Below are positions 1 to 64,000 of a stretch of 64,000 nucleotides of DNA, piece by piece. The position numbers and the translations under genes are program-made. Source of the DNA: Candidatus Latescibacterota bacterium (GTDB lineage: Bacteria > Latescibacterota > UBA2968 > GCA-2709665). Each line of letters begins with the position of its first letter. Positions within the stretch are counted from its first letter, which is position 1. The notes below the pieces were generated by a model. The model was not told where the DNA came from. It saw only the letters and a program-made list of their open reading frames with translations, and ran no database searches. Location of the stretch: the NCBI GenBank assembly GCA_965203805.1, contig OZ241917.1, positions 1,312,001-1,376,000 of the forward strand, given 5' to 3'.

Positions 1-1538
1 TTTGGGTCAATCCCTTCGATTCGAAGCGTGCGTTCGACGGCCACCTTCCAGTAGCCGAAGGCGGCGTTGTCGAAGATCTTGCTCTGCTCGCTCTCCTCGA
101 AGGCCAGGAACGCGTCGCAGATCCGCCGGATGTCCTCTTCGCCAAGTTCGCAGTTTTTCTTGCCCAGGTTCTTGCGCAACGGCTTGTACCACTCGGTGGC
201 ATCGATCAACTGCACCTTGCCCCGACGATGCTCCGGTTTTCGGTTGGTGATCACCCACACGTAGGTGGCGATGCCGGTATTGTAGAACATGTTGAGCGGC
301 AGCGCGACGATCGCCTCCAGCCAGTCGTTTTCGATGATCCAGCGGCGGATGTTGCTCTCGCCCTGGCCGGCGTCGCCGGTGAACAGGGAACTGCCGTTGT
401 GTACCTCGGCGATGTGACTGCCGCCCTCCTTCATCTTGGATAGTTTATTGGCGAGGAAGAGCATCTGCCCGTCGCTGGACCGGGTAACGAGTGAATATTC
501 GGGATCGTCGGCGTGCTCAATCACGAAGCGCGGGTCCCGCATTTCCTTTTTGCCACCCATGCGCTCCAGATCGGTCTTCCAGCTCTTCCCATAGGGCGGA
601 TTGGAGAGCATGAAGTCGAACTCGCGGGACGGGAAGGCGTCGTTTGCCAGGGTGGAATGCTCCGGGCCACCTACGATGTTATCGGCCGCGTCTCCTTCAC
701 CCTTCAGCAGCAGGTCGGCCTTGCAGATGGCATAGGTCTCAGCATTGATCTCCTGGCCATACAGATGAGTGGAGACGTCTTTGTCGCGCTCGGCGGCGAG
801 TTGCTGGAGCACGTCTTCTGCCACGGTCAACATCCCACCCGTGCCGCATGCGCCGTCGTAGATCAGGTACGTGCTGGATGTAATCTCGTCAGCGACGGGC
901 AGAAAGACCAGCTTCGCCATCAACGTGACCGCGTCGCGCGGGGTCCAGTGCTCGCCCGCTTCTTCGTTGTTCTCCTCGTTGAAGCGCCGGATCAATTCCT
1001 CGAAGATCGTGCCCATGCCATGGTTGTCCAGGCCGGCGTGCCTGACCGTTCCGTCGGCGTTGTGCACCGGGTCCGGGCTCAGGTTGATGTCCGGCGACGT
1101 CAGCTTTTCGATCAGCGTGCCGAGGGCATCGGCCCTGGAAAGCCGCTGGATCTGGTTACGAAACTCGAAGTTTTCAAGGATGTCCTGGACGCTGGGCGAG
1201 AACCCGTCGAGCCAGGCCCTGAAATCGGCCTCGAGCTGCTGGCGATTGGCGCGGGCGCGCAGGTCGCGAAGGGTGAATTTCGACGTATTGTAGAAGGCCT
1301 GTCCTGCGACTTGCCGCAGGGTCGCCTCCTGCTCGACAACGCCGGCCTTGTCAAGGTTGGCCTTCATGTCCAAAACCGCCTGCTTGCTGTCTTCCAGCAC
1401 CGCGTCCAGCCGGCGCAGTACGGTCATCGGCAGAATCACGTCACGATACTTTCCGCGCACGTACAGATCGCGCAGAACGTCGTCGGCAATTACCCAGATG
1501 TAGTTGGCAATCCAGTTCAGGTCTGCGTTGGTTGTCAT
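1..1538 (-). CDS. hsdM: Type I restriction-modification methyltransferase subunit M (partial; 3' end runs off window)
   Basis: Not in the ORF track. Manual translation from ATG at 1538 gives MTTNADLNWIANYIWVIADDVLRDLYVRGKYRDVILPMTVLRRLD, with YDGACGTGGML (SAM-binding) and in-frame FDFMLSNPPYGKSWK (catalytic motif IV). Confidence 0.93.
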   Translation of the reverse strand, partial: MTTNADLNWIANYIWVIADDVLRDLYVRGKYRDVILPMTVLRRLDAVLEDSKQAVLDMKANLDKAGVVEQEATLRQVAGQAFYNTSKFTLRDLRARANRQQLEADFRAWLDGFSPSVQDILENFEFRNQIQRLSRADALGTLIEKLTSPDINLSPDPVHNADGTVRHAGLDNHGMGTIFEELIRRFNEENNEEAGEHWTPRDAVTLMAKLVFLPVADEITSSTYLIYDGACGTGGMLTVAEDVLQQLAAERDKDVSTHLYGQEINAETYAICKADLLLKGEGDAADNIVGGPEHSTLANDAFPSREFDFMLSNPPYGKSWKTDLERMGGKKEMRDPRFVIEHADDPEYSLVTRSSDGQMLFLANKLSKMKEGGSHIAEVHNGSSLFTGDAGQGESNIRRWIIENDWLEAIVALPLNMFYNTGIATYVWVITNRKPEHRRGKVQLIDATEWYKPLRKNLGKKNCELGEEDIRRICDAFLAFEESEQSKIFDNAAFGYWKVAVERTLRIEGIDP

Positions 1539-1671
1539 CGGAATTCCTTGCAGGTGCGCCCGGCCGGTCGCCCCTGCGGGTGATCAAGGCACCCGCTTCG
1601 CCTTTGCTCTAAAGAGATAAAGGCGAATCACCCGTGGCGAGTCGCCTTCCTCGAAGATGGCTTCCTCTACC

Positions 1672-1753
1672 CTCACCCCCGGTTCCCTACTCCCCCTGCG
1701 GACGAGAACTGTTCCCCCTCGATGAATCTGGAGGGGCGGAACGGGTGCAGATC
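1672..1753. repeat. 82-bp direct repeat copy 1 (duplicate of the 3' end of the FAD oxidoreductase gene)
   Basis: Matches 3328-3409 with 3 mismatches. Confidence 0.93.
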
Positions 1754-1777
1754 AGGCTTCCCGGCCGTGGACCGGCT

Positions 1778-2575
1778 TCATCGCAAACTCTGAGTCTCTC
1801 CGCTGATAAAAGCGATAAACTCGTCCGGCCTCGACCAGCGAGACACCATAGACAGCGGCTCAACCAACCGAAAATCCTCATCTGCCCAGACGTCGGCAGT
1901 ATCATCGAACAAGGAAACGAAGGTCAGTGCCTCGGGCCCTGATGCAAGGTGATTCAGATCGTGCCAGGCGGCCAACACGTGCTCGGAAACTCTATGTGCT
2001 GCAGCACGATTCCCGGTGCTCAACACCTGTACAAGCGAACTCCTGAACTCCGCCCGGACGTGGAAATCGACCGTCCAGCCGCGCCCGGATCGGCCGGCAA
2101 GCCTTTCGGAACGCTCGTAACCCAGCTCCCGCTCTGAGAGGATATCCGCAACTTCGTCCGTAACGGATTGCACGGACTGTGTTCGAAACGTGAACCACAA
2201 ATCGGATACCCGAAGCGCCGCCTGAGCTACACGCGTTACAACATTCGCCAACTGATCACCAGGTCGACACCGGGCTTGAAGCATGCCGCGATAGAACTCT
2301 ATCCCATGGGTCAAACACGCATCTTCTATGAGCCGTCTCTGCTTCGGGGAACGACGAAGAGTCGACGACTGCATTCGGAGCCAACCGGTGGTCTCCGCAA
2401 GGTCGGTTATCGTCAACGAATTGTTGGAGACCTTACAGAAGAGGTCGATATTGTCGCCATCCGGATAGAGATATGGCGTACGAATTCGGTGAAATTCACC
2501 TTGTTCCGAGCACGTGAACAAGACGCCGATCTCCCGTTCCAATTTCTGACACAGATCCTTGCTGTCCATTACCAC
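1778..2575 (-). CDS. DUF1828/DUF1829-like protein (possible C-terminal restriction-endonuclease-like fold)
   Basis: N-terminal IRTPYLYPDGDNIDLF...ITDLAET pattern; C-terminal GRSGRGWTVDF. Confidence 0.7.
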   Translation of the reverse strand: MVMDSKDLCQKLEREIGVLFTCSEQGEFHRIRTPYLYPDGDNIDLFCKVSNNSLTITDLAETTGWLRMQSSTLRRSPKQRRLIEDACLTHGIEFYRGMLQARCRPGDQLANVVTRVAQAALRVSDLWFTFRTQSVQSVTDEVADILSERELGYERSERLAGRSGRGWTVDFHVRAEFRSSLVQVLSTGNRAAAHRVSEHVLAAWHDLNHLASGPEALTFVSLFDDTADVWADEDFRLVEPLSMVSRWSRPDEFIAFISGETQSLR

Positions 2576-3024
2576 AGTTTTCCTTGAATAGCAGGCGGTC
2601 TACTCATCACGCCATCGTGTCGAATGCCTGCTTCAATGCAGAACTCCTGCCAAACCGACGCGGGATCCGAAACAAGCGCTTTAACGTCGTGCGGTACATA
2701 TGCTTCTTTATCACTGTAACGTTCTGACCACCTATGCTTGTGCTTTTCCCCAACCTGTTCACATTGCGGATTGTGATGATCCTTTCCGAGGTCAAGACCA
2801 TAGATGCGGCCCACGGTCGTCAGAATTAGCGCGTAGGTCAGCGTACCTGCGAGCGAATTGAAACGTCCCTTGACGAACAGCGGCCAACCACTCTCCGACG
2901 TGACGTTGACGTGGAATTCAAATGCAGGGGAGTGATCCTCGTCCTCAATCCAGTTAACGTCACCATCAATCCGCTTCGTGTCGTCATTCAGGATTGAGGT
3001 AAATTCGCCATCGGACAAGGGCAT
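2569..3024 (-). CDS. DUF6978-like hypothetical protein
   Basis: HHNP..E.VG..HKH.W motif; overlaps the downstream DUF1828-like gene by 7 nt. Confidence 0.6.
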   Translation of the reverse strand: MPLSDGEFTSILNDDTKRIDGDVNWIEDEDHSPAFEFHVNVTSESGWPLFVKGRFNSLAGTLTYALILTTVGRIYGLDLGKDHHNPQCEQVGEKHKHRWSERYSDKEAYVPHDVKALVSDPASVWQEFCIEAGIRHDGVMSRPPAIQGKLW

Positions 3025-3327
3025 TTCGGTACTCCGGATGTTCAGCTCATGGTTTTACCGGAGCAGCACAGTTGCACAACTGCTCCATTATCCAGTACGA
3101 GCATTTCGGAACACCTGCGGCAGTTTTCTCAATATACGAAATTTGGTGTCTAATGGAGTAGCGATTTCGGAATTTGACGCGACGGTCGGGCACAAATGGG
3201 GCTCGCACCTATGGTTCCCAGGAACACTCCAACCGCGTTTACCCTTCCTCTAACGAAACAAAGGCGAATCGCCCGTTGGGCGCCGCCATTGATCGCCTCG
3301 CCTACTCCAGAGTCAAGTCCCTCTTCT

Positions 3328-3409
3328 CTCACCCCCGGTTCCCCCCTCCCCATGCGGACGAGAACTGTTCCCCCTCGATGAATCTGGAGGGGCGGAACGG
3401 GTGCAGATC
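3328..3409. repeat. 82-bp direct repeat copy 2 (actual 3' end of the FAD oxidoreductase gene)
   Basis: Matches 1672-1753. Confidence 0.93.
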
Positions 3410-4504
3410 GAACGCCGGCGTCCGGCCGAGAATCACATCGCTCAGCGAGTCGGCGATGGGCGGCCCCAGCTTGAACCCATGCCCGCTCCCGCCGAAAAAG
3501 GCATAGTATCCCTCCAGCCCCGGTTCGGGGCCCACCAGCGGATGCCAGTCGTCGGTAATCGTATAGACCGACGCCCACCCCTTCAGGTATTCGCACTGAC
3601 GGAATGCCGGCACCCGTTCGAAGGTCCCGTTCTCAATGCGGCGGCGCGTGGGCTCATCCAGGTCCGGATCGTACGCGTCGACGTCCATCGGCTCCACCTC
3701 TTTGGGAAAACTCAGGCCGGCCAGCAGGCCGTTGTCGCCGTCGGGACGGAAGTAGACCCTCAGGTTGGGATCGGAAACGACCGGAAGCGGCCCGTATCCC
3801 TCCGGCAGGCGCAAGACCAGATCGCTCTCCCGGCTCCATCGCAGCGAATAATTCAGCCCCGCGGACAGCCCAATCCTGCGCCCCCAGGGACCCGCGGCGT
3901 TGATCACCAGACCGGTCCGGATTTCTCCGGCCTCGGTTTCAACGCCGGTCACCCGGTTGCCGGACAGGCGGATCCGCGTTGCCCCCACCCCCTCGTAACA
4001 CACCAGACCCCATTCCTTCGCCCGCGTCACCAGGTTCCGGACCGTCTTGACCGGGTCCGCGTACCCGGAAGCAGGTTCGTAGATGCCCGCGACGATCCCG
4101 TCCGTGTTCACACAGGGAATCAGCTCCCCGATCTCGTCCCTATCCACCTCCACGGCGCCGGTGCCGTTCCGCTGCTCCGCCTCGAGGACCGCCCGTCCCG
4201 CCGCGGCGGTATGCTCTCCCAGAAGACAGGTATATCCCGTATTGCGAAAGTCGCAGTCACCTCCCAGCGCCTCCTCCGCGTTCGCAAACATCTCCAGCGC
4301 CGCCGCGGACATCCGAATGGTCAGGTCATTCGAGTAGAACGTACGGATCACAGCGGCCGAATGCCCCGTACTCACGGCGGCCAGCGACCGTTTTTCCAGG
4401 AGCACGACGTCGCCGAGGCCCTTCTTCGCCAGAAAATGGGCCACGCTGGCCCCCATGATGCCTCCGCCGATCACCACGGCGTCTGCTGTCTTTACCATTC
4501 GCAT
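3329..4504 (-). CDS. FAD-dependent oxidoreductase (DAO / sarcosine oxidase beta-like)
   Basis: VIGGGIMG dinucleotide-binding motif, INAAGPW, GSGHGFKLGP. Confidence 0.9.
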   Translation of the reverse strand: MRMVKTADAVVIGGGIMGASVAHFLAKKGLGDVVLLEKRSLAAVSTGHSAAVIRTFYSNDLTIRMSAAALEMFANAEEALGGDCDFRNTGYTCLLGEHTAAAGRAVLEAEQRNGTGAVEVDRDEIGELIPCVNTDGIVAGIYEPASGYADPVKTVRNLVTRAKEWGLVCYEGVGATRIRLSGNRVTGVETEAGEIRTGLVINAAGPWGRRIGLSAGLNYSLRWSRESDLVLRLPEGYGPLPVVSDPNLRVYFRPDGDNGLLAGLSFPKEVEPMDVDAYDPDLDEPTRRRIENGTFERVPAFRQCEYLKGWASVYTITDDWHPLVGPEPGLEGYYAFFGGSGHGFKLGPPIADSLSDVILGRTPAFDLHPFRPSRFIEGEQFSSAWGGGNRG

Positions 4505-4564
4505 TGCTCCCGCGCGACGCTTTCAAGACCGGCCCAAAATGCCAGCCAAACCCGGCGACACCGG

Positions 4565-4966
4565 TCAGACCTTGACGAAGACCATCGTCACCTGCGACCC
4601 GCCAAGGCTCGAACCCAATGTCAGTTCATTCCCGTCGACGGTGGCATTGGTACCGATCAGGCCCAGCGTCGCCGACTCCTGGAACAGAATACTTGAATCC
4701 TGTATGGTGTAGGTTCCTTCGGAGTACCGGTCTTCAAGCTGAAGCGACGGAATGCTCAGACTCATCGAAAAGTCGCCCGTTGTGGACAGAACAAGCGTGC
4801 CGGTTGCTTCCGGCGGACGGAGCGTCTGTGTTTGTGAACCGCCGGTCAGCTGTATTTCACGAAGCGTATACGTCCCTGCCAGCGTATCGTAATTCAGCGG
4901 ATTGTCTTCCCCGCAGGACATCAGAAACAGTGCCACGACAATTAAAAGCGGATGCAACCTCCTCAT
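4565..4966 (-). CDS. Lipoprotein, lipocalin-like domain
   Basis: Signal peptide with lipobox-like LMSC; LAGTY and GTY beta-strand motifs. Confidence 0.6.
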   Translation of the reverse strand: MRRLHPLLIVVALFLMSCGEDNPLNYDTLAGTYTLREIQLTGGSQTQTLRPPEATGTLVLSTTGDFSMSLSIPSLQLEDRYSEGTYTIQDSSILFQESATLGLIGTNATVDGNELTLGSSLGGSQVTMVFVKV

Positions 4967-5011
4967 CGTGCACCTCCGGACCCGTTGTCGTTTATGAAAT
5001 TCGAGACGTCG

Positions 5012-5875
5012 TTAACGAATGATCTCCTCCAGATACGCCTTGGCCGCAAGCAGCCCCTCCTGATTCAGAGCCGTACTGCCCATATACCGGTCGTCTTCCA
5101 GCTCAATTGCCAGCGGACCGTCGTAGCCGAATTCCTCGAGCCGCGCCACAATCCATATCCAGTCCGCTTCGCCCCAACCGGGAATGCAGTAGCGCCACCA
5201 GCCTTCCCCGTGTCCGTACCGCTTGCCGAAACTCTGGCCCAGGCTGCCGTACAGATACTGGCCGTCAGCCAGCAGTTCCGTATCCTTGGCGTGCACGTGC
5301 CGGACGCGATCTCCGAACTCCATCAACAGGCGCTGATAGTCCACGCCGATCCGGATGAAATGGGAGGGATCGTAGCAGATCCCCAGATGAGGCGAGGGTA
5401 CAACCTCGAATACCGCCCGGAGCGTCTCAGGGGTACATCCCAGATTGCCGTAACCCGGCGCACCGCCCGGATAGGGTTCGATGGCAAGGTGCACATCCAG
5501 CTGTTCCGCGAAATCGACCACGCCGGGATAGACCTCCTTGAACACCTCGAAACTCTCGGATCGGGCCTGCATTGGATCGTCCGGCGCCAGACAGAGGAAG
5601 ACCACGCCGGAACCGTGGGCGCCCGTGGCCCGGATGCGGTCCTTCATGGCCGAGACCGCTCCGCTTCGCGCATGGGCGTCCTTGCTCAACAGAGCCCCTC
5701 CCACGCCCCAGTCGACCGTTCCGATTGCCAGACCTGCATCGTCGAAGACCTTTCGTATTCCCCCATCGACTTCCGGGACGTCCACAGATCCGAATCCGCA
5801 CTCGCCCGCCCAGGCCGCCACACCCTCGAGGCCCAATTCCCTTCCCATGGGTGGAATCCTCATCCCAACGTGCAT
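5012..5875 (-). CDS. Sugar phosphate isomerase/epimerase (xylose isomerase-like TIM barrel)
   Basis: LAIEP, YDPSH, HVHAKD and IELED motifs; start taken at MHVGMRIP. Confidence 0.85.
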   Translation of the reverse strand: MHVGMRIPPMGRELGLEGVAAWAGECGFGSVDVPEVDGGIRKVFDDAGLAIGTVDWGVGGALLSKDAHARSGAVSAMKDRIRATGAHGSGVVFLCLAPDDPMQARSESFEVFKEVYPGVVDFAEQLDVHLAIEPYPGGAPGYGNLGCTPETLRAVFEVVPSPHLGICYDPSHFIRIGVDYQRLLMEFGDRVRHVHAKDTELLADGQYLYGSLGQSFGKRYGHGEGWWRYCIPGWGEADWIWIVARLEEFGYDGPLAIELEDDRYMGSTALNQEGLLAAKAYLEEIIR

Positions 5876-5945
5876 AATGCCCTCCCGTAACAACGTAAGA
5901 AGATCTCCAATGTACCCGGCCCGGACCCCGTCTGGCGAAACCCGC

Positions 5946-6851
5946 CTACACCGTCCAGAGTTCCGCGACGTCGGACAGGATGGCGTCCAGTTCGGCGTGA
6001 TCGTGCGCATCCAGCGGGCGGGTCGCCGCCGTCCTTACGTAAGCCGAGCGAATCACCCCGCGCCGGCGCAGCACTTCCTTGTATGCGTGCACGCTGTGAA
6101 GCATTTCGAAATTCAACAGCGGCAACAGGCGGTTGAAGACGCCCCTGGCGCCGGACACGTCGCCCGCCTGCCAGGCATTCCAGACCGCGGCGTGCACGTC
6201 GGGAACGTCGCAGCCGGGCATCGTCCCGGCGGCGCCCCGCCTCATCTCGTCCAGCATGAACCGGCCCGCCGCGCCTCCGAAAACGCCCTCCACCGACGCT
6301 CCGCAGGCCGCGATATCGGCCGAAACCGAATGTGTGACCGGAGGGACTTCCTCCTTGACGTAGCGAACGCGTTCGATCTCGCGGGCAAGTTGGCCCAACA
6401 GCGCGGCCGACATTGGAACTCCGATCGGCAACGGATAGTTCTGTATGAAGACCGGCAGACCCGTCGCCTCCGCGATCGCCTCGTAATACGCCCTCACGCC
6501 ATCGGCAGGGGGCTTGGAAATATACGGCGGCAACGCGATCACGGCGTCCGCCCCCTCGGCCTCGGCGTGTTTCGCGAACCACACGGCCACCGGGGCGCTC
6601 ACCCCGGACACGCCGGCGACGAAGGGCAGCCGCCCCCCTACCGTCCGGCCTATCACCTCGATCACCCGCAATCGTTCGGGATCGGACAGCGCGCTGAATT
6701 CGCTCGCGTTCGCGGGCGAGACCAATCCGTGCGCCCCCGCCGCGATCGAAAACTCCACGACGTTGTTCAGCCCGTCTACGTCGAGCGAACCATCGTCCGA
6801 AAACGGCGTTGCCAGGATGACAAACACCCCACGAAACGGCCGCCCCGCCAT
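5946..6851 (-). CDS. Dihydrodipicolinate synthase family protein
   Basis: GVFVILATPF, ANASEF, PPY and YVKEE (Schiff-base Lys). Confidence 0.88.
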   Translation of the reverse strand: MAGRPFRGVFVILATPFSDDGSLDVDGLNNVVEFSIAAGAHGLVSPANASEFSALSDPERLRVIEVIGRTVGGRLPFVAGVSGVSAPVAVWFAKHAEAEGADAVIALPPYISKPPADGVRAYYEAIAEATGLPVFIQNYPLPIGVPMSAALLGQLAREIERVRYVKEEVPPVTHSVSADIAACGASVEGVFGGAAGRFMLDEMRRGAAGTMPGCDVPDVHAAVWNAWQAGDVSGARGVFNRLLPLLNFEMLHSVHAYKEVLRRRGVIRSAYVRTAATRPLDAHDHAELDAILSDVAELWTV

Positions 6852-7021
6852 TCATCGCCCTTTCAATCAGTATTATGCGACTGACCCGACACCCCATTCA
6901 ATGGTAAGGCGGGGAGGCCAGATGTCAAGCGGAAAATCCCCGTGATATTTCCATTGACTTGCCCCGGACCCCAACCTACAATACCCATTCCACGGGCCCG
7001 AACACCACTTGCCGCGAACCG

Positions 7022-7759
7022 ATGCAGATCGATCCGAAAAGACTTTGTGAACTCCACGCCTTCATGGACGCGCTCGAACCCGACGGTCCACCGCGGGCGG
7101 CGTTTCTCCGCAGGGCGGCGAGCCGTCTCACCCGTCCCGGCGGCAACCTGGTTGTGATGGATGCCTCGTTCAATCCCATGACCGTTGCCCACGAAGCCAT
7201 GCTGCATCGCGCTTCCGACGCCTTCAGGGTCGGCGAAGCCCTCCTGCTGCTGTCTCACGCAAACGTGGACAAGGGCGTCTACGGGGCGACGCTGGCGCAA
7301 CGCCTGGCCATGCTCGACCATTACGCGGAATCATCTCGAAACCTCTCCGTTGCCGGTTGCAGCCATGCCAGATTCGTCGATAAGGCGCGCGCCCTTGGCC
7401 CCCTCTACCCGAAATCGACGGTTCTGTATTTCGTGGTCGGGTACGACACCCTGCTGAGGCTGTTCGACCCCCGGTATTACAGCAACTTCAGGGACGAACT
7501 GTCCGAATTCTTCGCCGGCGCACGCGTCGTCGCGGCCAACCGAGCCAATACCGATCCGGACGCCATGCGGAGGCTGAAGATCAGTCCGGAATATGACGCA
7601 TTTTCCGACAGAATCCATTTCATCGGCCTGGACGGCGCTCATTCGCGCATGTCCTCCACGGAAGTCCGGACGCTCAAGAAAGCAGACGCCGGGATCGGTC
7701 ACCTTGTTCCGTCCCGCATCGCAAAAGCCATCGATGCGCTGCACCTGTATGGCGTCTGA
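7022..7759 (+). CDS. Nicotinate/nicotinamide-nucleotide adenylyltransferase-like protein (NadD-like)
   Basis: SFNPMTVAH (HIGH-like), GYDTLLR and MSSTEVR motifs. Confidence 0.8.
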   Translation: MQIDPKRLCELHAFMDALEPDGPPRAAFLRRAASRLTRPGGNLVVMDASFNPMTVAHEAMLHRASDAFRVGEALLLLSHANVDKGVYGATLAQRLAMLDHYAESSRNLSVAGCSHARFVDKARALGPLYPKSTVLYFVVGYDTLLRLFDPRYYSNFRDELSEFFAGARVVAANRANTDPDAMRRLKISPEYDAFSDRIHFIGLDGAHSRMSSTEVRTLKKADAGIGHLVPSRIAKAIDALHLYGV

Positions 7760-7858
7760 AGGATCGCCGCTCGCGACGACAAACGGCCACGGATCCTCTC
7801 CCTGCGCCGATCATCTCGAACCTGAAAATCCCTGCAAGGATGTATTGGAGGACCGCAA

Positions 7859-9490
7859 ATGAACGGCGCGGATCTGCTGGCGGCGGAACTGAAGAAGAAG
7901 GGCGTCGCCTTTGTCGCGACGCTGTGCGGGCATGGGCTGGACGACCTCGACGATGCCTGCGACCGGGCTGGAATGCGGCTTGTGGACGTGCGCAATGAAC
8001 AGGCCGCGGGATATATCGCCGAGGCCGTCGGACGCCTCAGCCGCAACGTGGGCGTCTGCGCCGTCAGCAGCGGCGTGGCGCACGTGAACGCGCTAACCGG
8101 CGTCTGCAACGCCCACTTCGACGGCGCGCCGATGCTGCTCATCACCGGAAGCGGACCCGCGGGCACCGCGGGCCTCGGACACTTTCAGGACCTCGACCAG
8201 GTGGCCATCGCAGCGCCCCTGTGCAAATACGCGGAGACCGTCCACCATCCGGAGCGGATCCCGCAGATGCTGCATGAGGCCTTCGTAGCCGCCATATCCG
8301 GGAGGCCCGGACCCGTGCATCTCACCGTTCCGCAGAACGTACTGGCCGCCGACGTTCGCGCAGACGCGGTCCATCGGGTTCACGACTCCCGTCATCCCGC
8401 ACCCACCCTTGCGCCTGCGCGCCCGCAGGATATCGACCGGATCGCGGACCTGCTTGCGCGGTCCGACCGCCCCCTTCTGATCGCCGGCGGTGGCGTACAC
8501 TATGCGGACGGCGGCGCGGCGCTGGCTGAGTTCACACGCACTCTGGCCGTTCCGGTGATGGTGCCTATCTGGGACCGCGGCGCGATACCGCGGCCCATCG
8601 ATCCGTATATGGGCGTCGTGGGCGCGGCGAGCGGCGGCCCCCGGCTTCTGCCCGATGCCGACCTGGTGCTGATGGCCGGGGCGACCTGCGATTACCGGGT
8701 GGGCTACCTTCAGCCGCCCGCCGTGCACCCCGAGGCAACCATTGTGCGCATCCACGCGGATGCCCTCTGCCTCAATCAGGGCGCTGGCGCCCACCTGAGC
8801 GTGGCGGCAGATCCGGGTTCCGCGCTCGAACAGTTGTCCGAAGCCGCACGAGCAAAAGAAATCGCGCCCAGGACCGCCTGGCTCGAGGAAGCCGCCGGAC
8901 GCCGGAACGCGTATCGCCGGCGGTGCCTGGACGCCCGTAAAGGAAACGGCCTGCACGCGCTCGACATTATCCAGGCGGTACAGGCCGTCCTGACTGACGA
9001 CACCGTCGTTATCATCGACGGCGGCAACATCGGACAGTGGGCGCACCAGATCCTCTGCGACCGATATCCCGGCCACTGGCTCACCTGCGGTGCCAGCGGC
9101 GTCGTGGGCTACGGGATTCCGGCAGCGATGGGCGCCCGCCTGCTCTACCCCGACCGGCCGGTCATTCTCATTTCAGGGGATGGCGCGCTCACGTTCACCG
9201 TTGCCGAACTCGAGGCCGCCGCCCGCCAGAATCTGCCCTTTGTGGTCCTGCTCGCCGACGATGAAGCCTGGGGCATCACCCTCACCGGGCACGAGGCGCG
9301 TTACGGCCGCGGGATTACCTCCGAACTGGGACCCATCCAATACGCGGGCATGGCGGAAGCTTTCGGCGCAAAAGGCGCTCGAATAGAACACGCCGATCAA
9401 ATCCTGCCCGCGCTTCGGGAAGGCCTTGAAGCGGAGGCGCCCACGCTCATCCATGTGCCGGTTGCCCGGAGCAGTCCCACCGATGAATAG
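7859..9490 (+). CDS. Thiamine pyrophosphate-binding enzyme (acetolactate synthase-like)
   Basis: VRNEQAAG, GRPGPVHL and the TPP motif GDGA. Confidence 0.9.
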   Translation: MNGADLLAAELKKKGVAFVATLCGHGLDDLDDACDRAGMRLVDVRNEQAAGYIAEAVGRLSRNVGVCAVSSGVAHVNALTGVCNAHFDGAPMLLITGSGPAGTAGLGHFQDLDQVAIAAPLCKYAETVHHPERIPQMLHEAFVAAISGRPGPVHLTVPQNVLAADVRADAVHRVHDSRHPAPTLAPARPQDIDRIADLLARSDRPLLIAGGGVHYADGGAALAEFTRTLAVPVMVPIWDRGAIPRPIDPYMGVVGAASGGPRLLPDADLVLMAGATCDYRVGYLQPPAVHPEATIVRIHADALCLNQGAGAHLSVAADPGSALEQLSEAARAKEIAPRTAWLEEAAGRRNAYRRRCLDARKGNGLHALDIIQAVQAVLTDDTVVIIDGGNIGQWAHQILCDRYPGHWLTCGASGVVGYGIPAAMGARLLYPDRPVILISGDGALTFTVAELEAAARQNLPFVVLLADDEAWGITLTGHEARYGRGITSELGPIQYAGMAEAFGAKGARIEHADQILPALREGLEAEAPTLIHVPVARSSPTDE

Positions 9491-9515
9491 GCGTGGCAGT
9501 AAAGATCGCCGGTTC

Positions 9516-11624
9516 TCACATAACGCCGTACCAACCGTACTGATCTTCGGGAACCAGCACGAAATTGGACCGCGCCGCGGGATACCAGGCGTCCGGGTTC
9601 TTCTCAAGGTGATCGTCCACGGCGCGGACCTCTACATAGTACATCCGATTGGCCTCCGGCACCTTCCAGACAAGTGACGTGTCGCCGGTCGTATGGGACA
9701 TCACTTCCTCGCGACACGCCCGATCCGAGAACACGCGGACATCGTATTCGATCCTGCCGCCGCCCATCTTTATGGACCGCGCCCAATTCAACCGGACCTC
9801 CTGCCGGCCGGCGCGCTGAGCGGGCAGCGGCAGAGGGAACGTTGGCGGATGCGCCTTTTCGGCCCCGAGGTAGTACGAGTAATACGGTTCCGATCCCCAG
9901 ATGCCGAAAACGTACCCCAGAATCCAGAACCGGTCCTCGCTTTCGAGCAGTTCGGGATCATACGCGAAACATTCCTGCGCGAAGCCGTCGGCGAAATAGA
10001 TGTCCGATTTCAGTTCGTCCACGGACAACACACGGCCTGCTTTGTGCGGCTGGTTGGCGCCGAAAAACAGCGCGTCCACGATGTGGTCTCTCCCGTCGTA
10101 TCTGGCCTCCGCGACCACGTGGTGGAACAGACCCACTGATCGCACCGGAATGCCGAGGGCTTCCAGAATAGCCACCGTGACCGTGACGCCCTGGCCGCAC
10201 CGTGCATCGTGCCCCTCCAGAATGGCCACCGGATCCTTCGTGTCGGGTATCTGAATCGGATTGTAGTACAGCGCCCGGTTCACGTAACCTGCAACCCGCC
10301 TGACGGCTTCGGCATCCGAAGAAGCGCCGCCGGTAACGGCGTCGGCAAGATGCCCGAGGTACTCCGCCCGGTCGGTTCCGGCGGCGCGGCGGATCAACTC
10401 GGCTTCCATCCCGGGCGGATAATCCGTTGCGGGCCCCTCCATATTCACAGTAGGCGGCGTCCACGGCATATGCGGCAGATACAGCGACCTTTTTGCGCCG
10501 TAGGTCCGCCGGTACCGGCCAAGATGCGCCTGCCTGTCGAAAGCCGTGTCCGGAACGCCGAATCCCGGCTCCTGTGCGGCGGGTTCGCTCTGCATCACAA
10601 GCCAGGACCCGAAAATCTCTCCCGGCTTGCCGGGTTGCGCGTACGGGACCGTCGTGCCCGTAATAGCGAACCGCTGGCCATCCGTCCAGTGATAACAAAG
10701 CAGCGCGACGCCGTCCGGCTGTTCCGGAGCCGCCAGGTAGTCAAAGGTCCCGGCGTCCGGGTCAAATACGAGAAACCGGTCCAGAAACCTGGGCGGCCTG
10801 CCGTCGATCGTCAACGGTCCGTCGGGGACCACGATCCGGCCGGTTTCGGGGTTCAGCCGGCTCGGATGCATATAGGTGCTCAGGCAGACATACGCGCGGC
10901 CCCCGTAACCGAAGCCCCCGCCCATGAAGCCGTAGGTTTTTCCATGGTCCGGCGTTGGAATCCCTTCCCCCCAGCGACCCCCACCCGGTTCCATCGGAAA
11001 GATCCGTCCTTTCGAGACATCCCACACATAGAGCACGCCGCGATGCAGGAGGTGACCCGACAGAACGGCCTGCGGGCAGGGCCCCGGGCGCTCGTCTATG
11101 AATCGTTCCGAACAGGGATCGAACCTGACGATTCGCGACGGGTCGCACAACGCGGAATAGACCATCCCCTCAACACACCACCCACCCGCCAACTGCCCGT
11201 GAAACGGACAGTCCACAACGCGCGGTTCAGCCAGCGGGCCGTCCAGAACCAGAATCCCGGATTCCGACCGCTCGAACAGCAGAACCTTACCGCCGGGCGT
11301 CTTCAATCCGTACCAGACAATGGGCCTGGCGCCCGGGATTTCCCGTTTTTCACAGGTGCGCCGTACGGGGTCGAATACCAGGTAGTACGGAACGTCCCCA
11401 AGGGTGAGCACCAGCTTTTCCTCCCAAGCAATGACCTGGACAATCGACTGACCGGCCATCTCGGGCACGGGAATCTGGACCGTCTCCGCCGTACGCAAGT
11501 GATGACCCGTCAATCGGTTGCGACCACATCCCTCCCAGAGCCAGTCCGCGGCGTCCACGTCCACGCCGAACGGCCGTCCGGTCTGGATATCGTCGTGTCT
11601 GTACAACCACACCTGGTCTCTCAT
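9516..11624 (-). CDS. Hypothetical protein with transglutaminase-like domain
   Basis: ARCGQ, HHVVAE and IVDAL suggest a Cys-His-Asp triad; N-terminal region looks beta-rich. Confidence 0.6.
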   Translation of the reverse strand: MRDQVWLYRHDDIQTGRPFGVDVDAADWLWEGCGRNRLTGHHLRTAETVQIPVPEMAGQSIVQVIAWEEKLVLTLGDVPYYLVFDPVRRTCEKREIPGARPIVWYGLKTPGGKVLLFERSESGILVLDGPLAEPRVVDCPFHGQLAGGWCVEGMVYSALCDPSRIVRFDPCSERFIDERPGPCPQAVLSGHLLHRGVLYVWDVSKGRIFPMEPGGGRWGEGIPTPDHGKTYGFMGGGFGYGGRAYVCLSTYMHPSRLNPETGRIVVPDGPLTIDGRPPRFLDRFLVFDPDAGTFDYLAAPEQPDGVALLCYHWTDGQRFAITGTTVPYAQPGKPGEIFGSWLVMQSEPAAQEPGFGVPDTAFDRQAHLGRYRRTYGAKRSLYLPHMPWTPPTVNMEGPATDYPPGMEAELIRRAAGTDRAEYLGHLADAVTGGASSDAEAVRRVAGYVNRALYYNPIQIPDTKDPVAILEGHDARCGQGVTVTVAILEALGIPVRSVGLFHHVVAEARYDGRDHIVDALFFGANQPHKAGRVLSVDELKSDIYFADGFAQECFAYDPELLESEDRFWILGYVFGIWGSEPYYSYYLGAEKAHPPTFPLPLPAQRAGRQEVRLNWARSIKMGGGRIEYDVRVFSDRACREEVMSHTTGDTSLVWKVPEANRMYYVEVRAVDDHLEKNPDAWYPAARSNFVLVPEDQYGWYGVM

Positions 11625-11823
11625 CGATGAACCCCTTTTTCGCCGCACAACCGGCCGCAGGCCCCGATCGGGAACGGGAGGCGCGGCGGCCGGCAGGACA
11701 CCCCGGCCGTTAAATCCGTTGACAAACCGAAAATACTCACTAACTTATGCCGATCTTCAAATCTCGTCACCATCCGCTCAATGATGGAAGTGGACGCGAC
11801 TTCTCACATCAGCGAGGCTCACT

Positions 11824-12516
11824 ATGGGTGTGATTACCGTCTCACGAGAATACGGCAGCGACGGACGATCGGTCGCGCAGAAGGCCGCCGATCTGCTGGG
11901 CTATCTTTGCATGAACAAAGACCTGCTCGTGGAAGTGGCCAACGAAGCCCAGGTCCCGGTCTCCGAGGCCGAACGTTTCGACGAGCGTCCCGAACACCCC
12001 GCGATGCGCGTGATCCGGAAATTCCTTACACCCGGACACCCGGAAGCCGTCACCGGCCTCTCGGAGTACGAATGGTGGGCAACCGCCACCGTCCCCGAAC
12101 TGACCGGACGAAGCGACTCCGGTCTGCCTCTGCCGGATGAAGAGGCCTTTGTGAACATCACGCGCGAGGTCGTCACGCGTCTGGCCGAGCGGGACAACGT
12201 GGTCCTGGTGGGTCGGGGCGGGCAGACTCTGCTGAGAGATCGACCCGCCACGCTGCATCTGCGGGTGGTCGCCGCAATCGACTATCGGATTCAGGTGGTC
12301 ATGAAACGGGAAGACCTGGATGCCGGCGCCGCGGCCAAACGCATTCGAAAAATGGACGAATACCGGAAACGCTATCTCAAGAGGCACTACGGAATTGCGT
12401 GGAGCACCGCGGAAAATTACCACCTGACGCTCAATACCAGCCAGACCGGCATCGAGGGCGCCGCCAGCATCGTCGCGGAAGCCATGCGGTATATGGTGAA
12501 GTCCCGGCAAAACTGA
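11824..12516 (+). CDS. Cytidylate kinase-like family protein
   Basis: VITVSREYGSDG, VGRGG and YHLTLNTS motifs. Confidence 0.88.
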   Translation: MGVITVSREYGSDGRSVAQKAADLLGYLCMNKDLLVEVANEAQVPVSEAERFDERPEHPAMRVIRKFLTPGHPEAVTGLSEYEWWATATVPELTGRSDSGLPLPDEEAFVNITREVVTRLAERDNVVLVGRGGQTLLRDRPATLHLRVVAAIDYRIQVVMKREDLDAGAAAKRIRKMDEYRKRYLKRHYGIAWSTAENYHLTLNTSQTGIEGAASIVAEAMRYMVKSRQN

Positions 12517-12547
12517 CGGTCGCGGTCCGGAAGTCCGGAGAACGCAC

Positions 12548-12585
12548 AAAGATGCCCCGGGGGTTCCTCCGGGGCGTCTTTTTTT
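12548..12585. terminator. Rho-independent terminator, probably bidirectional
   Basis: GC-rich hairpin gatgccccgg...ccggggcgtc followed by a T-run and preceded by aaa, between convergent genes. Confidence 0.8.
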
Positions 12586-12606
12586 GCGAACCGATCCTGC
12601 AGGGGC

Positions 12607-13047
12607 TCATGCTTCGTCCGTGAGCATCTCCACCAGCATCTCCAACGCCGCGATATAGCCCCGCCATTTGAATCCCGCAACCTGCCCCACCATGATCGCC
12701 GAAAAGCAGGACCGGCTCCGGAACGCTTCCCTCGCATGGATATTGGACAGATGCACTTCCACCGCGGGCAGCCGGCTGTCTTCGATCGCATCGCGAAGCG
12801 AGTATCCGAATCCGGTCAGCCCCCCGGGGTTGAGGATAATCCCCCGGACACGGTCCCGTTCCTCCTGGACCTTGTCGACGAGGACGCCCTCGTGGTTGGA
12901 CTGCAGAAACTCCAACTCGCAGTCCATCGCTCGCGCCCGTTCCTGGAGCCGCCGGTGAATCTCGTCCAGCGTGATACGCCCGTAATGGGCGGCCTTCCGC
13001 CTACCAAGCATATTCAGATTGGGTCCCTGGAGTACCAGTATTCTCAT
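12607..13047 (-). CDS. aroQ: Type II 3-dehydroquinate dehydratase
   Basis: GPNLNMLGRR, QSNHEG, NPGG and EVHLSNIHAREAFR. Confidence 0.96.
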   Translation of the reverse strand: MRILVLQGPNLNMLGRRKAAHYGRITLDEIHRRLQERARAMDCELEFLQSNHEGVLVDKVQEERDRVRGIILNPGGLTGFGYSLRDAIEDSRLPAVEVHLSNIHAREAFRSRSCFSAIMVGQVAGFKWRGYIAALEMLVEMLTDEA

Positions 13048-13183
13048 GTCGACTTCTCCGTTCCGGTTCGAAACGCCCCGATGCCGTGTTCACGGTCCAT
13101 TTCGGCCGGCGAGCCCGGAAGGCCTTCCGATCTCCGCCAGGCGCCCTCGATCCGGCGTTCGGGTCCGGCGACGAAATCGACCG

Positions 13184-14257
13184 CTAAAGATATTCCGCGC
13201 GGCCATCCCGCAGGGCCGCGACAACGTCTCTGACGCGCTGGGCACGGTCGCGCCGGCAGATCAACAACGCATCCGGCGTATCGACGACGACCAGACCCTC
13301 CACGTCCACGAGCGCGATCAGCTTGCCCTCGACCCCATAGGCGGTGACATCCCGCGAGTCAAGATTCAGCACGTCGCCGGAGATCAGATTGCCCTCGGCG
13401 TCGACGGGAAGGATGTCCTGCAACGCGCCCCAACTGCCGATGTCGCTCCAGTCGATATCGGCTTCGAGGGTGGCCACACTGGGGGCTCTTTCGATGATCG
13501 CATTGTCAATGGCCACTTCCTTCATACGGGGATATTCCCGTTCGATCGCGGTTCTCTCCGCTCCGGTGCCTACCGCTGCCTGAATACGCATCAGAATGCG
13601 GTGAAGGTCGGGTTCGAACTGCTCGAACAGCGCCAGAACCGTCCTCGCCTTCCAGACGAACATGTTGCTGTTCCAGAGATAGTCGCCACTTTCCACGTAC
13701 GCCCTTGCGGTCGTTTCGTCGGGTTTCTCCCTGAAACGGGCCACGCCGTACACCGGCACGCCATTGACCCGCCTTGCAACGCCGCCCTTCTGAATGTAGC
13801 CGTATCCCGTTTCCACGCGGGTGGGTTTCACCCCCAGCGTAAACAGGGTATCGGGGTCCTCCTCCGCGGCTTCCCCGGCTGCGCGGAGCAGACGGCAGAA
13901 TTCCTCCGGCTTTCCGATGTGGTGGTCGGAGCCAAGGCTGGCCACCGTACAGCCCGGGTACCGGCTCTCGAGAAGCACGCATTCGAGCCCCACGGCCGGC
14001 CCCGTATTGCGTAACGCCGGTTCGACGACCAGTCCGGTCGGGGGGAGTTCGGGGAGCTGTTCCCGTACCAGCGCAACCAGTTCGCTTCCCGTTGAAACGA
14101 GGAGATCGCGGACGCCGACCAGCGGCCGGATCCGGTGCACGGCCTCCTGCAGCATGGTCCGTTCGCCGACCATTCTGTGGAACTGCTTGGGGCGCGTCGT
14201 CCGACTGAAGGGCCACAGACGGGTGCCGAAGCCGCCGGCCCGAATCACGAATTCCAT
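13184..14257 (-). CDS. manC: Mannose-1-phosphate guanylyltransferase
   Basis: AGGFGTRLWPFSR..RPKQF, EP..RNT, ETGYGYI, FREKP and WSDIGSW. Confidence 0.88.
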   Translation of the reverse strand: MEFVIRAGGFGTRLWPFSRTTRPKQFHRMVGERTMLQEAVHRIRPLVGVRDLLVSTGSELVALVREQLPELPPTGLVVEPALRNTGPAVGLECVLLESRYPGCTVASLGSDHHIGKPEEFCRLLRAAGEAAEEDPDTLFTLGVKPTRVETGYGYIQKGGVARRVNGVPVYGVARFREKPDETTARAYVESGDYLWNSNMFVWKARTVLALFEQFEPDLHRILMRIQAAVGTGAERTAIEREYPRMKEVAIDNAIIERAPSVATLEADIDWSDIGSWGALQDILPVDAEGNLISGDVLNLDSRDVTAYGVEGKLIALVDVEGLVVVDTPDALLICRRDRAQRVRDVVAALRDGRAEYL

Positions 14258-14787
14258 GGGTCTTCCCGTTGTCCGGACAATCCCCCGACTCCCGGCCGAC
14301 TCACGCTTACAATACTGATGGCGCCGCATGTCGTCGCGTCTTCTACCGCAAAATACACGTCCGTAGAACCGGACTCCTCTGCCGCAAGCGCCAGATTAAG
14401 CGCGTAACCGGCGTTTTCGACGAGATCCAAGTCGCCCACGCGGTCCAGCGCAACCCAGTGCAGCCGGCCTTCGTTACAGGGCGTCAATGTCTCACAGCCG
14501 GTTTGCCCTGTAAAAAACACCACGGTGGTGACGTCTCCGCGTTCCGGCCTTGTGAGCACGAGGCGCATCTCGAGGTTCTCGACGTCCGCCGCTCCGATTC
14601 CGGTTTCCTCGTCCACCTCGCGGAGCGCCGCCGTTTCCAGATTCCCCGTCTCCTCCGGTTCCACCCGACCGCCGACACCTGTCCAGCGGCCGGGCGCAAA
14701 GCCCTTGTGAGACGCACGCTCAAGTAACAAAACACGGTTTTTCCGAAAGAGAAAAACCGTCACATAGACATTCAGACCCGTGCCCAT
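14245..14787 (-). CDS. NUDIX hydrolase
   Basis: Nudix box GG..E.......AALREVDEETG. Confidence 0.9.
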   Translation of the reverse strand: MGTGLNVYVTVFLFRKNRVLLLERASHKGFAPGRWTGVGGRVEPEETGNLETAALREVDEETGIGAADVENLEMRLVLTRPERGDVTTVVFFTGQTGCETLTPCNEGRLHWVALDRVGDLDLVENAGYALNLALAAEESGSTDVYFAVEDATTCGAISIVSVSRPGVGGLSGQREDPWNS

Positions 14788-14874
14788 TTCCGCCTCAGGG
14801 AAAACCGCCGTCCGGGAGCCGGAACAGCGTAGGGACGGGGTCCCGGTCGTGCCGGACTCGGGCGGGTCCCACGG

Positions 14875-15750
14875 TCAGGCGCGCACATCCGCGCCGGATC
14901 GCGGGTTCAGCAGAAGGGAAAACAGCCTGGACAGCATCTGGCGCATTTCGCTGCGCGGCACGATCATATCGACAAATCCATGCTCCAGTACTTTCTCCGC
15001 GCGCTGTGCGCGACGCAGGGCTTCCAGTTCCTCCTCTCCCACCGAACTTCCGGTTATCCGCTCGCCCGTAAAGCCGATCAGCGCGTTGGGTTCCGCGATG
15101 TTGATATCGCCGATCAGCGCATAGCTGGCCGACACGCCGGCCGTCGTCGGATCGGTCAGGATGGAAATGAACAGGAGCTCCTCGTCTGCAAACTGGGCCA
15201 GCCTGGCGTTGATTTTCGCCAGCTGCATCAGGGAGAGCGCGCTTTCCATCATCCTCGCTCCACCGGAGCGACAGATCAGGATCAGCGGCAGACGCTCGGT
15301 GATGCAGCGATCGATCAGCCGGCAGAACCGCTCGCCCTCCGCGGAAGACAGGGTACCCATGATGAACGACGGCTCGTGGATGCCCACGCCCACGCGCCAG
15401 CCATCGAGCTTACCGATGCCGACACAGACCGCCGCATCCAGTCCCGTGGCTTTGCGACCCTCCCGGATCCGATCGGCATATCGCTTTCTGTCTTCGAAAT
15501 TCAGGGGATCGGCGGACTTCACCTCCGTGGCGATCTCCTCGAAAGCGCCCGGATCAAGGATGTGGTCCAGGTACTCTTTGTAGCCTATTCTGAAGTGCGC
15601 GCCGCAATGGGGACAGATTCCGTATTCCTTCCGCACCTGCTTGCTGTAGAGCGTCTGGTGGCAACGTTCGCACTTGATCCACAGATTGTCGGGCATCGTC
15701 CGCCGGACAAGCGTCTGAATGCCGGATTTCAATCGATCAAACCAATTCAC
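14875..15750 (-). CDS. accD: Acetyl-CoA carboxylase carboxyltransferase beta subunit
   Basis: LWIKCERC...CPHC zinc finger, SGGARM, DPTTAGVSAS and AEPNALIGF; start taken at GTG (VNWFDR). Confidence 0.93.
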   Translation of the reverse strand: MNWFDRLKSGIQTLVRRTMPDNLWIKCERCHQTLYSKQVRKEYGICPHCGAHFRIGYKEYLDHILDPGAFEEIATEVKSADPLNFEDRKRYADRIREGRKATGLDAAVCVGIGKLDGWRVGVGIHEPSFIMGTLSSAEGERFCRLIDRCITERLPLILICRSGGARMMESALSLMQLAKINARLAQFADEELLFISILTDPTTAGVSASYALIGDINIAEPNALIGFTGERITGSSVGEEELEALRRAQRAEKVLEHGFVDMIVPRSEMRQMLSRLFSLLLNPRSGADVRA

Positions 15751-15878
15751 GATGAAGTTTCCCTGTAAGGTCCCGCTGTGTCCTGTCTTCATGCCCCCGG
15801 ATCCCGTCCGGGCGGAACGCGAAATATACCCCCATGGACAGTTTGACACAAGAAAATTAAACCATAGCAAGCAGTTAG

Positions 15879-16038
15879 CAGTCCGTTGAAAAAGTCGCTC
15901 TGCAGGCGAGGCCGAGTCATTGTGGCCGAAGACAAGGCGCGCGACCGACGCGAATCCCTGGATTCGGGGAGGGAGCGCAACGCCGTATTTCGGTTACAAG
16001 GGCCGGACGCAGCCCGGATGGACTTTATCAACGGGCTG
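15879..16038. mobile_element. MITE (160 bp) with 18-bp terminal inverted repeats and a TTAG target-site duplication
   Basis: CAGTCCGTTGAAAAAGTC ... GACTTTATCAACGGGCTG (2 mismatches), flanked by TTAG at 15875-15878 and 16039-16042. Confidence 0.8.
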
Positions 16039-16318
16039 TTAGACCGATTCGTCGCCAGGATCTCCGGCTTTCGTCCGACTGCGGACGATGTTCGATTCAT
16101 CATACGAAGAGATCCGGGAACGCAGCCCGGTCATATAGATTTTCTGTTGACATGCTTTCGCAAACCTTATAGTTTCCTTTCGTGATTCACCGACCGATAC
16201 CGGGGTGCGCGCGCGTGGTGCGGCCCCCTGATTCCGCGAGATCCCGAAGCCGTTTCGGACGACCGGCATCACGTCCGTATCGGGAAAACGTCCGTCAAAC
16301 CGAACGGGAAACCGGCTT

Positions 16319-17203
16319 GTGCTAACCGAGAGTCTGAAGGTCTTCTGCGACCTCATCGAAACCCAGAGCTTTTCCAAAACCGCCGTACTCAATGACGTCA
16401 GCCAGTCGGCTGTGAGCCAGCAGCTCAAAAGCATCGAGAAACGACACGGGCGTCAACTCGTACAGCGGGAGAAAAGGCGACTTTCTCTCACGGCGGAAGG
16501 TGAAATCTTCTACGGCTACGCGCGGGAAATCGTCCGCCGTTTCGATGAGATGCAGCACCGCATTCAGGCCTTGAGCGGCGAGGTTTCCGGTACGGTTCGA
16601 CTCACTGCCATCTACAGCGTGGGCATGTTGGAACTGGCGCCATATCTCAAGAGCTACCTCAAATCACATCCGGGAGTCAACCTGCGACTGTCCTATTCCC
16701 GGGCCGGGCACATTTATGACAATGTGGCGAGCGGCCAGATCGACCTGGGAATCGTCGCCTTTCCCCGCTCGCAGCGAAACGTGGACGCGGTCCCGTTTGC
16801 GCAGGACCGGATGGTGGTGATCTGCTCCGTGTCCAACCCGCTCAGCGCGCAACCGTCCGTAAGTCCCGGTCAGCTGGCCGAACATTCCCTCATTCTGTTC
16901 ACACCCGAGGCGCCCACCCGGACGGCCGTCGACCGTCACTTCCGGAAACACGGCGTGACGCTCAAACCGGTCATGGAACTGGACCACATCGCTACCCTGA
17001 TCCACGCCGTCGAAGTCGACATCGGGATCTCCCTCGTTCCTGCATCGGCATTGAGGCAGGGACGATTCAAAGACACCCTCAAAGCGCTTCCGCTCCGGGG
17101 CAAGCCGTTGATCCGCACCCTCGGCGTCCTGCAACGCAAGGGCCGCAGTTTCTCCATGGCCGCACAGAAGCTGATGGAGACGCTGTCCCGCGGCAATCGA
17201 TAA
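16319..17203 (+). CDS. LysR family transcriptional regulator
   Basis: SFSKTA...VSQSAVSQQLKSIE HTH, LTAEG, and a substrate-binding domain. Confidence 0.92.
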   Translation: MLTESLKVFCDLIETQSFSKTAVLNDVSQSAVSQQLKSIEKRHGRQLVQREKRRLSLTAEGEIFYGYAREIVRRFDEMQHRIQALSGEVSGTVRLTAIYSVGMLELAPYLKSYLKSHPGVNLRLSYSRAGHIYDNVASGQIDLGIVAFPRSQRNVDAVPFAQDRMVVICSVSNPLSAQPSVSPGQLAEHSLILFTPEAPTRTAVDRHFRKHGVTLKPVMELDHIATLIHAVEVDIGISLVPASALRQGRFKDTLKALPLRGKPLIRTLGVLQRKGRSFSMAAQKLMETLSRGNR

Positions 17204-17272
17204 GCTGGCGCGGAAATCCCGCTACGTCAGAAACCCGCGGGAACGGCCGCATCGTGAAGAAAAGGAGCCCGT

Positions 17273-17833
17273 ATGTCGTTACCGAGCCGGGATGAAGCGT
17301 TTCAGCTGTTGTGCGAACACACCCGGAATCCGAATCTGATCAAGCACATGCTGGCTGTCGAAGCCGCAATGCGGGCCTATGCGCGCCGCTTCGGACAGGA
17401 CGAGGACCTGTGGGGCATCACGGGGCTGCTGCACGACTTCGACTACGAAAAACATCCGGATCCCGAGGAACACCCAATGGTGGGCGTTGGTATCCTGACA
17501 GAAAAAGGATATCCCCCGGAAGTCCTCCACGCCATCAAATCCCACGCCACCTATCTTGGCGTGCCCAGAGACTGTCTGCTCGACAAGGCCCTGTTCGCCG
17601 TGGACGAACTCACCGGATTCATCGTGGCCGTTACGCTGATGCAGCCTTCCAGGAAACTTGCGGACCTGAAGACTTCGTCCGTACGCCGGAAGCTGAAGCA
17701 GAAGGGATTCGCGAGGGCCGTCAGTCGGGAGGACATCCACGCCGGGGCATCGGAACTGGGGGTGGACATGGACGAACACATTGCATTCGTACGCGACGCA
17801 ATGGCCGGCATCGCTCAGGATCTGGGCCTGTAG
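17273..17833 (+). CDS. HD (HDIG) domain hydrolase
   Basis: KHMLAVEA, GLLHDFDYE and AVDELTG. Confidence 0.88.
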   Translation: MSLPSRDEAFQLLCEHTRNPNLIKHMLAVEAAMRAYARRFGQDEDLWGITGLLHDFDYEKHPDPEEHPMVGVGILTEKGYPPEVLHAIKSHATYLGVPRDCLLDKALFAVDELTGFIVAVTLMQPSRKLADLKTSSVRRKLKQKGFARAVSREDIHAGASELGVDMDEHIAFVRDAMAGIAQDLGL

Positions 17834-17947
17834 CAGCCGGGCCCTGGGTCACCCGGCCTTCTCCGGGCCTGCCTGCGCCGACATCACGAGCAGGCCTCGG
17901 AATCACCGGGGGCGGCCGTCCCCGCATCGGAGAACCTCACACCCCGG

Positions 17948-20900
17948 CTACCTTTTCAGCACATACAGCACGCCGTCTTCGGATGCCGCGGCAATCTCCG
18001 GGATGCCGTCACCGTCCACGTCCGCGGCAGCCACTGTCATCAGCGCGCCGCCGGTCTTGAATCGCGCCACCGTCCGCCCGTCATTATTGGCAAGCACGTG
18101 TATTGAACCGTCCTCGGTGCCAGCGGCGACTTCGGGTTTGCCGTCGCCGTCGAAATCACCCACGGCAATACAACGCACGACTTCCCCCAGGTCCGCCCGC
18201 CAGACGAGGGTGCGTCCGTCGCCCTTGATCACGTACACGTTGAAACTCATCGAAGACGCCACGACCTCGTCCAACCCATCGCCGTCCATGTCTGCCGTCA
18301 CGACCTGCGTCACCTCATCCCCGGTGTTGAACTGCCAGAGGAGTTCGCCATCGGCATTCAGGGTGTGGACATGCGTATCGGCCCCCGCGAAGATGACTTC
18401 CTTGCGGCCGTCGCCGTCCAGATCTCCCGCAGCGGCGGAATTGGTCCGAGGGCCCGTACGCGGATGGTAGGACCACCGGATCTCACCGCTGCCGTCAATG
18501 CAATGCCATCGGTGATATTCCGTTCCCGCAATCACCTCGTCTCGGCCGTCGCCGTCGATATCCGCCGCGCATCCATGCGTGGAGGAGTGCACCGTCATCT
18601 GATACCAAAGCAGCTTGCCATCGTGGCTGAATGCGTAGTATCGCCAGGACTCCGCCCCCGCGATCACCTCCAGTTTGCCATCCCCGTCGATATCGCCGGC
18701 AAAAACGGTCTTCAACATCGGCTTCCGGTAGTACAGAGGAATTTCATAGTCCCATTTCAACCTTCCCGTGGCGTTGAGCACGTAGACCTTCGTATCGGCA
18801 GACCCGGCAATCACCCGCGTCCTGCCGTCCCGCGCCAGGTCCGCCGCCCAAACGGACCGGACCTCGCCTCCCGTACGGAAACGCCAGAGCGCTTCACCGT
18901 CGCGCAGCGCGCAGACCGACCCGCCCCGGCCGCCCGCCACCAGTACGTCCGACCCGTCTCTCAGAAGATCGGCCCCTTGCACCGAGAGGAACGGACCCTC
19001 CTTACCGTACGCCCACAACGCCTTCAACCGGCCCACGCGACCCCGTCGCGGTCGGATCAGCGCCGGTTGAACCACTTTCGTGCGGACCGTACGGGTGGCC
19101 GCCTCGCGCAAGGCCATCACGGCGTCCGGCACCAGGGTGAACCGATGGTTGCCCTTCCGCAACGCAAATGACACCATCCCGTCGGAAACCGACGCATCCA
19201 CGGGTTTTCCGTTGACAATGACGCCCGACCGACCTTCCGACCACAGGCACAGCCGCGTGGCCTGCCGGACCGCGGCGCATCCCTCTCCCCGAACCGGATC
19301 GTACTCGATGGAAACCGGGTGCTCCGATCTCAGCTGTACCCCTCCCCACGAGACCCGCGTGCCGTCTGCAATCGCAATCCTGGACGGAGACACCATAAAC
19401 TGCGCAGCGGCCACGGTGGGACCATCGGAAATGACGACCGGGACATTGCACTCCCCCACGCCGGCGAACAGGACTTCCTCGCCCCCGTCGATCCGGACCG
19501 CCCCGTCGGCAAGCTGCACCAGTTTCAGACGCCTCGCCGCCGGATCGCCGCCGCAGTAGAGCAGATTGAAGAACCGGTACGTCTCGCCCGCCTTCAAACG
19601 AACGTCCACAATCTGCTGCAGAATCCGCACGACCGGTTCCGCGTGCGGATAGTCCGTCCAGTTCGTGCCGGTCTCGTGGTCGTCCTCCAGTTTGAGCGAC
19701 GGCCCCTTCAGTCCTTCGATATAGAACCGCTCCCCATCCTGTTCCACCGCCAGCCCGCCGCCTCGCAAAGTCACGTTGCCCAGCGTCTGCCATACCGCCC
19801 GGAAACCGTAATCGTCGTCCGACAGTGCGTCCATCTCGTCGATGACGAGGAAGAACCGGCCCCGGCTCCAGAGAATGTTGCGGTGCCAGTCCACCCCGCT
19901 ATAGTTGCGAAGTGTCGTCTCGGAAAATCCCGAACTGCCGAGATTCGCCGCGCGCTCGAGTTCGACAAACGGGGGGATTTCGGCGGACTGTCCATCCCTG
20001 AAAACCAGCACGCCGTTGTGAAATTTGGGCAGGGACTTGATATAGTCGCAGTCGGCCAGCCAGATCCGCCGCCGCTGCGTGATGCGTGATATCGAATTCC
20101 CGTCGTAGTGCTTGTGACCGCCGTTGGAGAGTCCGTCGAGAAAAAGGTACTGCGACATCGGATCGTACCCGTCCCTGAACACCACCTTGTCGAAAGTCTT
20201 CTTCAGGGGAAGATGGTCCTCGCCGCCGTTCGACGCGTAATACAACGGGTCCACCGGAAACACCTGAGTCCCGTCCAGATCCGACGGTTCGACGGGGGTT
20301 ATCCGCCTGTGATACTCATAAGCGGCAAATTGAGGCTCGACGGCCGTCTTCTTGTCCAGCATCCACTGATGGCGACCGTCTCCCAGCGCGAAAACCGCCG
20401 CACGAAGATACGGCAGTTCGCTCCACCAGCCGAAAGGCGACGCATTGTCGCCGTATGGAAGCGCATAGCCCAGATTGTCCGTTGTCAGGATCGCATAGTC
20501 CGCCGCTTTCCGGGCGCATCCATTCTCGAAAAACGTCATATCTCCGCTGGAAAGCGAATACCTGGCGAGGTGGTAGTGGGTCAGCCACTGGTATCCACTG
20601 CAATCTTCGTGGGGCTTGAATGCCTTCGCCTGGAACCGGAAGCACTCGTCGGACAGCGCCAGCCAGGCGTCGGCCTCCGGCAATCCGTAGTATTTCCGAT
20701 AATAGACGCCCGCGTAGTGCAGCCCCAATGCGGCGAACGTGGTGTGGTTGTGCCTCACGTGGGGGATTTTCATATTGCCCACGTGGTCCACGCAGTCGGT
20801 AATGAACTCGAACAGGATCCGGGTGATCCGCAGCCGATCGTCCTCCGAAATGACCGGACTTTCCTCCACGAGGTCCCACCCCGGCATCACCTTGTGCAGA

Positions 20901-21646
20901 GCAAAATCAGCGTCGAATCCCCAGATGCCGCCGTAGTTGTCCGGATCGGACATCGCGTGCCGGTACATGCGATAGACGAGGCGCTTATAGAGTTCGGCGT
21001 AGAGGTCGTTTCCAGTCAGCCCGTACAACAATCCCCGTTCTCCGATCCGGCTCCAGAGGCCCGTATGTTCGCCCCGGCGCAACGCCTCCTCGGCGGCCTC
21101 CATTTCCGAATCCACATCCGGATCGTCTTCAAGTTTCGGAATCGTCAAGGCGTCCGGGCCGAACCGGACGTCGAAACGAGGCCCCGTCGAAAGCGTCTTG
21201 TCCTCAGGCAACGTCTCCAAAAACCGGCCGACCGATGCGCGGACCCCTTCCAGATCGCTGCCCAAAAGCCCCACCGCGTTCGTTCCACTCCCCCACGGGT
21301 CGTGTATGGTATGAACCAGATAACCCCCGCGCCCCGGATACACATCGTCCGCGGGGGTGTAGTTGTAGCCGTAGAGACGGAATACCACGCGGTTCGTATT
21401 CAGGTTTCCCAGCAGAAGAAGATGCCGGTCCGGCGGCGTTTTCGCGTCCCTGTCCGTCACAATCGGGACGTCCGCGCCGGAAAGCTCGCGGATCGCGGCT
21501 CGAAGTTCGGCGGCAAGTTCCCGGTAGCGCGCATCGTTGGGACAGACGATCTCGGATGCGGGTTCGCCTCGTACCACCAGCACCGTGTCCGGGTAGCGTT
21601 TTTTCGGCCGTTTCAGGTTCGGATGGGCCGTATTGCCGTTCGGCAT
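17948..21646 (-). CDS. Large protein with heparinase II/III-like region and C-terminal FG-GAP/PQQ-like beta-propeller repeats
   Basis: HNH and GHKHYDGN motifs; repeated D.DGDG..EV motifs in the C-terminal region. Confidence 0.65.
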   Translation of the reverse strand: MPNGNTAHPNLKRPKKRYPDTVLVVRGEPASEIVCPNDARYRELAAELRAAIRELSGADVPIVTDRDAKTPPDRHLLLLGNLNTNRVVFRLYGYNYTPADDVYPGRGGYLVHTIHDPWGSGTNAVGLLGSDLEGVRASVGRFLETLPEDKTLSTGPRFDVRFGPDALTIPKLEDDPDVDSEMEAAEEALRRGEHTGLWSRIGERGLLYGLTGNDLYAELYKRLVYRMYRHAMSDPDNYGGIWGFDADFALHKVMPGWDLVEESPVISEDDRLRITRILFEFITDCVDHVGNMKIPHVRHNHTTFAALGLHYAGVYYRKYYGLPEADAWLALSDECFRFQAKAFKPHEDCSGYQWLTHYHLARYSLSSGDMTFFENGCARKAADYAILTTDNLGYALPYGDNASPFGWWSELPYLRAAVFALGDGRHQWMLDKKTAVEPQFAAYEYHRRITPVEPSDLDGTQVFPVDPLYYASNGGEDHLPLKKTFDKVVFRDGYDPMSQYLFLDGLSNGGHKHYDGNSISRITQRRRIWLADCDYIKSLPKFHNGVLVFRDGQSAEIPPFVELERAANLGSSGFSETTLRNYSGVDWHRNILWSRGRFFLVIDEMDALSDDDYGFRAVWQTLGNVTLRGGGLAVEQDGERFYIEGLKGPSLKLEDDHETGTNWTDYPHAEPVVRILQQIVDVRLKAGETYRFFNLLYCGGDPAARRLKLVQLADGAVRIDGGEEVLFAGVGECNVPVVISDGPTVAAAQFMVSPSRIAIADGTRVSWGGVQLRSEHPVSIEYDPVRGEGCAAVRQATRLCLWSEGRSGVIVNGKPVDASVSDGMVSFALRKGNHRFTLVPDAVMALREAATRTVRTKVVQPALIRPRRGRVGRLKALWAYGKEGPFLSVQGADLLRDGSDVLVAGGRGGSVCALRDGEALWRFRTGGEVRSVWAADLARDGRTRVIAGSADTKVYVLNATGRLKWDYEIPLYYRKPMLKTVFAGDIDGDGKLEVIAGAESWRYYAFSHDGKLLWYQMTVHSSTHGCAADIDGDGRDEVIAGTEYHRWHCIDGSGEIRWSYHPRTGPRTNSAAAGDLDGDGRKEVIFAGADTHVHTLNADGELLWQFNTGDEVTQVVTADMDGDGLDEVVASSMSFNVYVIKGDGRTLVWRADLGEVVRCIAVGDFDGDGKPEVAAGTEDGSIHVLANNDGRTVARFKTGGALMTVAAADVDGDGIPEIAAASEDGVLYVLKR

Positions 21647-21675
21647 GGGTATTTCCTCGCAAATAAACTATGGGG

Positions 21676-22395
21676 CTATATTTCAACGAATTTTTCGAAC
21701 AGAAACATCCCGATCAGCAGAAAAACCAGGCCCACAAGCAACGTGTACACCATCAGCGCCGCGGCGGACGACAGATATCCCTGCGCGGCGTTCATGAAAT
21801 CACCCGCCAACGCCAGATAGATGAAGGCGGATATGACAAGTGAAGCGGCTGCCGCGAGACCTCTGAGGCGCGCCGCCGAGAATTTGACGCCCTCCATGGC
21901 TGTCACGACGCCAAGCGACAAGACCAGCCACGACGCGATAAAGCCCATGGCGGTTTCGAATACGCCTGCTGGAGTTACTTCGACTTGATTCATCAATTGA
22001 AACAGGACGGATTGAGTCGCACGTTGGGCGACAAGATAGATCCCGGTCCCCGCGATTGCGATGAGCGCAAGGCCGAAACTCAGCATCGCGGCACACTTGC
22101 ACAATGCCGTCAGTCCGGTGCGGACGGGAAGCGCGAACAGCAGATGGTACGTATTGCCGCGCCACTCCCCCTTGAAAGAAGATGCCAGCATGAAGGGGGA
22201 AACGAACAGGACCCCCCACACGGGCAGCCAGGAAAGAAAAATGCCGATCGTTTGATTATCTACGGCAAGGAGAACCCAAACCTGCAATACGAGAGTACCG
22301 ATGGCAAACGCGCAGAATGCACCCCTGACGTCCTTTACCTCCTTGACGAAGAGCGCGATGAACATCCTCATAACCGGCTTCCCCCGTTTGCTCAA
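21676..22395 (-). CDS. ABC-2 type transporter permease-like membrane protein
   Basis: Several hydrophobic segments, EW..NT..LL.ALPV pattern, 4-nt overlap with the ATPase gene. Confidence 0.7.
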   Translation of the reverse strand: MSKRGKPVMRMFIALFVKEVKDVRGAFCAFAIGTLVLQVWVLLAVDNQTIGIFLSWLPVWGVLFVSPFMLASSFKGEWRGNTYHLLFALPVRTGLTALCKCAAMLSFGLALIAIAGTGIYLVAQRATQSVLFQLMNQVEVTPAGVFETAMGFIASWLVLSLGVVTAMEGVKFSAARLRGLAAAASLVISAFIYLALAGDFMNAAQGYLSSAAALMVYTLLVGLVFLLIGMFLFEKFVEI

Positions 22396-23081
22396 TCGAC
22401 GTACAACGCGAAGATCTCGGACAAGGACTTCCCGTGGTCCCGTTGCAGCTGACTCGAACTGCCCGACGCGGGAATCTCTCCGCGGTGGAGAAAAACCACA
22501 TCCTCGAGATAGGGCTCGACTTCCGATACGAGATGCGTCGAAATCAGAATCGTCTGGTCCTCCCGGCGGAACTCGTTGAAGAGACTTTCCAGAATGCGTC
22601 TCCGCGACGGGGGGTCGATACCCCCCAGAGGCTCATCCATCAGCACCACTTCAGGGGACCACGAGAATGCAGAAACCACCTTCAGCCTTGCACGCTGCCC
22701 GCGTGAAAGGGCGCCCACCTTCCGGTCTTTCGGCAGATTCATGAATTCGAGCAGTTGTTCGGCCTTCCGTGCGTCCCACGTGGCATGGAAGGCCGAAAGG
22801 AAATTCAGCTGTTCGTCGACCTTCATCCAGGAATAAAACGGATCGATCTCGGGAAGATAGGACACCCTGCGCTTCGTGGCGAACCCCGCCGGGATTTGCC
22901 CGATCCGCGCCTGTCCCCGGGTAGGACGCGTCACACCCGCGAGAATCCGGAACAGCGTACTCTTTCCGCTTCCGTTTTCTCCGAGTACGCCCAGCACCCC
23001 GCCGCGCGCCACCGTCAATGAAACACCCCTGAGCGCCCATACGCCGGGATATCTCTTCCAGAGGTCTACGACGTCGATCAT
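22392..23081 (-). CDS. ABC transporter ATP-binding protein
   Basis: GENGSGKST, LSRGQ, LMDEP and STH. Confidence 0.95.
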   Translation of the reverse strand: MIDVVDLWKRYPGVWALRGVSLTVARGGVLGVLGENGSGKSTLFRILAGVTRPTRGQARIGQIPAGFATKRRVSYLPEIDPFYSWMKVDEQLNFLSAFHATWDARKAEQLLEFMNLPKDRKVGALSRGQRARLKVVSAFSWSPEVVLMDEPLGGIDPPSRRRILESLFNEFRREDQTILISTHLVSEVEPYLEDVVFLHRGEIPASGSSSQLQRDHGKSLSEIFALYVD

Positions 23082-23174
23082 CGGTGCACATCCCCGGTAT
23101 AGAAAAAGGCCGCCCCGGTACCCATTCCAGAAGCGGCCGTATTCAGATCGCCACCTGACTCACGCCAGCGGGAT

Positions 23175-23654
23175 TCAGCGCATATCGCGATCGATGAGAA
23201 ACAGCCCGTATCGATCGTCGCCTACAAGCTCCAGCTTTTTCACGATGGCGCGAAGCCGGGCCTCTTCCTCCACCTGTTCGTTGACGAACCACTGCAGAAA
23301 CGTGTTGGTCGCGTGGGCGCGGTTCTTCATTGCCAGATCGACCAGATTGTCGATCCGTCCGCTGGCTTCCTGTTCCCGCCGGTATGCCGCCGAAATCGCG
23401 TCCAGGGGTGAACCCCAATCCGCCGGGGGTTCTGGAATGGGTTTGAACCCGACCGGCGCCTCCCTTTCGTGCAGGAATTCGTAGATCTTCATCGCGTGCG
23501 TCATCTCTCGCTGTGCCTGCTTGCCCATCCACCTGGCAAATCCATTCAGATTGACCGACTTGAAATAGGAGGACATGGCCAGGTAGGTATACCAGGCGAG
23601 GAATTCGCTGTTGATCTGCTCGTTCAGCGCTGACTGAATCTCCTTACTAAACAT
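23175..23654 (-). CDS. ftnA: Non-heme ferritin
   Basis: LNEQIN.E...Y, E..HA and FLQWFVNEQVEEE. Confidence 0.88.
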   Translation of the reverse strand: MFSKEIQSALNEQINSEFLAWYTYLAMSSYFKSVNLNGFARWMGKQAQREMTHAMKIYEFLHEREAPVGFKPIPEPPADWGSPLDAISAAYRREQEASGRIDNLVDLAMKNRAHATNTFLQWFVNEQVEEEARLRAIVKKLELVGDDRYGLFLIDRDMR

Positions 23655-23711
23655 CTGCGCCCCCTGAGGGTTTCCTGAATGACGACATGCGATCCCCTGT
23701 GGCTGCGACGA

Positions 23712-24065
23712 TTAATGGGGCGCCGGGACCTTGCAGCATCCCGGCAGACTCGCGTACGCTGTGCTGTCGGCAGGGGCCTGATTCGCCTGATAACCGGCCG
23801 CGGCGATGGCCTGTTCCATCGTTGCCGTATCGGTGCGCTTCGCGTCGTACGTTACGCTAACAACCTTGACATCCATATCGACGTTCACCTCTGTCACGCC
23901 GTCAACCTTCTTCAAGGCCTTGTCAATGTTGTTTGCGCACATCATGCACTGCGCCGTGGGCACGTTGATTTTTGCCGTACGGGTTTCCGCCGTGGAACAG
24001 GCGGTGACCGCGAGAGTGCCGAAAGCGAGCGCGCAGCTGAGCGCGAGAGACATGATCTTGCGCAT
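23712..24065 (-). CDS. Secreted heavy-metal-associated (HMA) domain protein
   Basis: Signal peptide, QCMMC metal motif and C-terminal LPGCC. Confidence 0.85.
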   Translation of the reverse strand: MRKIMSLALSCALAFGTLAVTACSTAETRTAKINVPTAQCMMCANNIDKALKKVDGVTEVNVDMDVKVVSVTYDAKRTDTATMEQAIAAAGYQANQAPADSTAYASLPGCCKVPAPH

Positions 24066-24157
24066 GAATCAACCTCCTTGAGTTAAAAGGGAACGTTTGG
24101 CACATTCCCGAAATCTGACGTCCACAACTTCGAATATATGACAACACCCATCGATAA

Positions 24158-27100
24158 TCAACGCTCATCTTTCAACGATCGCCCTTTCCAGAATGCGTAT
24201 ACCGCGGGTATCACGATCAGCGTCAGCAGCGCGGACGAGGCGACACCCCCCACCATCGGCGCCGCGATGCGCTTCATGGTCTGCGACCCGATCCCATGCC
24301 CCCACATAATGGGCAGCAGCCCAAGCAGCGTTGTCAGCACCGTCATCATCTTCGGCCTGACCCGTTCGACGGCGCCGGCGACAACCGCCCTCCGGAGGTC
24401 CGCGGCGTTCATATCACCTCCCCGCGCCGCGCGAATGCGATCGTACGCCTGATCCAGATAGACCAGCATAACCACGCCGGTTTCCGCCGCGAGGCCGCCG
24501 AGCGCGATGAAGCCGACGCCCACCGCAACGCTCATGTTGTAGTCCAGCAGGTACATCAGCCAGATGCCGCCCACCATCGCGAACGGAAGGGACAGCATGA
24601 CGATAAGGCTTTCCTGCACGTTCCTGAAATTGAGATACAACAACAGGAAGATGATTCCAAGCGTGAGCGGCACCACCAGCTTCAGGCGCTTTTCCGCCCG
24701 CAGCATGTACTCATACTGACCGCTCCAGGAAACCGAATAGCCCGGCGGCATGGGCACCTTCTCCAGCACCGTCTGTTGCGCGCGTTTCACGTAGGTTCCG
24801 ACGTCGATGCCCTGGATATCCACGTACACCCAGGCGTTCGGACGGGCGTTCTCGCTCTTGATCCCCGGCGGGCCCTTTCTGATGCGGATATCGGCAAGTT
24901 GCGCGATCGGGATCTGGGCGCCGGTGGGCGTGGGAACCAGCACGCGACGGAGCGCGGGCAGGTTGTCCCGCAATTCTCTATCGTACCGGAGATTTACGGG
25001 ATAGCGTTCCAGCCCCTCCACGGTTGTGGTGATGTTCTTCCCCCCCATCGCGAACATAATCACGTCCTGGACGTCGCCAACGGTGAGCCCGAAACGCGCG
25101 GCAGCCTCGCGGTCGATGTCGAAATCCAGGTAGTTGCCGCCGACGGCCCGTTCCGCGAACACGCTCAGGGTACCCGGCAGGTCGCGAATCACCGTCTCGA
25201 TCCGTTCCCCCAGACGCTGCAGCACCTCCAGATCTTCACCCGCGATCTTGATGCCCACCGGCGTCTTGATCCCCGTGGACAGCATATCGATGCGTGTCTT
25301 GATCGGCATCGTCCACGAATTGGTCAGGCCGGGAAACTGGATCGCCTCATTCAACCGCCCGATCAACTTTTCGGGCGTCATTCCGGGGCGCCATTCGCGC
25401 TCCGGCTTCAGCGTTATCGTCGTTTCTATCATGGCCAGCGGCGCCGGGTCGGTCGCGGTTTCAGCCCGTCCAATCTTTCCGAATACGTCCTGTACCTCGG
25501 GAAAAGCCTTGATGATCTTATCGGTCTGCTGAAGCAATTCGCGCGCCCTTGTCACCGATACCCCCGGCAGGGTGGTTGGCATATAGAGCAGGTCCCCCTC
25601 ATAGAGCGGCGGCATGAATTCGGACCCGATCCGCTGCAGCGGGAACAGCCGGTCCAATCTCACCAGGGCCCGGTACGCGAGGCTTTGCGGCGCGTCGGAA
25701 AACCTGTCGAGCACCAGGCTGCGGAATGGAAAGAGCGTAACCAGAAGAACGGCCGCCGCCATTACCAGTGTTGCAGCCCGGTGATTCAGGACCCACGCAA
25801 TCACCGGGCGATACATCCAGATGAAGAACCTGCTGCTGGGATTGCGCGCTTCGGGACGGATCTTTCCCCGGACGAAAACACTCACCAGCACGGGTACGAT
25901 CGTGATCGCCAGCAGGGCCGCCGCACCCATCGCGTAGGTCTTGGTATAGGCCAGCGGTTTGAACAGCCGGCCCTCCTGCTCCTGCAGGGCAAAGACGGGA
26001 AGAAAGGAAACCGTAATCATCAGCAGCGAGTAAAACAGCGCCGGGCCGATCTCTTTCGATGCGTCGACGATGATCTCCAGATGCCCCTTCCTGCCGTTGT
26101 TCTGTTCCAGGTGTTTGTGAGCATTCTCGATCATCACGATCGACGCGTCGACCATGGCCCCGATAGCGACCGCAATTCCCCCGAGCGACATGATATTGGA
26201 GTTCAGCCCCTGGGTGTGCATCACGCCGAACGAGATCAGTACGCCCGCAGACAGCGCGAATACCGCGACAAACGCGCTGCGGAAGTGCAGGAGAAATACG
26301 ACGCAGACCAGCGCCACGACCGTCATTTCCTCGATCAGTTTGGTTCGCAGGTTGTCGATGGCGTCGCGAATCAACGCCGACCGGTCGTAGGCCGTCCGAA
26401 TTGAAACGCCCTCGGGCAGACCCGGCTTGAGCGAGTCGATCTTCTCTTTTACCCGATCGATCACGGCAAGGGCGTTTTCGCCGTAGCGCATGACGACGAT
26501 TCCGCCCACGACCTCACCCTCTCCGTTCCATTCGGCAAGCCCGCGGCGCAGCTCCGGACCCAGCCGCACGGTGGCGACGTCTCCAACCCTGACGGGCGTT
26601 CCCCCGGCATCCACCCCGACCGCGATGTTCCGGATGTCGTCGATCGAGCGGATATAACCGAGTCCGCGCACCATGAACTCGGTTTCTCCGAACTCCACGG
26701 TCCGCCCGCCCACGTCATTGTTGCTCCGCCGAATCGCCGAACTCACCTTTTGCAGCGGAATATTGTATGCCAGCAGACGGTTCGGGTCCACGGTGACCTG
26801 GTACTGTTTAACGTACCCCCCCACGGCCGCCACCTCGGCCACGCCCGGGACGCTACTGAGTTCGTAACGCAGGTACCAGTCCTGGATGGATCGCAATTCC
26901 GCCAGATCGCGACGTCCCGTACGGTCCTCCAGCACGTATTCGTACACCCATCCTACCCCGGTCGCATCCGGGCCGAGCCGGGGCGCGACGCCGCGGGGCA
27001 ATCGATTCGACACGGTGTTGAGCGATTCCAGAACCCGGCTTCTCGCCCAGTACATGTCCGTGCCATCCTCGAAGATCACGTAGACGAACGACAGACCGAA

Positions 27101-27361
27101 GAAGGAAAACCCACGCACGGCCTTCGCGTAGGGCACCGCCAGCATCGCCGACGTGAGCGGATACGTGACCTGGTCCTCCACCACCCGCGGCGCCTGCCCG
27201 GGGTATTCGGTCAGAACGATGACCTGAACGTCCGACAGATCCGGGATCGCGTCCAGCGGCGTATTCAGCATCGCATAGACGCCCCAGGCGATCGCAAACA
27301 CGGTGGCTGCCGCGATCAGAAACCGGTTCCGAAGACTGAGCTCAATGACTCGACCGATCAT
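24158..27361 (-). CDS. cusA: CusA/CzcA family heavy-metal efflux RND transporter
   Basis: DAIPDLSDVQVI, LFKPLAYTKTYAM and RPKMMT motifs; 1067 aa. Confidence 0.95.
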   Translation of the reverse strand: MIGRVIELSLRNRFLIAAATVFAIAWGVYAMLNTPLDAIPDLSDVQVIVLTEYPGQAPRVVEDQVTYPLTSAMLAVPYAKAVRGFSFFGLSFVYVIFEDGTDMYWARSRVLESLNTVSNRLPRGVAPRLGPDATGVGWVYEYVLEDRTGRRDLAELRSIQDWYLRYELSSVPGVAEVAAVGGYVKQYQVTVDPNRLLAYNIPLQKVSSAIRRSNNDVGGRTVEFGETEFMVRGLGYIRSIDDIRNIAVGVDAGGTPVRVGDVATVRLGPELRRGLAEWNGEGEVVGGIVVMRYGENALAVIDRVKEKIDSLKPGLPEGVSIRTAYDRSALIRDAIDNLRTKLIEEMTVVALVCVVFLLHFRSAFVAVFALSAGVLISFGVMHTQGLNSNIMSLGGIAVAIGAMVDASIVMIENAHKHLEQNNGRKGHLEIIVDASKEIGPALFYSLLMITVSFLPVFALQEQEGRLFKPLAYTKTYAMGAAALLAITIVPVLVSVFVRGKIRPEARNPSSRFFIWMYRPVIAWVLNHRAATLVMAAAVLLVTLFPFRSLVLDRFSDAPQSLAYRALVRLDRLFPLQRIGSEFMPPLYEGDLLYMPTTLPGVSVTRARELLQQTDKIIKAFPEVQDVFGKIGRAETATDPAPLAMIETTITLKPEREWRPGMTPEKLIGRLNEAIQFPGLTNSWTMPIKTRIDMLSTGIKTPVGIKIAGEDLEVLQRLGERIETVIRDLPGTLSVFAERAVGGNYLDFDIDREAAARFGLTVGDVQDVIMFAMGGKNITTTVEGLERYPVNLRYDRELRDNLPALRRVLVPTPTGAQIPIAQLADIRIRKGPPGIKSENARPNAWVYVDIQGIDVGTYVKRAQQTVLEKVPMPPGYSVSWSGQYEYMLRAEKRLKLVVPLTLGIIFLLLYLNFRNVQESLIVMLSLPFAMVGGIWLMYLLDYNMSVAVGVGFIALGGLAAETGVVMLVYLDQAYDRIRAARGGDMNAADLRRAVVAGAVERVRPKMMTVLTTLLGLLPIMWGHGIGSQTMKRIAAPMVGGVASSALLTLIVIPAVYAFWKGRSLKDER

Positions 27362-28029
27362 ACGTTGGACTCCTGGTATTCTGTCCCATAAATGGAATGA
27401 ATGGATCCGAACCGGGACCTTAATTCGACAAAAGCAGCGACGCGGCGCCGCGACAGAACCTCCCGAAACGGGCCGAAAAGGTCGTCCGGATGGACATTTT
27501 TCCGTTCACGTCAAGTGACCTGACGTGTCATAGAAATCAGCAGTTAAATCGCCTTTATTCACTTGCACATATTCGAATTAACGTCCCCGAATAAGTAGAG
27601 TCGGGATGTGGCGCGGTAGTTTAGGAGTGGCCTATCCGTTTCCGCCCCTTTCGTCTGGCGGTGCCTCAATAGCCCCTCCGTGCCCCGTTTCCACATCCCG
27701 CTCGTCGAACCGGACGTGCGGTTTTCCCGCATCCGGCTCTCCGACGGACGTCGCCTTCAGGCACACGCTGACCGCGCTGCCCGGACAGCTTCACCTGAAG
27801 CCCAAGCTTGTTCTGGAGTCGCCTCGTCTACTTTTGGAGGAGGTTATAGGCTTGCGCCACTCTCCCGACCGTTGTCCCCTTCACAAGCACATCCGAAGTC
27901 AGGCCCCTTCCCTCCACCGGCGTTACCCGGCTTCACGGGTACTACGAGCCTGTCCGCCACCCCATGCGGCCCGGCCTGTCCCTCACGGGCGTCCGGTTGG
28001 TGTCCCTGCACCACCGCTGGGGCTTCCCG

Positions 28030-28062
28030 CCTGCCTGCCGAGCAGGACTCGGCGCAGGCAGG
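28030..28062. repeat. CCTG...CAGG mini-palindrome insertion (33 bp) inside the intron
   Basis: cctgcctgccgagcaggactcggcgcaggcagg. Confidence 0.8.
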
Positions 28063-28108
28063 TGTTGCGTCGGATCTCCTTGTATACGTGCCTCCGCCAT
28101 TTCCCCGG

Positions 28109-28135
28109 CCTGCCTGCGTCCCTCGGACAGGCAGG
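28109..28135. repeat. CCTG...CAGG mini-palindrome insertion (27 bp) inside the intron
   Basis: cctgcctgcgtccctcggacaggcagg. Confidence 0.8.
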
Positions 28136-28426
28136 CGGGACCGCTGGATGCTCGCGTTGCTGTCTTTTTCCAGCGACGGCGGCCTTCCCCGATCGTCAGA
28201 CGGGTCGGCTCCCGCATTACCCTTTTCGAGGCCTGCTCAGCGTTCACTGCACGTTTCGGCCCGCATACTCGCCGAGTCGCCTTGCGACCCTCTACACCGG
28301 AGGCTTCAGAGATTTCGTTGCCTACGTCCCTGCTCCGATTGCTACCGACTGAAGCAACCCTTGTCGGGTTGGGACTCTCACCCACTGAAGATCCGCGCCT
28401 TTTCACGGCGCACTGACGAATCAAGG

Positions 28427-29710
28427 TTAATGTTGATGACCCTTCGACCCGACCGCCCCGTGATGTTCGCCCATGGTGCCCAGCGCCGCCTTGAGATTGC
28501 TCTCCGAGTCGATCAGGAACTGCGATGAAACGACAATCCGCTCGTCTCCCCGCAGCCCTGCGGTCACCTCGTGGACCTCGCCTGTTTCGACACCCAGCGT
28601 CACCTCACGCGGCGCGAATCGACCCTCGCCAAGGTCCAGAATCACCACGTTTCTTTCGCCGGACCGGATCACCGCCTGGGAGGGAACCACCACGGCCTCC
28701 TTCGTAACCTCCGACCGGATCCTTACCGTGGCGAACATCTCCGGCTTCAGGTCCAGTTCGGGGTTGTCGAATACCATCCTGACTTTCGCGGTTCGAGTCT
28801 TCGATTCAAGGAAAGGATAGATGTAGGTCACCACACCATCGAACACCCGCCCTGGCGCGTAGGACAGTTCGACCTCGGCCGCCTGCCCCTCCTTAATCCA
28901 GGGCAACTCGTACTCGTAGATGTCGGCAACTACCCAGACCCGGGAAAGATCGGCGATGCGATAGAGATGCTCTCCGGCCCTGATATACGCCCCGTCGAAT
29001 ACCGCTCGATGCACCACCACGCCCTCCTGGGGGGAGTGTATCGTCATCGTTCGCTTTGTCTGCCGCGTCTTTTCCAGATCGGCGATCTGATCTTCCATTA
29101 TATCCCAGTAGATCAGGCGCTGCCTGGCCGCGCTCAGGAGCGCCTGTGCGCCCTTTAAGGCTTCCGCCGAAGCATTCTGTTCGAGGCGCCGAACGTAGTC
29201 CAGCGCCGTCAGATACTCTTCTTGCGCGGCGACCAGTTCGGGACTGTAGATCTGCAGCAGGGGCTGACCCTTCTTCACCTCCTGCCCGGTGAAGTCGACG
29301 AACAGCCCCTCCACCCATCCGGTCACCTTCGTGTTGACTTCCGTCATCCGGGTCTCGTCGTAATCGACGCGGCCCATCGCACGAACGGTCCGGCTCAACG
29401 CCCGCCGTTCCACACCGGCAGTTCTGACGCCCATATTCTGTACGGTCGTCGGATTGATCCTGACCTCCGAAGCGTCTTCGTCGTGGTCGCCTTCGTGCCC
29501 CGATCGTCCCGGCTGATCCGGCACAAGGTCCATGCCGCAGACGGGACAGCTCGCCGGCCTTTCCGACACGACCGTGGGGTGCATCGGGCACCGGTAGACG
29601 GACGGTCCGGAATCGTGAGACTCCGACGCTTCCTCCCCGCCCAGCCAGACTCCGGCGACAAATCCGACGCCCAGGGCCAGAACAACCACAACAATCGTCT
29701 TTGGATTCAT
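28427..29710 (-). CDS. cusB: CusB-like RND periplasmic adaptor subunit with heavy-metal-binding domain
   Basis: YRCPMHP...CPVCGMDL, YSPELVAAQEEY and QFLIDSES; start at MNPKTIV. Confidence 0.92.
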   Translation of the reverse strand: MNPKTIVVVVLALGVGFVAGVWLGGEEASESHDSGPSVYRCPMHPTVVSERPASCPVCGMDLVPDQPGRSGHEGDHDEDASEVRINPTTVQNMGVRTAGVERRALSRTVRAMGRVDYDETRMTEVNTKVTGWVEGLFVDFTGQEVKKGQPLLQIYSPELVAAQEEYLTALDYVRRLEQNASAEALKGAQALLSAARQRLIYWDIMEDQIADLEKTRQTKRTMTIHSPQEGVVVHRAVFDGAYIRAGEHLYRIADLSRVWVVADIYEYELPWIKEGQAAEVELSYAPGRVFDGVVTYIYPFLESKTRTAKVRMVFDNPELDLKPEMFATVRIRSEVTKEAVVVPSQAVIRSGERNVVILDLGEGRFAPREVTLGVETGEVHEVTAGLRGDERIVVSSQFLIDSESNLKAALGTMGEHHGAVGSKGHQH

Positions 29711-29763
29711 AACGCGACCTCTCTCTTCTTCGCCGTGCGCAGGCACGGTCTTCAAACGGCTTT

Positions 29764-30013
29764 TGGTGTCCGGTCCCAAAAATACCTCACCATTCTTCCG
29801 CCTGCCTGCGCAGTGCCCTGCCTGCCTGTGCGTGTACGCACGCAGACAGGCGCTGCAGGCAGGCCGATTCATCCCGTCTCGCAGCGTTGCCTTCGCTGGC
29901 CGACCTGGCCAGGTCGCCTGCGCTCTGGCGCTGGGTCCAGAGCCTGTCGAAGGATGCGAGCCGGGCGACTCGACGGCCGAATTCAGGCGACTTATTTTCG
30001 GGACAGAACACTA
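29764..30013. mobile_element. MITE-like element (250 bp) between cusC and cusB
   Basis: 21-bp imperfect terminal inverted repeats tggtgtccggtcccaaaaata / tattttcgggacagaacacta (4 mismatches). Confidence 0.55.
29801..29863. repeat. Nested CCTG...CAGG mini-palindromes (a 30-bp copy at 29821-29850 inside a 33-bp copy)
   Basis: cctgcctgcgcagtgccctg[cctgcctgtgcgtgtacgcacgcagacagg]cgctgcaggcagg. Confidence 0.8.
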
Positions 30014-31273
30014 GAATAGGCGTTTCCCCACGACCGACTCGAGTTCAGCCAGCTTTTTCTCGCGCTGGATCACATGACGGTAGTATTCGATCTCAAAGTC
30101 GAAGAGGGAAACCTGGTTATTCAGCAGGGTCAGAAAATCCACCTTGTCCACCTGGTATGCGGCCATCGCGGATTCCAGCGACTGCTGCGCCTGGGGAACA
30201 ATCGCGGTGCGATACAGTTCCGCCTCCTTCCAGTGCTGCTCGATTTCCAGACAGATGCGCTCCACCAGAAACAGAATCTCCCGGCTTGCGTCCTCTTTGC
30301 GCGCGCGGCCCATTCGAACATGGGCCTGTGCTTCAGCAACCCGGGAATCCCTTTTTCTTCCATTGAAGACGGGAAGGTTCAACCCCACGCCGAACGACAG
30401 AAAGTCGCTGCCCTTTACCGGATCTGAGCCAACTGCGTCGCGTTGCATATATCCGAGGTGAAACGTCAGGTCCGGCCATCCCGATCGCCGTGCAACCTGT
30501 TCGGTCGCCGACCAGCCGGATATTGCCTGCTCGATTTTCTTCAACATCGGGCGGTGCGCAAGTGCCTGCCGCTGTATCTCCTGTACCGAGTGTTCGAACG
30601 GCGTCGGACTCACCTGTCGGGGCGCGATCACGGAAGTCCGCGGAGGCCTGTCGAGCACCCGGTTGAGGCGGGCCAGCGCAAGCAGCCACCCGGATTCCAA
30701 CCTGATGAGGCGGTCTCTCAATGCCGACAGCGACACATGCGCCTTCAGGACGTCCTGCTGCAGCCCGCTGCCCACCTCGTATTTTTTCTGTGCGATCCGG
30801 ATCAGGTCTTCGAGCAGGGTCCGGTTCTTTTCCGTCACCTCGATAGCCCGGTCGTAAAACGCCAGCGCGAAGTATTCCTGCTTCACCCGACTGACGATTG
30901 AGACCTTCCGGTCCAGGAGGGCTTCCCTGGCCGCACCGGCGGCGTATTCCGCGGCCATCTGTTTGGCGCGAAGCACGCCGGGAAGGGGAAATCGCTGGCT
31001 GACGGACAACTGTTTTCCGGACATCGGCGTACTGTCGAAATCCAGACTGCCGGCGGGCACGTTTTTCAGATCCAGGCGCAGCATCGGATCATCCAGAGCG
31101 CCCGCCCGGGGCACCCTGGCCTCGAACGCCGCAAGCCGATGCTCCAGAACCTTCAACCCGGTATTTTTCGCCAGCGCCGTGTCGATCAGCCCCTCCAGGT
31201 CGGGCGAACCGGCCCCGGCGATACCGGGACGCAGCGCCAGGCACAGAGCGACGAGAATCAGGAATCCCTTCAA
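30011..31273 (-). CDS. TolC/CusC family outer-membrane efflux protein
   Basis: LDDPML, SQRFPLPG and YQVDKVDFLTLL; directly upstream of cusB. Confidence 0.9.
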   Translation of the reverse strand: MKGFLILVALCLALRPGIAGAGSPDLEGLIDTALAKNTGLKVLEHRLAAFEARVPRAGALDDPMLRLDLKNVPAGSLDFDSTPMSGKQLSVSQRFPLPGVLRAKQMAAEYAAGAAREALLDRKVSIVSRVKQEYFALAFYDRAIEVTEKNRTLLEDLIRIAQKKYEVGSGLQQDVLKAHVSLSALRDRLIRLESGWLLALARLNRVLDRPPRTSVIAPRQVSPTPFEHSVQEIQRQALAHRPMLKKIEQAISGWSATEQVARRSGWPDLTFHLGYMQRDAVGSDPVKGSDFLSFGVGLNLPVFNGRKRDSRVAEAQAHVRMGRARKEDASREILFLVERICLEIEQHWKEAELYRTAIVPQAQQSLESAMAAYQVDKVDFLTLLNNQVSLFDFEIEYYRHVIQREKKLAELESVVGKRLF

Positions 31274-31424
31274 GACGCGTCACCTCCCTGACAGAATTAT
31301 GTGGAAATGCAAATATGGATACCTGAGACGACGCCAAGGGACTCGCCTCAGGCAAATGCCGTGCAGACTGTACGAAACGGGATGAAACCTGAGATGCCGC
31401 GGAGGTCGCGGGCAGGGGGGAAAA

Positions 31425-31787
31425 TCAGATCAGAAACGACGCATTCATCACGTACACAGGGGGCAATGCACGGACGGAAGCCGGGGACGACGCATACCCA
31501 TCGCGGCTGCGTGAAAACAGAATCTCGTGCGAGCCGGTCGATTGAAGTGCGGTATGGACGTCCGCACCCGAAATTCTCGGACTCGCGGCCGCCAGGGCGG
31601 GCGGCAATTGCGCGGGCTCGCTGGTGACGCTGCCGTCGTTCCCGGCGCAGCAGCAGTTCGATTCCGCCGGCTGGACATGGCAGGTCTCAGCCTCAACCGG
31701 CATCACGCACAGACACTGGACGGCGGCAAGAACGAAGCCGACGGCCAGGCAGGAGATGGCGAGGGTACGGATCACGGCTTGCCTCAC
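31425..31787 (-). CDS. Small Cys-rich hypothetical protein upstream of the cus operon
   Basis: Signal-like N-terminus, CLC/CH/CCC motifs and C-terminal PPVYVMNASFLI. Confidence 0.55.
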   Translation of the reverse strand: MRQAVIRTLAISCLAVGFVLAAVQCLCVMPVEAETCHVQPAESNCCCAGNDGSVTSEPAQLPPALAAASPRISGADVHTALQSTGSHEILFSRSRDGYASSPASVRALPPVYVMNASFLI

Positions 31788-32028
31788 ATAAGGGCTTGTT
31801 GTCTCGGAACTATCGTTATTACATATACGTTTGTCAAGTCCGGTTGTTCAATAAAAGTGAATTTCGAAATTGTGCGCCGGACCGGCGAACACCGTTTCCG
31901 GCCCGCCAGGCGCACACATTACCGCCGATTCCTGGTCGTGGCGGAACCCGCGCTACCCGCGACCGGCGCCGCGTCGGACGACCACCGGGATGAGGATCAC
32001 GGATCTGCAAAACGGGGCGATTTCTTAT

Positions 32029-33228
32029 CTATGCGACCCGCTGGAACCGCTCCCAGGCTTCGCCCGCCGCGGCCGCCTGGCGTTCCAACTCGCCGCGCCA
32101 GCCCACAACCTCTCCGCCCTTGATTCGCCCGATGTCATAACCGGCGTAACGATCTTCCAGCGTATCTCCGAGCTTCTGCGTTTCGGCCCATCGGTCCCAC
32201 GCCGTTTTCATCCATTCATAGGGCAAAGCGTCCCGCACGGCCGGATCGAGCTGCCAGGCGCTTCGCACGTCGGCCACCGCGGGTTCACCCGTAAACGGCC
32301 CGGTCCACCGGGACCATCCAATGGATAGCGTGTTCCGTTCCCTGTCCGGCACGGTGTGACCCGTGTGGATGTTCGCGCCGATTCGGATGAGGGCTTCACC
32401 GGCACGTAGCCGGACCGCAACCTGATCCGGCAACGGGTCCGTGCCGTTCCAGCTGGGCGTGTGCGGTACTCCTTTTTCCTTCATGGCTTTCGGGAGGAGC
32501 ACATCATGCTCGAAGGGCGTGCGCCACCGATCGTGACTGCCGGGTATCAGTTCGTGGCACTCGTCGTCTACCAGCGCCAGGAACATGCTTACCCCGTTCC
32601 GCTCAACAATCGACCTGGCGTTGTTCTCGCGAATCTCCTTCCAGCGTACCCGTTCGACCTCCTCCGAATACGCTTCGGGTCCCTCGCCCCGAATCTCGCG
32701 CTGCGCGAAGTAGGGTTTTCCGGTTCCCCACCACGTTACGTCCCGGTGCCAGCCGAGGGCGTGTTCCGCCTTGCGCGGGTTGCACCACAGCAGCAGCCCC
32801 CCGTACGTAACCTCCTCGGGGCCGAGCCCGTCGCACCAGGATCCCACGAAATCGAGAAAGTCGTTCGAACCGTGAAATTCCGCGAAACAGGGCTCCTTGA
32901 ACGCGGGATGGACCAGACCTCGAATCGCCCACGGCTCGTCCGCGCCCGTCCGGTGGACGTAACCCCGGGAACAGTCGATCTCTTCATAGCCGTTTTCCGG
33001 TGCGCAGGCTTCGGTGACGCGGCGACCGGCTTCACGGAGCACGGGAATCCAGGGATTGTCGACAAAGTCGTTGATAATCACGAAACCGTGCTCCTTCAGA
33101 TAGGCCAGCCGCTCGGGCGTGGCCCCCGGCGCCGAGAGTTCCGGCTTTGCGTCCGCGAAGGCGGGCGCCCTGTAGGCGGATTCCGCCTGCGCATCCGCAC
33201 CCGCAACGGATGGGTTGTCGGTTTTCAT
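32029..33228 (-). CDS. Phytanoyl-CoA dioxygenase (PhyH)-like Fe(II)/2OG protein
   Basis: GFVII, WHRD, IPGSH and a distal His; RBS AAAGGAG before the ATG at 33228. Confidence 0.7.
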   Translation of the reverse strand: MKTDNPSVAGADAQAESAYRAPAFADAKPELSAPGATPERLAYLKEHGFVIINDFVDNPWIPVLREAGRRVTEACAPENGYEEIDCSRGYVHRTGADEPWAIRGLVHPAFKEPCFAEFHGSNDFLDFVGSWCDGLGPEEVTYGGLLLWCNPRKAEHALGWHRDVTWWGTGKPYFAQREIRGEGPEAYSEEVERVRWKEIRENNARSIVERNGVSMFLALVDDECHELIPGSHDRWRTPFEHDVLLPKAMKEKGVPHTPSWNGTDPLPDQVAVRLRAGEALIRIGANIHTGHTVPDRERNTLSIGWSRWTGPFTGEPAVADVRSAWQLDPAVRDALPYEWMKTAWDRWAETQKLGDTLEDRYAGYDIGRIKGGEVVGWRGELERQAAAAGEAWERFQRVA

Positions 33229-33550
33229 TTCATCTCCTTTCAATCAGGATCAGGATTCACAGGATTCTTTCGCCAATGGTCGATCTCAATACACGGTAAA
33301 TCCCCCCAGTAGCTTTGTCAATAGCAATATCAAAGGAACCGTTGCGATACGGCGCTGAAAGTCAGCATTCGAAATCCGGTCGACGGAATACAAAATTCTC
33401 GCCCATCACGTAAATTGTCCGTATATTTGAAACTCAGCATCGTGGCATCCCGCAAACACAATGCCTTCCATCCTCACCCCTCCGCATGGCTGCGCGTCCT
33501 GCCGGGAACGTCTTCAGACCGATTGACGAACCAGGGATTCGGGGTGCCTT

Positions 33551-35491
33551 TTGATCGAGGAAACAGGAGTGAATCGGATCGCTTCAGCGTTCTGCATCTT
33601 CTGGCTGGTCTTTGTTGCTCATCCCGCGGCCGCACAATCTCAACTTTCCAGGACCGGCCGTGCGGAAGCCGAAACCCGGTTTGAAGAAGCGCTTCGCGAC
33701 TACACCCACGGTCGCTATCGCGCGGCGAAACGGGCATTCCAGGCGTTGGCCGTGGACGACCCCGCGAGCCCGCGCGCGTCGGCCGCCCGGCTGATGCTGG
33801 CCAAATCCCAGTACAAACTCAAAGAGTACAGCCTGGCGGTGACTACGGCGGCCGGACTCCGCGAAATCTTTCCGCACAGCAGGTATCTGCCGGAAGCCGA
33901 CCTCGTCGTTGGCGACTGCAAGTTCAAGCTGGGACAGGTCTACAGCGCCGCAACCCGGTACGCGCGCGTGGTGTCCGGGCGGGGCGACATCCGTCTGAAG
34001 GCCAGGGCGGCGGATCGGCTGGGACAACTTGCGGGCACCGGAAAAATCACCGATGGAGACGTCGACCGTCTGAAGAGCGACTTCGGGACCGGCGTCATCG
34101 CGGAGGCCGTGGCCTTCGGCCGGGCCCGCTGGCCGTCGAGATACGGCGGCGTCGAACCGTCCGGTCGGGCCATGACCGGTTTTCTGGCCCGGCATCCCAA
34201 CGGTATTTTTGCCGCGCTGGTACCTGAGGAGTACGCCGGGCCGGAAGACCCTGAACCGGCCCTGCCCGGCGGACAGCAGACGTCTGAAGACGGCGGTGTG
34301 GAAACGCCGGACGATGCGCGATACACAATCGGCGTGATCGCACCCCTGGCGAGCCCCCCGGGAAAGGATATGGTCGACGGCGTCCTGCTTGCCAGAGAGT
34401 TGCATCAGCTCAAGACCGGAGAGCAGGTCGCGCTGGTTTTCAAAGACTCGCAAGGCAGCCCGGTACGCACGATCAAGGCCGCTCAGAGCCTGATCGAAGA
34501 ACACGGTGTCATTGCAATCATCGGCGCCCTGACGAGCGCCGAAACCCTTCCGATCGCCGCGCTGGCGGGCCCTTACGAAGTCCCGCTGATTGCACCGACC
34601 GCTTCGGAAGATGGCCTTGCGACACTGAATCCCTACGTCTTTCAGATCAACGCCACGCCCGGCGCACAGGGCCGGCGTATTGCCGACTTCGCGGTCCGGG
34701 AATCGGGGCTGCGCACACTGGCGACGCTCGCGTCCCGGGACTCCTACGGAGAGCGAATCGTGAAAGAGTTCACGGCCCGTGCCGAGGAATCGGGTTCGGA
34801 CGTCATCGTTCAGACGTGGTACGAGCCCGGCACGACCGACTACAAGGGCCAGCTGGAACGAATCAGAGACGCCGGTCTGGCCCTGCGCCCGCCCGCCATC
34901 CTGGCCGCTGAAGCAGATTCACTGCTTCTGGGAGGCATCCGCCTGGCGCCGCCGCCGCCGGTTGTCGTCGATCCCGACACGGTGCAGCCGGTGCCGGTAC
35001 GGACGCTGGAAGGTTTGCTGATCGCCGGGGGAAAGGACGACGTCCTGCTGATCGCGCCCCAGATTGCCTTTCACCGCATCCATTCGCGACTGCTGGGCAG
35101 CGACGGCTGGAATCACCACGAAGTCGCGAGAGATTCCTATACGGACAGCGCGGTCTTTGTGGCCAAGTACTCCACGCGCAGCGATCAGGTGTCCGTCCAC
35201 GAGTTTCTGGGCGCATTCAGGGAACGGTTCAACCGCGACCAGGGCATTGCCGCAGCGCTGGGATACGACGCGATGGCGGCCGTGTTGACGGCCATCGATC
35301 GGGGCGGTACGTCTCCGCGGCGGCTTCAGAACGCGCTCGAGAATCTCGGCGAGATACCCGGCGCCACCGGGAAGATATCCTTCAGCAGGGGCAATCGTGA
35401 GAACGCCTGGATGTATCTGCTGACCATCCGTAATAAAAGGATTCAACTTCTCTCCATCGGCCGCTCGGACAAAACCGTGCCGGAGCCCTGA
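33551..35491 (+). CDS. TPR plus periplasmic-binding-protein domain protein (LpoA/LivK-like)
   Basis: N-terminal TPR-like helices; IGVIAPL, AIIGAL and ALGYDA. Confidence 0.7.
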   Translation: MIEETGVNRIASAFCIFWLVFVAHPAAAQSQLSRTGRAEAETRFEEALRDYTHGRYRAAKRAFQALAVDDPASPRASAARLMLAKSQYKLKEYSLAVTTAAGLREIFPHSRYLPEADLVVGDCKFKLGQVYSAATRYARVVSGRGDIRLKARAADRLGQLAGTGKITDGDVDRLKSDFGTGVIAEAVAFGRARWPSRYGGVEPSGRAMTGFLARHPNGIFAALVPEEYAGPEDPEPALPGGQQTSEDGGVETPDDARYTIGVIAPLASPPGKDMVDGVLLARELHQLKTGEQVALVFKDSQGSPVRTIKAAQSLIEEHGVIAIIGALTSAETLPIAALAGPYEVPLIAPTASEDGLATLNPYVFQINATPGAQGRRIADFAVRESGLRTLATLASRDSYGERIVKEFTARAEESGSDVIVQTWYEPGTTDYKGQLERIRDAGLALRPPAILAAEADSLLLGGIRLAPPPPVVVDPDTVQPVPVRTLEGLLIAGGKDDVLLIAPQIAFHRIHSRLLGSDGWNHHEVARDSYTDSAVFVAKYSTRSDQVSVHEFLGAFRERFNRDQGIAAALGYDAMAAVLTAIDRGGTSPRRLQNALENLGEIPGATGKISFSRGNRENAWMYLLTIRNKRIQLLSIGRSDKTVPEP

Positions 35492-35635
35492 TCGCCGTCA
35501 CCCGAAAAACTCCTCGTCACAACACCATTTGCTCCCCGCTGGCATTTCTATTGCACTGGATACGGCAAGCGACCGCCGGACGCATCGTCGGCCGCGGATA
35601 AATCGCCTGTTGCCAATCATTCGTGCACGATAGTC

Positions 35636-37468
35636 ATGCCAGGGGGGACGCTCGGGATGAGCGATTTCTTTCAATTCGACCGGGCCAGACCGAATCTGAC
35701 GTTCATCACACTGGCCGTCTGCATGCTGTCCGCTGTCGCGCCCTGTGCGCAGGAATCCCTCACACCTGAAACCGCGGAAACGTACCTGACCGTCTTGCGG
35801 GACCTGGAAGGCCGGGTCATCGACGTCAACAAGGCGAACGCGGATGACCTGACGGCGTTGCCCTGGATCTCACCGGAGGTGGCGCGCGGGGTGGTGGCCC
35901 ATCGAAGGCGGTTCGGACCCTTTCGTAGCATCGACGATCTTCTCAGAGTACCCGGCGTCACATCAGAGGTCCTCGCGGCCGTCCGGCCCTACCTGTCGAT
36001 ATCTTCCCGGCGCGGTCCCCGCGTCCGGACGTCACTCCGATTCACACGCCCGCCGAACCGTGCCACCGCCTGGCCCAATCTGAGGGTCTACCAGCGGACC
36101 GTGATCTCGGCACGGCACGTGGAAGGGGTTCTGCTTACGGAACGCGACCCCCTGGAACAACGGCTCGCGGACTTTCTCACCGGGTACGTGCGAGTCACCG
36201 CCGTACCGGGCGTGCAGCGGCTGCTCGTCGGCGCCTTCCGACCCGGATACGGACAGGGACTCCTTTTCAGCCGACACAACCGATCGGCGACCGGCCTCGA
36301 GTGGGCCCGGCCGGTCAGTACGCGAAGCGTGGGATATCGCTCTTCGATCGAAGACGGCGCGCTCCGGGGCGTGTTTGCGGAAGGCCGGGTGGGCCGGGTT
36401 ACGTGGGCGGCCATGGGTACCCGTAACCGGTGGGATGCCGCCATCGACAGTGCGGGGGTTGCAACGATCCGAACGGCGGACCTGCACGTCTCGCAAACCG
36501 AGCGGGAACGCAGGGGCAGGCTGCGGGAGGACCTGACGGCCCTTCGCTCCCACGTCGAACTGCCGGATGGCAGAATCGGCGCGACCCTCGTGCGAACGAC
36601 GTTTTCACCGTCGCTTCAGCATGTTCGACGCAGGCATTCCGCGGGGTTGGATTGGAACCTGCGCGGGCGCGGGCTGGACGTTTTCGGCGAGATCGCCGCC
36701 TCGGAAAGAAACGCCGTCGCCTGGCTGACGGGCGCGCGCGCGAGCTTCGACCGCCTGAGGCTGGTCGTCCTCGCCCGCAGGTACCCGGCTGGATTCTCAA
36801 GCCTGCGCGGTCGCCCGTTCTCCGCGTACAGCGGCAGAAACGAGTGGGGTCTGTTCGCCGGCGCCGTATGGCGGCCCGGGCGGCGGACACGGATCCAGGC
36901 CACGCTGGACCGGCACGGCCGCGTGGCGCCCGAGGGAAAGGACGCGCTGCCGGGACGGGGAGAGCGATTCTCGTTCGATTTGAAGCGTCGCCTGAAATAC
37001 GCGACCCTTCGGCTCACGATGGGCACGCGTCGTCAAACCGTGGCGACGTCCGGCATTACCGGCGTACGGGTCCGGAGACGCGCCCGCCTTCGCGTCGCCA
37101 TCCCGCGGTCACGCCCACGCCTCAATCTCTGGCTGGAGGGCGCGGGCGCCCGATCCCCGATCCGCGAGAGCGGCGGACGGGCGGCGGGCATGAACCTCCG
37201 GATCCAGCGCGGGACCCGACTCAGGGCCGACGCATGGCTGGCTCTGTTCGACGTGACCCACTTTGATTCCCGCATCTATACGTTCGAGCCCGACGTATGG
37301 GGAGGCAGCCGCCTGCAACTCCTGTCGGGCAGGGGCCGATCGGCGGGAGTCCGGCTCACCTTCGCGGGATCCCGCGCCCGCGTTTCCGTCCGCTACGCCG
37401 TTAAGGACACCCGGGACGGGGTTTCAAACACCTGGGCATCGCAGATCGAATTCGGCACCAGGAAATAA
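35636..37468 (+). CDS. ComEA-like helix-hairpin-helix domain protein
   Basis: IDVNKA..DDL.ALP.I...GPFRSIDDLLRVPGV, followed by a long beta-strand-rich region. Confidence 0.75.
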   Translation: MPGGTLGMSDFFQFDRARPNLTFITLAVCMLSAVAPCAQESLTPETAETYLTVLRDLEGRVIDVNKANADDLTALPWISPEVARGVVAHRRRFGPFRSIDDLLRVPGVTSEVLAAVRPYLSISSRRGPRVRTSLRFTRPPNRATAWPNLRVYQRTVISARHVEGVLLTERDPLEQRLADFLTGYVRVTAVPGVQRLLVGAFRPGYGQGLLFSRHNRSATGLEWARPVSTRSVGYRSSIEDGALRGVFAEGRVGRVTWAAMGTRNRWDAAIDSAGVATIRTADLHVSQTERERRGRLREDLTALRSHVELPDGRIGATLVRTTFSPSLQHVRRRHSAGLDWNLRGRGLDVFGEIAASERNAVAWLTGARASFDRLRLVVLARRYPAGFSSLRGRPFSAYSGRNEWGLFAGAVWRPGRRTRIQATLDRHGRVAPEGKDALPGRGERFSFDLKRRLKYATLRLTMGTRRQTVATSGITGVRVRRRARLRVAIPRSRPRLNLWLEGAGARSPIRESGGRAAGMNLRIQRGTRLRADAWLALFDVTHFDSRIYTFEPDVWGGSRLQLLSGRGRSAGVRLTFAGSRARVSVRYAVKDTRDGVSNTWASQIEFGTRK

Positions 37469-37504
37469 GCCTCCTGGACGCGGGAAATGTACCAATAGCC
37501 AAAT

Positions 37505-37535
37505 CGCAGGGTCAGGTTTGAAACCTGCCCCTGCG
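37505..37535. repeat. REP-like hairpin
   Basis: cgcagggtcaggtttgaaacctgcccctgcg, downstream of the HhH gene. Confidence 0.55.
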
Positions 37536-37767
37536 CAAGAGAGTGACAATTCATGACGTAAATCAGAATGGCCTTGCCGCCCTGATATCGGAAATTTGTT
37601 TCAGAATCAAAACGTGTGCTGTATTTTTCCCTTTCTGCAGTCCAGTCAATTAGGTATTATGCCCATCCAGCGGTCGAGACGGGCACGCAGAACCTGGATC
37701 CAATTGCCGGCAGCGACATTTGTCCGCCCGCCGGCAATTTTGCTTCTTTCGAAGCGGTTAACGGGAC

Positions 37768-38808
37768 ATGATGGCGAAGAATCGAAACCAATCCTGGATG
37801 TTGGGGGCCGTGCTTTGCGGGGTCATGCTGGCCGGATGCGGCCCCCGGCTGCCCGAATCGGTTGGACCCGCGCAGGAGATCCTGGTCCTGATCGATCCGG
37901 CCGACCGGCAGGGTCTGGAACCGCACCTTAAGGAGATATTCGAAAGAATACTCTATACGCCTCAGGAAGAGAAGATATTCCGGCTGCAGTTCGAAGATGT
38001 GGCCAATATCGACAGGTTTGAAAACAAGAGGCGAAAAAACATCCTGGTTGTCGCCGAACTGGACGCTCCCCACGCCACCGCGGGCTTCCTGAGAAGCATC
38101 CTGAGCCCGGACGTCCAGGACGCCGTGCGCGGGAACCGGTCCGCCGTATTCTGGAAAGAGGACGTATGGGCGAAAGAGCAGTTGCTGGTCGCGGTGTCGG
38201 GCGCGGATAGCGCAGCACTGTTGGACAACCTCAGGATGGAAGCGGACCGGCTCTACGAGCGGATCGAAGACGCCCGAAACGAGCGGATTCGGCGGTTGAT
38301 CTATCGCTACGGCGAACGGAAGGACGTCACCGAGCGCCTTGGGCGGGAATTCGGCTGGCAGGTGCGCGTGGCCTTCGGATACCGCATCCTGGAGGCCGAT
38401 CCCGACAGCGGATTCGTGGTATTGACCAAAGAGGAACCCAACAGGTGGCTGTTCGTCTACTGGGAGGACGGCATTTCTCCCGACGACCTCACGGAAGCGT
38501 GGTGCATCCGAAAACGGAACGACATTACGCGACGGTTTTTCGATCAGGACCGGATCGTGGACGATCACCTGCAGATCGGCCAGGCCGAGTTCGGAGGAAA
38601 ACTGGCGTTTGTTCTGCAAGGCCTCTGGGAAAACAGGAGAAAATGGGCCGGGGGCCCATTCAAGAGTTACGCGTTCGTGGATGTGGAAACCAACCGGTTT
38701 TTCTACATCGACTGCGGGGTATATTCACCAAACAAGCGGAAGGAACCCTATCTTCGCCAGATCGACCTTATGGCAAGGACCTTCGCTCAGGTGGAATCGA
38801 CACCCTGA
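37768..38808 (+). CDS. DUF4837-like lipoprotein
   Basis: Lipobox LAGC, TPQEE, DVWAKEQ and GLWEN...GGPFKSY. Confidence 0.7.
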   Translation: MMAKNRNQSWMLGAVLCGVMLAGCGPRLPESVGPAQEILVLIDPADRQGLEPHLKEIFERILYTPQEEKIFRLQFEDVANIDRFENKRRKNILVVAELDAPHATAGFLRSILSPDVQDAVRGNRSAVFWKEDVWAKEQLLVAVSGADSAALLDNLRMEADRLYERIEDARNERIRRLIYRYGERKDVTERLGREFGWQVRVAFGYRILEADPDSGFVVLTKEEPNRWLFVYWEDGISPDDLTEAWCIRKRNDITRRFFDQDRIVDDHLQIGQAEFGGKLAFVLQGLWENRRKWAGGPFKSYAFVDVETNRFFYIDCGVYSPNKRKEPYLRQIDLMARTFAQVESTP

Positions 38809-39089
38809 ACCTTGCGTTTCGCTCGCGAAGAGGGTATAATTCGGATTGTTAATCATGATTCGTCATCTTTCAGTCACGTTAAGTCGTATATACGCAAGTT
38901 AATAAAGGCGATTGAACGTCGGATTTCCAGGATACTTCAGGTCACTGGACGTGAACCGAAAAAATGTCCATTTCGACGACCTTTTCGGCCCAATTCGGAA
39001 GGCCTTGTCGCGATGCAGCGTTGCTGCTATTGTCGAATTGAGGCTGATCGTCCAATGAAACGGCACGACGCCAGCGGAGCAGGGGATCA

Positions 39090-39800
39090 ATGGGCAGGCA
39101 GAATCGGTTTTCGGGTCTGGGAAAACGCGCGCGGATGAGCTTTCGCGGCACCCTGTTTGCCGGGATCGCGCTCCTGGTGCCGGTAGCGGTCACCTTTATG
39201 GTCCTGCAGATCGTCTTTCAGTGGATTGACGGCCTTGCCCAGCCCCTGGTCAAACGCATATTCCAGACTGAAAACGACGTCTTCGGTCTGGGCCTGGTCC
39301 TGACGCTCATTCTGATCTGGCTTGCCGGTTTGCTGGCCAGCAACGTTTTCGGCAGACGCGTCATCGGCAAAGGAGACGATCTGATCAAGCGGCTTCCGGT
39401 TATCGGAAGCATCTACGGGCCTGTGAAACAGTTCATGGAATCGGTGGTCTCGCCTGAAGAAGACAGGGGATTCCATCGGGTCGTTCTCGCTGAATATCCC
39501 ACCGAAGGACTCTGGATTCTGGGTTTCGCCACCGGCGATATTCCAATGGACGAGAAAGGGCGGACGGGTTGTTGTGTCTTTATTCCGACCTCGCCCAATC
39601 CCGCTACGGGCTGGACCGTCGTGTTCCCGCCGGAAAAGGTGCGGAACGTCTCCCTCACCGTAGAAGAAGCCATGCAGATGATCGTCTCGGCCGGGGTCGT
39701 CATTCCCGATGCGCTGAAGTCGTCGCCGTCAGATAAGCCGCCAGGTCCCCTTGCGAACCTCCAGCCGGTTGCAGACCCTTCCGACCGGGACCGTACGTAG
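39090..39800 (+). CDS. DUF502 family membrane protein
   Basis: RLPVIGSIY..VKQ and VFIPTSPNPATG. Confidence 0.85.
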   Translation: MGRQNRFSGLGKRARMSFRGTLFAGIALLVPVAVTFMVLQIVFQWIDGLAQPLVKRIFQTENDVFGLGLVLTLILIWLAGLLASNVFGRRVIGKGDDLIKRLPVIGSIYGPVKQFMESVVSPEEDRGFHRVVLAEYPTEGLWILGFATGDIPMDEKGRTGCCVFIPTSPNPATGWTVVFPPEKVRNVSLTVEEAMQMIVSAGVVIPDALKSSPSDKPPGPLANLQPVADPSDRDRT

Positions 39801-39830
39801 ACACCGGGCGCCCGGATCCCCACGGGTTCA

Positions 39831-40235
39831 TCAGGTCTCGAAATCGTCCACGTCCTCGAATCCCTCCAGTTCGTCGACGCCTTCCCGGATCAGCGCCAGT
39901 ATGGAGTTGTGCGGAATAATCAGGTATTTCTCACCTTCGAACTTGATCTCCATCGCCACCTTTTTCATGAAGAGGGCATAGTCGCCAACCTGGGCCTGCA
40001 TCGGAAGGTACTTCGGTTCATCGGGTACGCTCCGCCATGGCTCGTCGTCGACGTCGTGGGGCTGCGGCAGCGGCATCCCCGGACCCGTCAGCATGATCCG
40101 GCCGCCCTGGACCTCTTCCTTTTCTATTACCGTCTGCGGCAGGTAGAGTCCGACCTCGGTACGTTCCTGGAGTTCCTCCTGCTTCACCAGGACCCGGTCC
40201 CCGACAATAATCAGTTCCTTATTTCCGATTTTCAT
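39831..40235 (-). CDS. GroES-family co-chaperonin (stand-alone)
   Basis: GDRVLVK..E.TEVGLYLP and VGDYALF; no groEL nearby. Confidence 0.85.
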   Translation of the reverse strand: MKIGNKELIIVGDRVLVKQEELQERTEVGLYLPQTVIEKEEVQGGRIMLTGPGMPLPQPHDVDDEPWRSVPDEPKYLPMQAQVGDYALFMKKVAMEIKFEGEKYLIIPHNSILALIREGVDELEGFEDVDDFET

Positions 40236-40268
40236 CGCATGGCCCTCTTGGTCTCGGTATTGTATGAG

Positions 40269-40354
40269 TGCCGGAGGCCGGACTCGAACCGGCACGGGCG
40301 TATCGGCCCGGGGGATTTTAAGTCCCCTATGTCTACCAATTCCATCACTCCGGC
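40269..40354 (-). tRNA. tRNA-Leu (TAA)
   Basis: GCCGGAGTGATGGAATTGGTAGAC...GGACTTAAAATCC...GGTTCGAGTCC; long variable arm; CCA not encoded. Confidence 0.95.
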
Positions 40355-40472
40355 ACCGGGTTCGAAAATAGCGAACCGCCTGAACATTGTCAAGCGGGAT
40401 CAGCCGTTTTTCCTACTTCCCAAAAAAACAACGACTAATCTCTGGAAGACAGTCGTGTAACCACCAATCTAA

Positions 40473-40547
40473 TGGAGGCGGCGGGCGGATTCGAACCGCC
40501 GAATAGGGGCTTTGCAGGCCCTTGCCTTACCACTTGGCCACGCCGCC
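40473..40547 (-). tRNA. tRNA-Cys (GCA)
   Basis: GGCGGCGTGGCCAAGTGGTAAGGC...CTGCAAA...GGTTCGAATCC...CCA. Confidence 0.95.
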
Positions 40548-40626
40548 TCGGTCTATGATCTGAAAATACAATACCTGCCAGCGGTTGTCAAGCCCCACGC
40601 ACAGGATTGCGGGATTTCAGGTCCGG

Positions 40627-41271
40627 TTACCGGCTTGCCCACAGCATCCCGCGCCTTTGAATCTCCCGCGCCTCCGGTACGTCGAAGTCCCGGGCCACGT
40701 GCCCCAGCGACGAGTAGAACACCCGTCCCTCGCCCCACATCCGCTTCCAGACGACCGGCATGACGCACCCGTTCACCCATGGCGCCACGGTTGTCTGAAA
40801 CGTCGTCGTCGCCAGCACGTGGTTGGACGGGTCCACGTGCATGTAATATTGCTCCGAATGCATCCTGAAGTCCGGAATGCCGCGGGTGACCGGATCTTCG
40901 TGTTCCACAACGTTCACCTCATAGTCGATAACGCCACCGGGATGGGCCACCCACTGGCCGCCAACCATAAACTGGTATTCGGTATTCTCCCGGAACGCGT
41001 CGGCCATTCCTCCGTGCCAGCCGGCAATGCCCACGCCGCTCCTGACAGCTTCCAATAGTCCCTTCTCCTGCTCCCGCTCGATCGTGCCCATCGTCCAGAT
41101 GGGCACGACAAGGCTTAATTCGGCCATCCGTCCGGCATCCAGGTACACGTCCATCGACTCCGAAAGCGTGACGTCGAAGCCCTCATCGCTCAGGATCGGC
41201 GCGAATATATCCACGCACTTCCCGGGCTCGTGTCCCTGCCATCCGCCGTACACCACCAACGCTTTCTTCAT
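40627..41271 (-). CDS. ThuA domain-containing protein
   Basis: [25 protein letters not shown] and [10 protein letters not shown]. Confidence 0.88.
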
Positions 41272-41352
41272 TGTCCGCCTCTCATCGTCGCTATCGCGAT
41301 ATGATCTGCTCATCGTTCACAAGCAAGATAAGGTGTCCGTCGAACGTGCGAT

Positions 41353-41709
41353 TTATTCCAGAGCACGGCGCCAGGCGTCTTCCCTGAAGCCAACGAGACC
41401 GGTGTCCCTCGTCAACAGAAAGGGCCGCTTGACCAGCATCCCGTTGCGCGACAGAAGATCGAGCGCTTCTCCGGTGTTCATCGAGGGGAGCCGGTCCTTC
41501 ATGTTCAACTCGCGATACATCCGTCCGGACGTGTTGAAGAGCTTCCTGATCTCGCCGTTGCAGTGGTCGAGCATCGCCCGCAATTCAGACACTGAGGGCG
41601 GTGTTTCCGTAATGTCACGTGAGTTGTATCCAATGCCGAGGTCGTCGAGAAACCTGATTGCCTTGCGGCAGGCGCCGCACCTGGCATACTGATAGACTTC
41701 CAGCGCCAT
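41353..41709 (-). CDS. ArsC/Spx-like (YffB/YusI type) protein
   Basis: Y..CGACRKA, LFNTSG..YRE and LVKRP. Confidence 0.9.
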   Translation of the reverse strand: MALEVYQYARCGACRKAIRFLDDLGIGYNSRDITETPPSVSELRAMLDHCNGEIRKLFNTSGRMYRELNMKDRLPSMNTGEALDLLSRNGMLVKRPFLLTRDTGLVGFREDAWRRALE

Positions 41710-41811
41710 CGTGAGTCTCCCCGATCATGAATGTCGATAATCAAACGGAACGTCCGTCGCGGTCCCCGTCCGTGGAAGACCGCCGGGACGTCAAGTGGCT
41801 TCCTGCAACGA

Positions 41812-43044
41812 TTACGACCACCCGCGCACCATATACGCCTGAAGCAGGCCGCTTTCGTCGGAATTGAAGAACCCCGAACGTCCGTCCGGCGAGAGGAACG
41901 GGTGGATGTGCGACTCCTTTCGCCACGACGACGCGGGACCGGCCACCTGCCTCGCATTGGACAGCGCGCCATTCTCTTCTTCCGAAAAGTCGAACAGCCA
42001 GACGGCGCCGCCGCCGTCCCGCGGACCGGCGTCGGTGATCAGGCGCCCGCCCGCAACATCGGTGGCGAAGTGATAGAAATCCGGCTCATTGAAAGAACGG
42101 GAAAGGTCATTCCGCCATCCGCCGGGCGTCCGGTTGCCGAGATGGCCGGCGTGGGCCGCCGCGCGACCGGAAATGAGCTGCCGTTCATCCGGGTCGCGTG
42201 TGGACGTGCTGGTGATTGCAATGTCGGATTGCCCGTGCCAGCACTGGTGTCCCTGACAGAATTCGTTCCCGTCCCGCCCCCAGGGAAAGTCCCGCAGCGA
42301 CGACCCATCGTCACGGATCACGTGAATGTCGGCGCCCCGCCCGCTCGTGAGCTTCTCGATCCTGCCGTCTGGGGATGCGACGTTGCCGTGGTTTTCCTGA
42401 ATCATAATGTCGTGCGAGGCGTCCGCATCGGTCTGGCGCGTGTACTGCGGGTGGATATTGCACCATGTGGGTCCTTGAAAGACGAGCCTTACGGACGGCT
42501 CTTCGATCTCGAAGACGAGCAGGCCCCAGGGCGCGCCATCGGTCTCGCCGTCGCCCAGGAATCCCGAAATGGCGATTCGCCTGCCATCGGATGAAATGGT
42601 CGACAGCGGATATGGACGGCTGAGCCTGAAACTCGTGCCCGGCACCGGATGGTCCAGGACGTAGACCACCTCGCGGCCCGACCCGTCCAGCCTCACCCGT
42701 TTAAGCGTGAGCGGCCCGGGATTCGCCGGATCGGTCTCATCCACGAAATAGTAGAGCCACTTCCCGTCGGGCGAGATTGACGGCGCCGTCGTCCCCACTT
42801 CCGTCGTTATGGGCGACAGACCGCAGTGGTCTTCCAGGTCGCAGACCAGATATCTGTGTTCGGGATCACGGGGATCGGACCCGTGTGGATGCGCGGAACG
42901 ATGAAGCACCAGCCGGCGCGAATCCGGCGTGAAAATCTGCGCCTCCATATAAATGTGCGACGACGGGACGGATTCATCCGTGAGCTGGATGACCTCCAGG
43001 TTGTCCTTCTCGGACACGGGAACAAGGTCGGGACGGATATTCAA
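41812..43044 (-). CDS. Oligogalacturonate lyase-like / TolB-like beta-propeller protein
   Basis: HIYME...FTPD, SPDG repeats and HIHPFLSPDG. Confidence 0.65.
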   Translation of the reverse strand: MNIRPDLVPVSEKDNLEVIQLTDESVPSSHIYMEAQIFTPDSRRLVLHRSAHPHGSDPRDPEHRYLVCDLEDHCGLSPITTEVGTTAPSISPDGKWLYYFVDETDPANPGPLTLKRVRLDGSGREVVYVLDHPVPGTSFRLSRPYPLSTISSDGRRIAISGFLGDGETDGAPWGLLVFEIEEPSVRLVFQGPTWCNIHPQYTRQTDADASHDIMIQENHGNVASPDGRIEKLTSGRGADIHVIRDDGSSLRDFPWGRDGNEFCQGHQCWHGQSDIAITSTSTRDPDERQLISGRAAAHAGHLGNRTPGGWRNDLSRSFNEPDFYHFATDVAGGRLITDAGPRDGGGAVWLFDFSEEENGALSNARQVAGPASSWRKESHIHPFLSPDGRSGFFNSDESGLLQAYMVRGWS

Positions 43045-43160
43045 TCTGGATTACCTCCGCAATATGGATGTCTCTGGCGCGGAAAAACGGATCAGGATTC
43101 GCAGGATTCAAGGATGAGCAGGATGAAAACCCCGGTAGTGACTGTTGAGGCAAACGCCGC

Positions 43161-43310
43161 ACTCTTTGCCCCGAAGTTAATCTAAAGCCCTTAATCAAAA
43201 TCGTACGCCACGACGCAGTTTTTCGCCTGCGCGACGTGGGCATCCGCCAGCTCAAGGACCGCTTTCAACTCAAGGACGACCCGATCGTCAACCAGAAGGT
43301 CGGTCCGCCT
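43161..43310 (-). pseudogene. GxxExxY-family nuclease fragment
   Basis: Translates RRTDLLVDDRVVLELKAVLELADAHVAQAKNCVVAYDFD*GL*INFGAKS, with two in-frame stops and no N-terminus. Confidence 0.7.
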
Positions 43311-43472
43311 GGATCTTCAACGCGAAACCGAAGACTGTCGAGATTTACCTAATTTTGGCAATCGGAGGGTATTACGACACCAAGTTTCCACAAACACGAA
43401 TGAAAGCACAGACTTCGCGCGTATCAAAAAACAGTGAAACAACCGCAGACCAACATAGGAAATAAAGGCGAC

Positions 43473-44609
43473 CTACTTTGGCGATTTGTACCAGCTCTGA
43501 CCGTCCCGAAAGAATCTTTCGATCACCTTTGTTTCCCAGTCCCCGTAAGATTCGTAGTCGTCATCGAATCTGTCCCAGGCTTCGTTCAGAAGACGTACGG
43601 GGGATTCTTCGTCTTCGGTAAACATCCTTGGGGCGGTCTCAGTCAGCATACAATCAACTGTCTGCTGCAGATCAGGCAAGAAAGATTCCTCAAAGTATCC
43701 GAAATAATCTTCGATAATTCCCATTGTCCGGGCGATTTGCTCCCATTCAATCTCAAGTGCATCGGCGTCCGATTTGCACCCCATCCGTCTTGCCAAATCA
43801 GAGAGCAGCCGAATCCTCAAGAACGTGACCGGATGAGACCTACGCGCCAGTTCACTGTCCTGCACGGTAAATTCAGTTCTTCCGTGCATCCTTAGATATA
43901 TTGAAAAAGCCCTTAAAAAAGCGCGACCGCCAATACAGAATCCAACTGCGTCGCAAAACACCTCTTGCATCCACCCATACCACGTTTCGACAATAGCAGC
44001 ACGCGCTGTCTCCTCATCCCGTTCGTGGAGGTCGTTGCGCCGAATGTCGGGTTCCAAGAGGTCGGCGATCCTTTTCTGAAGATCCCTCGTAAGATCGTCC
44101 ATCTCAGGCTTTTGACGCGAATAAAGAAGATGACCGTATTCATGGAAGAACAGTGGGAGATAGAGAAGTCCCTGTTGAGCTGAAGAAGGCATAAAATAAA
44201 GCGATGGCTTAAGCGGCAATATGCTGAATTCGTCGTCGCTAAATGCAACTGGAATACTCGCGGTGCGGGGATGGGTTGCGTGGAGCCACCGTAGTATCTT
44301 CAGGCAGAGATGATCTGACGGCCGGGAACGCAGAACTGGGCTAACCCATCGCTGATTGAGAAGGCAGAATTCCCACGTAACGGACTGCGTCTCACTGAGA
44401 ATGTCGGGCAGGGTATCCGGTCGCCTAAGGTGGAGATCGGAGATGTTTTGCGAAACTTTCTGATAAAGGTCATCGCATTTCGAAATGACCCACTCATAAT
44501 ATGGCTTAAGCTCTTCTGGGAAAGTACCATGGCTATCGTCAAGAATTCCTTTCAGTTTCGAGATTTCCAGACGCAAATTGGCGTTGTTTTGTGTGAGGAT
44601 ATGAAACAA
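43473..44609 (-). CDS. HExxH zinc metallopeptidase-like protein in the Argonaute operon
   Basis: FFHEYGH...QEVFCD...SHP....R, a gluzincin/M48-like motif order; start abuts the upstream stop codon. Confidence 0.6.
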   Translation of the reverse strand: MFHILTQNNANLRLEISKLKGILDDSHGTFPEELKPYYEWVISKCDDLYQKVSQNISDLHLRRPDTLPDILSETQSVTWEFCLLNQRWVSPVLRSRPSDHLCLKILRWLHATHPRTASIPVAFSDDEFSILPLKPSLYFMPSSAQQGLLYLPLFFHEYGHLLYSRQKPEMDDLTRDLQKRIADLLEPDIRRNDLHERDEETARAAIVETWYGWMQEVFCDAVGFCIGGRAFLRAFSIYLRMHGRTEFTVQDSELARRSHPVTFLRIRLLSDLARRMGCKSDADALEIEWEQIARTMGIIEDYFGYFEESFLPDLQQTVDCMLTETAPRMFTEDEESPVRLLNEAWDRFDDDYESYGDWETKVIERFFRDGQSWYKSPK

Positions 44610-45056
44610 CTAAAAGTCTCCCAGTAACCTTGTTGCATCTACGCTTACATGTTCCTCAAGGAGATCACGAAACACCGCCAAGACGTTTAGTAATTCGCGG
44701 CGTTCGTCCGCGCGTTCGGAATAGAACAGCTCTCGAACTTGGGAAAGCGAGAGTTCCCGAAATGATGAGCCAAGTTGACTTCGGCGTGCCTGGACGTAAT
44801 TCTCCGCCAGATGGCGCAATCGTACATCCACTCCCAGTAATGGCTTTCGACTTCCATCTTCGATGTTTTGAGCTATTTCGCCGAGTTTCTCGATGAATCC
44901 AATTAGAGTCTCTCTTGCCTGTTCCGCTGCTTCTATTCTGCCAGTGTCGGGATACCCTCCGCCGGTCAATTTGCTGTGAATCGACAAGGTATTGACCGCA
45001 GACAGGAGCTCCTGACCCTGTTGGAAGCTCTGGATATCAAGCCAATGTGTGCCCAT
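44610..45056 (-). CDS. Hypothetical alpha-helical protein in the Argonaute operon
   Basis: 148-aa ORF with strong RBS AGGAGG; no recognised motif. Confidence 0.75.
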   Translation of the reverse strand: MGTHWLDIQSFQQGQELLSAVNTLSIHSKLTGGGYPDTGRIEAAEQARETLIGFIEKLGEIAQNIEDGSRKPLLGVDVRLRHLAENYVQARRSQLGSSFRELSLSQVRELFYSERADERRELLNVLAVFRDLLEEHVSVDATRLLGDF

Positions 45057-46152
45057 CAGATTTACCTCCTGAAATAAGCTGCACAGAGACGTTTCGGATA
45101 ACTCGTCATTTGACCCGTCGAATTTCTTGGGCGGCCCTATATGTAAGTTCCTCGTCTGTCCTTTTCAATGCAATCGGCAACCGTTGAGCCACGCGTGGAT
45201 TGGACCAATTAAGTTGGGCAGCAGAAAACACGTCTTGTGCAACGACAGACATGTCTATATCGCTTCGGTGCCCTACCAACACAATCGGTTGAGCAGTCCC
45301 TTGAGACAATGTAGCCGCACCTGTATTGGCTAGTACAACAGTTTTCTCGTCAATCTTGAAAGCGGTACCCTCCAAAACATTGGTAATTTGGCCAGGGCTC
45401 CTTAACCACATGCGTATCCTCTTGACGCTTCGTTTATGGAAATCCACGGTATCGACGTGCCCCTTTTCATCCAGATATCCGCACTTGATGAGTTCATCCT
45501 TGGCTTCGGCAATGCTTTCCATCTCGCGACCACATTCACGCCCATCGCGCAGGACCAGAATTGACTGAAGGGGCGCAAAATGCAACCGGTTCGCTTGCTG
45601 GAAGAGTTCAAGTATGGCATCACGCAATACAACATTGTTGATAGTTTCGTGTTTCGTGTCCGTCTTGTTCTGAACAAGCGTGTTTAGGCTGAAGGACGGT
45701 TGCATCGATTCTCTCCGACAAATGAGGAGAGAAAGGGCGAAATATCGCCTATCCCATCCAACGTCAATGGCAAGTTGCGCATCGTAATGCAGTGGGTCTG
45801 ACAGACCCCACGGAACACAGTCCATCTGCTGCAGTACATCCAAAGCGCACAGTTCAACGAAGGAATTCCAATTCCTGACATCTCTCGACCCATTGCTAGG
45901 ACACGATGATTTGGAACGTAGATGCCTAGGCAATCTTTGAAAGCGATCCATTAGTGTCCTAGATGTGACGCGTTTTACTCGCCAGCCCATCAACTCAAAT
46001 GAGACCTTAAAATAGGTGGCTGGATCTATATTCTCAAAAACAAAGACCACAATTCCCTTCCTAGATTCTTGTCTTAGCCGTAGGAGAGCAGCATCAACAT
46101 TTCGGTACGACTGCAGGTCGGAAGTAATTCGCTTTTTTGTCAAACGACCTAG

Positions 46153-47795
46153 CCCGGATTATTCATAAAAATAGGTAGTTTCCTTGTACAAGAGGTTGTT
46201 TATCCCTATATTTAGGGGTGACAGAAAAAGACAACCTAAAGAAAGGAAACTACCGTGGAACAAGATAAACAAACGGTGATGAGATTTGCAAGCATTTCGG
46301 GTAAGAAGGTGGAAGCGGACTTTGACGGCGGGGTGACGACCAGCGACGGCGGTATGATGCTTTTGCGGAAGGTGGAGTCGCGCATCGGCATCGTGGACCG
46401 GATTGTCGGTGCGCTTTGTGACGGACGTCACCAAAGCTATGTCGCGCATACCTATCGGGACCTTATCAGACAACGGGTGTTCCAGATCGCCTGCGGCTAC
46501 GAGGATGCCAACGACAGCAACGCGCTTCGATCGGACCCTGCGCTGAAAGCCGCGTGCGAGCGCCTGCCGATTACGGGTCAGGATCTGGCGTCTCAGCCGA
46601 CGTTATCGCGTCTGGAGAACAGCGCGAACCGCAGGGACCTCTACCGTGTCGGTGAGGCGTTGGTGGCGGCGTTCATCGCCTCTTATGACACGCCACCAAA
46701 GAAAATCGTGTTGGACATCGACGACACGGATGACCCGACACACGGAGCTCAGCAACTGTCGTTGTTTCACGGTTATTTTGATACGTATTGCTACATGCCG
46801 TTGCATCTGTATGAAGGGCAATCGGGCAAACTCATCACGGCGCTGTTGCGCCCGGGACGCAGAATGGATGGACGCACGATGGCGTCGATCTTAAGACGTG
46901 TCCTGGATCGGATTTTGGTGGCGTGGCCGAAGGTTCGGATTCTCCTGCGTGGTGACGGGCACTTCTCCGCGCCGGAAGTGCACGAACTATGTCAGGAATA
47001 TCGCATCGATTTCATTCTGGGACAGATGGTTAACAAGAAGCTCAAAGCCCTCGGCCAACCCCTGATGGAAAAAGCCGCCGCACAGGCCCAGACGTGCGAA
47101 GGTCCCGTGCGCCTCTTCACATGCTTCGATTATCAGGCCAAGTCCTGGGAGCGACCGTTGCGGATCATCTACAAGGCGGAAGTGACCCACAACAAAGCCA
47201 ACCCTCGCTTTGTCGTCACCAATATCCGCAACCGAACTCCCAAGTTCCTCTACGAAAAGATCTACTGCGCACGCGGTCGCACCGAAGGCTTTATCAAAAA
47301 CCACAAGACCTATCTGCGTTCTGACAGAACCTCCTGCCATCGGTTTTCAGCCAACCAGTTCCGGCTCTTCTTGCACAGCGCCGCCTACGTGCTCCTGCAC
47401 GCCATCAAAGAATCCGGAATGAAAGGCACCACATGGGTCAAAGCCAACTTCGATACGATCCAACTGCGGATCCTGAAAATCGGTGCCCGCGTTCGAGAAC
47501 AGACCACCATGATCCGATTCCACTTCCCCACATCGTATCCCAACAAAACCCTCGTACGCACCATCCTTTACAATCTCGATACCGCGTGATGATCAGACTC
47601 CGTACCACTCAACACAATCCAAATCCAAGCAACACCAAGGCATCACTGTGACCAGAATCAACCCCCGTCTCCTTTGAAACCCATCCCGTGAACCCCAAAG
47701 ACCCAATACCCACACATCCTACACAATGACGCTGGCCGAAAACACTCTTTACGACCTTTCTCGCTCAATTCTACACATTTCATGAATTATTCAGG
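46153..47795 (+). mobile_element. IS1380 family insertion sequence
   Basis: Terminal inverted repeats cccggattattcataaaa / tttcatgaattattcagg; CTAG duplicated at 46149-46152 and 47796-47799. Confidence 0.93.
46255..47589 (+). CDS. IS1380 family DDE transposase (intact)
   Basis: FDGG..TSDGG, GYEDAND, LASQPTLSRLEN, LDIDDTDD, LRGDGHF and YCARG. Confidence 0.93.
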   Translation: MEQDKQTVMRFASISGKKVEADFDGGVTTSDGGMMLLRKVESRIGIVDRIVGALCDGRHQSYVAHTYRDLIRQRVFQIACGYEDANDSNALRSDPALKAACERLPITGQDLASQPTLSRLENSANRRDLYRVGEALVAAFIASYDTPPKKIVLDIDDTDDPTHGAQQLSLFHGYFDTYCYMPLHLYEGQSGKLITALLRPGRRMDGRTMASILRRVLDRILVAWPKVRILLRGDGHFSAPEVHELCQEYRIDFILGQMVNKKLKALGQPLMEKAAAQAQTCEGPVRLFTCFDYQAKSWERPLRIIYKAEVTHNKANPRFVVTNIRNRTPKFLYEKIYCARGRTEGFIKNHKTYLRSDRTSCHRFSANQFRLFLHSAAYVLLHAIKESGMKGTTWVKANFDTIQLRILKIGARVREQTTMIRFHFPTSYPNKTLVRTILYNLDTA

Positions 47796-49026
47796 CTAGA
47801 CAATGATTGAGGTCATTCGCAAAGCGGCGTGCTGCAACCTGATCAACACTATCGGGCACGCGAATGCGAATTTCTCGGGACATGGCAGGTGGAACACTCA
47901 AGCATCCAACCTCATTCAAGAGCGGGAGCCGATCACGATAATGACTTCGGTATGAACCAAGGGTACTCTCGTTTGCACATAAGTGTTCTGCTCTTCCAAA
48001 TTTCAGTCTTGGAGGTTTCAAGGTTAGAAGGTGCTCTTGTGGTTGCCAAGATGATTTGGTGACGGAAAGATTTCTCACACCCAGCGGATAGTCACCCAGG
48101 TCTCGCCAGAAGTTGTCAATCAATGCACGTCGATCGGCAGGAGAGAATTTATCCGCTCGCCTCAATGCAGGTGGAATGCCTTCGTTCGTCAGTCGCAGGC
48201 GAAGTCGGTTTGCCACGACGAAACGAGGTCGGCTAATCCCAGGAAACGAGACTCTTGCAACACAATCGTGCGGTTTGACATTCAATTGAGGATAGGTCTG
48301 TTTGTCGTACTCATAGAGTGATCCATAGTCGACCCCATTGACTCGTAGCGACCCGGTCGTCGCACAAGTTGCATCAGAAAAGGAGTCGAAATAACATTTC
48401 ACCTTGTTGTGCCCCAAATCATAGAGTAACGTGGCTTTCTGGCCTGCCTGACGGCGGCTGAGGGCTTCGAAGTGTTCGGGTTTCCATCTTCTTCCTTCAA
48501 AAAAATCAGCCACAGTAGAAGCCGAAAAAAAGGCAGTGGAGACGTCAACCGTCAGGCCAACTCCGGTTTCGTCGATAGAAACACTGGAAATCTCAAATCG
48601 CCTGTATGCCGCCACACCATCGGTTTCTACAAAAGGATCTGGAGAGTAAAAGATCCGGGGGCTATCCAATGTCCAAAGTTCCGCTCGACGCCTGCGGATC
48701 TCAATCAAGAGACAACGCTCCATCAATTGAGTTAGCAAATCAGTATCTTGACGCCTGGAAAAACGAAGTCGCTTGATGACGCCGCTGTCGTGAATTTCTA
48801 ACCGACAATCGTCGTCTTCAATAACACACCGTTGGAAGGGTCTTGTTCCAACGACTAAAAGGCCCTCTGGACATGGGACAGAAGCCAGTCCCTTTCTCCT
48901 GAGCAAATGACACGCTCGTTGCTTTAATTCAGGAGAGATGTGTTGGCCGACTAGCGTAGCCAGACGAGTATCGACGCGCAACTTGGGTCCAAAGTTCACG
49001 ATACGAATATTGGTCTCAATCATTGT

Positions 49027-49929
49027 CTATTCCTTTGGGCAAATCTCCTGAAAAGAGCATTGCTTGCAGATAAGTGGTTGACCACATGGTGTAAAGGCAT
49101 CGGCAACTGCTTGTTTTCCATATCGATGCATCGCCTCCATTCTCTCTATATCCTGAATGATGCGACCTTCGGCTCGCATCACTTCCCTTTCAGACACTCG
49201 AAATGTAACAATAACGCTGTCCGAAAGATGGACGCGATAGAGATCTATTCTGTTTGGCTGGCAGTCAAACTCCTTGATGGCACCAAGAGCATAGGATAAG
49301 AGCTGCAGGCTATCATCGCCACCCTCTGATTTACCGATTTTCCAATCAACTACTGCGACGCGGTCCCCATTCGAATAGGCCAAGTCGAGCTTGCCACGCA
49401 GAGAGAAGTGACCGCTCTTGACACTAACTGACTTTTCAATCAGAGCATTGGAATCGCAGGATCCATCGCGAAAATTGGCAAACGTTGGATTCTCAATGAA
49501 GTTTCGTAACGCTGAGAGCATGCGAGTCTGAGACTCCCTGAACAGAGATTCAGCGTCGTCAATATTGTAGTAAAACTCCGAAAGCAGAGCGGGAGGAAAA
49601 CGATCTCTTGAGCGTGGATCCGTCGGTCGATATTTGGATGAATAGGCGTAATCCTTCTGGAAGATCTGACGTGCCCAATTCAAGACTCGATCGACTTCCC
49701 ATACATCTTTCTCTTTTAGTTTATTCAGATAGGTTCGGATTACCAGGTGCACGATATCACCGGCCCGAAGATGTCGATTGGTGAGGGATTTGAGAAAATG
49801 CAGGCGCTCCTTTAGGGGCTCGGCTCTTGCCGTGTTTCTATTTGCACCGTAATACTGGTAATAGTACGCCCTCGGACATCGTTCCAAGAGACTTCGCCGA
49901 GAATACGACCACAACATGCAAGACCTCAA
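49027..49929 (-). CDS. Cas4-like PD-(D/E)XK nuclease
   Basis: WSYSR...CPR, G..VH, GKLDL, VVDWK.G, QL..Y and C-terminal C..C.....C (AddB/Cas4-type 1+3 Cys pattern). Confidence 0.85.
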   Translation of the reverse strand: MRSCMLWSYSRRSLLERCPRAYYYQYYGANRNTARAEPLKERLHFLKSLTNRHLRAGDIVHLVIRTYLNKLKEKDVWEVDRVLNWARQIFQKDYAYSSKYRPTDPRSRDRFPPALLSEFYYNIDDAESLFRESQTRMLSALRNFIENPTFANFRDGSCDSNALIEKSVSVKSGHFSLRGKLDLAYSNGDRVAVVDWKIGKSEGGDDSLQLLSYALGAIKEFDCQPNRIDLYRVHLSDSVIVTFRVSEREVMRAEGRIIQDIERMEAMHRYGKQAVADAFTPCGQPLICKQCSFQEICPKE

Positions 49930-50270
49930 CTTCGTAATCGTCTCAAGTCTTGAGTAAGTTTACCCCACTCTTCATCCGAAAGATCAAGGTTATGTGCCTG
50001 TTGTAAAAACTGTTGTGCAGCGGTGCTATTGCCCACCATTTCGCGGACCGGCGTGGGCATTTTGCCTGTCATCGAAAGCAAATAATCGGATGGAGAAGCG
50101 AGGGCTTCACATATCTTAACGACGGTATCAGCAGACGGTGGAGGTAAGCGGTTATTCTCCAACTTACTAATGTAAGAAAAGTCCACTCCGACACGGGCCG
50201 CCAAGTCTCTCTGGGTGACACTCTTGGATCTTCGCAATTCTCTTAAAGCCTGCCCAAACATCGCTGACAT
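49926..50270 (-). CDS. XRE family HTH transcriptional regulator
   Basis: FGQALRELR...TQRDLA..VGV...YISKLEN; 4-nt overlap with the nuclease gene. Confidence 0.9.
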   Translation of the reverse strand: MSAMFGQALRELRRSKSVTQRDLAARVGVDFSYISKLENNRLPPPSADTVVKICEALASPSDYLLSMTGKMPTPVREMVGNSTAAQQFLQQAHNLDLSDEEWGKLTQDLRRLRS

Positions 50271-50678
50271 GATTCGCTCCAATGAGGTACTCGACGATAG
50301 GATCTAATCCGTCTGAACCTAATATACCGAAAGTTGAGTTGATAGTCAACGCAAATTTTGAAGGCTAAAAAATCGAAGCCCAGAGTCAGTGCTAACCCCC
50401 CCAAAAAACCATAGACTTGCAAATTCCAGTTGTCTATTCCAGAGTTCAGCATGGAGATGGAATCTGCAGTCTTGTCCGTCATCATACGGTATGCACAGAG
50501 GATGAATAGGCATTCATCCGTTCACTCAACTGGCCCTCCATCGCCGTCATCCCTTGAGCCGTCAGTCCATATAGAGCATAGACCAAGCGATCTATCTCTG
50601 CGTTTGGTTCATTGTCAATCACAAAACAGAGCAATATGTGGTCAATTATGCGGCCGCAGGCGAGTTTCAGCCTTTTCT

Positions 50679-51683
50679 CTAAAGGAAATTCTCGCCCGCA
50701 TGATCAGAGAACGAATCGGCGTCGCGGATGTATTGCATGACCGTAGCTGGATTCGTATGTCGGGTGACCGCCATGATTTTGTCCAGCCGGGCACGATGTA
50801 CTGCTGCGCTAGTGACGAATCCCGCGCGTAACGAATGACCGGCAACTTCCTTTGGGTTGAGTCCAATCCTTGAGGCATAGTGCTTGACAATCCGCGGAAT
50901 GTCTGAGTGATGTAGCGGTCTCCCCTGCACGTGACCACCTCGCTTCATTGATTGAAACAACGGTCCTGACTTGATCCGAGATGCTCGTAGCCACACCTGA
51001 AGCCGGTGAATGGGTCGGATTACACTTCCGTCTAGAATTGCTATTCTTTGCCCGCGCCCCTGTTGATCCGTTTTGGACCGGCGGATTGTGAGGAACATGC
51101 GTCGACTCGACCCGTTTTCGGGCTCGAGGAACTCGACATCGTCAACCATCAAGTCGCAAATCTCCGATCGGCGGAGTGCACCAGCAAATCCAACCGAAAT
51201 AATCGCAGCGTCTCGACGCCCAATAGTTGTATCAGGGCATTGGGAGAGCATAGCCTGTATCTGGTATTCTCTCAACGCTTCTACTCGCCGACATGCCGTA
51301 CCCTTAAGCCGAGCCATGCCCTTGAGTGTCGCGCGAACGATAGGATGGTTTGTTGGCGATGACTTTCCTGCTTCGGTAAACTTCCTGTTGACTGCGCTCT
51401 TGTAAAGGGTCACTGTGCCCATTGATAACACCGTCCCGCTTCGCGCGCTCGGATTTGTTGCCAAATGTATGAGAAACCCTGCCACTTGGTCAGGCGAGGC
51501 AGACAACGGCTCGACAATTTCAACTTCGTCGCAATATTCAATGAATCTGGACCACCCTTTTTCGTACGCGATGCGTGTATTCCTCGCCAACGAAGAGAAA
51601 AGGACATCGGTGTGAAAGCTCTGTCCAATCATGCCCGAGGGATTCAACGAAAACTCCTCCATTAAGGTCCGCCAGTGTCTCAC
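50679..51683 (-). CDS. Tyrosine recombinase/integrase (Cre-like)
   Basis: Full catalytic set LRRSE, SKTDQ, GHSLRAG, TRH and MQY; the real start may be the ATG at 51662. Confidence 0.9.
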   Translation of the reverse strand: MRHWRTLMEEFSLNPSGMIGQSFHTDVLFSSLARNTRIAYEKGWSRFIEYCDEVEIVEPLSASPDQVAGFLIHLATNPSARSGTVLSMGTVTLYKSAVNRKFTEAGKSSPTNHPIVRATLKGMARLKGTACRRVEALREYQIQAMLSQCPDTTIGRRDAAIISVGFAGALRRSEICDLMVDDVEFLEPENGSSRRMFLTIRRSKTDQQGRGQRIAILDGSVIRPIHRLQVWLRASRIKSGPLFQSMKRGGHVQGRPLHHSDIPRIVKHYASRIGLNPKEVAGHSLRAGFVTSAAVHRARLDKIMAVTRHTNPATVMQYIRDADSFSDHAGENFL

Positions 51684-51716
51684 AACTTGGAGATGTGACC
51701 GGATCGAACAATGTGG

Positions 51717-52489
51717 TATAGCAATTTACTACGGAATTAAAACGGGCTATAACGCAGCATTTATCATTGATAACGACACTAAGAACGCGCTGGTCGCTGA
51801 AGATCCAAACTCAGCTGCCTTAATCAAGCCTGTGCTCCGCGGACGGGACATAAAACGCTATCGGGCGAAGTGGGCGAATCTCTGGCTGATAGCAACTTTT
51901 CCTGCTCTGACACTCGACATCGATGATTTTCCAGCAGTGAAGAAGCATTTGCTATCTTTCGGCAAAGCGCGATTAGAACAATCGGGTAGAACCCTTCCGA
52001 ACGGCACGAAATCCAGGAAATATACTATGCACGCTTGGTATGAATTACAGGATACTTGCGCTTACCACGCAGAGTTTAGCAAGGAGAAGTTGATCTGGAT
52101 GGACCTAACAGAACGAGGCCGGTTTGCCTATGATATAGAGTGCCTATTCTGCGTAAACACGGCATTTATAATGTCAGGTCCATCAATCAAATATCTATGC
52201 GCCCTGCTTAATTCAAACTTGGTAACTTGGTTTATGAGGAACACGGCCCTGAATTCCGGAATGGGCGTAACTCGATGGATTAATGCTTCCTGTAGAACCA
52301 ATTCCAATCCCACAACTTACTGGTGCAGAGCAAGTTCCGTTTACGCTCTTAATGGACCGAATCCTTTCAGCCAAAACTGTAGGTCTTGATACTGACACCA
52401 GCGATCTGGAAGTGGAGATAGACCGGATGGTCTATGATCTCTACGGCCTTTCTGAGAAAGAAATCGCCGCGGTAGAGGACAAATCATAA
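51717..52489 (+). pseudogene. Silent alternative TaqI-C-like specificity domain of the type IIG-like methyltransferase (inverted; frameshift near 52290)
   Basis: IAIYYGIKTGYNAAFIIDNDTK...KPVLRGRDIKRY is homologous to the C-terminus of 52640-56266; no methyltransferase motifs; the tail continues in ORF 52283-52489. Confidence 0.8.
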
Positions 52490-52639
52490 GTAAACCAACT
52501 TCTGAAACACTACCGGGCAGTTTATCGTTTGTTATCGCGTTGCTGACCGGACGAACAGGATGAAATCCGCTCCTCTACCGCTAAGATCTCCGTCTCTGTG
52601 AGTCCGTACAATGCGTGAACCATATAATTAATCTCCGCT

Positions 52640-55600
52640 TCAATGGCGGCTACGTCGGCATTTGGATCGGCCTCTTTTGGCTTCCAATATGCGGTCGACC
52701 AAGCAGACGAAAGTGTTTTGCTTCGGGACCGAAATTCTAGGTATGGGCAGGTGTTCAACAGCGAATTTTTTCCATTGCAAAAGCCCCATTCCCGTTGTCA
52801 ATGCGTTGTTTTTCATCAACCAAGTAATAAGAGTGCTGTTCAGAATCGCGCAAAGGTATTTCAGGGATTCACCCGTTAAGAAAAACCCTTTGTCGTTGCA
52901 ATATATCTGCACCTTGGAGTAGGCAAATCTGCCACTATTTGACATGTCCATCCAGAAGAGCTTTTGCTTAGAGAATTCCTCATGGTAAGCGCAATTACGG
53001 AGATTGTACGGTGTACTGCCTTTGTCTTGCCGCTCTTCCAGTTGGGGAAAGAACTCGTCCAAATGGTTCTTGATGGCTGGGTATTCTTCAATATCGACAG
53101 CGGGAACATTGCCGTATCCATTGTGCGTGTCAATTAGCCAAAGGCCTGCCCAAAGGACACTGTAACGCTGAATATCTCTGCCGCGCAGCAGCGGCTTTAT
53201 TATTTCTGCCGAGCGTGAATCTTCGGTTATCAATGCTTCCTTAGTGTCGTTATCAATGACAAAGGCGTCATTGTAACCAGTAAGAACCCCTCGGTAAATT
53301 GCTATATCCCAATCTTTCAACGGCGTACCTCTAGCCTGCATCTTGTCCATAACGCTTTGTTCAGTGCGTGACAGGATGCTCCATGGCTTTTCGCCGCTCA
53401 GACGCGTTTGACCCCAAAACCCTTCTGGAGGCGGAAAATCACCGGTAGGCAGTTTGTCAATGTCGACAGCGCGGCAGACATTGTTGCCGTTACCCTCGCG
53501 GAGAATCAGAACACTGGTGTCAACGATTGTGTTTACAAAGACGTCCTTACCCATCTCCAAAAGGCGAAGGGGCGTGTGTCGCTCCGAGAAATACCGACGA
53601 AGGGCCTTGCCGTATTCAGCCTTCAACCAACTGTTGGAGGTGATGTAAGCCAACAACCCCTGGGTAGGCTTCAGTAGTTGACAACCCTTCTCGTAGAAAA
53701 GCTGGTAAACATCCCCAGTACGGACAAAGGTTTCAAAGCCGGTTTTCTTGTATCGCTTTCCCAACTCTCCACCGTTTTTTTGCAATTGAATGTACGGCGG
53801 ATTCCCAATAACGACATTGAAGCCATCTTCGATTCCGAACATATACTTGGTGTCAAACCAATCCGCCTTCGCATTCTGATCATAGGACTTCCACCGGGCG
53901 ATTTTTCGAGCATCTTCAAAGCTTAAATCAAACTCTCCCTTTCGTATCTTGAACTTTTTCTGTTCTTCAATGCGCAGTTGTTCGCGGTGTTCTGCATTGG
54001 GTATTTGTGCGATTCTTCGTTCAATCTCCCGTTGCTCTCTCCCGACCCAATTTGCTCGTAGGGCTTCTAATTCACGTTCCAATTGATCTAGCAGATCTTT
54101 TTCCTGGCGGATATACTGGAGTTTTTTCGGGCGATTGTTGGCAAGAAAATACCTCGCGCGAATCGCCTCGATTTGCATTCGGAATTGCTGAACTTTGTTG
54201 TCTTGAAGAAGCGAGTGTACTTCGTAAAGCTTAAGGCCGACGAGCGTGTCTGCGGCAACAAATCGGGTCTCCAAATTCGGCAGCGGTTTGATCCCTAAGT
54301 TTTTTTTCTTCTCATCTGGATCCTGTTCAATTGCCAGTGAAATAAAAAAGCGCAATTTAGCAATCTGACAGGCTACAGGCTGAATGTCCACGCCAAAAAT
54401 GCTGTTCTGGATGAGGTAGAGCTTGCGCCCGAAGTCTCCGGAATACCGTTGAAAGGTATCGCTAATCTCTAGCAGTTGGGCGTCGCGTTCATGTTGGTTT
54501 ATATTCTCAAACGCCGCGTCCGCCTCTGCTCGCGCGCGTTCCCTTTGAAGTGCTTTCCAGCGCAGGTTGCGGGGGTCAAGCCTTCTAAGGGCCAGGGTCA
54601 ACTTGTGCAGCATGCCCATCGGAAACGCGCCGGAACCGACTGCTGGGTCCAGCACTTTCATCTTGGCAATGGCGTGCACAATGGCCTCCGCCTCGACTTC
54701 CTCAAAGAGTTCATTGGCATCATCAAATGCGTCTTCATAATCCAGCAGGTAGCGTAACCGCTCTTCCCAGAATTCCCCATTGCCGTCCGCTGGAAGAACA
54801 TCCTTCTTCAGCGTCGCCAAGACTACTTCATCCACCATATAGTCAACTACCGCGCGGGGCGTGTAGTACGAGCCGGTCCGCCTGCGCGCAGTGTCTTGAG
54901 TTTCAGGGTTGTACGCAGCGAGAAGGTTCTCGAAAACTTTGCCTAGCAATTCCGGATCTAGGGCGACTTCCTGCTCTATAGGTGTATTTTCCTCTACTGT
55001 GAACTTGTAATTGTTGAACAGCGTGATAAGCCCTTCTCCACCAAAAAACAGGTGATTTGGGATGGAATATTCGCGACGCTGAGCAGGGTTGTCGGTAAAG
55101 CAGTCGAGGCGCGCGCCTCCCGCCCCGACGGCTTCAAAGTCGTCCAGGCAGTCAAACAGACCGCCGTTGATAAAGGGCGTTTGCGCAAACAGTTCGAGCA
55201 ATCCATCCGGGTCGGTCATTTCCTTTCTGTATCGGTACACTGAAGGATTGCGGTGGTCAGCGCGATTCTGCCTGCTAAAACGACGTTTATCAATTTCGGT
55301 GTTGAGAGTAGCAAAAAACAAGTTCTGCAATATGGCGCGGTAGTAGGAGTCGCCTGTTTGGAGGTCGAAGTCTTCCAGTAGTTCGCTGACCTTCTGCTCA
55401 ATGAACAAGCCCTCGGCGATCAGCTTCTTTTCCTTAATGAACCAGACGAACATTAAGCGGGTAATGAGGCGGATCGTATGCTCTTCGGGTTCCAGAGTCT
55501 TAGCTTCGTTCGCAGGAAACTTCGCGTCGGAGACGGCTCTTTCAAACCAATCGAAGAGTTCGCCGTAGAACCGCCGATTGAGTTCCTCCGTATCCAATTT

Positions 55601-56266
55601 GTCCAACCAGGCGGCCAGCAGGCCGTCGAAATTGTTCGGCTTGTTGTGGAGATCCATCCACGTAGTGCACTCGGTCAGCGACAACTCAGCCAATATGTCC
55701 AGATGGGCGCGGTGGGGATTCTTCGGTGCAATCTCACGTATCAAAGACACTTTGCCCAATACATCGCGCGCAGGGTCGCGCTTGTGCTCTCGGCGGTGAA
55801 CAAAGGCAAGAGTCAGCAGATTGGATGTTGTGCGGAAGAGAACGACGGAGGGTTGGCTCAGGCGTTTGTTGATCTCACGGGTGAATCGCGCGTACTCCCC
55901 TCGAGTGCAGGTCGATTCCTTGAGTTCAACGGAGAAGAAGACGAAGCTTTGCTGTTGTCCCTTGTCAAAGGTAGCGGAATCAAATCCGATCGTAGGATGG
56001 GTGCTGGCGCCGACCTCGTCGCTTGTCACCTGAAAAATCAACTTCACGGACTCCGTCAGTTTGCGAAACTCCTCTTCGGACTTTGTGTTTTGATTTGGGG
56101 CCGGGAATTCACGAATAAAGTCGTCCACACTTCCTGGTAATTCCTCGGTGCGCTCGCTTTGATAGCCCAGCACTTCGAACAGGCGTTTCGCTGCCACCTC
56201 AAAGTCGTCATCATGGATTCCGTTTAGCGCCGAACAAATATCTTCTCTGATGTCTGGCTGTGTCAT
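52640..56266 (-). CDS. Eco57I/type IIG-like N6-adenine DNA methyltransferase with C-terminal specificity domain (frameshift near 52676; natural tail extends to about 52522)
   Basis: PFINGGLF, LLGKVFENLL, TGSYYTP, LDPAVGSGAF and VIGNPPY. Confidence 0.9.
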   Translation of the reverse strand: MTQPDIREDICSALNGIHDDDFEVAAKRLFEVLGYQSERTEELPGSVDDFIREFPAPNQNTKSEEEFRKLTESVKLIFQVTSDEVGASTHPTIGFDSATFDKGQQQSFVFFSVELKESTCTRGEYARFTREINKRLSQPSVVLFRTTSNLLTLAFVHRREHKRDPARDVLGKVSLIREIAPKNPHRAHLDILAELSLTECTTWMDLHNKPNNFDGLLAAWLDKLDTEELNRRFYGELFDWFERAVSDAKFPANEAKTLEPEEHTIRLITRLMFVWFIKEKKLIAEGLFIEQKVSELLEDFDLQTGDSYYRAILQNLFFATLNTEIDKRRFSRQNRADHRNPSVYRYRKEMTDPDGLLELFAQTPFINGGLFDCLDDFEAVGAGGARLDCFTDNPAQRREYSIPNHLFFGGEGLITLFNNYKFTVEENTPIEQEVALDPELLGKVFENLLAAYNPETQDTARRRTGSYYTPRAVVDYMVDEVVLATLKKDVLPADGNGEFWEERLRYLLDYEDAFDDANELFEEVEAEAIVHAIAKMKVLDPAVGSGAFPMGMLHKLTLALRRLDPRNLRWKALQRERARAEADAAFENINQHERDAQLLEISDTFQRYSGDFGRKLYLIQNSIFGVDIQPVACQIAKLRFFISLAIEQDPDEKKKNLGIKPLPNLETRFVAADTLVGLKLYEVHSLLQDNKVQQFRMQIEAIRARYFLANNRPKKLQYIRQEKDLLDQLERELEALRANWVGREQREIERRIAQIPNAEHREQLRIEEQKKFKIRKGEFDLSFEDARKIARWKSYDQNAKADWFDTKYMFGIEDGFNVVIGNPPYIQLQKNGGELGKRYKKTGFETFVRTGDVYQLFYEKGCQLLKPTQGLLAYITSNSWLKAEYGKALRRYFSERHTPLRLLEMGKDVFVNTIVDTSVLILREGNGNNVCRAVDIDKLPTGDFPPPEGFWGQTRLSGEKPWSILSRTEQSVMDKMQARGTPLKDWDIAIYRGVLTGYNDAFVIDNDTKEALITEDSRSAEIIKPLLRGRDIQRYSVLWAGLWLIDTHNGYGNVPAVDIEEYPAIKNHLDEFFPQLEERQDKGSTPYNLRNCAYHEEFSKQKLFWMDMSNSGRFAYSKVQIYCNDKGFFLTGESLKYLCAILNSTLITWLMKNNALTTGMGLLQWKKFAVEHLPIPRISVPKQNTFVCLVDRILEAKRGRSKCRRSRH

Positions 56267-56986
56267 CGTCGATCTTTCTGTAAAACTCTTACCTGTTGGG
56301 GACGAGAGCGATTATGGTGGAACCGAGATTCGAGTGGCCTTAGTCACATGTGTACATAGCCACTTTCTCCCGCATTGTTGGCTCCTACAAAGATGCCCAG
56401 CACTTGTCTACGGTATCCAAGCGCCTTTCTAGCCTGACTAATTCATGAAACTGAACGGAACAGTGTTTTTGGAAGCAAAAAGTGATCTATAGAAGGGGAA
56501 ATAGTCAAATGACGTGTTGGTGACGGGATAATGCGTAATTTTGGGTGGTCTGTCAGCATCGAGGGGTGTCGAGTTCTTTGATTTGTGGATGGAAAGGACA
56601 GACGGATGCCTTGGTCTTACTTTTGGCGATGAGAAAGGGACGGCGGGGCCTGCGTGAAGCGTCTGCGTTATGGAACTGCCTTTGCCAAATTGCATAGGAT
56701 GGTGCCATAGAGGTGTTTCAAGGGAAATGAGGTTGGCAAATGGAGTTTGATTTTGGTTTTGAGTTCGGACACTCTCCCGGCGACTTTGAGGATGCGATTC
56801 TGAATGGTATTAAACTGCGCGTGCGTCCATTGGGTGGTCCGGAGTCCTTTTTCGGTAAGGGTGTGCATCAGGACATAAGCGGCACTATGCAGGAAGAGAC
56901 GGAAGTGATTGGCTTCGAAGGTGTGGCAGGAGGTACGATCGGAATGGAGGAAGGTTTTGTGATTCTTGATGAAGTTTTCCATCCTG

Positions 56987-57007
56987 CCTGCCTGGCCGGC
57001 AGACAGG
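56987..57007. repeat. CCTG...CAGG mini-palindrome insertion (21 bp), in frame inside the transposase
   Basis: cctgcctggccggcagacagg adds LSAGQAG, which is absent from the other IS1380 transposase. Confidence 0.85.
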
Positions 57008-57843
57008 CCGCGCGCACAATAGACGGTTTTGTAGAGGAATGAGGGCTGGCTACTCTTCAGGTTGGTGACGACAAAGCGTGTATTGGCTTGTCCGGAAGCG
57101 GTGATTTCAGCTTTGTAGATGATGCGTCTTGGCACGGCCCACGAATCTGCCTGGTAAGCGAAACTGGTAAATCGCTGCACAGGCTGTCCGGTCTCCCGAT
57201 ACTGTGCCTTTGCCTGCTCGATCAGCGCGTGTCCCCGTTGTGCAAGCCTGGCATTGCCCGTCTGTCCCAGCACGAAATACACCTCTTGCTCGTCGCAGAA
57301 GTCGTGGACCTCGGGACAGGAAAAATGGCCGTCGCCACGCAAAAAGAGTCGCACGTGCGGCCACGCCTCGCGAAGGCGTTTCACCAGTCGCTTGAGAACG
57401 GTGACAATCTGTTTGCCGGTAGGACGGGCGCCCGGACGCAAAAGCGTCGTGATCAGTCTTCCTGTCTGCCCTTCATAGATATGCAAGGGACAGTAACAGC
57501 GTTCACCATAATAGCCATTGAACATCGCCAACTGTTGACAGCCGTAAACCTCGTCGTCGGTGTCATCGATATCCAGAACGACCGCGTTGGGAGGCCGCTT
57601 GTAGGACGCGATAAACCCGTCCACAAGGGCCTCGGCAATACGATATAAGTCCCGGCGACGAATGCCGTTTTCCAATCGACTCATCGTGGGTTGGCTGGCC
57701 AACGGCCCCCCTGATATCGGCAACCGACCACAGGCCGCCTTGAACGCGGGGTCAAAGCGCAGCAAATCGCAATCGTTCGCATCTTCATACGCGCACGCGA
57801 TCTGAAACACACGCTGGCTGATCAGATCCGACATCGTGTGATC

Positions 57844-57876
57844 CCTGCCTGCGCCAAGTGCAGCGCGGCAGGCAGG
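57844..57876. repeat. CCTG...CAGG mini-palindrome (33 bp) at the transposase deletion junction
   Basis: cctgcctgcgccaagtgcagcgcggcaggcagg. Confidence 0.8.
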
Positions 57877-58355
57877 CTGGTGAGCACACCGCCGTCGAAG
57901 ACGGCTTCCACCTGCTTGCCAGAAACACTTGCGAACGGAACTGTGAGTTGACTATCTTGACCTTCCACGGTAGTTTCCTCCTGTTTCATTGTGTTATGGT
58001 TATTCGCCTAACCATAATATAATACAATGACTTGGGTAAGGAAACTACCTTTTTTGTGAATAATTGGGGCTAGATCTCCCTCAACTTCGTTGTTCTACCA
58101 TCAGAGTAACCGTCAATTGGAGTGGAAATTTCCAAATCACTGTAAATAAGCATATTAATCCAAAATAACGAAAGCTGCAATCCAAGAGTTACGACTTCTG
58201 TCAAATTACCATCAGATTACAATGATTCCCAAAACCGCATACATTTCGCGAGTCTGCCTCCATGAACTAATGCGCCTGCGAAGGTACCATCGCAGGGTTC
58301 TGTCACTACACCGCTGATTTGGACCCACAGATGACATACCCTCTGGCGTGATGCG

Positions 58356-59975
58356 TCAATTTGCGAACATTTCTGGCTCCAGGAGGTCGCGCGACCAACG
58401 GCGCAGGCGGCTGATTGCCTTTACCTTGATTTGGCGGATGCGTTCGCGTGTGAGACTCATCATCACGCCGATTTCCTCCAATGTATGGCTGTCGCTGCCA
58501 TTCAGCCCAAAATGCAGGCCGATTACTTCCGCCTCGCGTGGTGGGAGGCGCTCAAGCGCTTCCTCAATCAATAACAGCGCCGATTCGCGCATAACATCGG
58601 CATCTGGCGCGGCGATTTTTTCATCGGCCAAAATTTCGAGCAGACTCCGTTTATCCTCGGTGAAGGGTTCGTGGAGGGCATATACACTACCAGCACTCAA
58701 GATGGTTTCAATGATCTTTTCTGCTTGAAACCCTAGTTTCGCAGCTATTTCTTCCACAACTTCCTGGGACAGTCGTTCAAGTTCCGTGGTTCTAAATCCA
58801 GGGGTGTGCCCGTTAGACGGCTCGTGATGTAATACTCTTGATATGTCCTTTAGCAAGGCGACCCTGTTGAGTGGCAGACGTACAACCCGCACATGCTCGT
58901 CGACTGATTTCAATATCGCCTGGCGAATCCACCAAACTGCATACGTGATGAATTTATGACCCAAAGATCCATCAAAGCGGCCAGCCGCTTCTATCAAACC
59001 TATGTTACCAGCGCCAATCAAATCAGAAAGCGGCAGACCACGATTCTGATATCGTTTCGCTTCGTTAATGACGAAGCGCAAATTGGCGCAGATCATCTCG
59101 TCACGCGCTTCCATGTCACCATATTTGATTCGGCCAGCCAGTTCTACTTCGCGTTCTCTGGAAAGGGGTGTGGAATCAGCGACATCGTCGAAATAAAGCC
59201 GCAGGTTATTCTCCTCTCCTTCAGGAAACCTGGCCTCAGGCTCCACCTGCTCAAGCCAGTCCTTTGTATACCGGTAGAATGTCTGGCCGCGTTCTGTGGT
59301 GTCCATTTTAGATAGCCAAGCGTTCAGCAAGCCGTCACAGTTGCACGACCTAAGATTGGCGTTAAGCCATCTGGTGCACTCGAGAAGCGACAGTTCAGTC
59401 AGGACATCCAGATCGCCACGGCGTGGATTGTCCGTCTGAATTTCTCTACTCAACGAGGTAACTCGTTCCAGCACATCAAGAGTGATATCAAGCTTGTTAG
59501 GCCGGCGACTGATAACGGCGATGGTCAAGAGTGCTCCGGATCGGAAAAAAACCACCACTGGAACTTTCACTCGCTTGTCGATCTCCCTGGTGAATTCGTC
59601 ATATATACCTCGGGGATAGTCACCTCCCTTAAGTTCCACCGCGAAGAAAAGAATGCTTTGCTGCCGACCCTCTTCAATCGAAGAAGCCCGATCCCGTAGC
59701 GTTTTTGGATTCTCAGAAGCGATCTCATCGTTTGTCAGTTGAAAAACAATCCTCACAGACTGGACATGCTTGCGAAATGCCCGCTCATTCCTGGTGTTTG
59801 ATTTCCGTGCCGGAAACTCGTCGATAAAGCCATCCACATCGCCGGAAAGATCCAGGGTACGGTCACTCCGATAGCCGAGGACTGCGAGCAGGTCCTTAGC
59901 TGCCTCAATCAAATCGTTGTTTGATGAAGCTTCCAGAGAGGCTTTGATTCTTCCTCGGATATCTGACATGCTCAC
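58356..59975 (-). CDS. Fusion protein: R-M methyltransferase N-terminal domain paralog plus sigma-70 family sigma factor (regions 1.2-4)
   Basis: The first ~250 aa align by eye to the N-terminus of 52640-56266; the remainder has LRLYF, ANLRFV..AKRY, KFITYAVWWIRQAI and TLEEIG...LTRERIRQI. Confidence 0.88.
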   Translation of the reverse strand: MSMSDIRGRIKASLEASSNNDLIEAAKDLLAVLGYRSDRTLDLSGDVDGFIDEFPARKSNTRNERAFRKHVQSVRIVFQLTNDEIASENPKTLRDRASSIEEGRQQSILFFAVELKGGDYPRGIYDEFTREIDKRVKVPVVVFFRSGALLTIAVISRRPNKLDITLDVLERVTSLSREIQTDNPRRGDLDVLTELSLLECTRWLNANLRSCNCDGLLNAWLSKMDTTERGQTFYRYTKDWLEQVEPEARFPEGEENNLRLYFDDVADSTPLSREREVELAGRIKYGDMEARDEMICANLRFVINEAKRYQNRGLPLSDLIGAGNIGLIEAAGRFDGSLGHKFITYAVWWIRQAILKSVDEHVRVVRLPLNRVALLKDISRVLHHEPSNGHTPGFRTTELERLSQEVVEEIAAKLGFQAEKIIETILSAGSVYALHEPFTEDKRSLLEILADEKIAAPDADVMRESALLLIEEALERLPPREAEVIGLHFGLNGSDSHTLEEIGVMMSLTRERIRQIKVKAISRLRRWSRDLLEPEMFAN

Positions 59976-62900
59976 GCCTCAGCAACAATCAGCCAAGTGA
60001 TTAGCTCAAAGTCAGAGTTACTCGGTTTCGCAGATTTAATTGGGAGTCTGGATTCGCGTTGACCTTGAATACCAAGCTCTCTTATCTGCGTTGCCGTGTT
60101 CGCGCCACCGATTTCAGCAATGACCGCGTTCAACAGCTTGTCGTAACTTGCCATGTCTTTCCCGTTCTGTGTTTCTCGATCAAACTGATCGCACAAAGCT
60201 TGAATGGGTTCGGTCTTTCCTATGGCCACCGACTCGAACAACTCGAGCACTTGGCGCGCGTTGGCGCAACCGTACCTAATTTGTCCAGTGCTGCGAATGT
60301 ACGCCAGATAGTATGGATGAATCGGACTCGCCATTTTTTCCCGTCTGTCTTTAGTTGCGTTGCGCCGCCGCAGGAAAAATATCACTCCCCGTGCCGGCGA
60401 ATTGTCTTCGCCGTGGGTTACCGCATACGCACCGTTCGGCGTTGTTTCCAATTCAGTCCTATTTCGTTCAAGATAGCGTAATAACTGTGAGAAGAAATAA
60501 TCCAGCGTGAAATCACTGATTACGACGCCATCCGTGACTTGGTCCAGATCGAGGACTTCCTCGCGTAGTTGCTGAAGTTGCCGGTCTCGAAAATTGAGCT
60601 CCCTCTGAACCCCGTCATATGTGTCTTCATCCAGGGGATCATCAGCCCCGCTTGCCGCCGCGTCGGCAAGCGCCATGCGTGCCTGCACCCGGCATTGCAG
60701 GCGCAGATAGACTTCCATATCGTCCGTAGGCCAGTAATTTATCATCCTTACCGCTTTGCTGCGGCTTCCAATCCTGTCGATGCGCCCGAAGCGCTGGATG
60801 ATTCGAATCGGATTCCAGTGGATATCGTAGTTCAGGACGGTATCGCAATCCTGCAGGTTTTGACCTTCCGAGATGCAGTCGGTCGCAATCAGCAAGTCAA
60901 TCTCACCGTTGATAGCGCCATTACGACCACGTGCCCTAGGCGAAAAATTGGTTAGAATGGCGTTGAAGTTGCGAGCGCCAAACTTCGCATGCGTCACGTC
61001 CCCCGCGACCATGGCCATATTCAAGCCTAATCCTTCCACTAAGCTACCTAAGTTTTCGTAGAGGTATTCCGCCGTATCCTTGAAGGTCGTAAAAATGAGA
61101 ATTTTGCGATTCAACCTGCCGTCCTTGTCCGTCGTTGGACTATTCACCCTGTTTCGAATGTGCTCTTTGATTTTTCTCAGCTTTCCGTCCCGGTCGGGTG
61201 AGATCGTCCGGACTTTCTGCCATGCCGCGTCAAGTGTTTCCTTATCTGTTAGTAGATCAGCCCTCCAGCGTGGCAGGTCGAGTTCACGCAGATGATAGGG
61301 ATTGCGTGCTCGATTAACGAGAAACTCCTCATCGTCATCATCATCGTCCGGAAGGATATCGGCTTGAGATGACACCGCAGCCCGGGTTTCCAGGAAACTG
61401 TCGATTTTTGCGACCAAATCGTCAATCTTCCTCACGGTCCGCCCAAGTGTTTCGGATAATGAATGCGCGGAGCTTTCCAATCGCTTGAGAAAGTTCGTCC
61501 GAATCATGCCAATGAGAAATCGCTCACGATCCTCCTGGTTGAATCTAAGGGTCCGTTTTTCATCCGCCAGTCGTCGTTTTGCCTCTTCACTGGTAACGTA
61601 TCTGGAAGGCCTGTAGACAGAAAGGGCGAATTCTTCTATCTGTTCAGCGAGACCCTTATACGAGAGTCTACCAGTCAGGTCGGTACGCGGATGGTGGTTT
61701 TCGGGTTTTCGTTGTATTGGGAATTCACCAATTCGATCCATTTCGTCGGCGTAGAATGTCTCGATCTGGCGTCGCGACCGGGCAATCGAAATTCCGCCTA
61801 ACAATCCGAAGAAATCTGCGCCTAGTTGTTCCAGCAGTTTTGATTTGTCCTTCTTCCCAGTCTGAGCAGTGGTGTTCTCCCATGACTTAAATTCCCTTTG
61901 GGCTTGCTTCAGCATCACATCAATATTGCCGATTCCCAAGCTCTCGCGAAATACATCCTGGCGTCCTTCCGTCATCAGGTAAATCTGATTACGAAGATCA
62001 ATTAGTGATGTGTTAACAGGGGTCGCCGAAAGCATTAGCACCTTTGTCTGCGTACCCTCCTTTATCACCTCTTCCAGCAAACGGGAATAGCGACTGTGTC
62101 GTATATTGCCGTATTCATCTTTTCGAGGCGTTGAGTCATTCCTGAAATTATGAGACTCGTCGATAACAACCATATCAAAATTCCGCCAATTGAAGTTCGC
62201 CAGTTCGATTTGCCCGGATCTTCCGCTAATTCGGGTCAGATCTGTATGCGAGAGCAACGTATATCCGAAGCGGTCGTCGTCGAAGGGATTGTTCTCATGT
62301 GCGTTATAGGCCGGATACAAAGCCCAATTATCGTGCAGCTTTTTGGGACACAATACCAGCACACGTTCATTTCTCAGCTCAAAGTATTTGATAACGGCAA
62401 GCGCAGTATATGTCTTTCCCAAACCCACGCTATCAGCCAGAATGCAACCGTTGTGTCTAAGCAAGCGTGTAATGACGCTCTTTGCGCCGTCCTTCTGAAA
62501 GTTGTACAACGCATTCCAGATAGCCGTATCGTACAGGTGCGTGTCTTTAATGTTCTGATCTCTAGCTTCCCTCGCATCGATATCGTCCCGGAATAACTGA
62601 TAAAGCGTCTTGAAATAGATCAGTTCCGGTGAATGGTCCTTGCCGATCCGGTTGAGAGCATCGAGAACATCCGTTTTTGCATTGCGGGTTAGTTTCGTGT
62701 CTGTCCACAGATCGTCAAACCACGCGCCCAATTCGGCACGAATTACCGAATCAGAGGCTGCGAGGTTGATTTCGACGTTTGCCCCCTCCTCGCAGCCAAG
62801 TCCCCTCTTGGTAAAGTTGGAACTCCCGACCACCGCCGCTCCTCCATCGGACGATTCAGTTAAATGCATCTTGCCGTGAAGAAAGTTGGATATTCCAATG

Positions 62901-63259
62901 GATCGAATACGGACACCCCTTCTTCGCACCCATTCCTCGCACCTTCGCGCCAGGTATTTCTGTTGGAGAACATGATGCGGCGAGAGGCCGTCCTCCGTCA
63001 GGTCGTAAGATTTCGGCTCTTTCTCTCCCGGGTCCAATTCACCCACGGATGCCGGATCGCCGAACAGAAAGCGGACATCTTTTAGGCCTCGAAGTTCGGA
63101 TTCCAAAGCCTCATATCCGTAAATCGTGAAATATGCTGAAACGAGGCGGTACACGTCGGCATCGGACAGGTGCGTGCGCAGAAAATCGGCAACGCTGTGG
63201 CGCCGATTGTCAAGAATATGCTCGTACGCGGAGAATTCAGCTTTTTTCGTATCGGTCAT
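59972..63259 (-). CDS. PLD-nuclease plus SNF2-type helicase (putative restriction subunit)
   Basis: FLHGK...GSSNFT (PLD), ADSVGLGKT, IDESHNFR, LSATP, SEGQNLQ and QRFGRIDRIG. Confidence 0.9.
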   Translation of the reverse strand: MTDTKKAEFSAYEHILDNRRHSVADFLRTHLSDADVYRLVSAYFTIYGYEALESELRGLKDVRFLFGDPASVGELDPGEKEPKSYDLTEDGLSPHHVLQQKYLARRCEEWVRRRGVRIRSIGISNFLHGKMHLTESSDGGAAVVGSSNFTKRGLGCEEGANVEINLAASDSVIRAELGAWFDDLWTDTKLTRNAKTDVLDALNRIGKDHSPELIYFKTLYQLFRDDIDAREARDQNIKDTHLYDTAIWNALYNFQKDGAKSVITRLLRHNGCILADSVGLGKTYTALAVIKYFELRNERVLVLCPKKLHDNWALYPAYNAHENNPFDDDRFGYTLLSHTDLTRISGRSGQIELANFNWRNFDMVVIDESHNFRNDSTPRKDEYGNIRHSRYSRLLEEVIKEGTQTKVLMLSATPVNTSLIDLRNQIYLMTEGRQDVFRESLGIGNIDVMLKQAQREFKSWENTTAQTGKKDKSKLLEQLGADFFGLLGGISIARSRRQIETFYADEMDRIGEFPIQRKPENHHPRTDLTGRLSYKGLAEQIEEFALSVYRPSRYVTSEEAKRRLADEKRTLRFNQEDRERFLIGMIRTNFLKRLESSAHSLSETLGRTVRKIDDLVAKIDSFLETRAAVSSQADILPDDDDDDEEFLVNRARNPYHLRELDLPRWRADLLTDKETLDAAWQKVRTISPDRDGKLRKIKEHIRNRVNSPTTDKDGRLNRKILIFTTFKDTAEYLYENLGSLVEGLGLNMAMVAGDVTHAKFGARNFNAILTNFSPRARGRNGAINGEIDLLIATDCISEGQNLQDCDTVLNYDIHWNPIRIIQRFGRIDRIGSRSKAVRMINYWPTDDMEVYLRLQCRVQARMALADAAASGADDPLDEDTYDGVQRELNFRDRQLQQLREEVLDLDQVTDGVVISDFTLDYFFSQLLRYLERNRTELETTPNGAYAVTHGEDNSPARGVIFFLRRRNATKDRREKMASPIHPYYLAYIRSTGQIRYGCANARQVLELFESVAIGKTEPIQALCDQFDRETQNGKDMASYDKLLNAVIAEIGGANTATQIRELGIQGQRESRLPIKSAKPSNSDFELITWLIVAEA

Positions 63260-63380
63260 CTACGCTCCAGAAAATCTGTAATCGCGGGCTTCACGCGAGG
63301 TATATTAGAATCTTACAGTAAGACGTCTACGCAAAATGCGTGCATGTTTATTGGTGCAGTTTGCTCACGTTCACGCGTTG

Positions 63381-63473
63381 TAATCCCCCCACCGCATCAG
63401 CCGTCGCCTGCCCTTCGACAGGCTCAGGGAACAGGCTCGGCTTCTGCGACTCCCCCTCAAGGGGGAGTGATTG
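63381..63473. repeat. REP-like composite hairpin
   Basis: ctccccctcaagggggag hairpin plus cccttcgacaggctcaggg; a related sequence lies on the opposite strand near 29936-29954. Confidence 0.45.
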
Positions 63474-63591
63474 CATTGTCAAACGGGCTCAGGCGTTCAC
63501 TTCAGTCAATTAGGTTGCGGCTGAACAAAACGAAGCCGCGATAGGGCACTCAGCGATCTCGATTCCCAACATTACCCGAAAGGACCTCCCG

Positions 63592-63969
63592 ATGAAAAAA
63601 CAACCGTTCACGAGTTCGAAAGGCAACATCCCCAAATTCCCGTATTCGCAGGCCATCATATACGGCGACCTGATATTTATCTCCGCGCAGCCGCCGGTGG
63701 ATCCGGAAACGGGGGACGTGGAGTCCGGCGACGTAAAGGCGCAGACCCGTCGTATCCTCGCCAACGTATCCGGCATCCTGGAAGACGTGGGCACTTCGCT
63801 GGACAACCTGCTCAAGGTCACCGTCTTCCTCAAAGACCGGTCGTTGTTTTCCGATTTCAACGACGCCTATGCCGGTTTCTTCCCGGAAAACCCGCCGGCG
63901 CGTTCACCGGTCTTCACCGACACCGGCGACTATCTCGTGACCATGGACTTTATCGCAGGCATGGATTGA
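63592..63969 (+). CDS. RidA/YjgF/UK114 family protein
   Basis: PYSQA, KVTVFL and PPARS. Confidence 0.92.
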   Translation: MKKQPFTSSKGNIPKFPYSQAIIYGDLIFISAQPPVDPETGDVESGDVKAQTRRILANVSGILEDVGTSLDNLLKVTVFLKDRSLFSDFNDAYAGFFPENPPARSPVFTDTGDYLVTMDFIAGMD

Positions 63970-64000
63970 GACCGGCGGCATAACGACCGGCCATCGGCTC

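What the first reader, a model, noticed from the sequence alone, without database searches (positions are those of the whole stretch)
58356..59975. Sigma-70 factor fused to a copy of the R-M methyltransferase N-terminal domain, translationally coupled to a PLD-SNF2 helicase
Seen: residues 1 to about 250 are a diverged paralog of the N-terminus of the methyltransferase at 52640-56266 (VLGYRSDRT/VLGYQSERT, FFAVELK/FFSVELK, FTREIDKR/FTREINKR, DGLLNAWLSKMDT/DGLLAAWLDKLDT, ARFP/AKFP). Near 59220 the frame continues without a stop into an RpoD/RpoS-like sigma with regions 1.2, 2, 3 and 4.2. The gene overlaps the helicase stop by 4 nt, where a methyltransferase partner would be expected. Inference: the divergence of the duplicated domain with an intact frame suggests the fusion is old and maintained. 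If that domain docks on the helicase, the restriction machine could sequester, release or recruit a sigma factor, coupling DNA sensing to transcription. I know of no described R-M-domain/sigma-70 fusion.
Basis: partly seen in the sequence, partly recalled or inferred. Interest (0 to 1): 0.88.

Follow-up and report, generated by a model that had tools for sequence, protein, structure and literature searches.

The report
Sigma factor tethered to a restriction helicase
A conserved gene joins a complete RNA polymerase sigma factor to the same adaptor domain that the neighbouring DNA methyltransferase carries, and that domain is predicted to clip onto the tail of the restriction helicase encoded just upstream, so this restriction-modification-like defence system seems to have a built-in link to transcription.

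Summary
On the minus strand, 59975->58356 is one open frame. Residues 1-255 are 46% identical to the N-terminus of the methyltransferase at 56266->52640. Residues 256-539 are a full sigma-70 module, regions 1.2 to 4.2. It is not an assembly artefact. Forty-eight other full-length cluster representatives exist, at 43-75% identity. Ten loci in other genomes show the order helicase, N-sigma, N-methyltransferase. Contigs from two studies span the junction. Both halves are under purifying selection (dN/dS 0.17-0.50).

The shared N-domain is a weakly DUF4391-like fold with no match among solved structures. It heads hundreds of Eco57I-type methyltransferases and always sits just after a homologous SNF2 helicase gene. 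A complex model places it on the helicase's conserved C-terminal tail (ipSAE 0.74, best control 0.00).

My reading is that the cassette is a three-gene variant of a common two-gene PLD-SNF2 helicase plus methyltransferase system. The sigma factor is tethered to, or sequestered by, the restriction motor. What the tether does is inferred, not shown: control of the system's own expression, recruitment, or a decoy.

In this window an IS element (56429-58069) separates the sigma gene from the methyltransferase. My literature searches found no description of such a fusion.

The parts
59972..63259 (-). PLD(HKD)-SNF2 helicase/nuclease, 1095 aa (P0003). This is the first gene of the cassette. Its C-terminal tail, about residues 1055-1077, is the predicted docking site.
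   Evidence: Pfam PLDc_2, SNF2-rel_dom, ResIII and Helicase_C. PADLOC C3a139 'HKD+Snf2', E 5e-108. 84-89% identical orthologues lie upstream of the fusion gene in L009, L010, L017 and L018. H128, K130, G145 and S146 are conserved in alignment A5. Interface.
58356..59975 (-). N-sigma fusion gene. It is 539 aa from the GTG at 59975. The likelier start is the ATG at 59969, giving 537 aa.
59211..59975 (-). N-domain (residues 1-255). It is a paralogue of the methyltransferase N-terminus, is weakly DUF4391-like, and is the predicted adaptor for the helicase tail.
   Evidence: 46% identity to P0002 residues 1-267. 764 representative clusters at E<=1e-3. AF2 model pLDDT 90.5. No Foldseek PDB match at E<=1e-3. 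Complex model.
58356..59210 (-). Sigma-70 module (residues 256-539), regions 1.2, 2, 3 and 4.2. There is no region 1.1.
   Evidence: Pfam. NCBIfam best match RpoS, 215 bits, below its cut-off. phmmer to SigA, E 1.9e-45, with the YA-WWIRQ and TRERIRQI motifs aligned. These positions are invariant or at least 90% conserved in 49 orthologues.
58070..58355 (-). Native spacer downstream of the sigma gene, up to the IS insertion point.
   Evidence: Its end matches the L009, L010 and L018 spacers (..GGGAGATCT..).
56429..58069 (.). IS element (1641 bp) inserted between the sigma gene and the methyltransferase gene. CTAG lies on both sides. The transposase ORF is 56668-57834 on the minus strand.
   Evidence: DDE_Tnp_1_4, E 2e-132. 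A contig of run X4 joins 56428 to 58070, skipping 1641 bp, with 4 letters fitting either side. Depth over the element is several times that of the flanks.
56267..56428 (-). Conserved leader upstream of the methyltransferase start. Its function is unknown.
   Evidence: 82% mean column identity among WIN, L009, L010 and L018. No covariation support for a fold. No Rfam family.
52640..56266 (-). N-domain + Eco57I-type N6-adenine methyltransferase + TaqI_C specificity domain, 1208 aa (P0002).
   Evidence: Pfam Eco57I, N6_Mtase and TaqI_C. PADLOC REase_MTase_IIG, E 2.7e-145. The DPAVGSGAF and NPPY motifs are present in the translation.
51631..52389 (+). Partial second specificity (TaqI_C) cassette in the opposite orientation.
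   Evidence: 50% identical to P0002 residues 988-1165, E 3e-59. Pfam TaqI_C. Similar inverted partial copies occur in L016 and L017.
50679..51683 (-). Tyrosine recombinase next to the spare specificity cassette.
   Evidence: Pfam Phage_integrase, E 8e-16.

Best explanation
The gene encodes a real, conserved two-module protein. An N-terminal adaptor domain of about 250 aa, paralogous to the N-terminus of the neighbouring methyltransferase, is joined to a complete group-2-like sigma-70 factor. It is the middle gene of a three-gene cassette: PLD-SNF2 helicase/nuclease, then N-sigma, then N-methyltransferase. That cassette is a variant of a common two-gene ATP-dependent restriction-modification-like system (helicase, then N-methyltransferase).

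Shown: the fusion, its conservation, the cassette, and purifying selection on both halves.

Supported by a model only: the adaptor domain clips onto the conserved C-terminal tail of the helicase.

Inferred: the methyltransferase uses its own copy of the domain in the same way. The sigma factor and the methyltransferase are then alternative or parallel partners of the restriction motor. The sigma factor would switch between a helicase-bound state and an RNA-polymerase-bound state.

My preferred function is a built-in controller. It would time or balance expression of the nuclease-helicase against the methyltransferase, as C proteins do in Type II systems, with the helicase tail acting like an anti-sigma tether that feeds back on sigma availability.
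For: Fusion and conservation:
- 49 of the 120 listed hits, the window's own included, cover at least 96% of the query at 43-100% identity and are 521-570 aa long.
- The junction motif is conserved in alignment A1.

Cassette:
- The helicase lies upstream in 10 of 10 loci.
- The methyltransferase lies downstream in 9 of 10; the tenth contig ends inside the fusion gene.

Assembly: contigs of X1 (0 differences) and of X4, from another study (18 differences), span 58384-60295.

Selection: in the 9 pairs with dS<0.7, dN/dS is 0.17-0.50 for the N half and 0.19-0.36 for the sigma half.

Sigma function: Y345, W349, R351 and Q352, and T509, R510, E511, R512, R514 and Q515, are invariant or at least 90% conserved in 49 orthologues. 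They align with the melting and -35-binding motifs of SigA/RpoD.

The N-domain as a helicase partner:
- In the top 150 of 764 representative clusters it always starts the protein: 109 with the methyltransferase, 6 with a sigma, 35 short or other, among them one with TPR repeats.
- In the two-gene form the methyltransferase gene overlaps the helicase stop (L027).
- True stand-alone DUF4391 proteins sit in the same place after a helicase that is 39% identical to P0003 over its full length.
- Complex model: ipSAE 0.74, 0.74 and 0.73 in three runs, best of 3 controls 0.00. That mark was reached by 58 of 80 solved complexes and 2 of 110 mismatched pairs. The runs share at least 52% of contacts, and the partner's pLDDT is at least 77. 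The interface is helicase residues 1055-1077.
- That tail is conserved in the helicase family.

A separate start for the methyltransferase: it has its own conserved upstream region. This is 82% identical in 4 loci, and a TGTATAAT box lies just before the start in L011, L012, L014 and L016 (read).
Against: - No promoter specific to this sigma was found. The consensus scan gave 9 sites against 9.7 expected.
- The -35 and melting residues look housekeeping-like, which argues against a private promoter.
- Two-gene systems without the sigma occur in close relatives: 8 of 31 genomes have only methyltransferase-type matches. The sigma is therefore dispensable for the basic system.
- Predicted interface residues are no better conserved than the rest of the domain (0.499 against 0.509, permutation p 0.57). 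They are only slightly more alike between the two paralogues (14/24 against 102/226).
- The complex job used three chains and my own alignments, unlike its calibration.
- The methyltransferase's N-domain was not itself modelled on the tail.
- Homology to DUF4391 is weak: 17.8 bits against a cut-off of 29.9, and hhalign probability 6.6%.
- Some loci carry broken copies. The fusion gene is split in L011 and L017, and G001 holds a remnant.
Confidence: 0.5

Rival explanations
1. Integrated decoy. The sigma module is bait for phage proteins that bind or hijack host sigma factors. Capture of such a protein on the helicase-bound sigma would switch on the PLD nuclease, whatever the methylation state.
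For: The sigma half keeps the surfaces of a normal sigma. It is 51-52% identical to stand-alone sigma genes of the same genome, as a mimic should be. It is physically tied to a nuclease-helicase in the model. The cassette lies in a defence island with an Argonaute system. A sigma-family protein is also a named part of the MZA defence system.
Against: No phage partner is known. Nothing in the sequence tells a decoy from a working sigma. dN/dS of the sigma half (0.19-0.36) shows no sign of an arms race.
Confidence: 0.13
2. Targeting subunit. The sigma module brings the helicase-nuclease to RNA polymerase or to promoter DNA, or brings polymerase to the motor. It would act as a second DNA-recognition partner beside the methyltransferase.
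For: The N-domain replaces region 1.1. From recall of published work on sigma-70, not from any call, region 1.1 masks DNA binding in free sigma. The methyltransferase carrying the same domain is the sequence-recognition subunit (TaqI_C). The sigma gene occupies the methyltransferase's place after the helicase.
Against: Host promoters would be targets as well. No mechanism for telling self from non-self is apparent. There is no evidence of DNA binding.
Confidence: 0.15
3. Signal relay. The helicase holds the sigma until the motor meets foreign DNA. The released sigma then turns on a wider response elsewhere in the genome.
For: The same tether evidence applies. Abortive-infection AIPR/AbiU genes are inserted beside or inside the cassette in L012, L013 and L014.
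Against: No regulon or promoter motif was found. AIPR is present in only 3 of 10 loci.
Confidence: 0.15
4. An ordinary alternative sigma factor that acquired an inert leftover of a methyltransferase gene by rearrangement. It would have no functional tie to the restriction system.
For: Gene annotation names it only as RpoD/SigA. The locus is prone to rearrangement: IS elements, split genes, and a helicase fragment in L013.
Against: The N half is as constrained as the sigma half. It stays full length in 49 orthologues. The gene is next to the helicase in 10 of 10 loci.
Confidence: 0.05
5. Chimeric assembly.
For: None was found.
Against: Contigs from two studies span the junction. There are 10 independent loci and 48 other clusters.
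Confidence: 0.01

Closest known systems
Two-gene PLD(HKD)-SNF2 helicase + Eco57I/Cj0031-like methyltransferase systems (PADLOC 'C3a139 HKD+Snf2'; listed among programmed-inversion loci in PMC9881135, passages read)
   Same: The helicase and methyltransferase families are the same, and so is the gene order. The N-domain is on the methyltransferase. Spare inverted specificity cassettes with a recombinase are present.
   Different: Here a third gene is inserted between the two. It carries a second copy of the N-domain joined to a sigma factor.
SNF2 helicase - DUF4391 - methylase triads
   Same: The helicase is homologous (39% identity over its full length). A small protein or domain follows it directly.
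   Different: DUF4391 is a free-standing 252-aa protein. The methylase is of the N6_N4 type. Similarity of the N-domain to DUF4391 is only weak.
MzaA, the sigma-70-family protein of the MZA anti-phage system (NCBIfam NF041931, PADLOC PDLC02203)
   Same: It is a sigma-70 module at the C-terminus of a larger protein encoded in a defence system.
   Different: The score is 194.5 bits against a cut-off of 800. Only the sigma part matches (residues 288-529 to model positions 474-706). The N-terminal parts are unrelated. The partner genes differ. The role of MzaA is not described in the papers I found (listing only).
Controller (C) proteins of Type II restriction-modification systems
   Same: The proposed role is the same: a transcription factor encoded with the nuclease gene that times nuclease expression against methylase expression. 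The comparison is from general knowledge, not from a call.
   Different: C proteins are small helix-turn-helix activator/repressors. This is a sigma factor with a docking domain. The resemblance is functional and hypothetical only.
BREX-related Type-2 systems (HKD-SNF2 helicase, N6-methyltransferase, DUF499, DUF3780; PMC12839542, passages read)
   Same: Both pair an HKD nuclease fused to an SNF2 helicase with a BrxX-like methyltransferase.
   Different: Pfam called no DUF499 or DUF3780 among the window ORFs I scanned. The passages found mention no sigma fusion. The paper's supplementary tables could not be seen.

Membership tests
Sigma-70 family (group 1/2-like) | Region 2 and region 4 domains | tested here: met
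   PF04542 scores 52.9 bits (cut-off 24) and PF04545 scores 54.4 bits (cut-off 24.1).
Sigma-70 family (group 1/2-like) | Regions 1.2 and 3 | tested here: inconclusive
   PF00140 scores 21.3 against a cut-off of 22, and PF04539 scores 20.0 against 25.3, in the window's protein. Both are on record for many orthologues. The phmmer alignment to SigA runs through them.
Sigma-70 family (group 1/2-like) | Conserved promoter-melting and -35 recognition motifs | tested here: met
   YAVWWIRQ and LTRERIRQI align with the same motifs of SigA/RpoD. They are invariant or at least 90% conserved in 49 orthologues. The naming of these motifs is from recall.
Sigma-70 family (group 1/2-like) | Binds RNAP core and directs initiation | not testable with these tools
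   This needs biochemistry.
RpoS / RpoD equivalogs | Score over the NCBIfam cut-off | tested here: not met
   RpoS TIGR02394 scores 215.2 against 378.7. RpoD NF004208 scores 193.3 against 555.
MzaA (MZA system) | Full-length match over the cut-off, with MZA partner genes nearby | tested here: not met
   The score is 194.5 against 800, and only the sigma part matches. Among the neighbours scanned, only a weak MzaE hit appeared, on an AbiU-like gene of L014.
DUF4391 (PF14335) | Profile match over the cut-off | tested here: not met
   17.8 bits against 29.9 for P0001, and 20.3 bits for the L027 methyltransferase.
DUF4391 (PF14335) | Remote homology and the same genomic position | tested here: inconclusive
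   hhalign gives probability 6.6% and E 0.0056 over 95 columns. The position right after a homologous helicase is the same.
Type IIG restriction-modification enzyme (for the methyltransferase and hence its N-domain) | N-terminal nuclease domain of a known fold | tested here: not met
   The PADLOC IIG models match the methyltransferase and specificity parts. The N-domain model (pLDDT 90.5) has no Foldseek PDB match at E<=1e-3. The E-x-K-like motif is not conserved across the family.
Class 1 DISARM | DrmA, DrmB and DrmC together with DrmD and DrmMI | tested here: not met
   There are only partial DrmD and DrmMI matches (E 1e-34 and 2e-17). No DISARM partner appeared among the ORFs I scanned in 43-64 kb.

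The most novel reading that the evidence does not exclude
The sigma module is an integrated decoy. It would be a copy of the host's sigma factor wired to a restriction helicase-nuclease through the adaptor domain. A phage protein that seizes sigma factors would then trip the nuclease. This would be guard/decoy immunity inside a restriction-modification machine, and perhaps the logic behind MzaA as well.
Probability: 0.12. Interest if true: 0.9.

Novelty: new variant of a known kind. Interest (0 to 1): 0.72.

Why it matters
Restriction-modification systems are known to be regulated by small repressor/activator proteins, not by their own sigma factor. They are also not known to hold a sigma factor as a docked subunit. 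If the tether is real, it gives a direct, testable link between a DNA-surveillance motor and RNA polymerase. It also assigns a role, helicase-tail adaptor, to a very common unannotated N-terminal domain of large methyltransferases (764 representative clusters). It may throw light on why a sigma-like protein occurs in the MZA defence system. The three genes are compact enough to move into a laboratory host and compare with the natural two-gene form.

Tried and rejected
- Nuclease idea. I suspected that the N-domain was a PD-(D/E)xK nuclease (D83/E84 ... E114-x-K116). I rejected this. K116 varies even among orthologues. The motif is not conserved in the wider family. The confident model has no PDB fold match.
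- Full-length model. Its pLDDT is 69.6, and its PDB search returned only sigma factors.
- ESM Atlas with the N-domain gave no usable hit.
- Plasmid collection, tblastn with the N-domain: no match.
- Second fusion event. P0237 is a 467-aa N-sigma protein with a different junction. Its sigma half is nearer to free sigmas than to this family. It looked like an independent fusion in the quick tree, pairing with a methyltransferase at SH-aLRT 99. It is, however, a long branch. The careful tree does not keep that pairing, and the AU test does not reject one clade for all fusions (p 0.212). It is also a singleton. I therefore do not claim two origins.
- Genomic context of P0237. The metagenome scan was swamped by ordinary sigma genes. 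None of its 80 loci holds an N-domain or the helicase.
- Cluster look-up gave no names.
- RNA structure in the conserved leader has no covariation support. The Rfam hits are only far-below-threshold miRNA models on the IS end.
- The promoter scan is at chance level.
- Perfect inverted repeats for inversion of the specificity cassette were not found. The only pair is a 78-nt, 71% match, so inversion is inferred from the architecture.
- Expression: no RNA holder is listed among the runs.
- Run X3 has no listed contig over 58951-59211. I draw nothing from that.
- Cross-phylum transfer. The record titles of L009-L018 carry two phylum labels. The genome search finds fusion-type matches only in the window's genus (5 of 15 genomes, G000 included) and in one other genus of the same order (2 of 12). 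I therefore draw no conclusion about transfer between phyla.
- Literature. Searches for DUF4391, MzaA, mzaABCDE, and combinations of sigma factor with restriction, defence, SNF2, methyltransferase and fusion found no description of this fusion. I read passages of PMC12839542, PMC9881135 and PMC12707154. Supplements are closed, and the supplementary tables of PMC12839542 could bear on this claim.
Full report
WHAT IS THERE. The finding's coordinates hold one open frame on the minus strand, 59975->58356, 539 aa. It abuts a 1095-aa gene upstream (63259->59972). That gene has a PLD/HKD nuclease domain, an SNF2-type motor and Helicase_C, and its best PADLOC match is 'HKD+Snf2' (C3a139, E 5e-108). 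Downstream, after 2.1 kb, lies a 1208-aa Eco57I-type N6-adenine methyltransferase with a TaqI_C specificity domain (56266->52640).

Residues 1-260 of the middle protein align with residues 1-267 of the methyltransferase at 46% identity, E 5e-66. From about residue 256 the same frame continues into a sigma-70 module. phmmer aligns it with SigA, RpoD and RpoS of solved holoenzymes from region 1.2 to the end of region 4.2, best E 1.9e-45. Region 1.1 is absent, and the N-domain stands in its place.

The longest ORF starts at a GTG that overlaps the helicase stop (GTGA). An ATG two bases past the stop has a better-placed GAGG and is the start of the 537-aa database entry.

IT IS NOT AN ARTEFACT.
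- Among the 120 listed hits of a search of 5.8 billion proteins, 49 cover at least 96% of the query. This count includes the window's own entry. Their identity is 43-100% and their length 521-570 aa.
- In their alignment the junction (..FPEGEE..LR.YF..) is conserved.
- A scan of one genome per species returned 11 loci. Ten hold the fusion, and the eleventh is an ordinary sigma gene.
- The helicase is upstream in 10 of 10 of these loci. The methyltransferase is downstream in 9 of 10, and the tenth contig ends in the fusion gene.
- The fusion ORF is whole in 7 of the 10, split in two (L011, L017) and cut by the contig end in one.
- Logan contigs of run X1 (0 differences; possibly the source sample) and of X4 from another study (18 differences) run across 58384-60295.

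SELECTION. By Nei-Gojobori counts on eight intact orthologues, 9 pairs have dS below 0.7. In these, dN/dS is 0.17-0.50 in the N half and 0.19-0.36 in the sigma half. All 28 pairs are below 0.5. The sigma residues that, from recall, melt the -10 element (YA.WWIRQ) and read the -35 element (TRERIRQ) are invariant or at least 90% conserved in 49 orthologues.

WHAT THE N-DOMAIN IS. phmmer with residues 1-255 against 1.84 billion representatives finds 764 clusters at E<=1e-3. In the best 150 the domain is always at the N-terminus:
- 109 proteins continue into the methyltransferase.
- 6 continue into a sigma.
- 35 are short or different. One of these is joined to TPR repeats.

An AlphaFold model from 81 sequences is confident (pLDDT 90.5). 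It has no Foldseek match in the PDB at E<=1e-3, and a profile search of PDB sequences matches only the methyltransferase part. Pfam gives a sub-threshold DUF4391 hit, and profile-profile comparison is weak (probability 6.6%).

The genomic evidence is more telling. In relatives of this genome, true stand-alone DUF4391 proteins (252 aa) are encoded directly after an SNF2 helicase that is 39% identical to ours over its whole length. A methylase follows. In another relative the helicase gene is followed, with overlapping stop and start, by an N-domain methyltransferase and nothing between (L027). So whatever carries this domain is encoded right after this kind of helicase.

DOCKING MODEL. I folded the fusion's N-domain with two pieces of the helicase, residues 1-240 and 600-1095, using my own alignments.
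- The score was ipSAE 0.74, 0.74 and 0.73 in three runs, against 0.00 for the best of 3 controls.
- In the tool's calibration that mark was reached by 58 of 80 solved complexes and 2 of 110 mismatched pairs.
- The runs share at least 52% of contacts, and the partner's pLDDT is at least 77.
- The calibration used pairs of single chains and other alignments, so these counts hold only roughly.
- The contacts are between helicase residues 1055-1077 and N-domain residues 38-43, 53-57, 78-81, 104-109, 134-138 and 165. The helicase segment is a conserved stretch just before the invariant DFEL.TWL end.

Against over-reading this, the interface residues are not better conserved than the rest of the domain (0.499 against 0.509, permutation p 0.57). 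They are only slightly more alike between the two paralogues (14/24 against 102/226).

HISTORY. In a tree of 156 N-domains, 15 of the 16 fusion N-domains and two short fragments form one group nested among methyltransferase N-domains. The methyltransferases of the same loci form a separate, well-supported group (9 rows, SH-aLRT 99), apart from that of L013, which sits beside the fusion group. A careful tree of 53 rows agrees. The duplication therefore predates the spread of the cassette.

One divergent N-sigma protein (P0237) has another junction and a sigma half nearer to free sigmas. It is a singleton on a long branch, and the AU test does not reject a single origin (p 0.212).

Among 31 related genomes, fusion-type matches occur in 7: 5 of 15 in the window's genus and 2 of 12 in another genus of the order. 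Eight further genomes have only methyltransferase-type matches, and one of these keeps an 87-aa remnant of the fusion gene. The sigma gene is thus an optional, patchily distributed addition.

THE LOCUS IN THIS WINDOW.
- A 1641-bp IS (DDE_Tnp_1_4 transposase) sits between the sigma gene and the methyltransferase, flanked by CTAG. A contig of run X4 shows the same locus without it.
- The 162 bp left before the methyltransferase start belong to a stretch that is 82% identical in four loci.
- Beyond the methyltransferase lie a spare, oppositely oriented specificity cassette and a tyrosine recombinase. This arrangement is listed for such systems among programmed inversions (PMC9881135, passages). 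I found no sharp inverted repeats.
- Further on there is a Cas4-like nuclease and an Argonaute gene broken by a second IS copy. This is a defence island.

HOW IT MOST LIKELY WORKS. The following are shown: a conserved sigma factor carrying the methyltransferase's N-domain, encoded between the helicase and the methyltransferase. The following is modelled: the domain binds the helicase tail. The following are inferred: the methyltransferase binds in the same way, so the sigma factor is a second client of the restriction motor and can be held by it.

I favour a controller role, with confidence of about one third within the overall 0.5. In this role the sigma factor would govern expression of the nuclease-helicase operon or of the methyltransferase, and the helicase tail would titrate it. 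This would give the delay and balance that C proteins give to Type II systems. The methyltransferase's own conserved upstream region fits separate control. The housekeeping-like recognition residues and the lack of any private promoter motif count against it. Recruitment, signal relay and decoy readings remain open and are listed as rivals.

COMPARISON AND NOVELTY. The helicase-methyltransferase pair is a known kind. A sigma-family protein in a defence system has a named precedent (MzaA), but this protein fails MzaA's cut-off and shares only the sigma part with it. It also fails the RpoS and RpoD equivalog cut-offs. Seven literature searches and three papers read in passages gave no description of an N-domain/sigma fusion or of a sigma subunit of a restriction system. 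I rate it a new variant of a known kind, with interest 0.72.

Noticed in passing
window 56429-58069: A 1641-bp IS with a DDE_Tnp_1_4 transposase is inserted between the sigma gene and the methyltransferase, with CTAG on both sides. An IS-free form of the locus is present in run X4. The transposase ORF here (388 aa) lacks the first ~57 profile positions, which lie in another frame upstream. The copy at 46255-47589 is whole (444 aa).
   Followed up: partly
window 50679-52389: A spare TaqI_C specificity cassette lies in the opposite orientation (50% identical to methyltransferase residues 988-1165), next to a tyrosine recombinase. This is probably a switchable specificity. No sharp inverted repeats were found. 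L016 and L017 have similar inverted partial copies.
   Followed up: partly
window 45106-49929: An Argonaute (pAgo class II) gene is split by a second IS copy. The pieces are 47791-49023 and 45106-46143, with the transposase at 46255-47589. A Cas4-like nuclease (49027-49929) and an HTH protein (49926-50282) lie beside it.
   Followed up: partly
window 56267-56428; L009 11639-11807; L010 8320-8489; L018 12375-12544: A non-coding stretch of about 165 nt before the methyltransferase start is 82% identical across four loci. There is no Rfam family and no covariation. A predicted pairing would cover the start codon region.
   Followed up: partly
window ~63300-63310 and the same place in L009, L010, L017, L018: A TAATAT(AC) box about 45 nt upstream of the helicase start is shared by 5 of 5 loci of this subgroup. 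No common -35 box was seen.
   Followed up: no
L012 4951-6621; L013 8285-9958; L014 8278-9969: An AIPR/AbiU-like gene lies beside the cassette (L012) or between the helicase and sigma genes (L013, L014).
   Followed up: partly
L013 11829-16569: A helicase C-terminal fragment follows the sigma gene. The methyltransferase's N-domain groups next to the fusion clade rather than with the other methyltransferases, which hints at recombination between the two N-domain genes.
   Followed up: no
P0202 (686 aa): The same N-domain is joined to TPR repeats instead of a methyltransferase or a sigma. This is a third kind of cargo.
   Followed up: no
P0394 (1018 aa, same 90% cluster as fusion protein P0049): This is a much longer member of a fusion-protein cluster. 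It may be a read-through with the helicase gene.
   Followed up: no
window 58915-58955: Depth rises here and many contigs end here in all four runs. This is the most conserved sigma region 2 stretch, shared with other sigma genes of the communities. The spanning contigs show that it is not a joint.
   Followed up: yes
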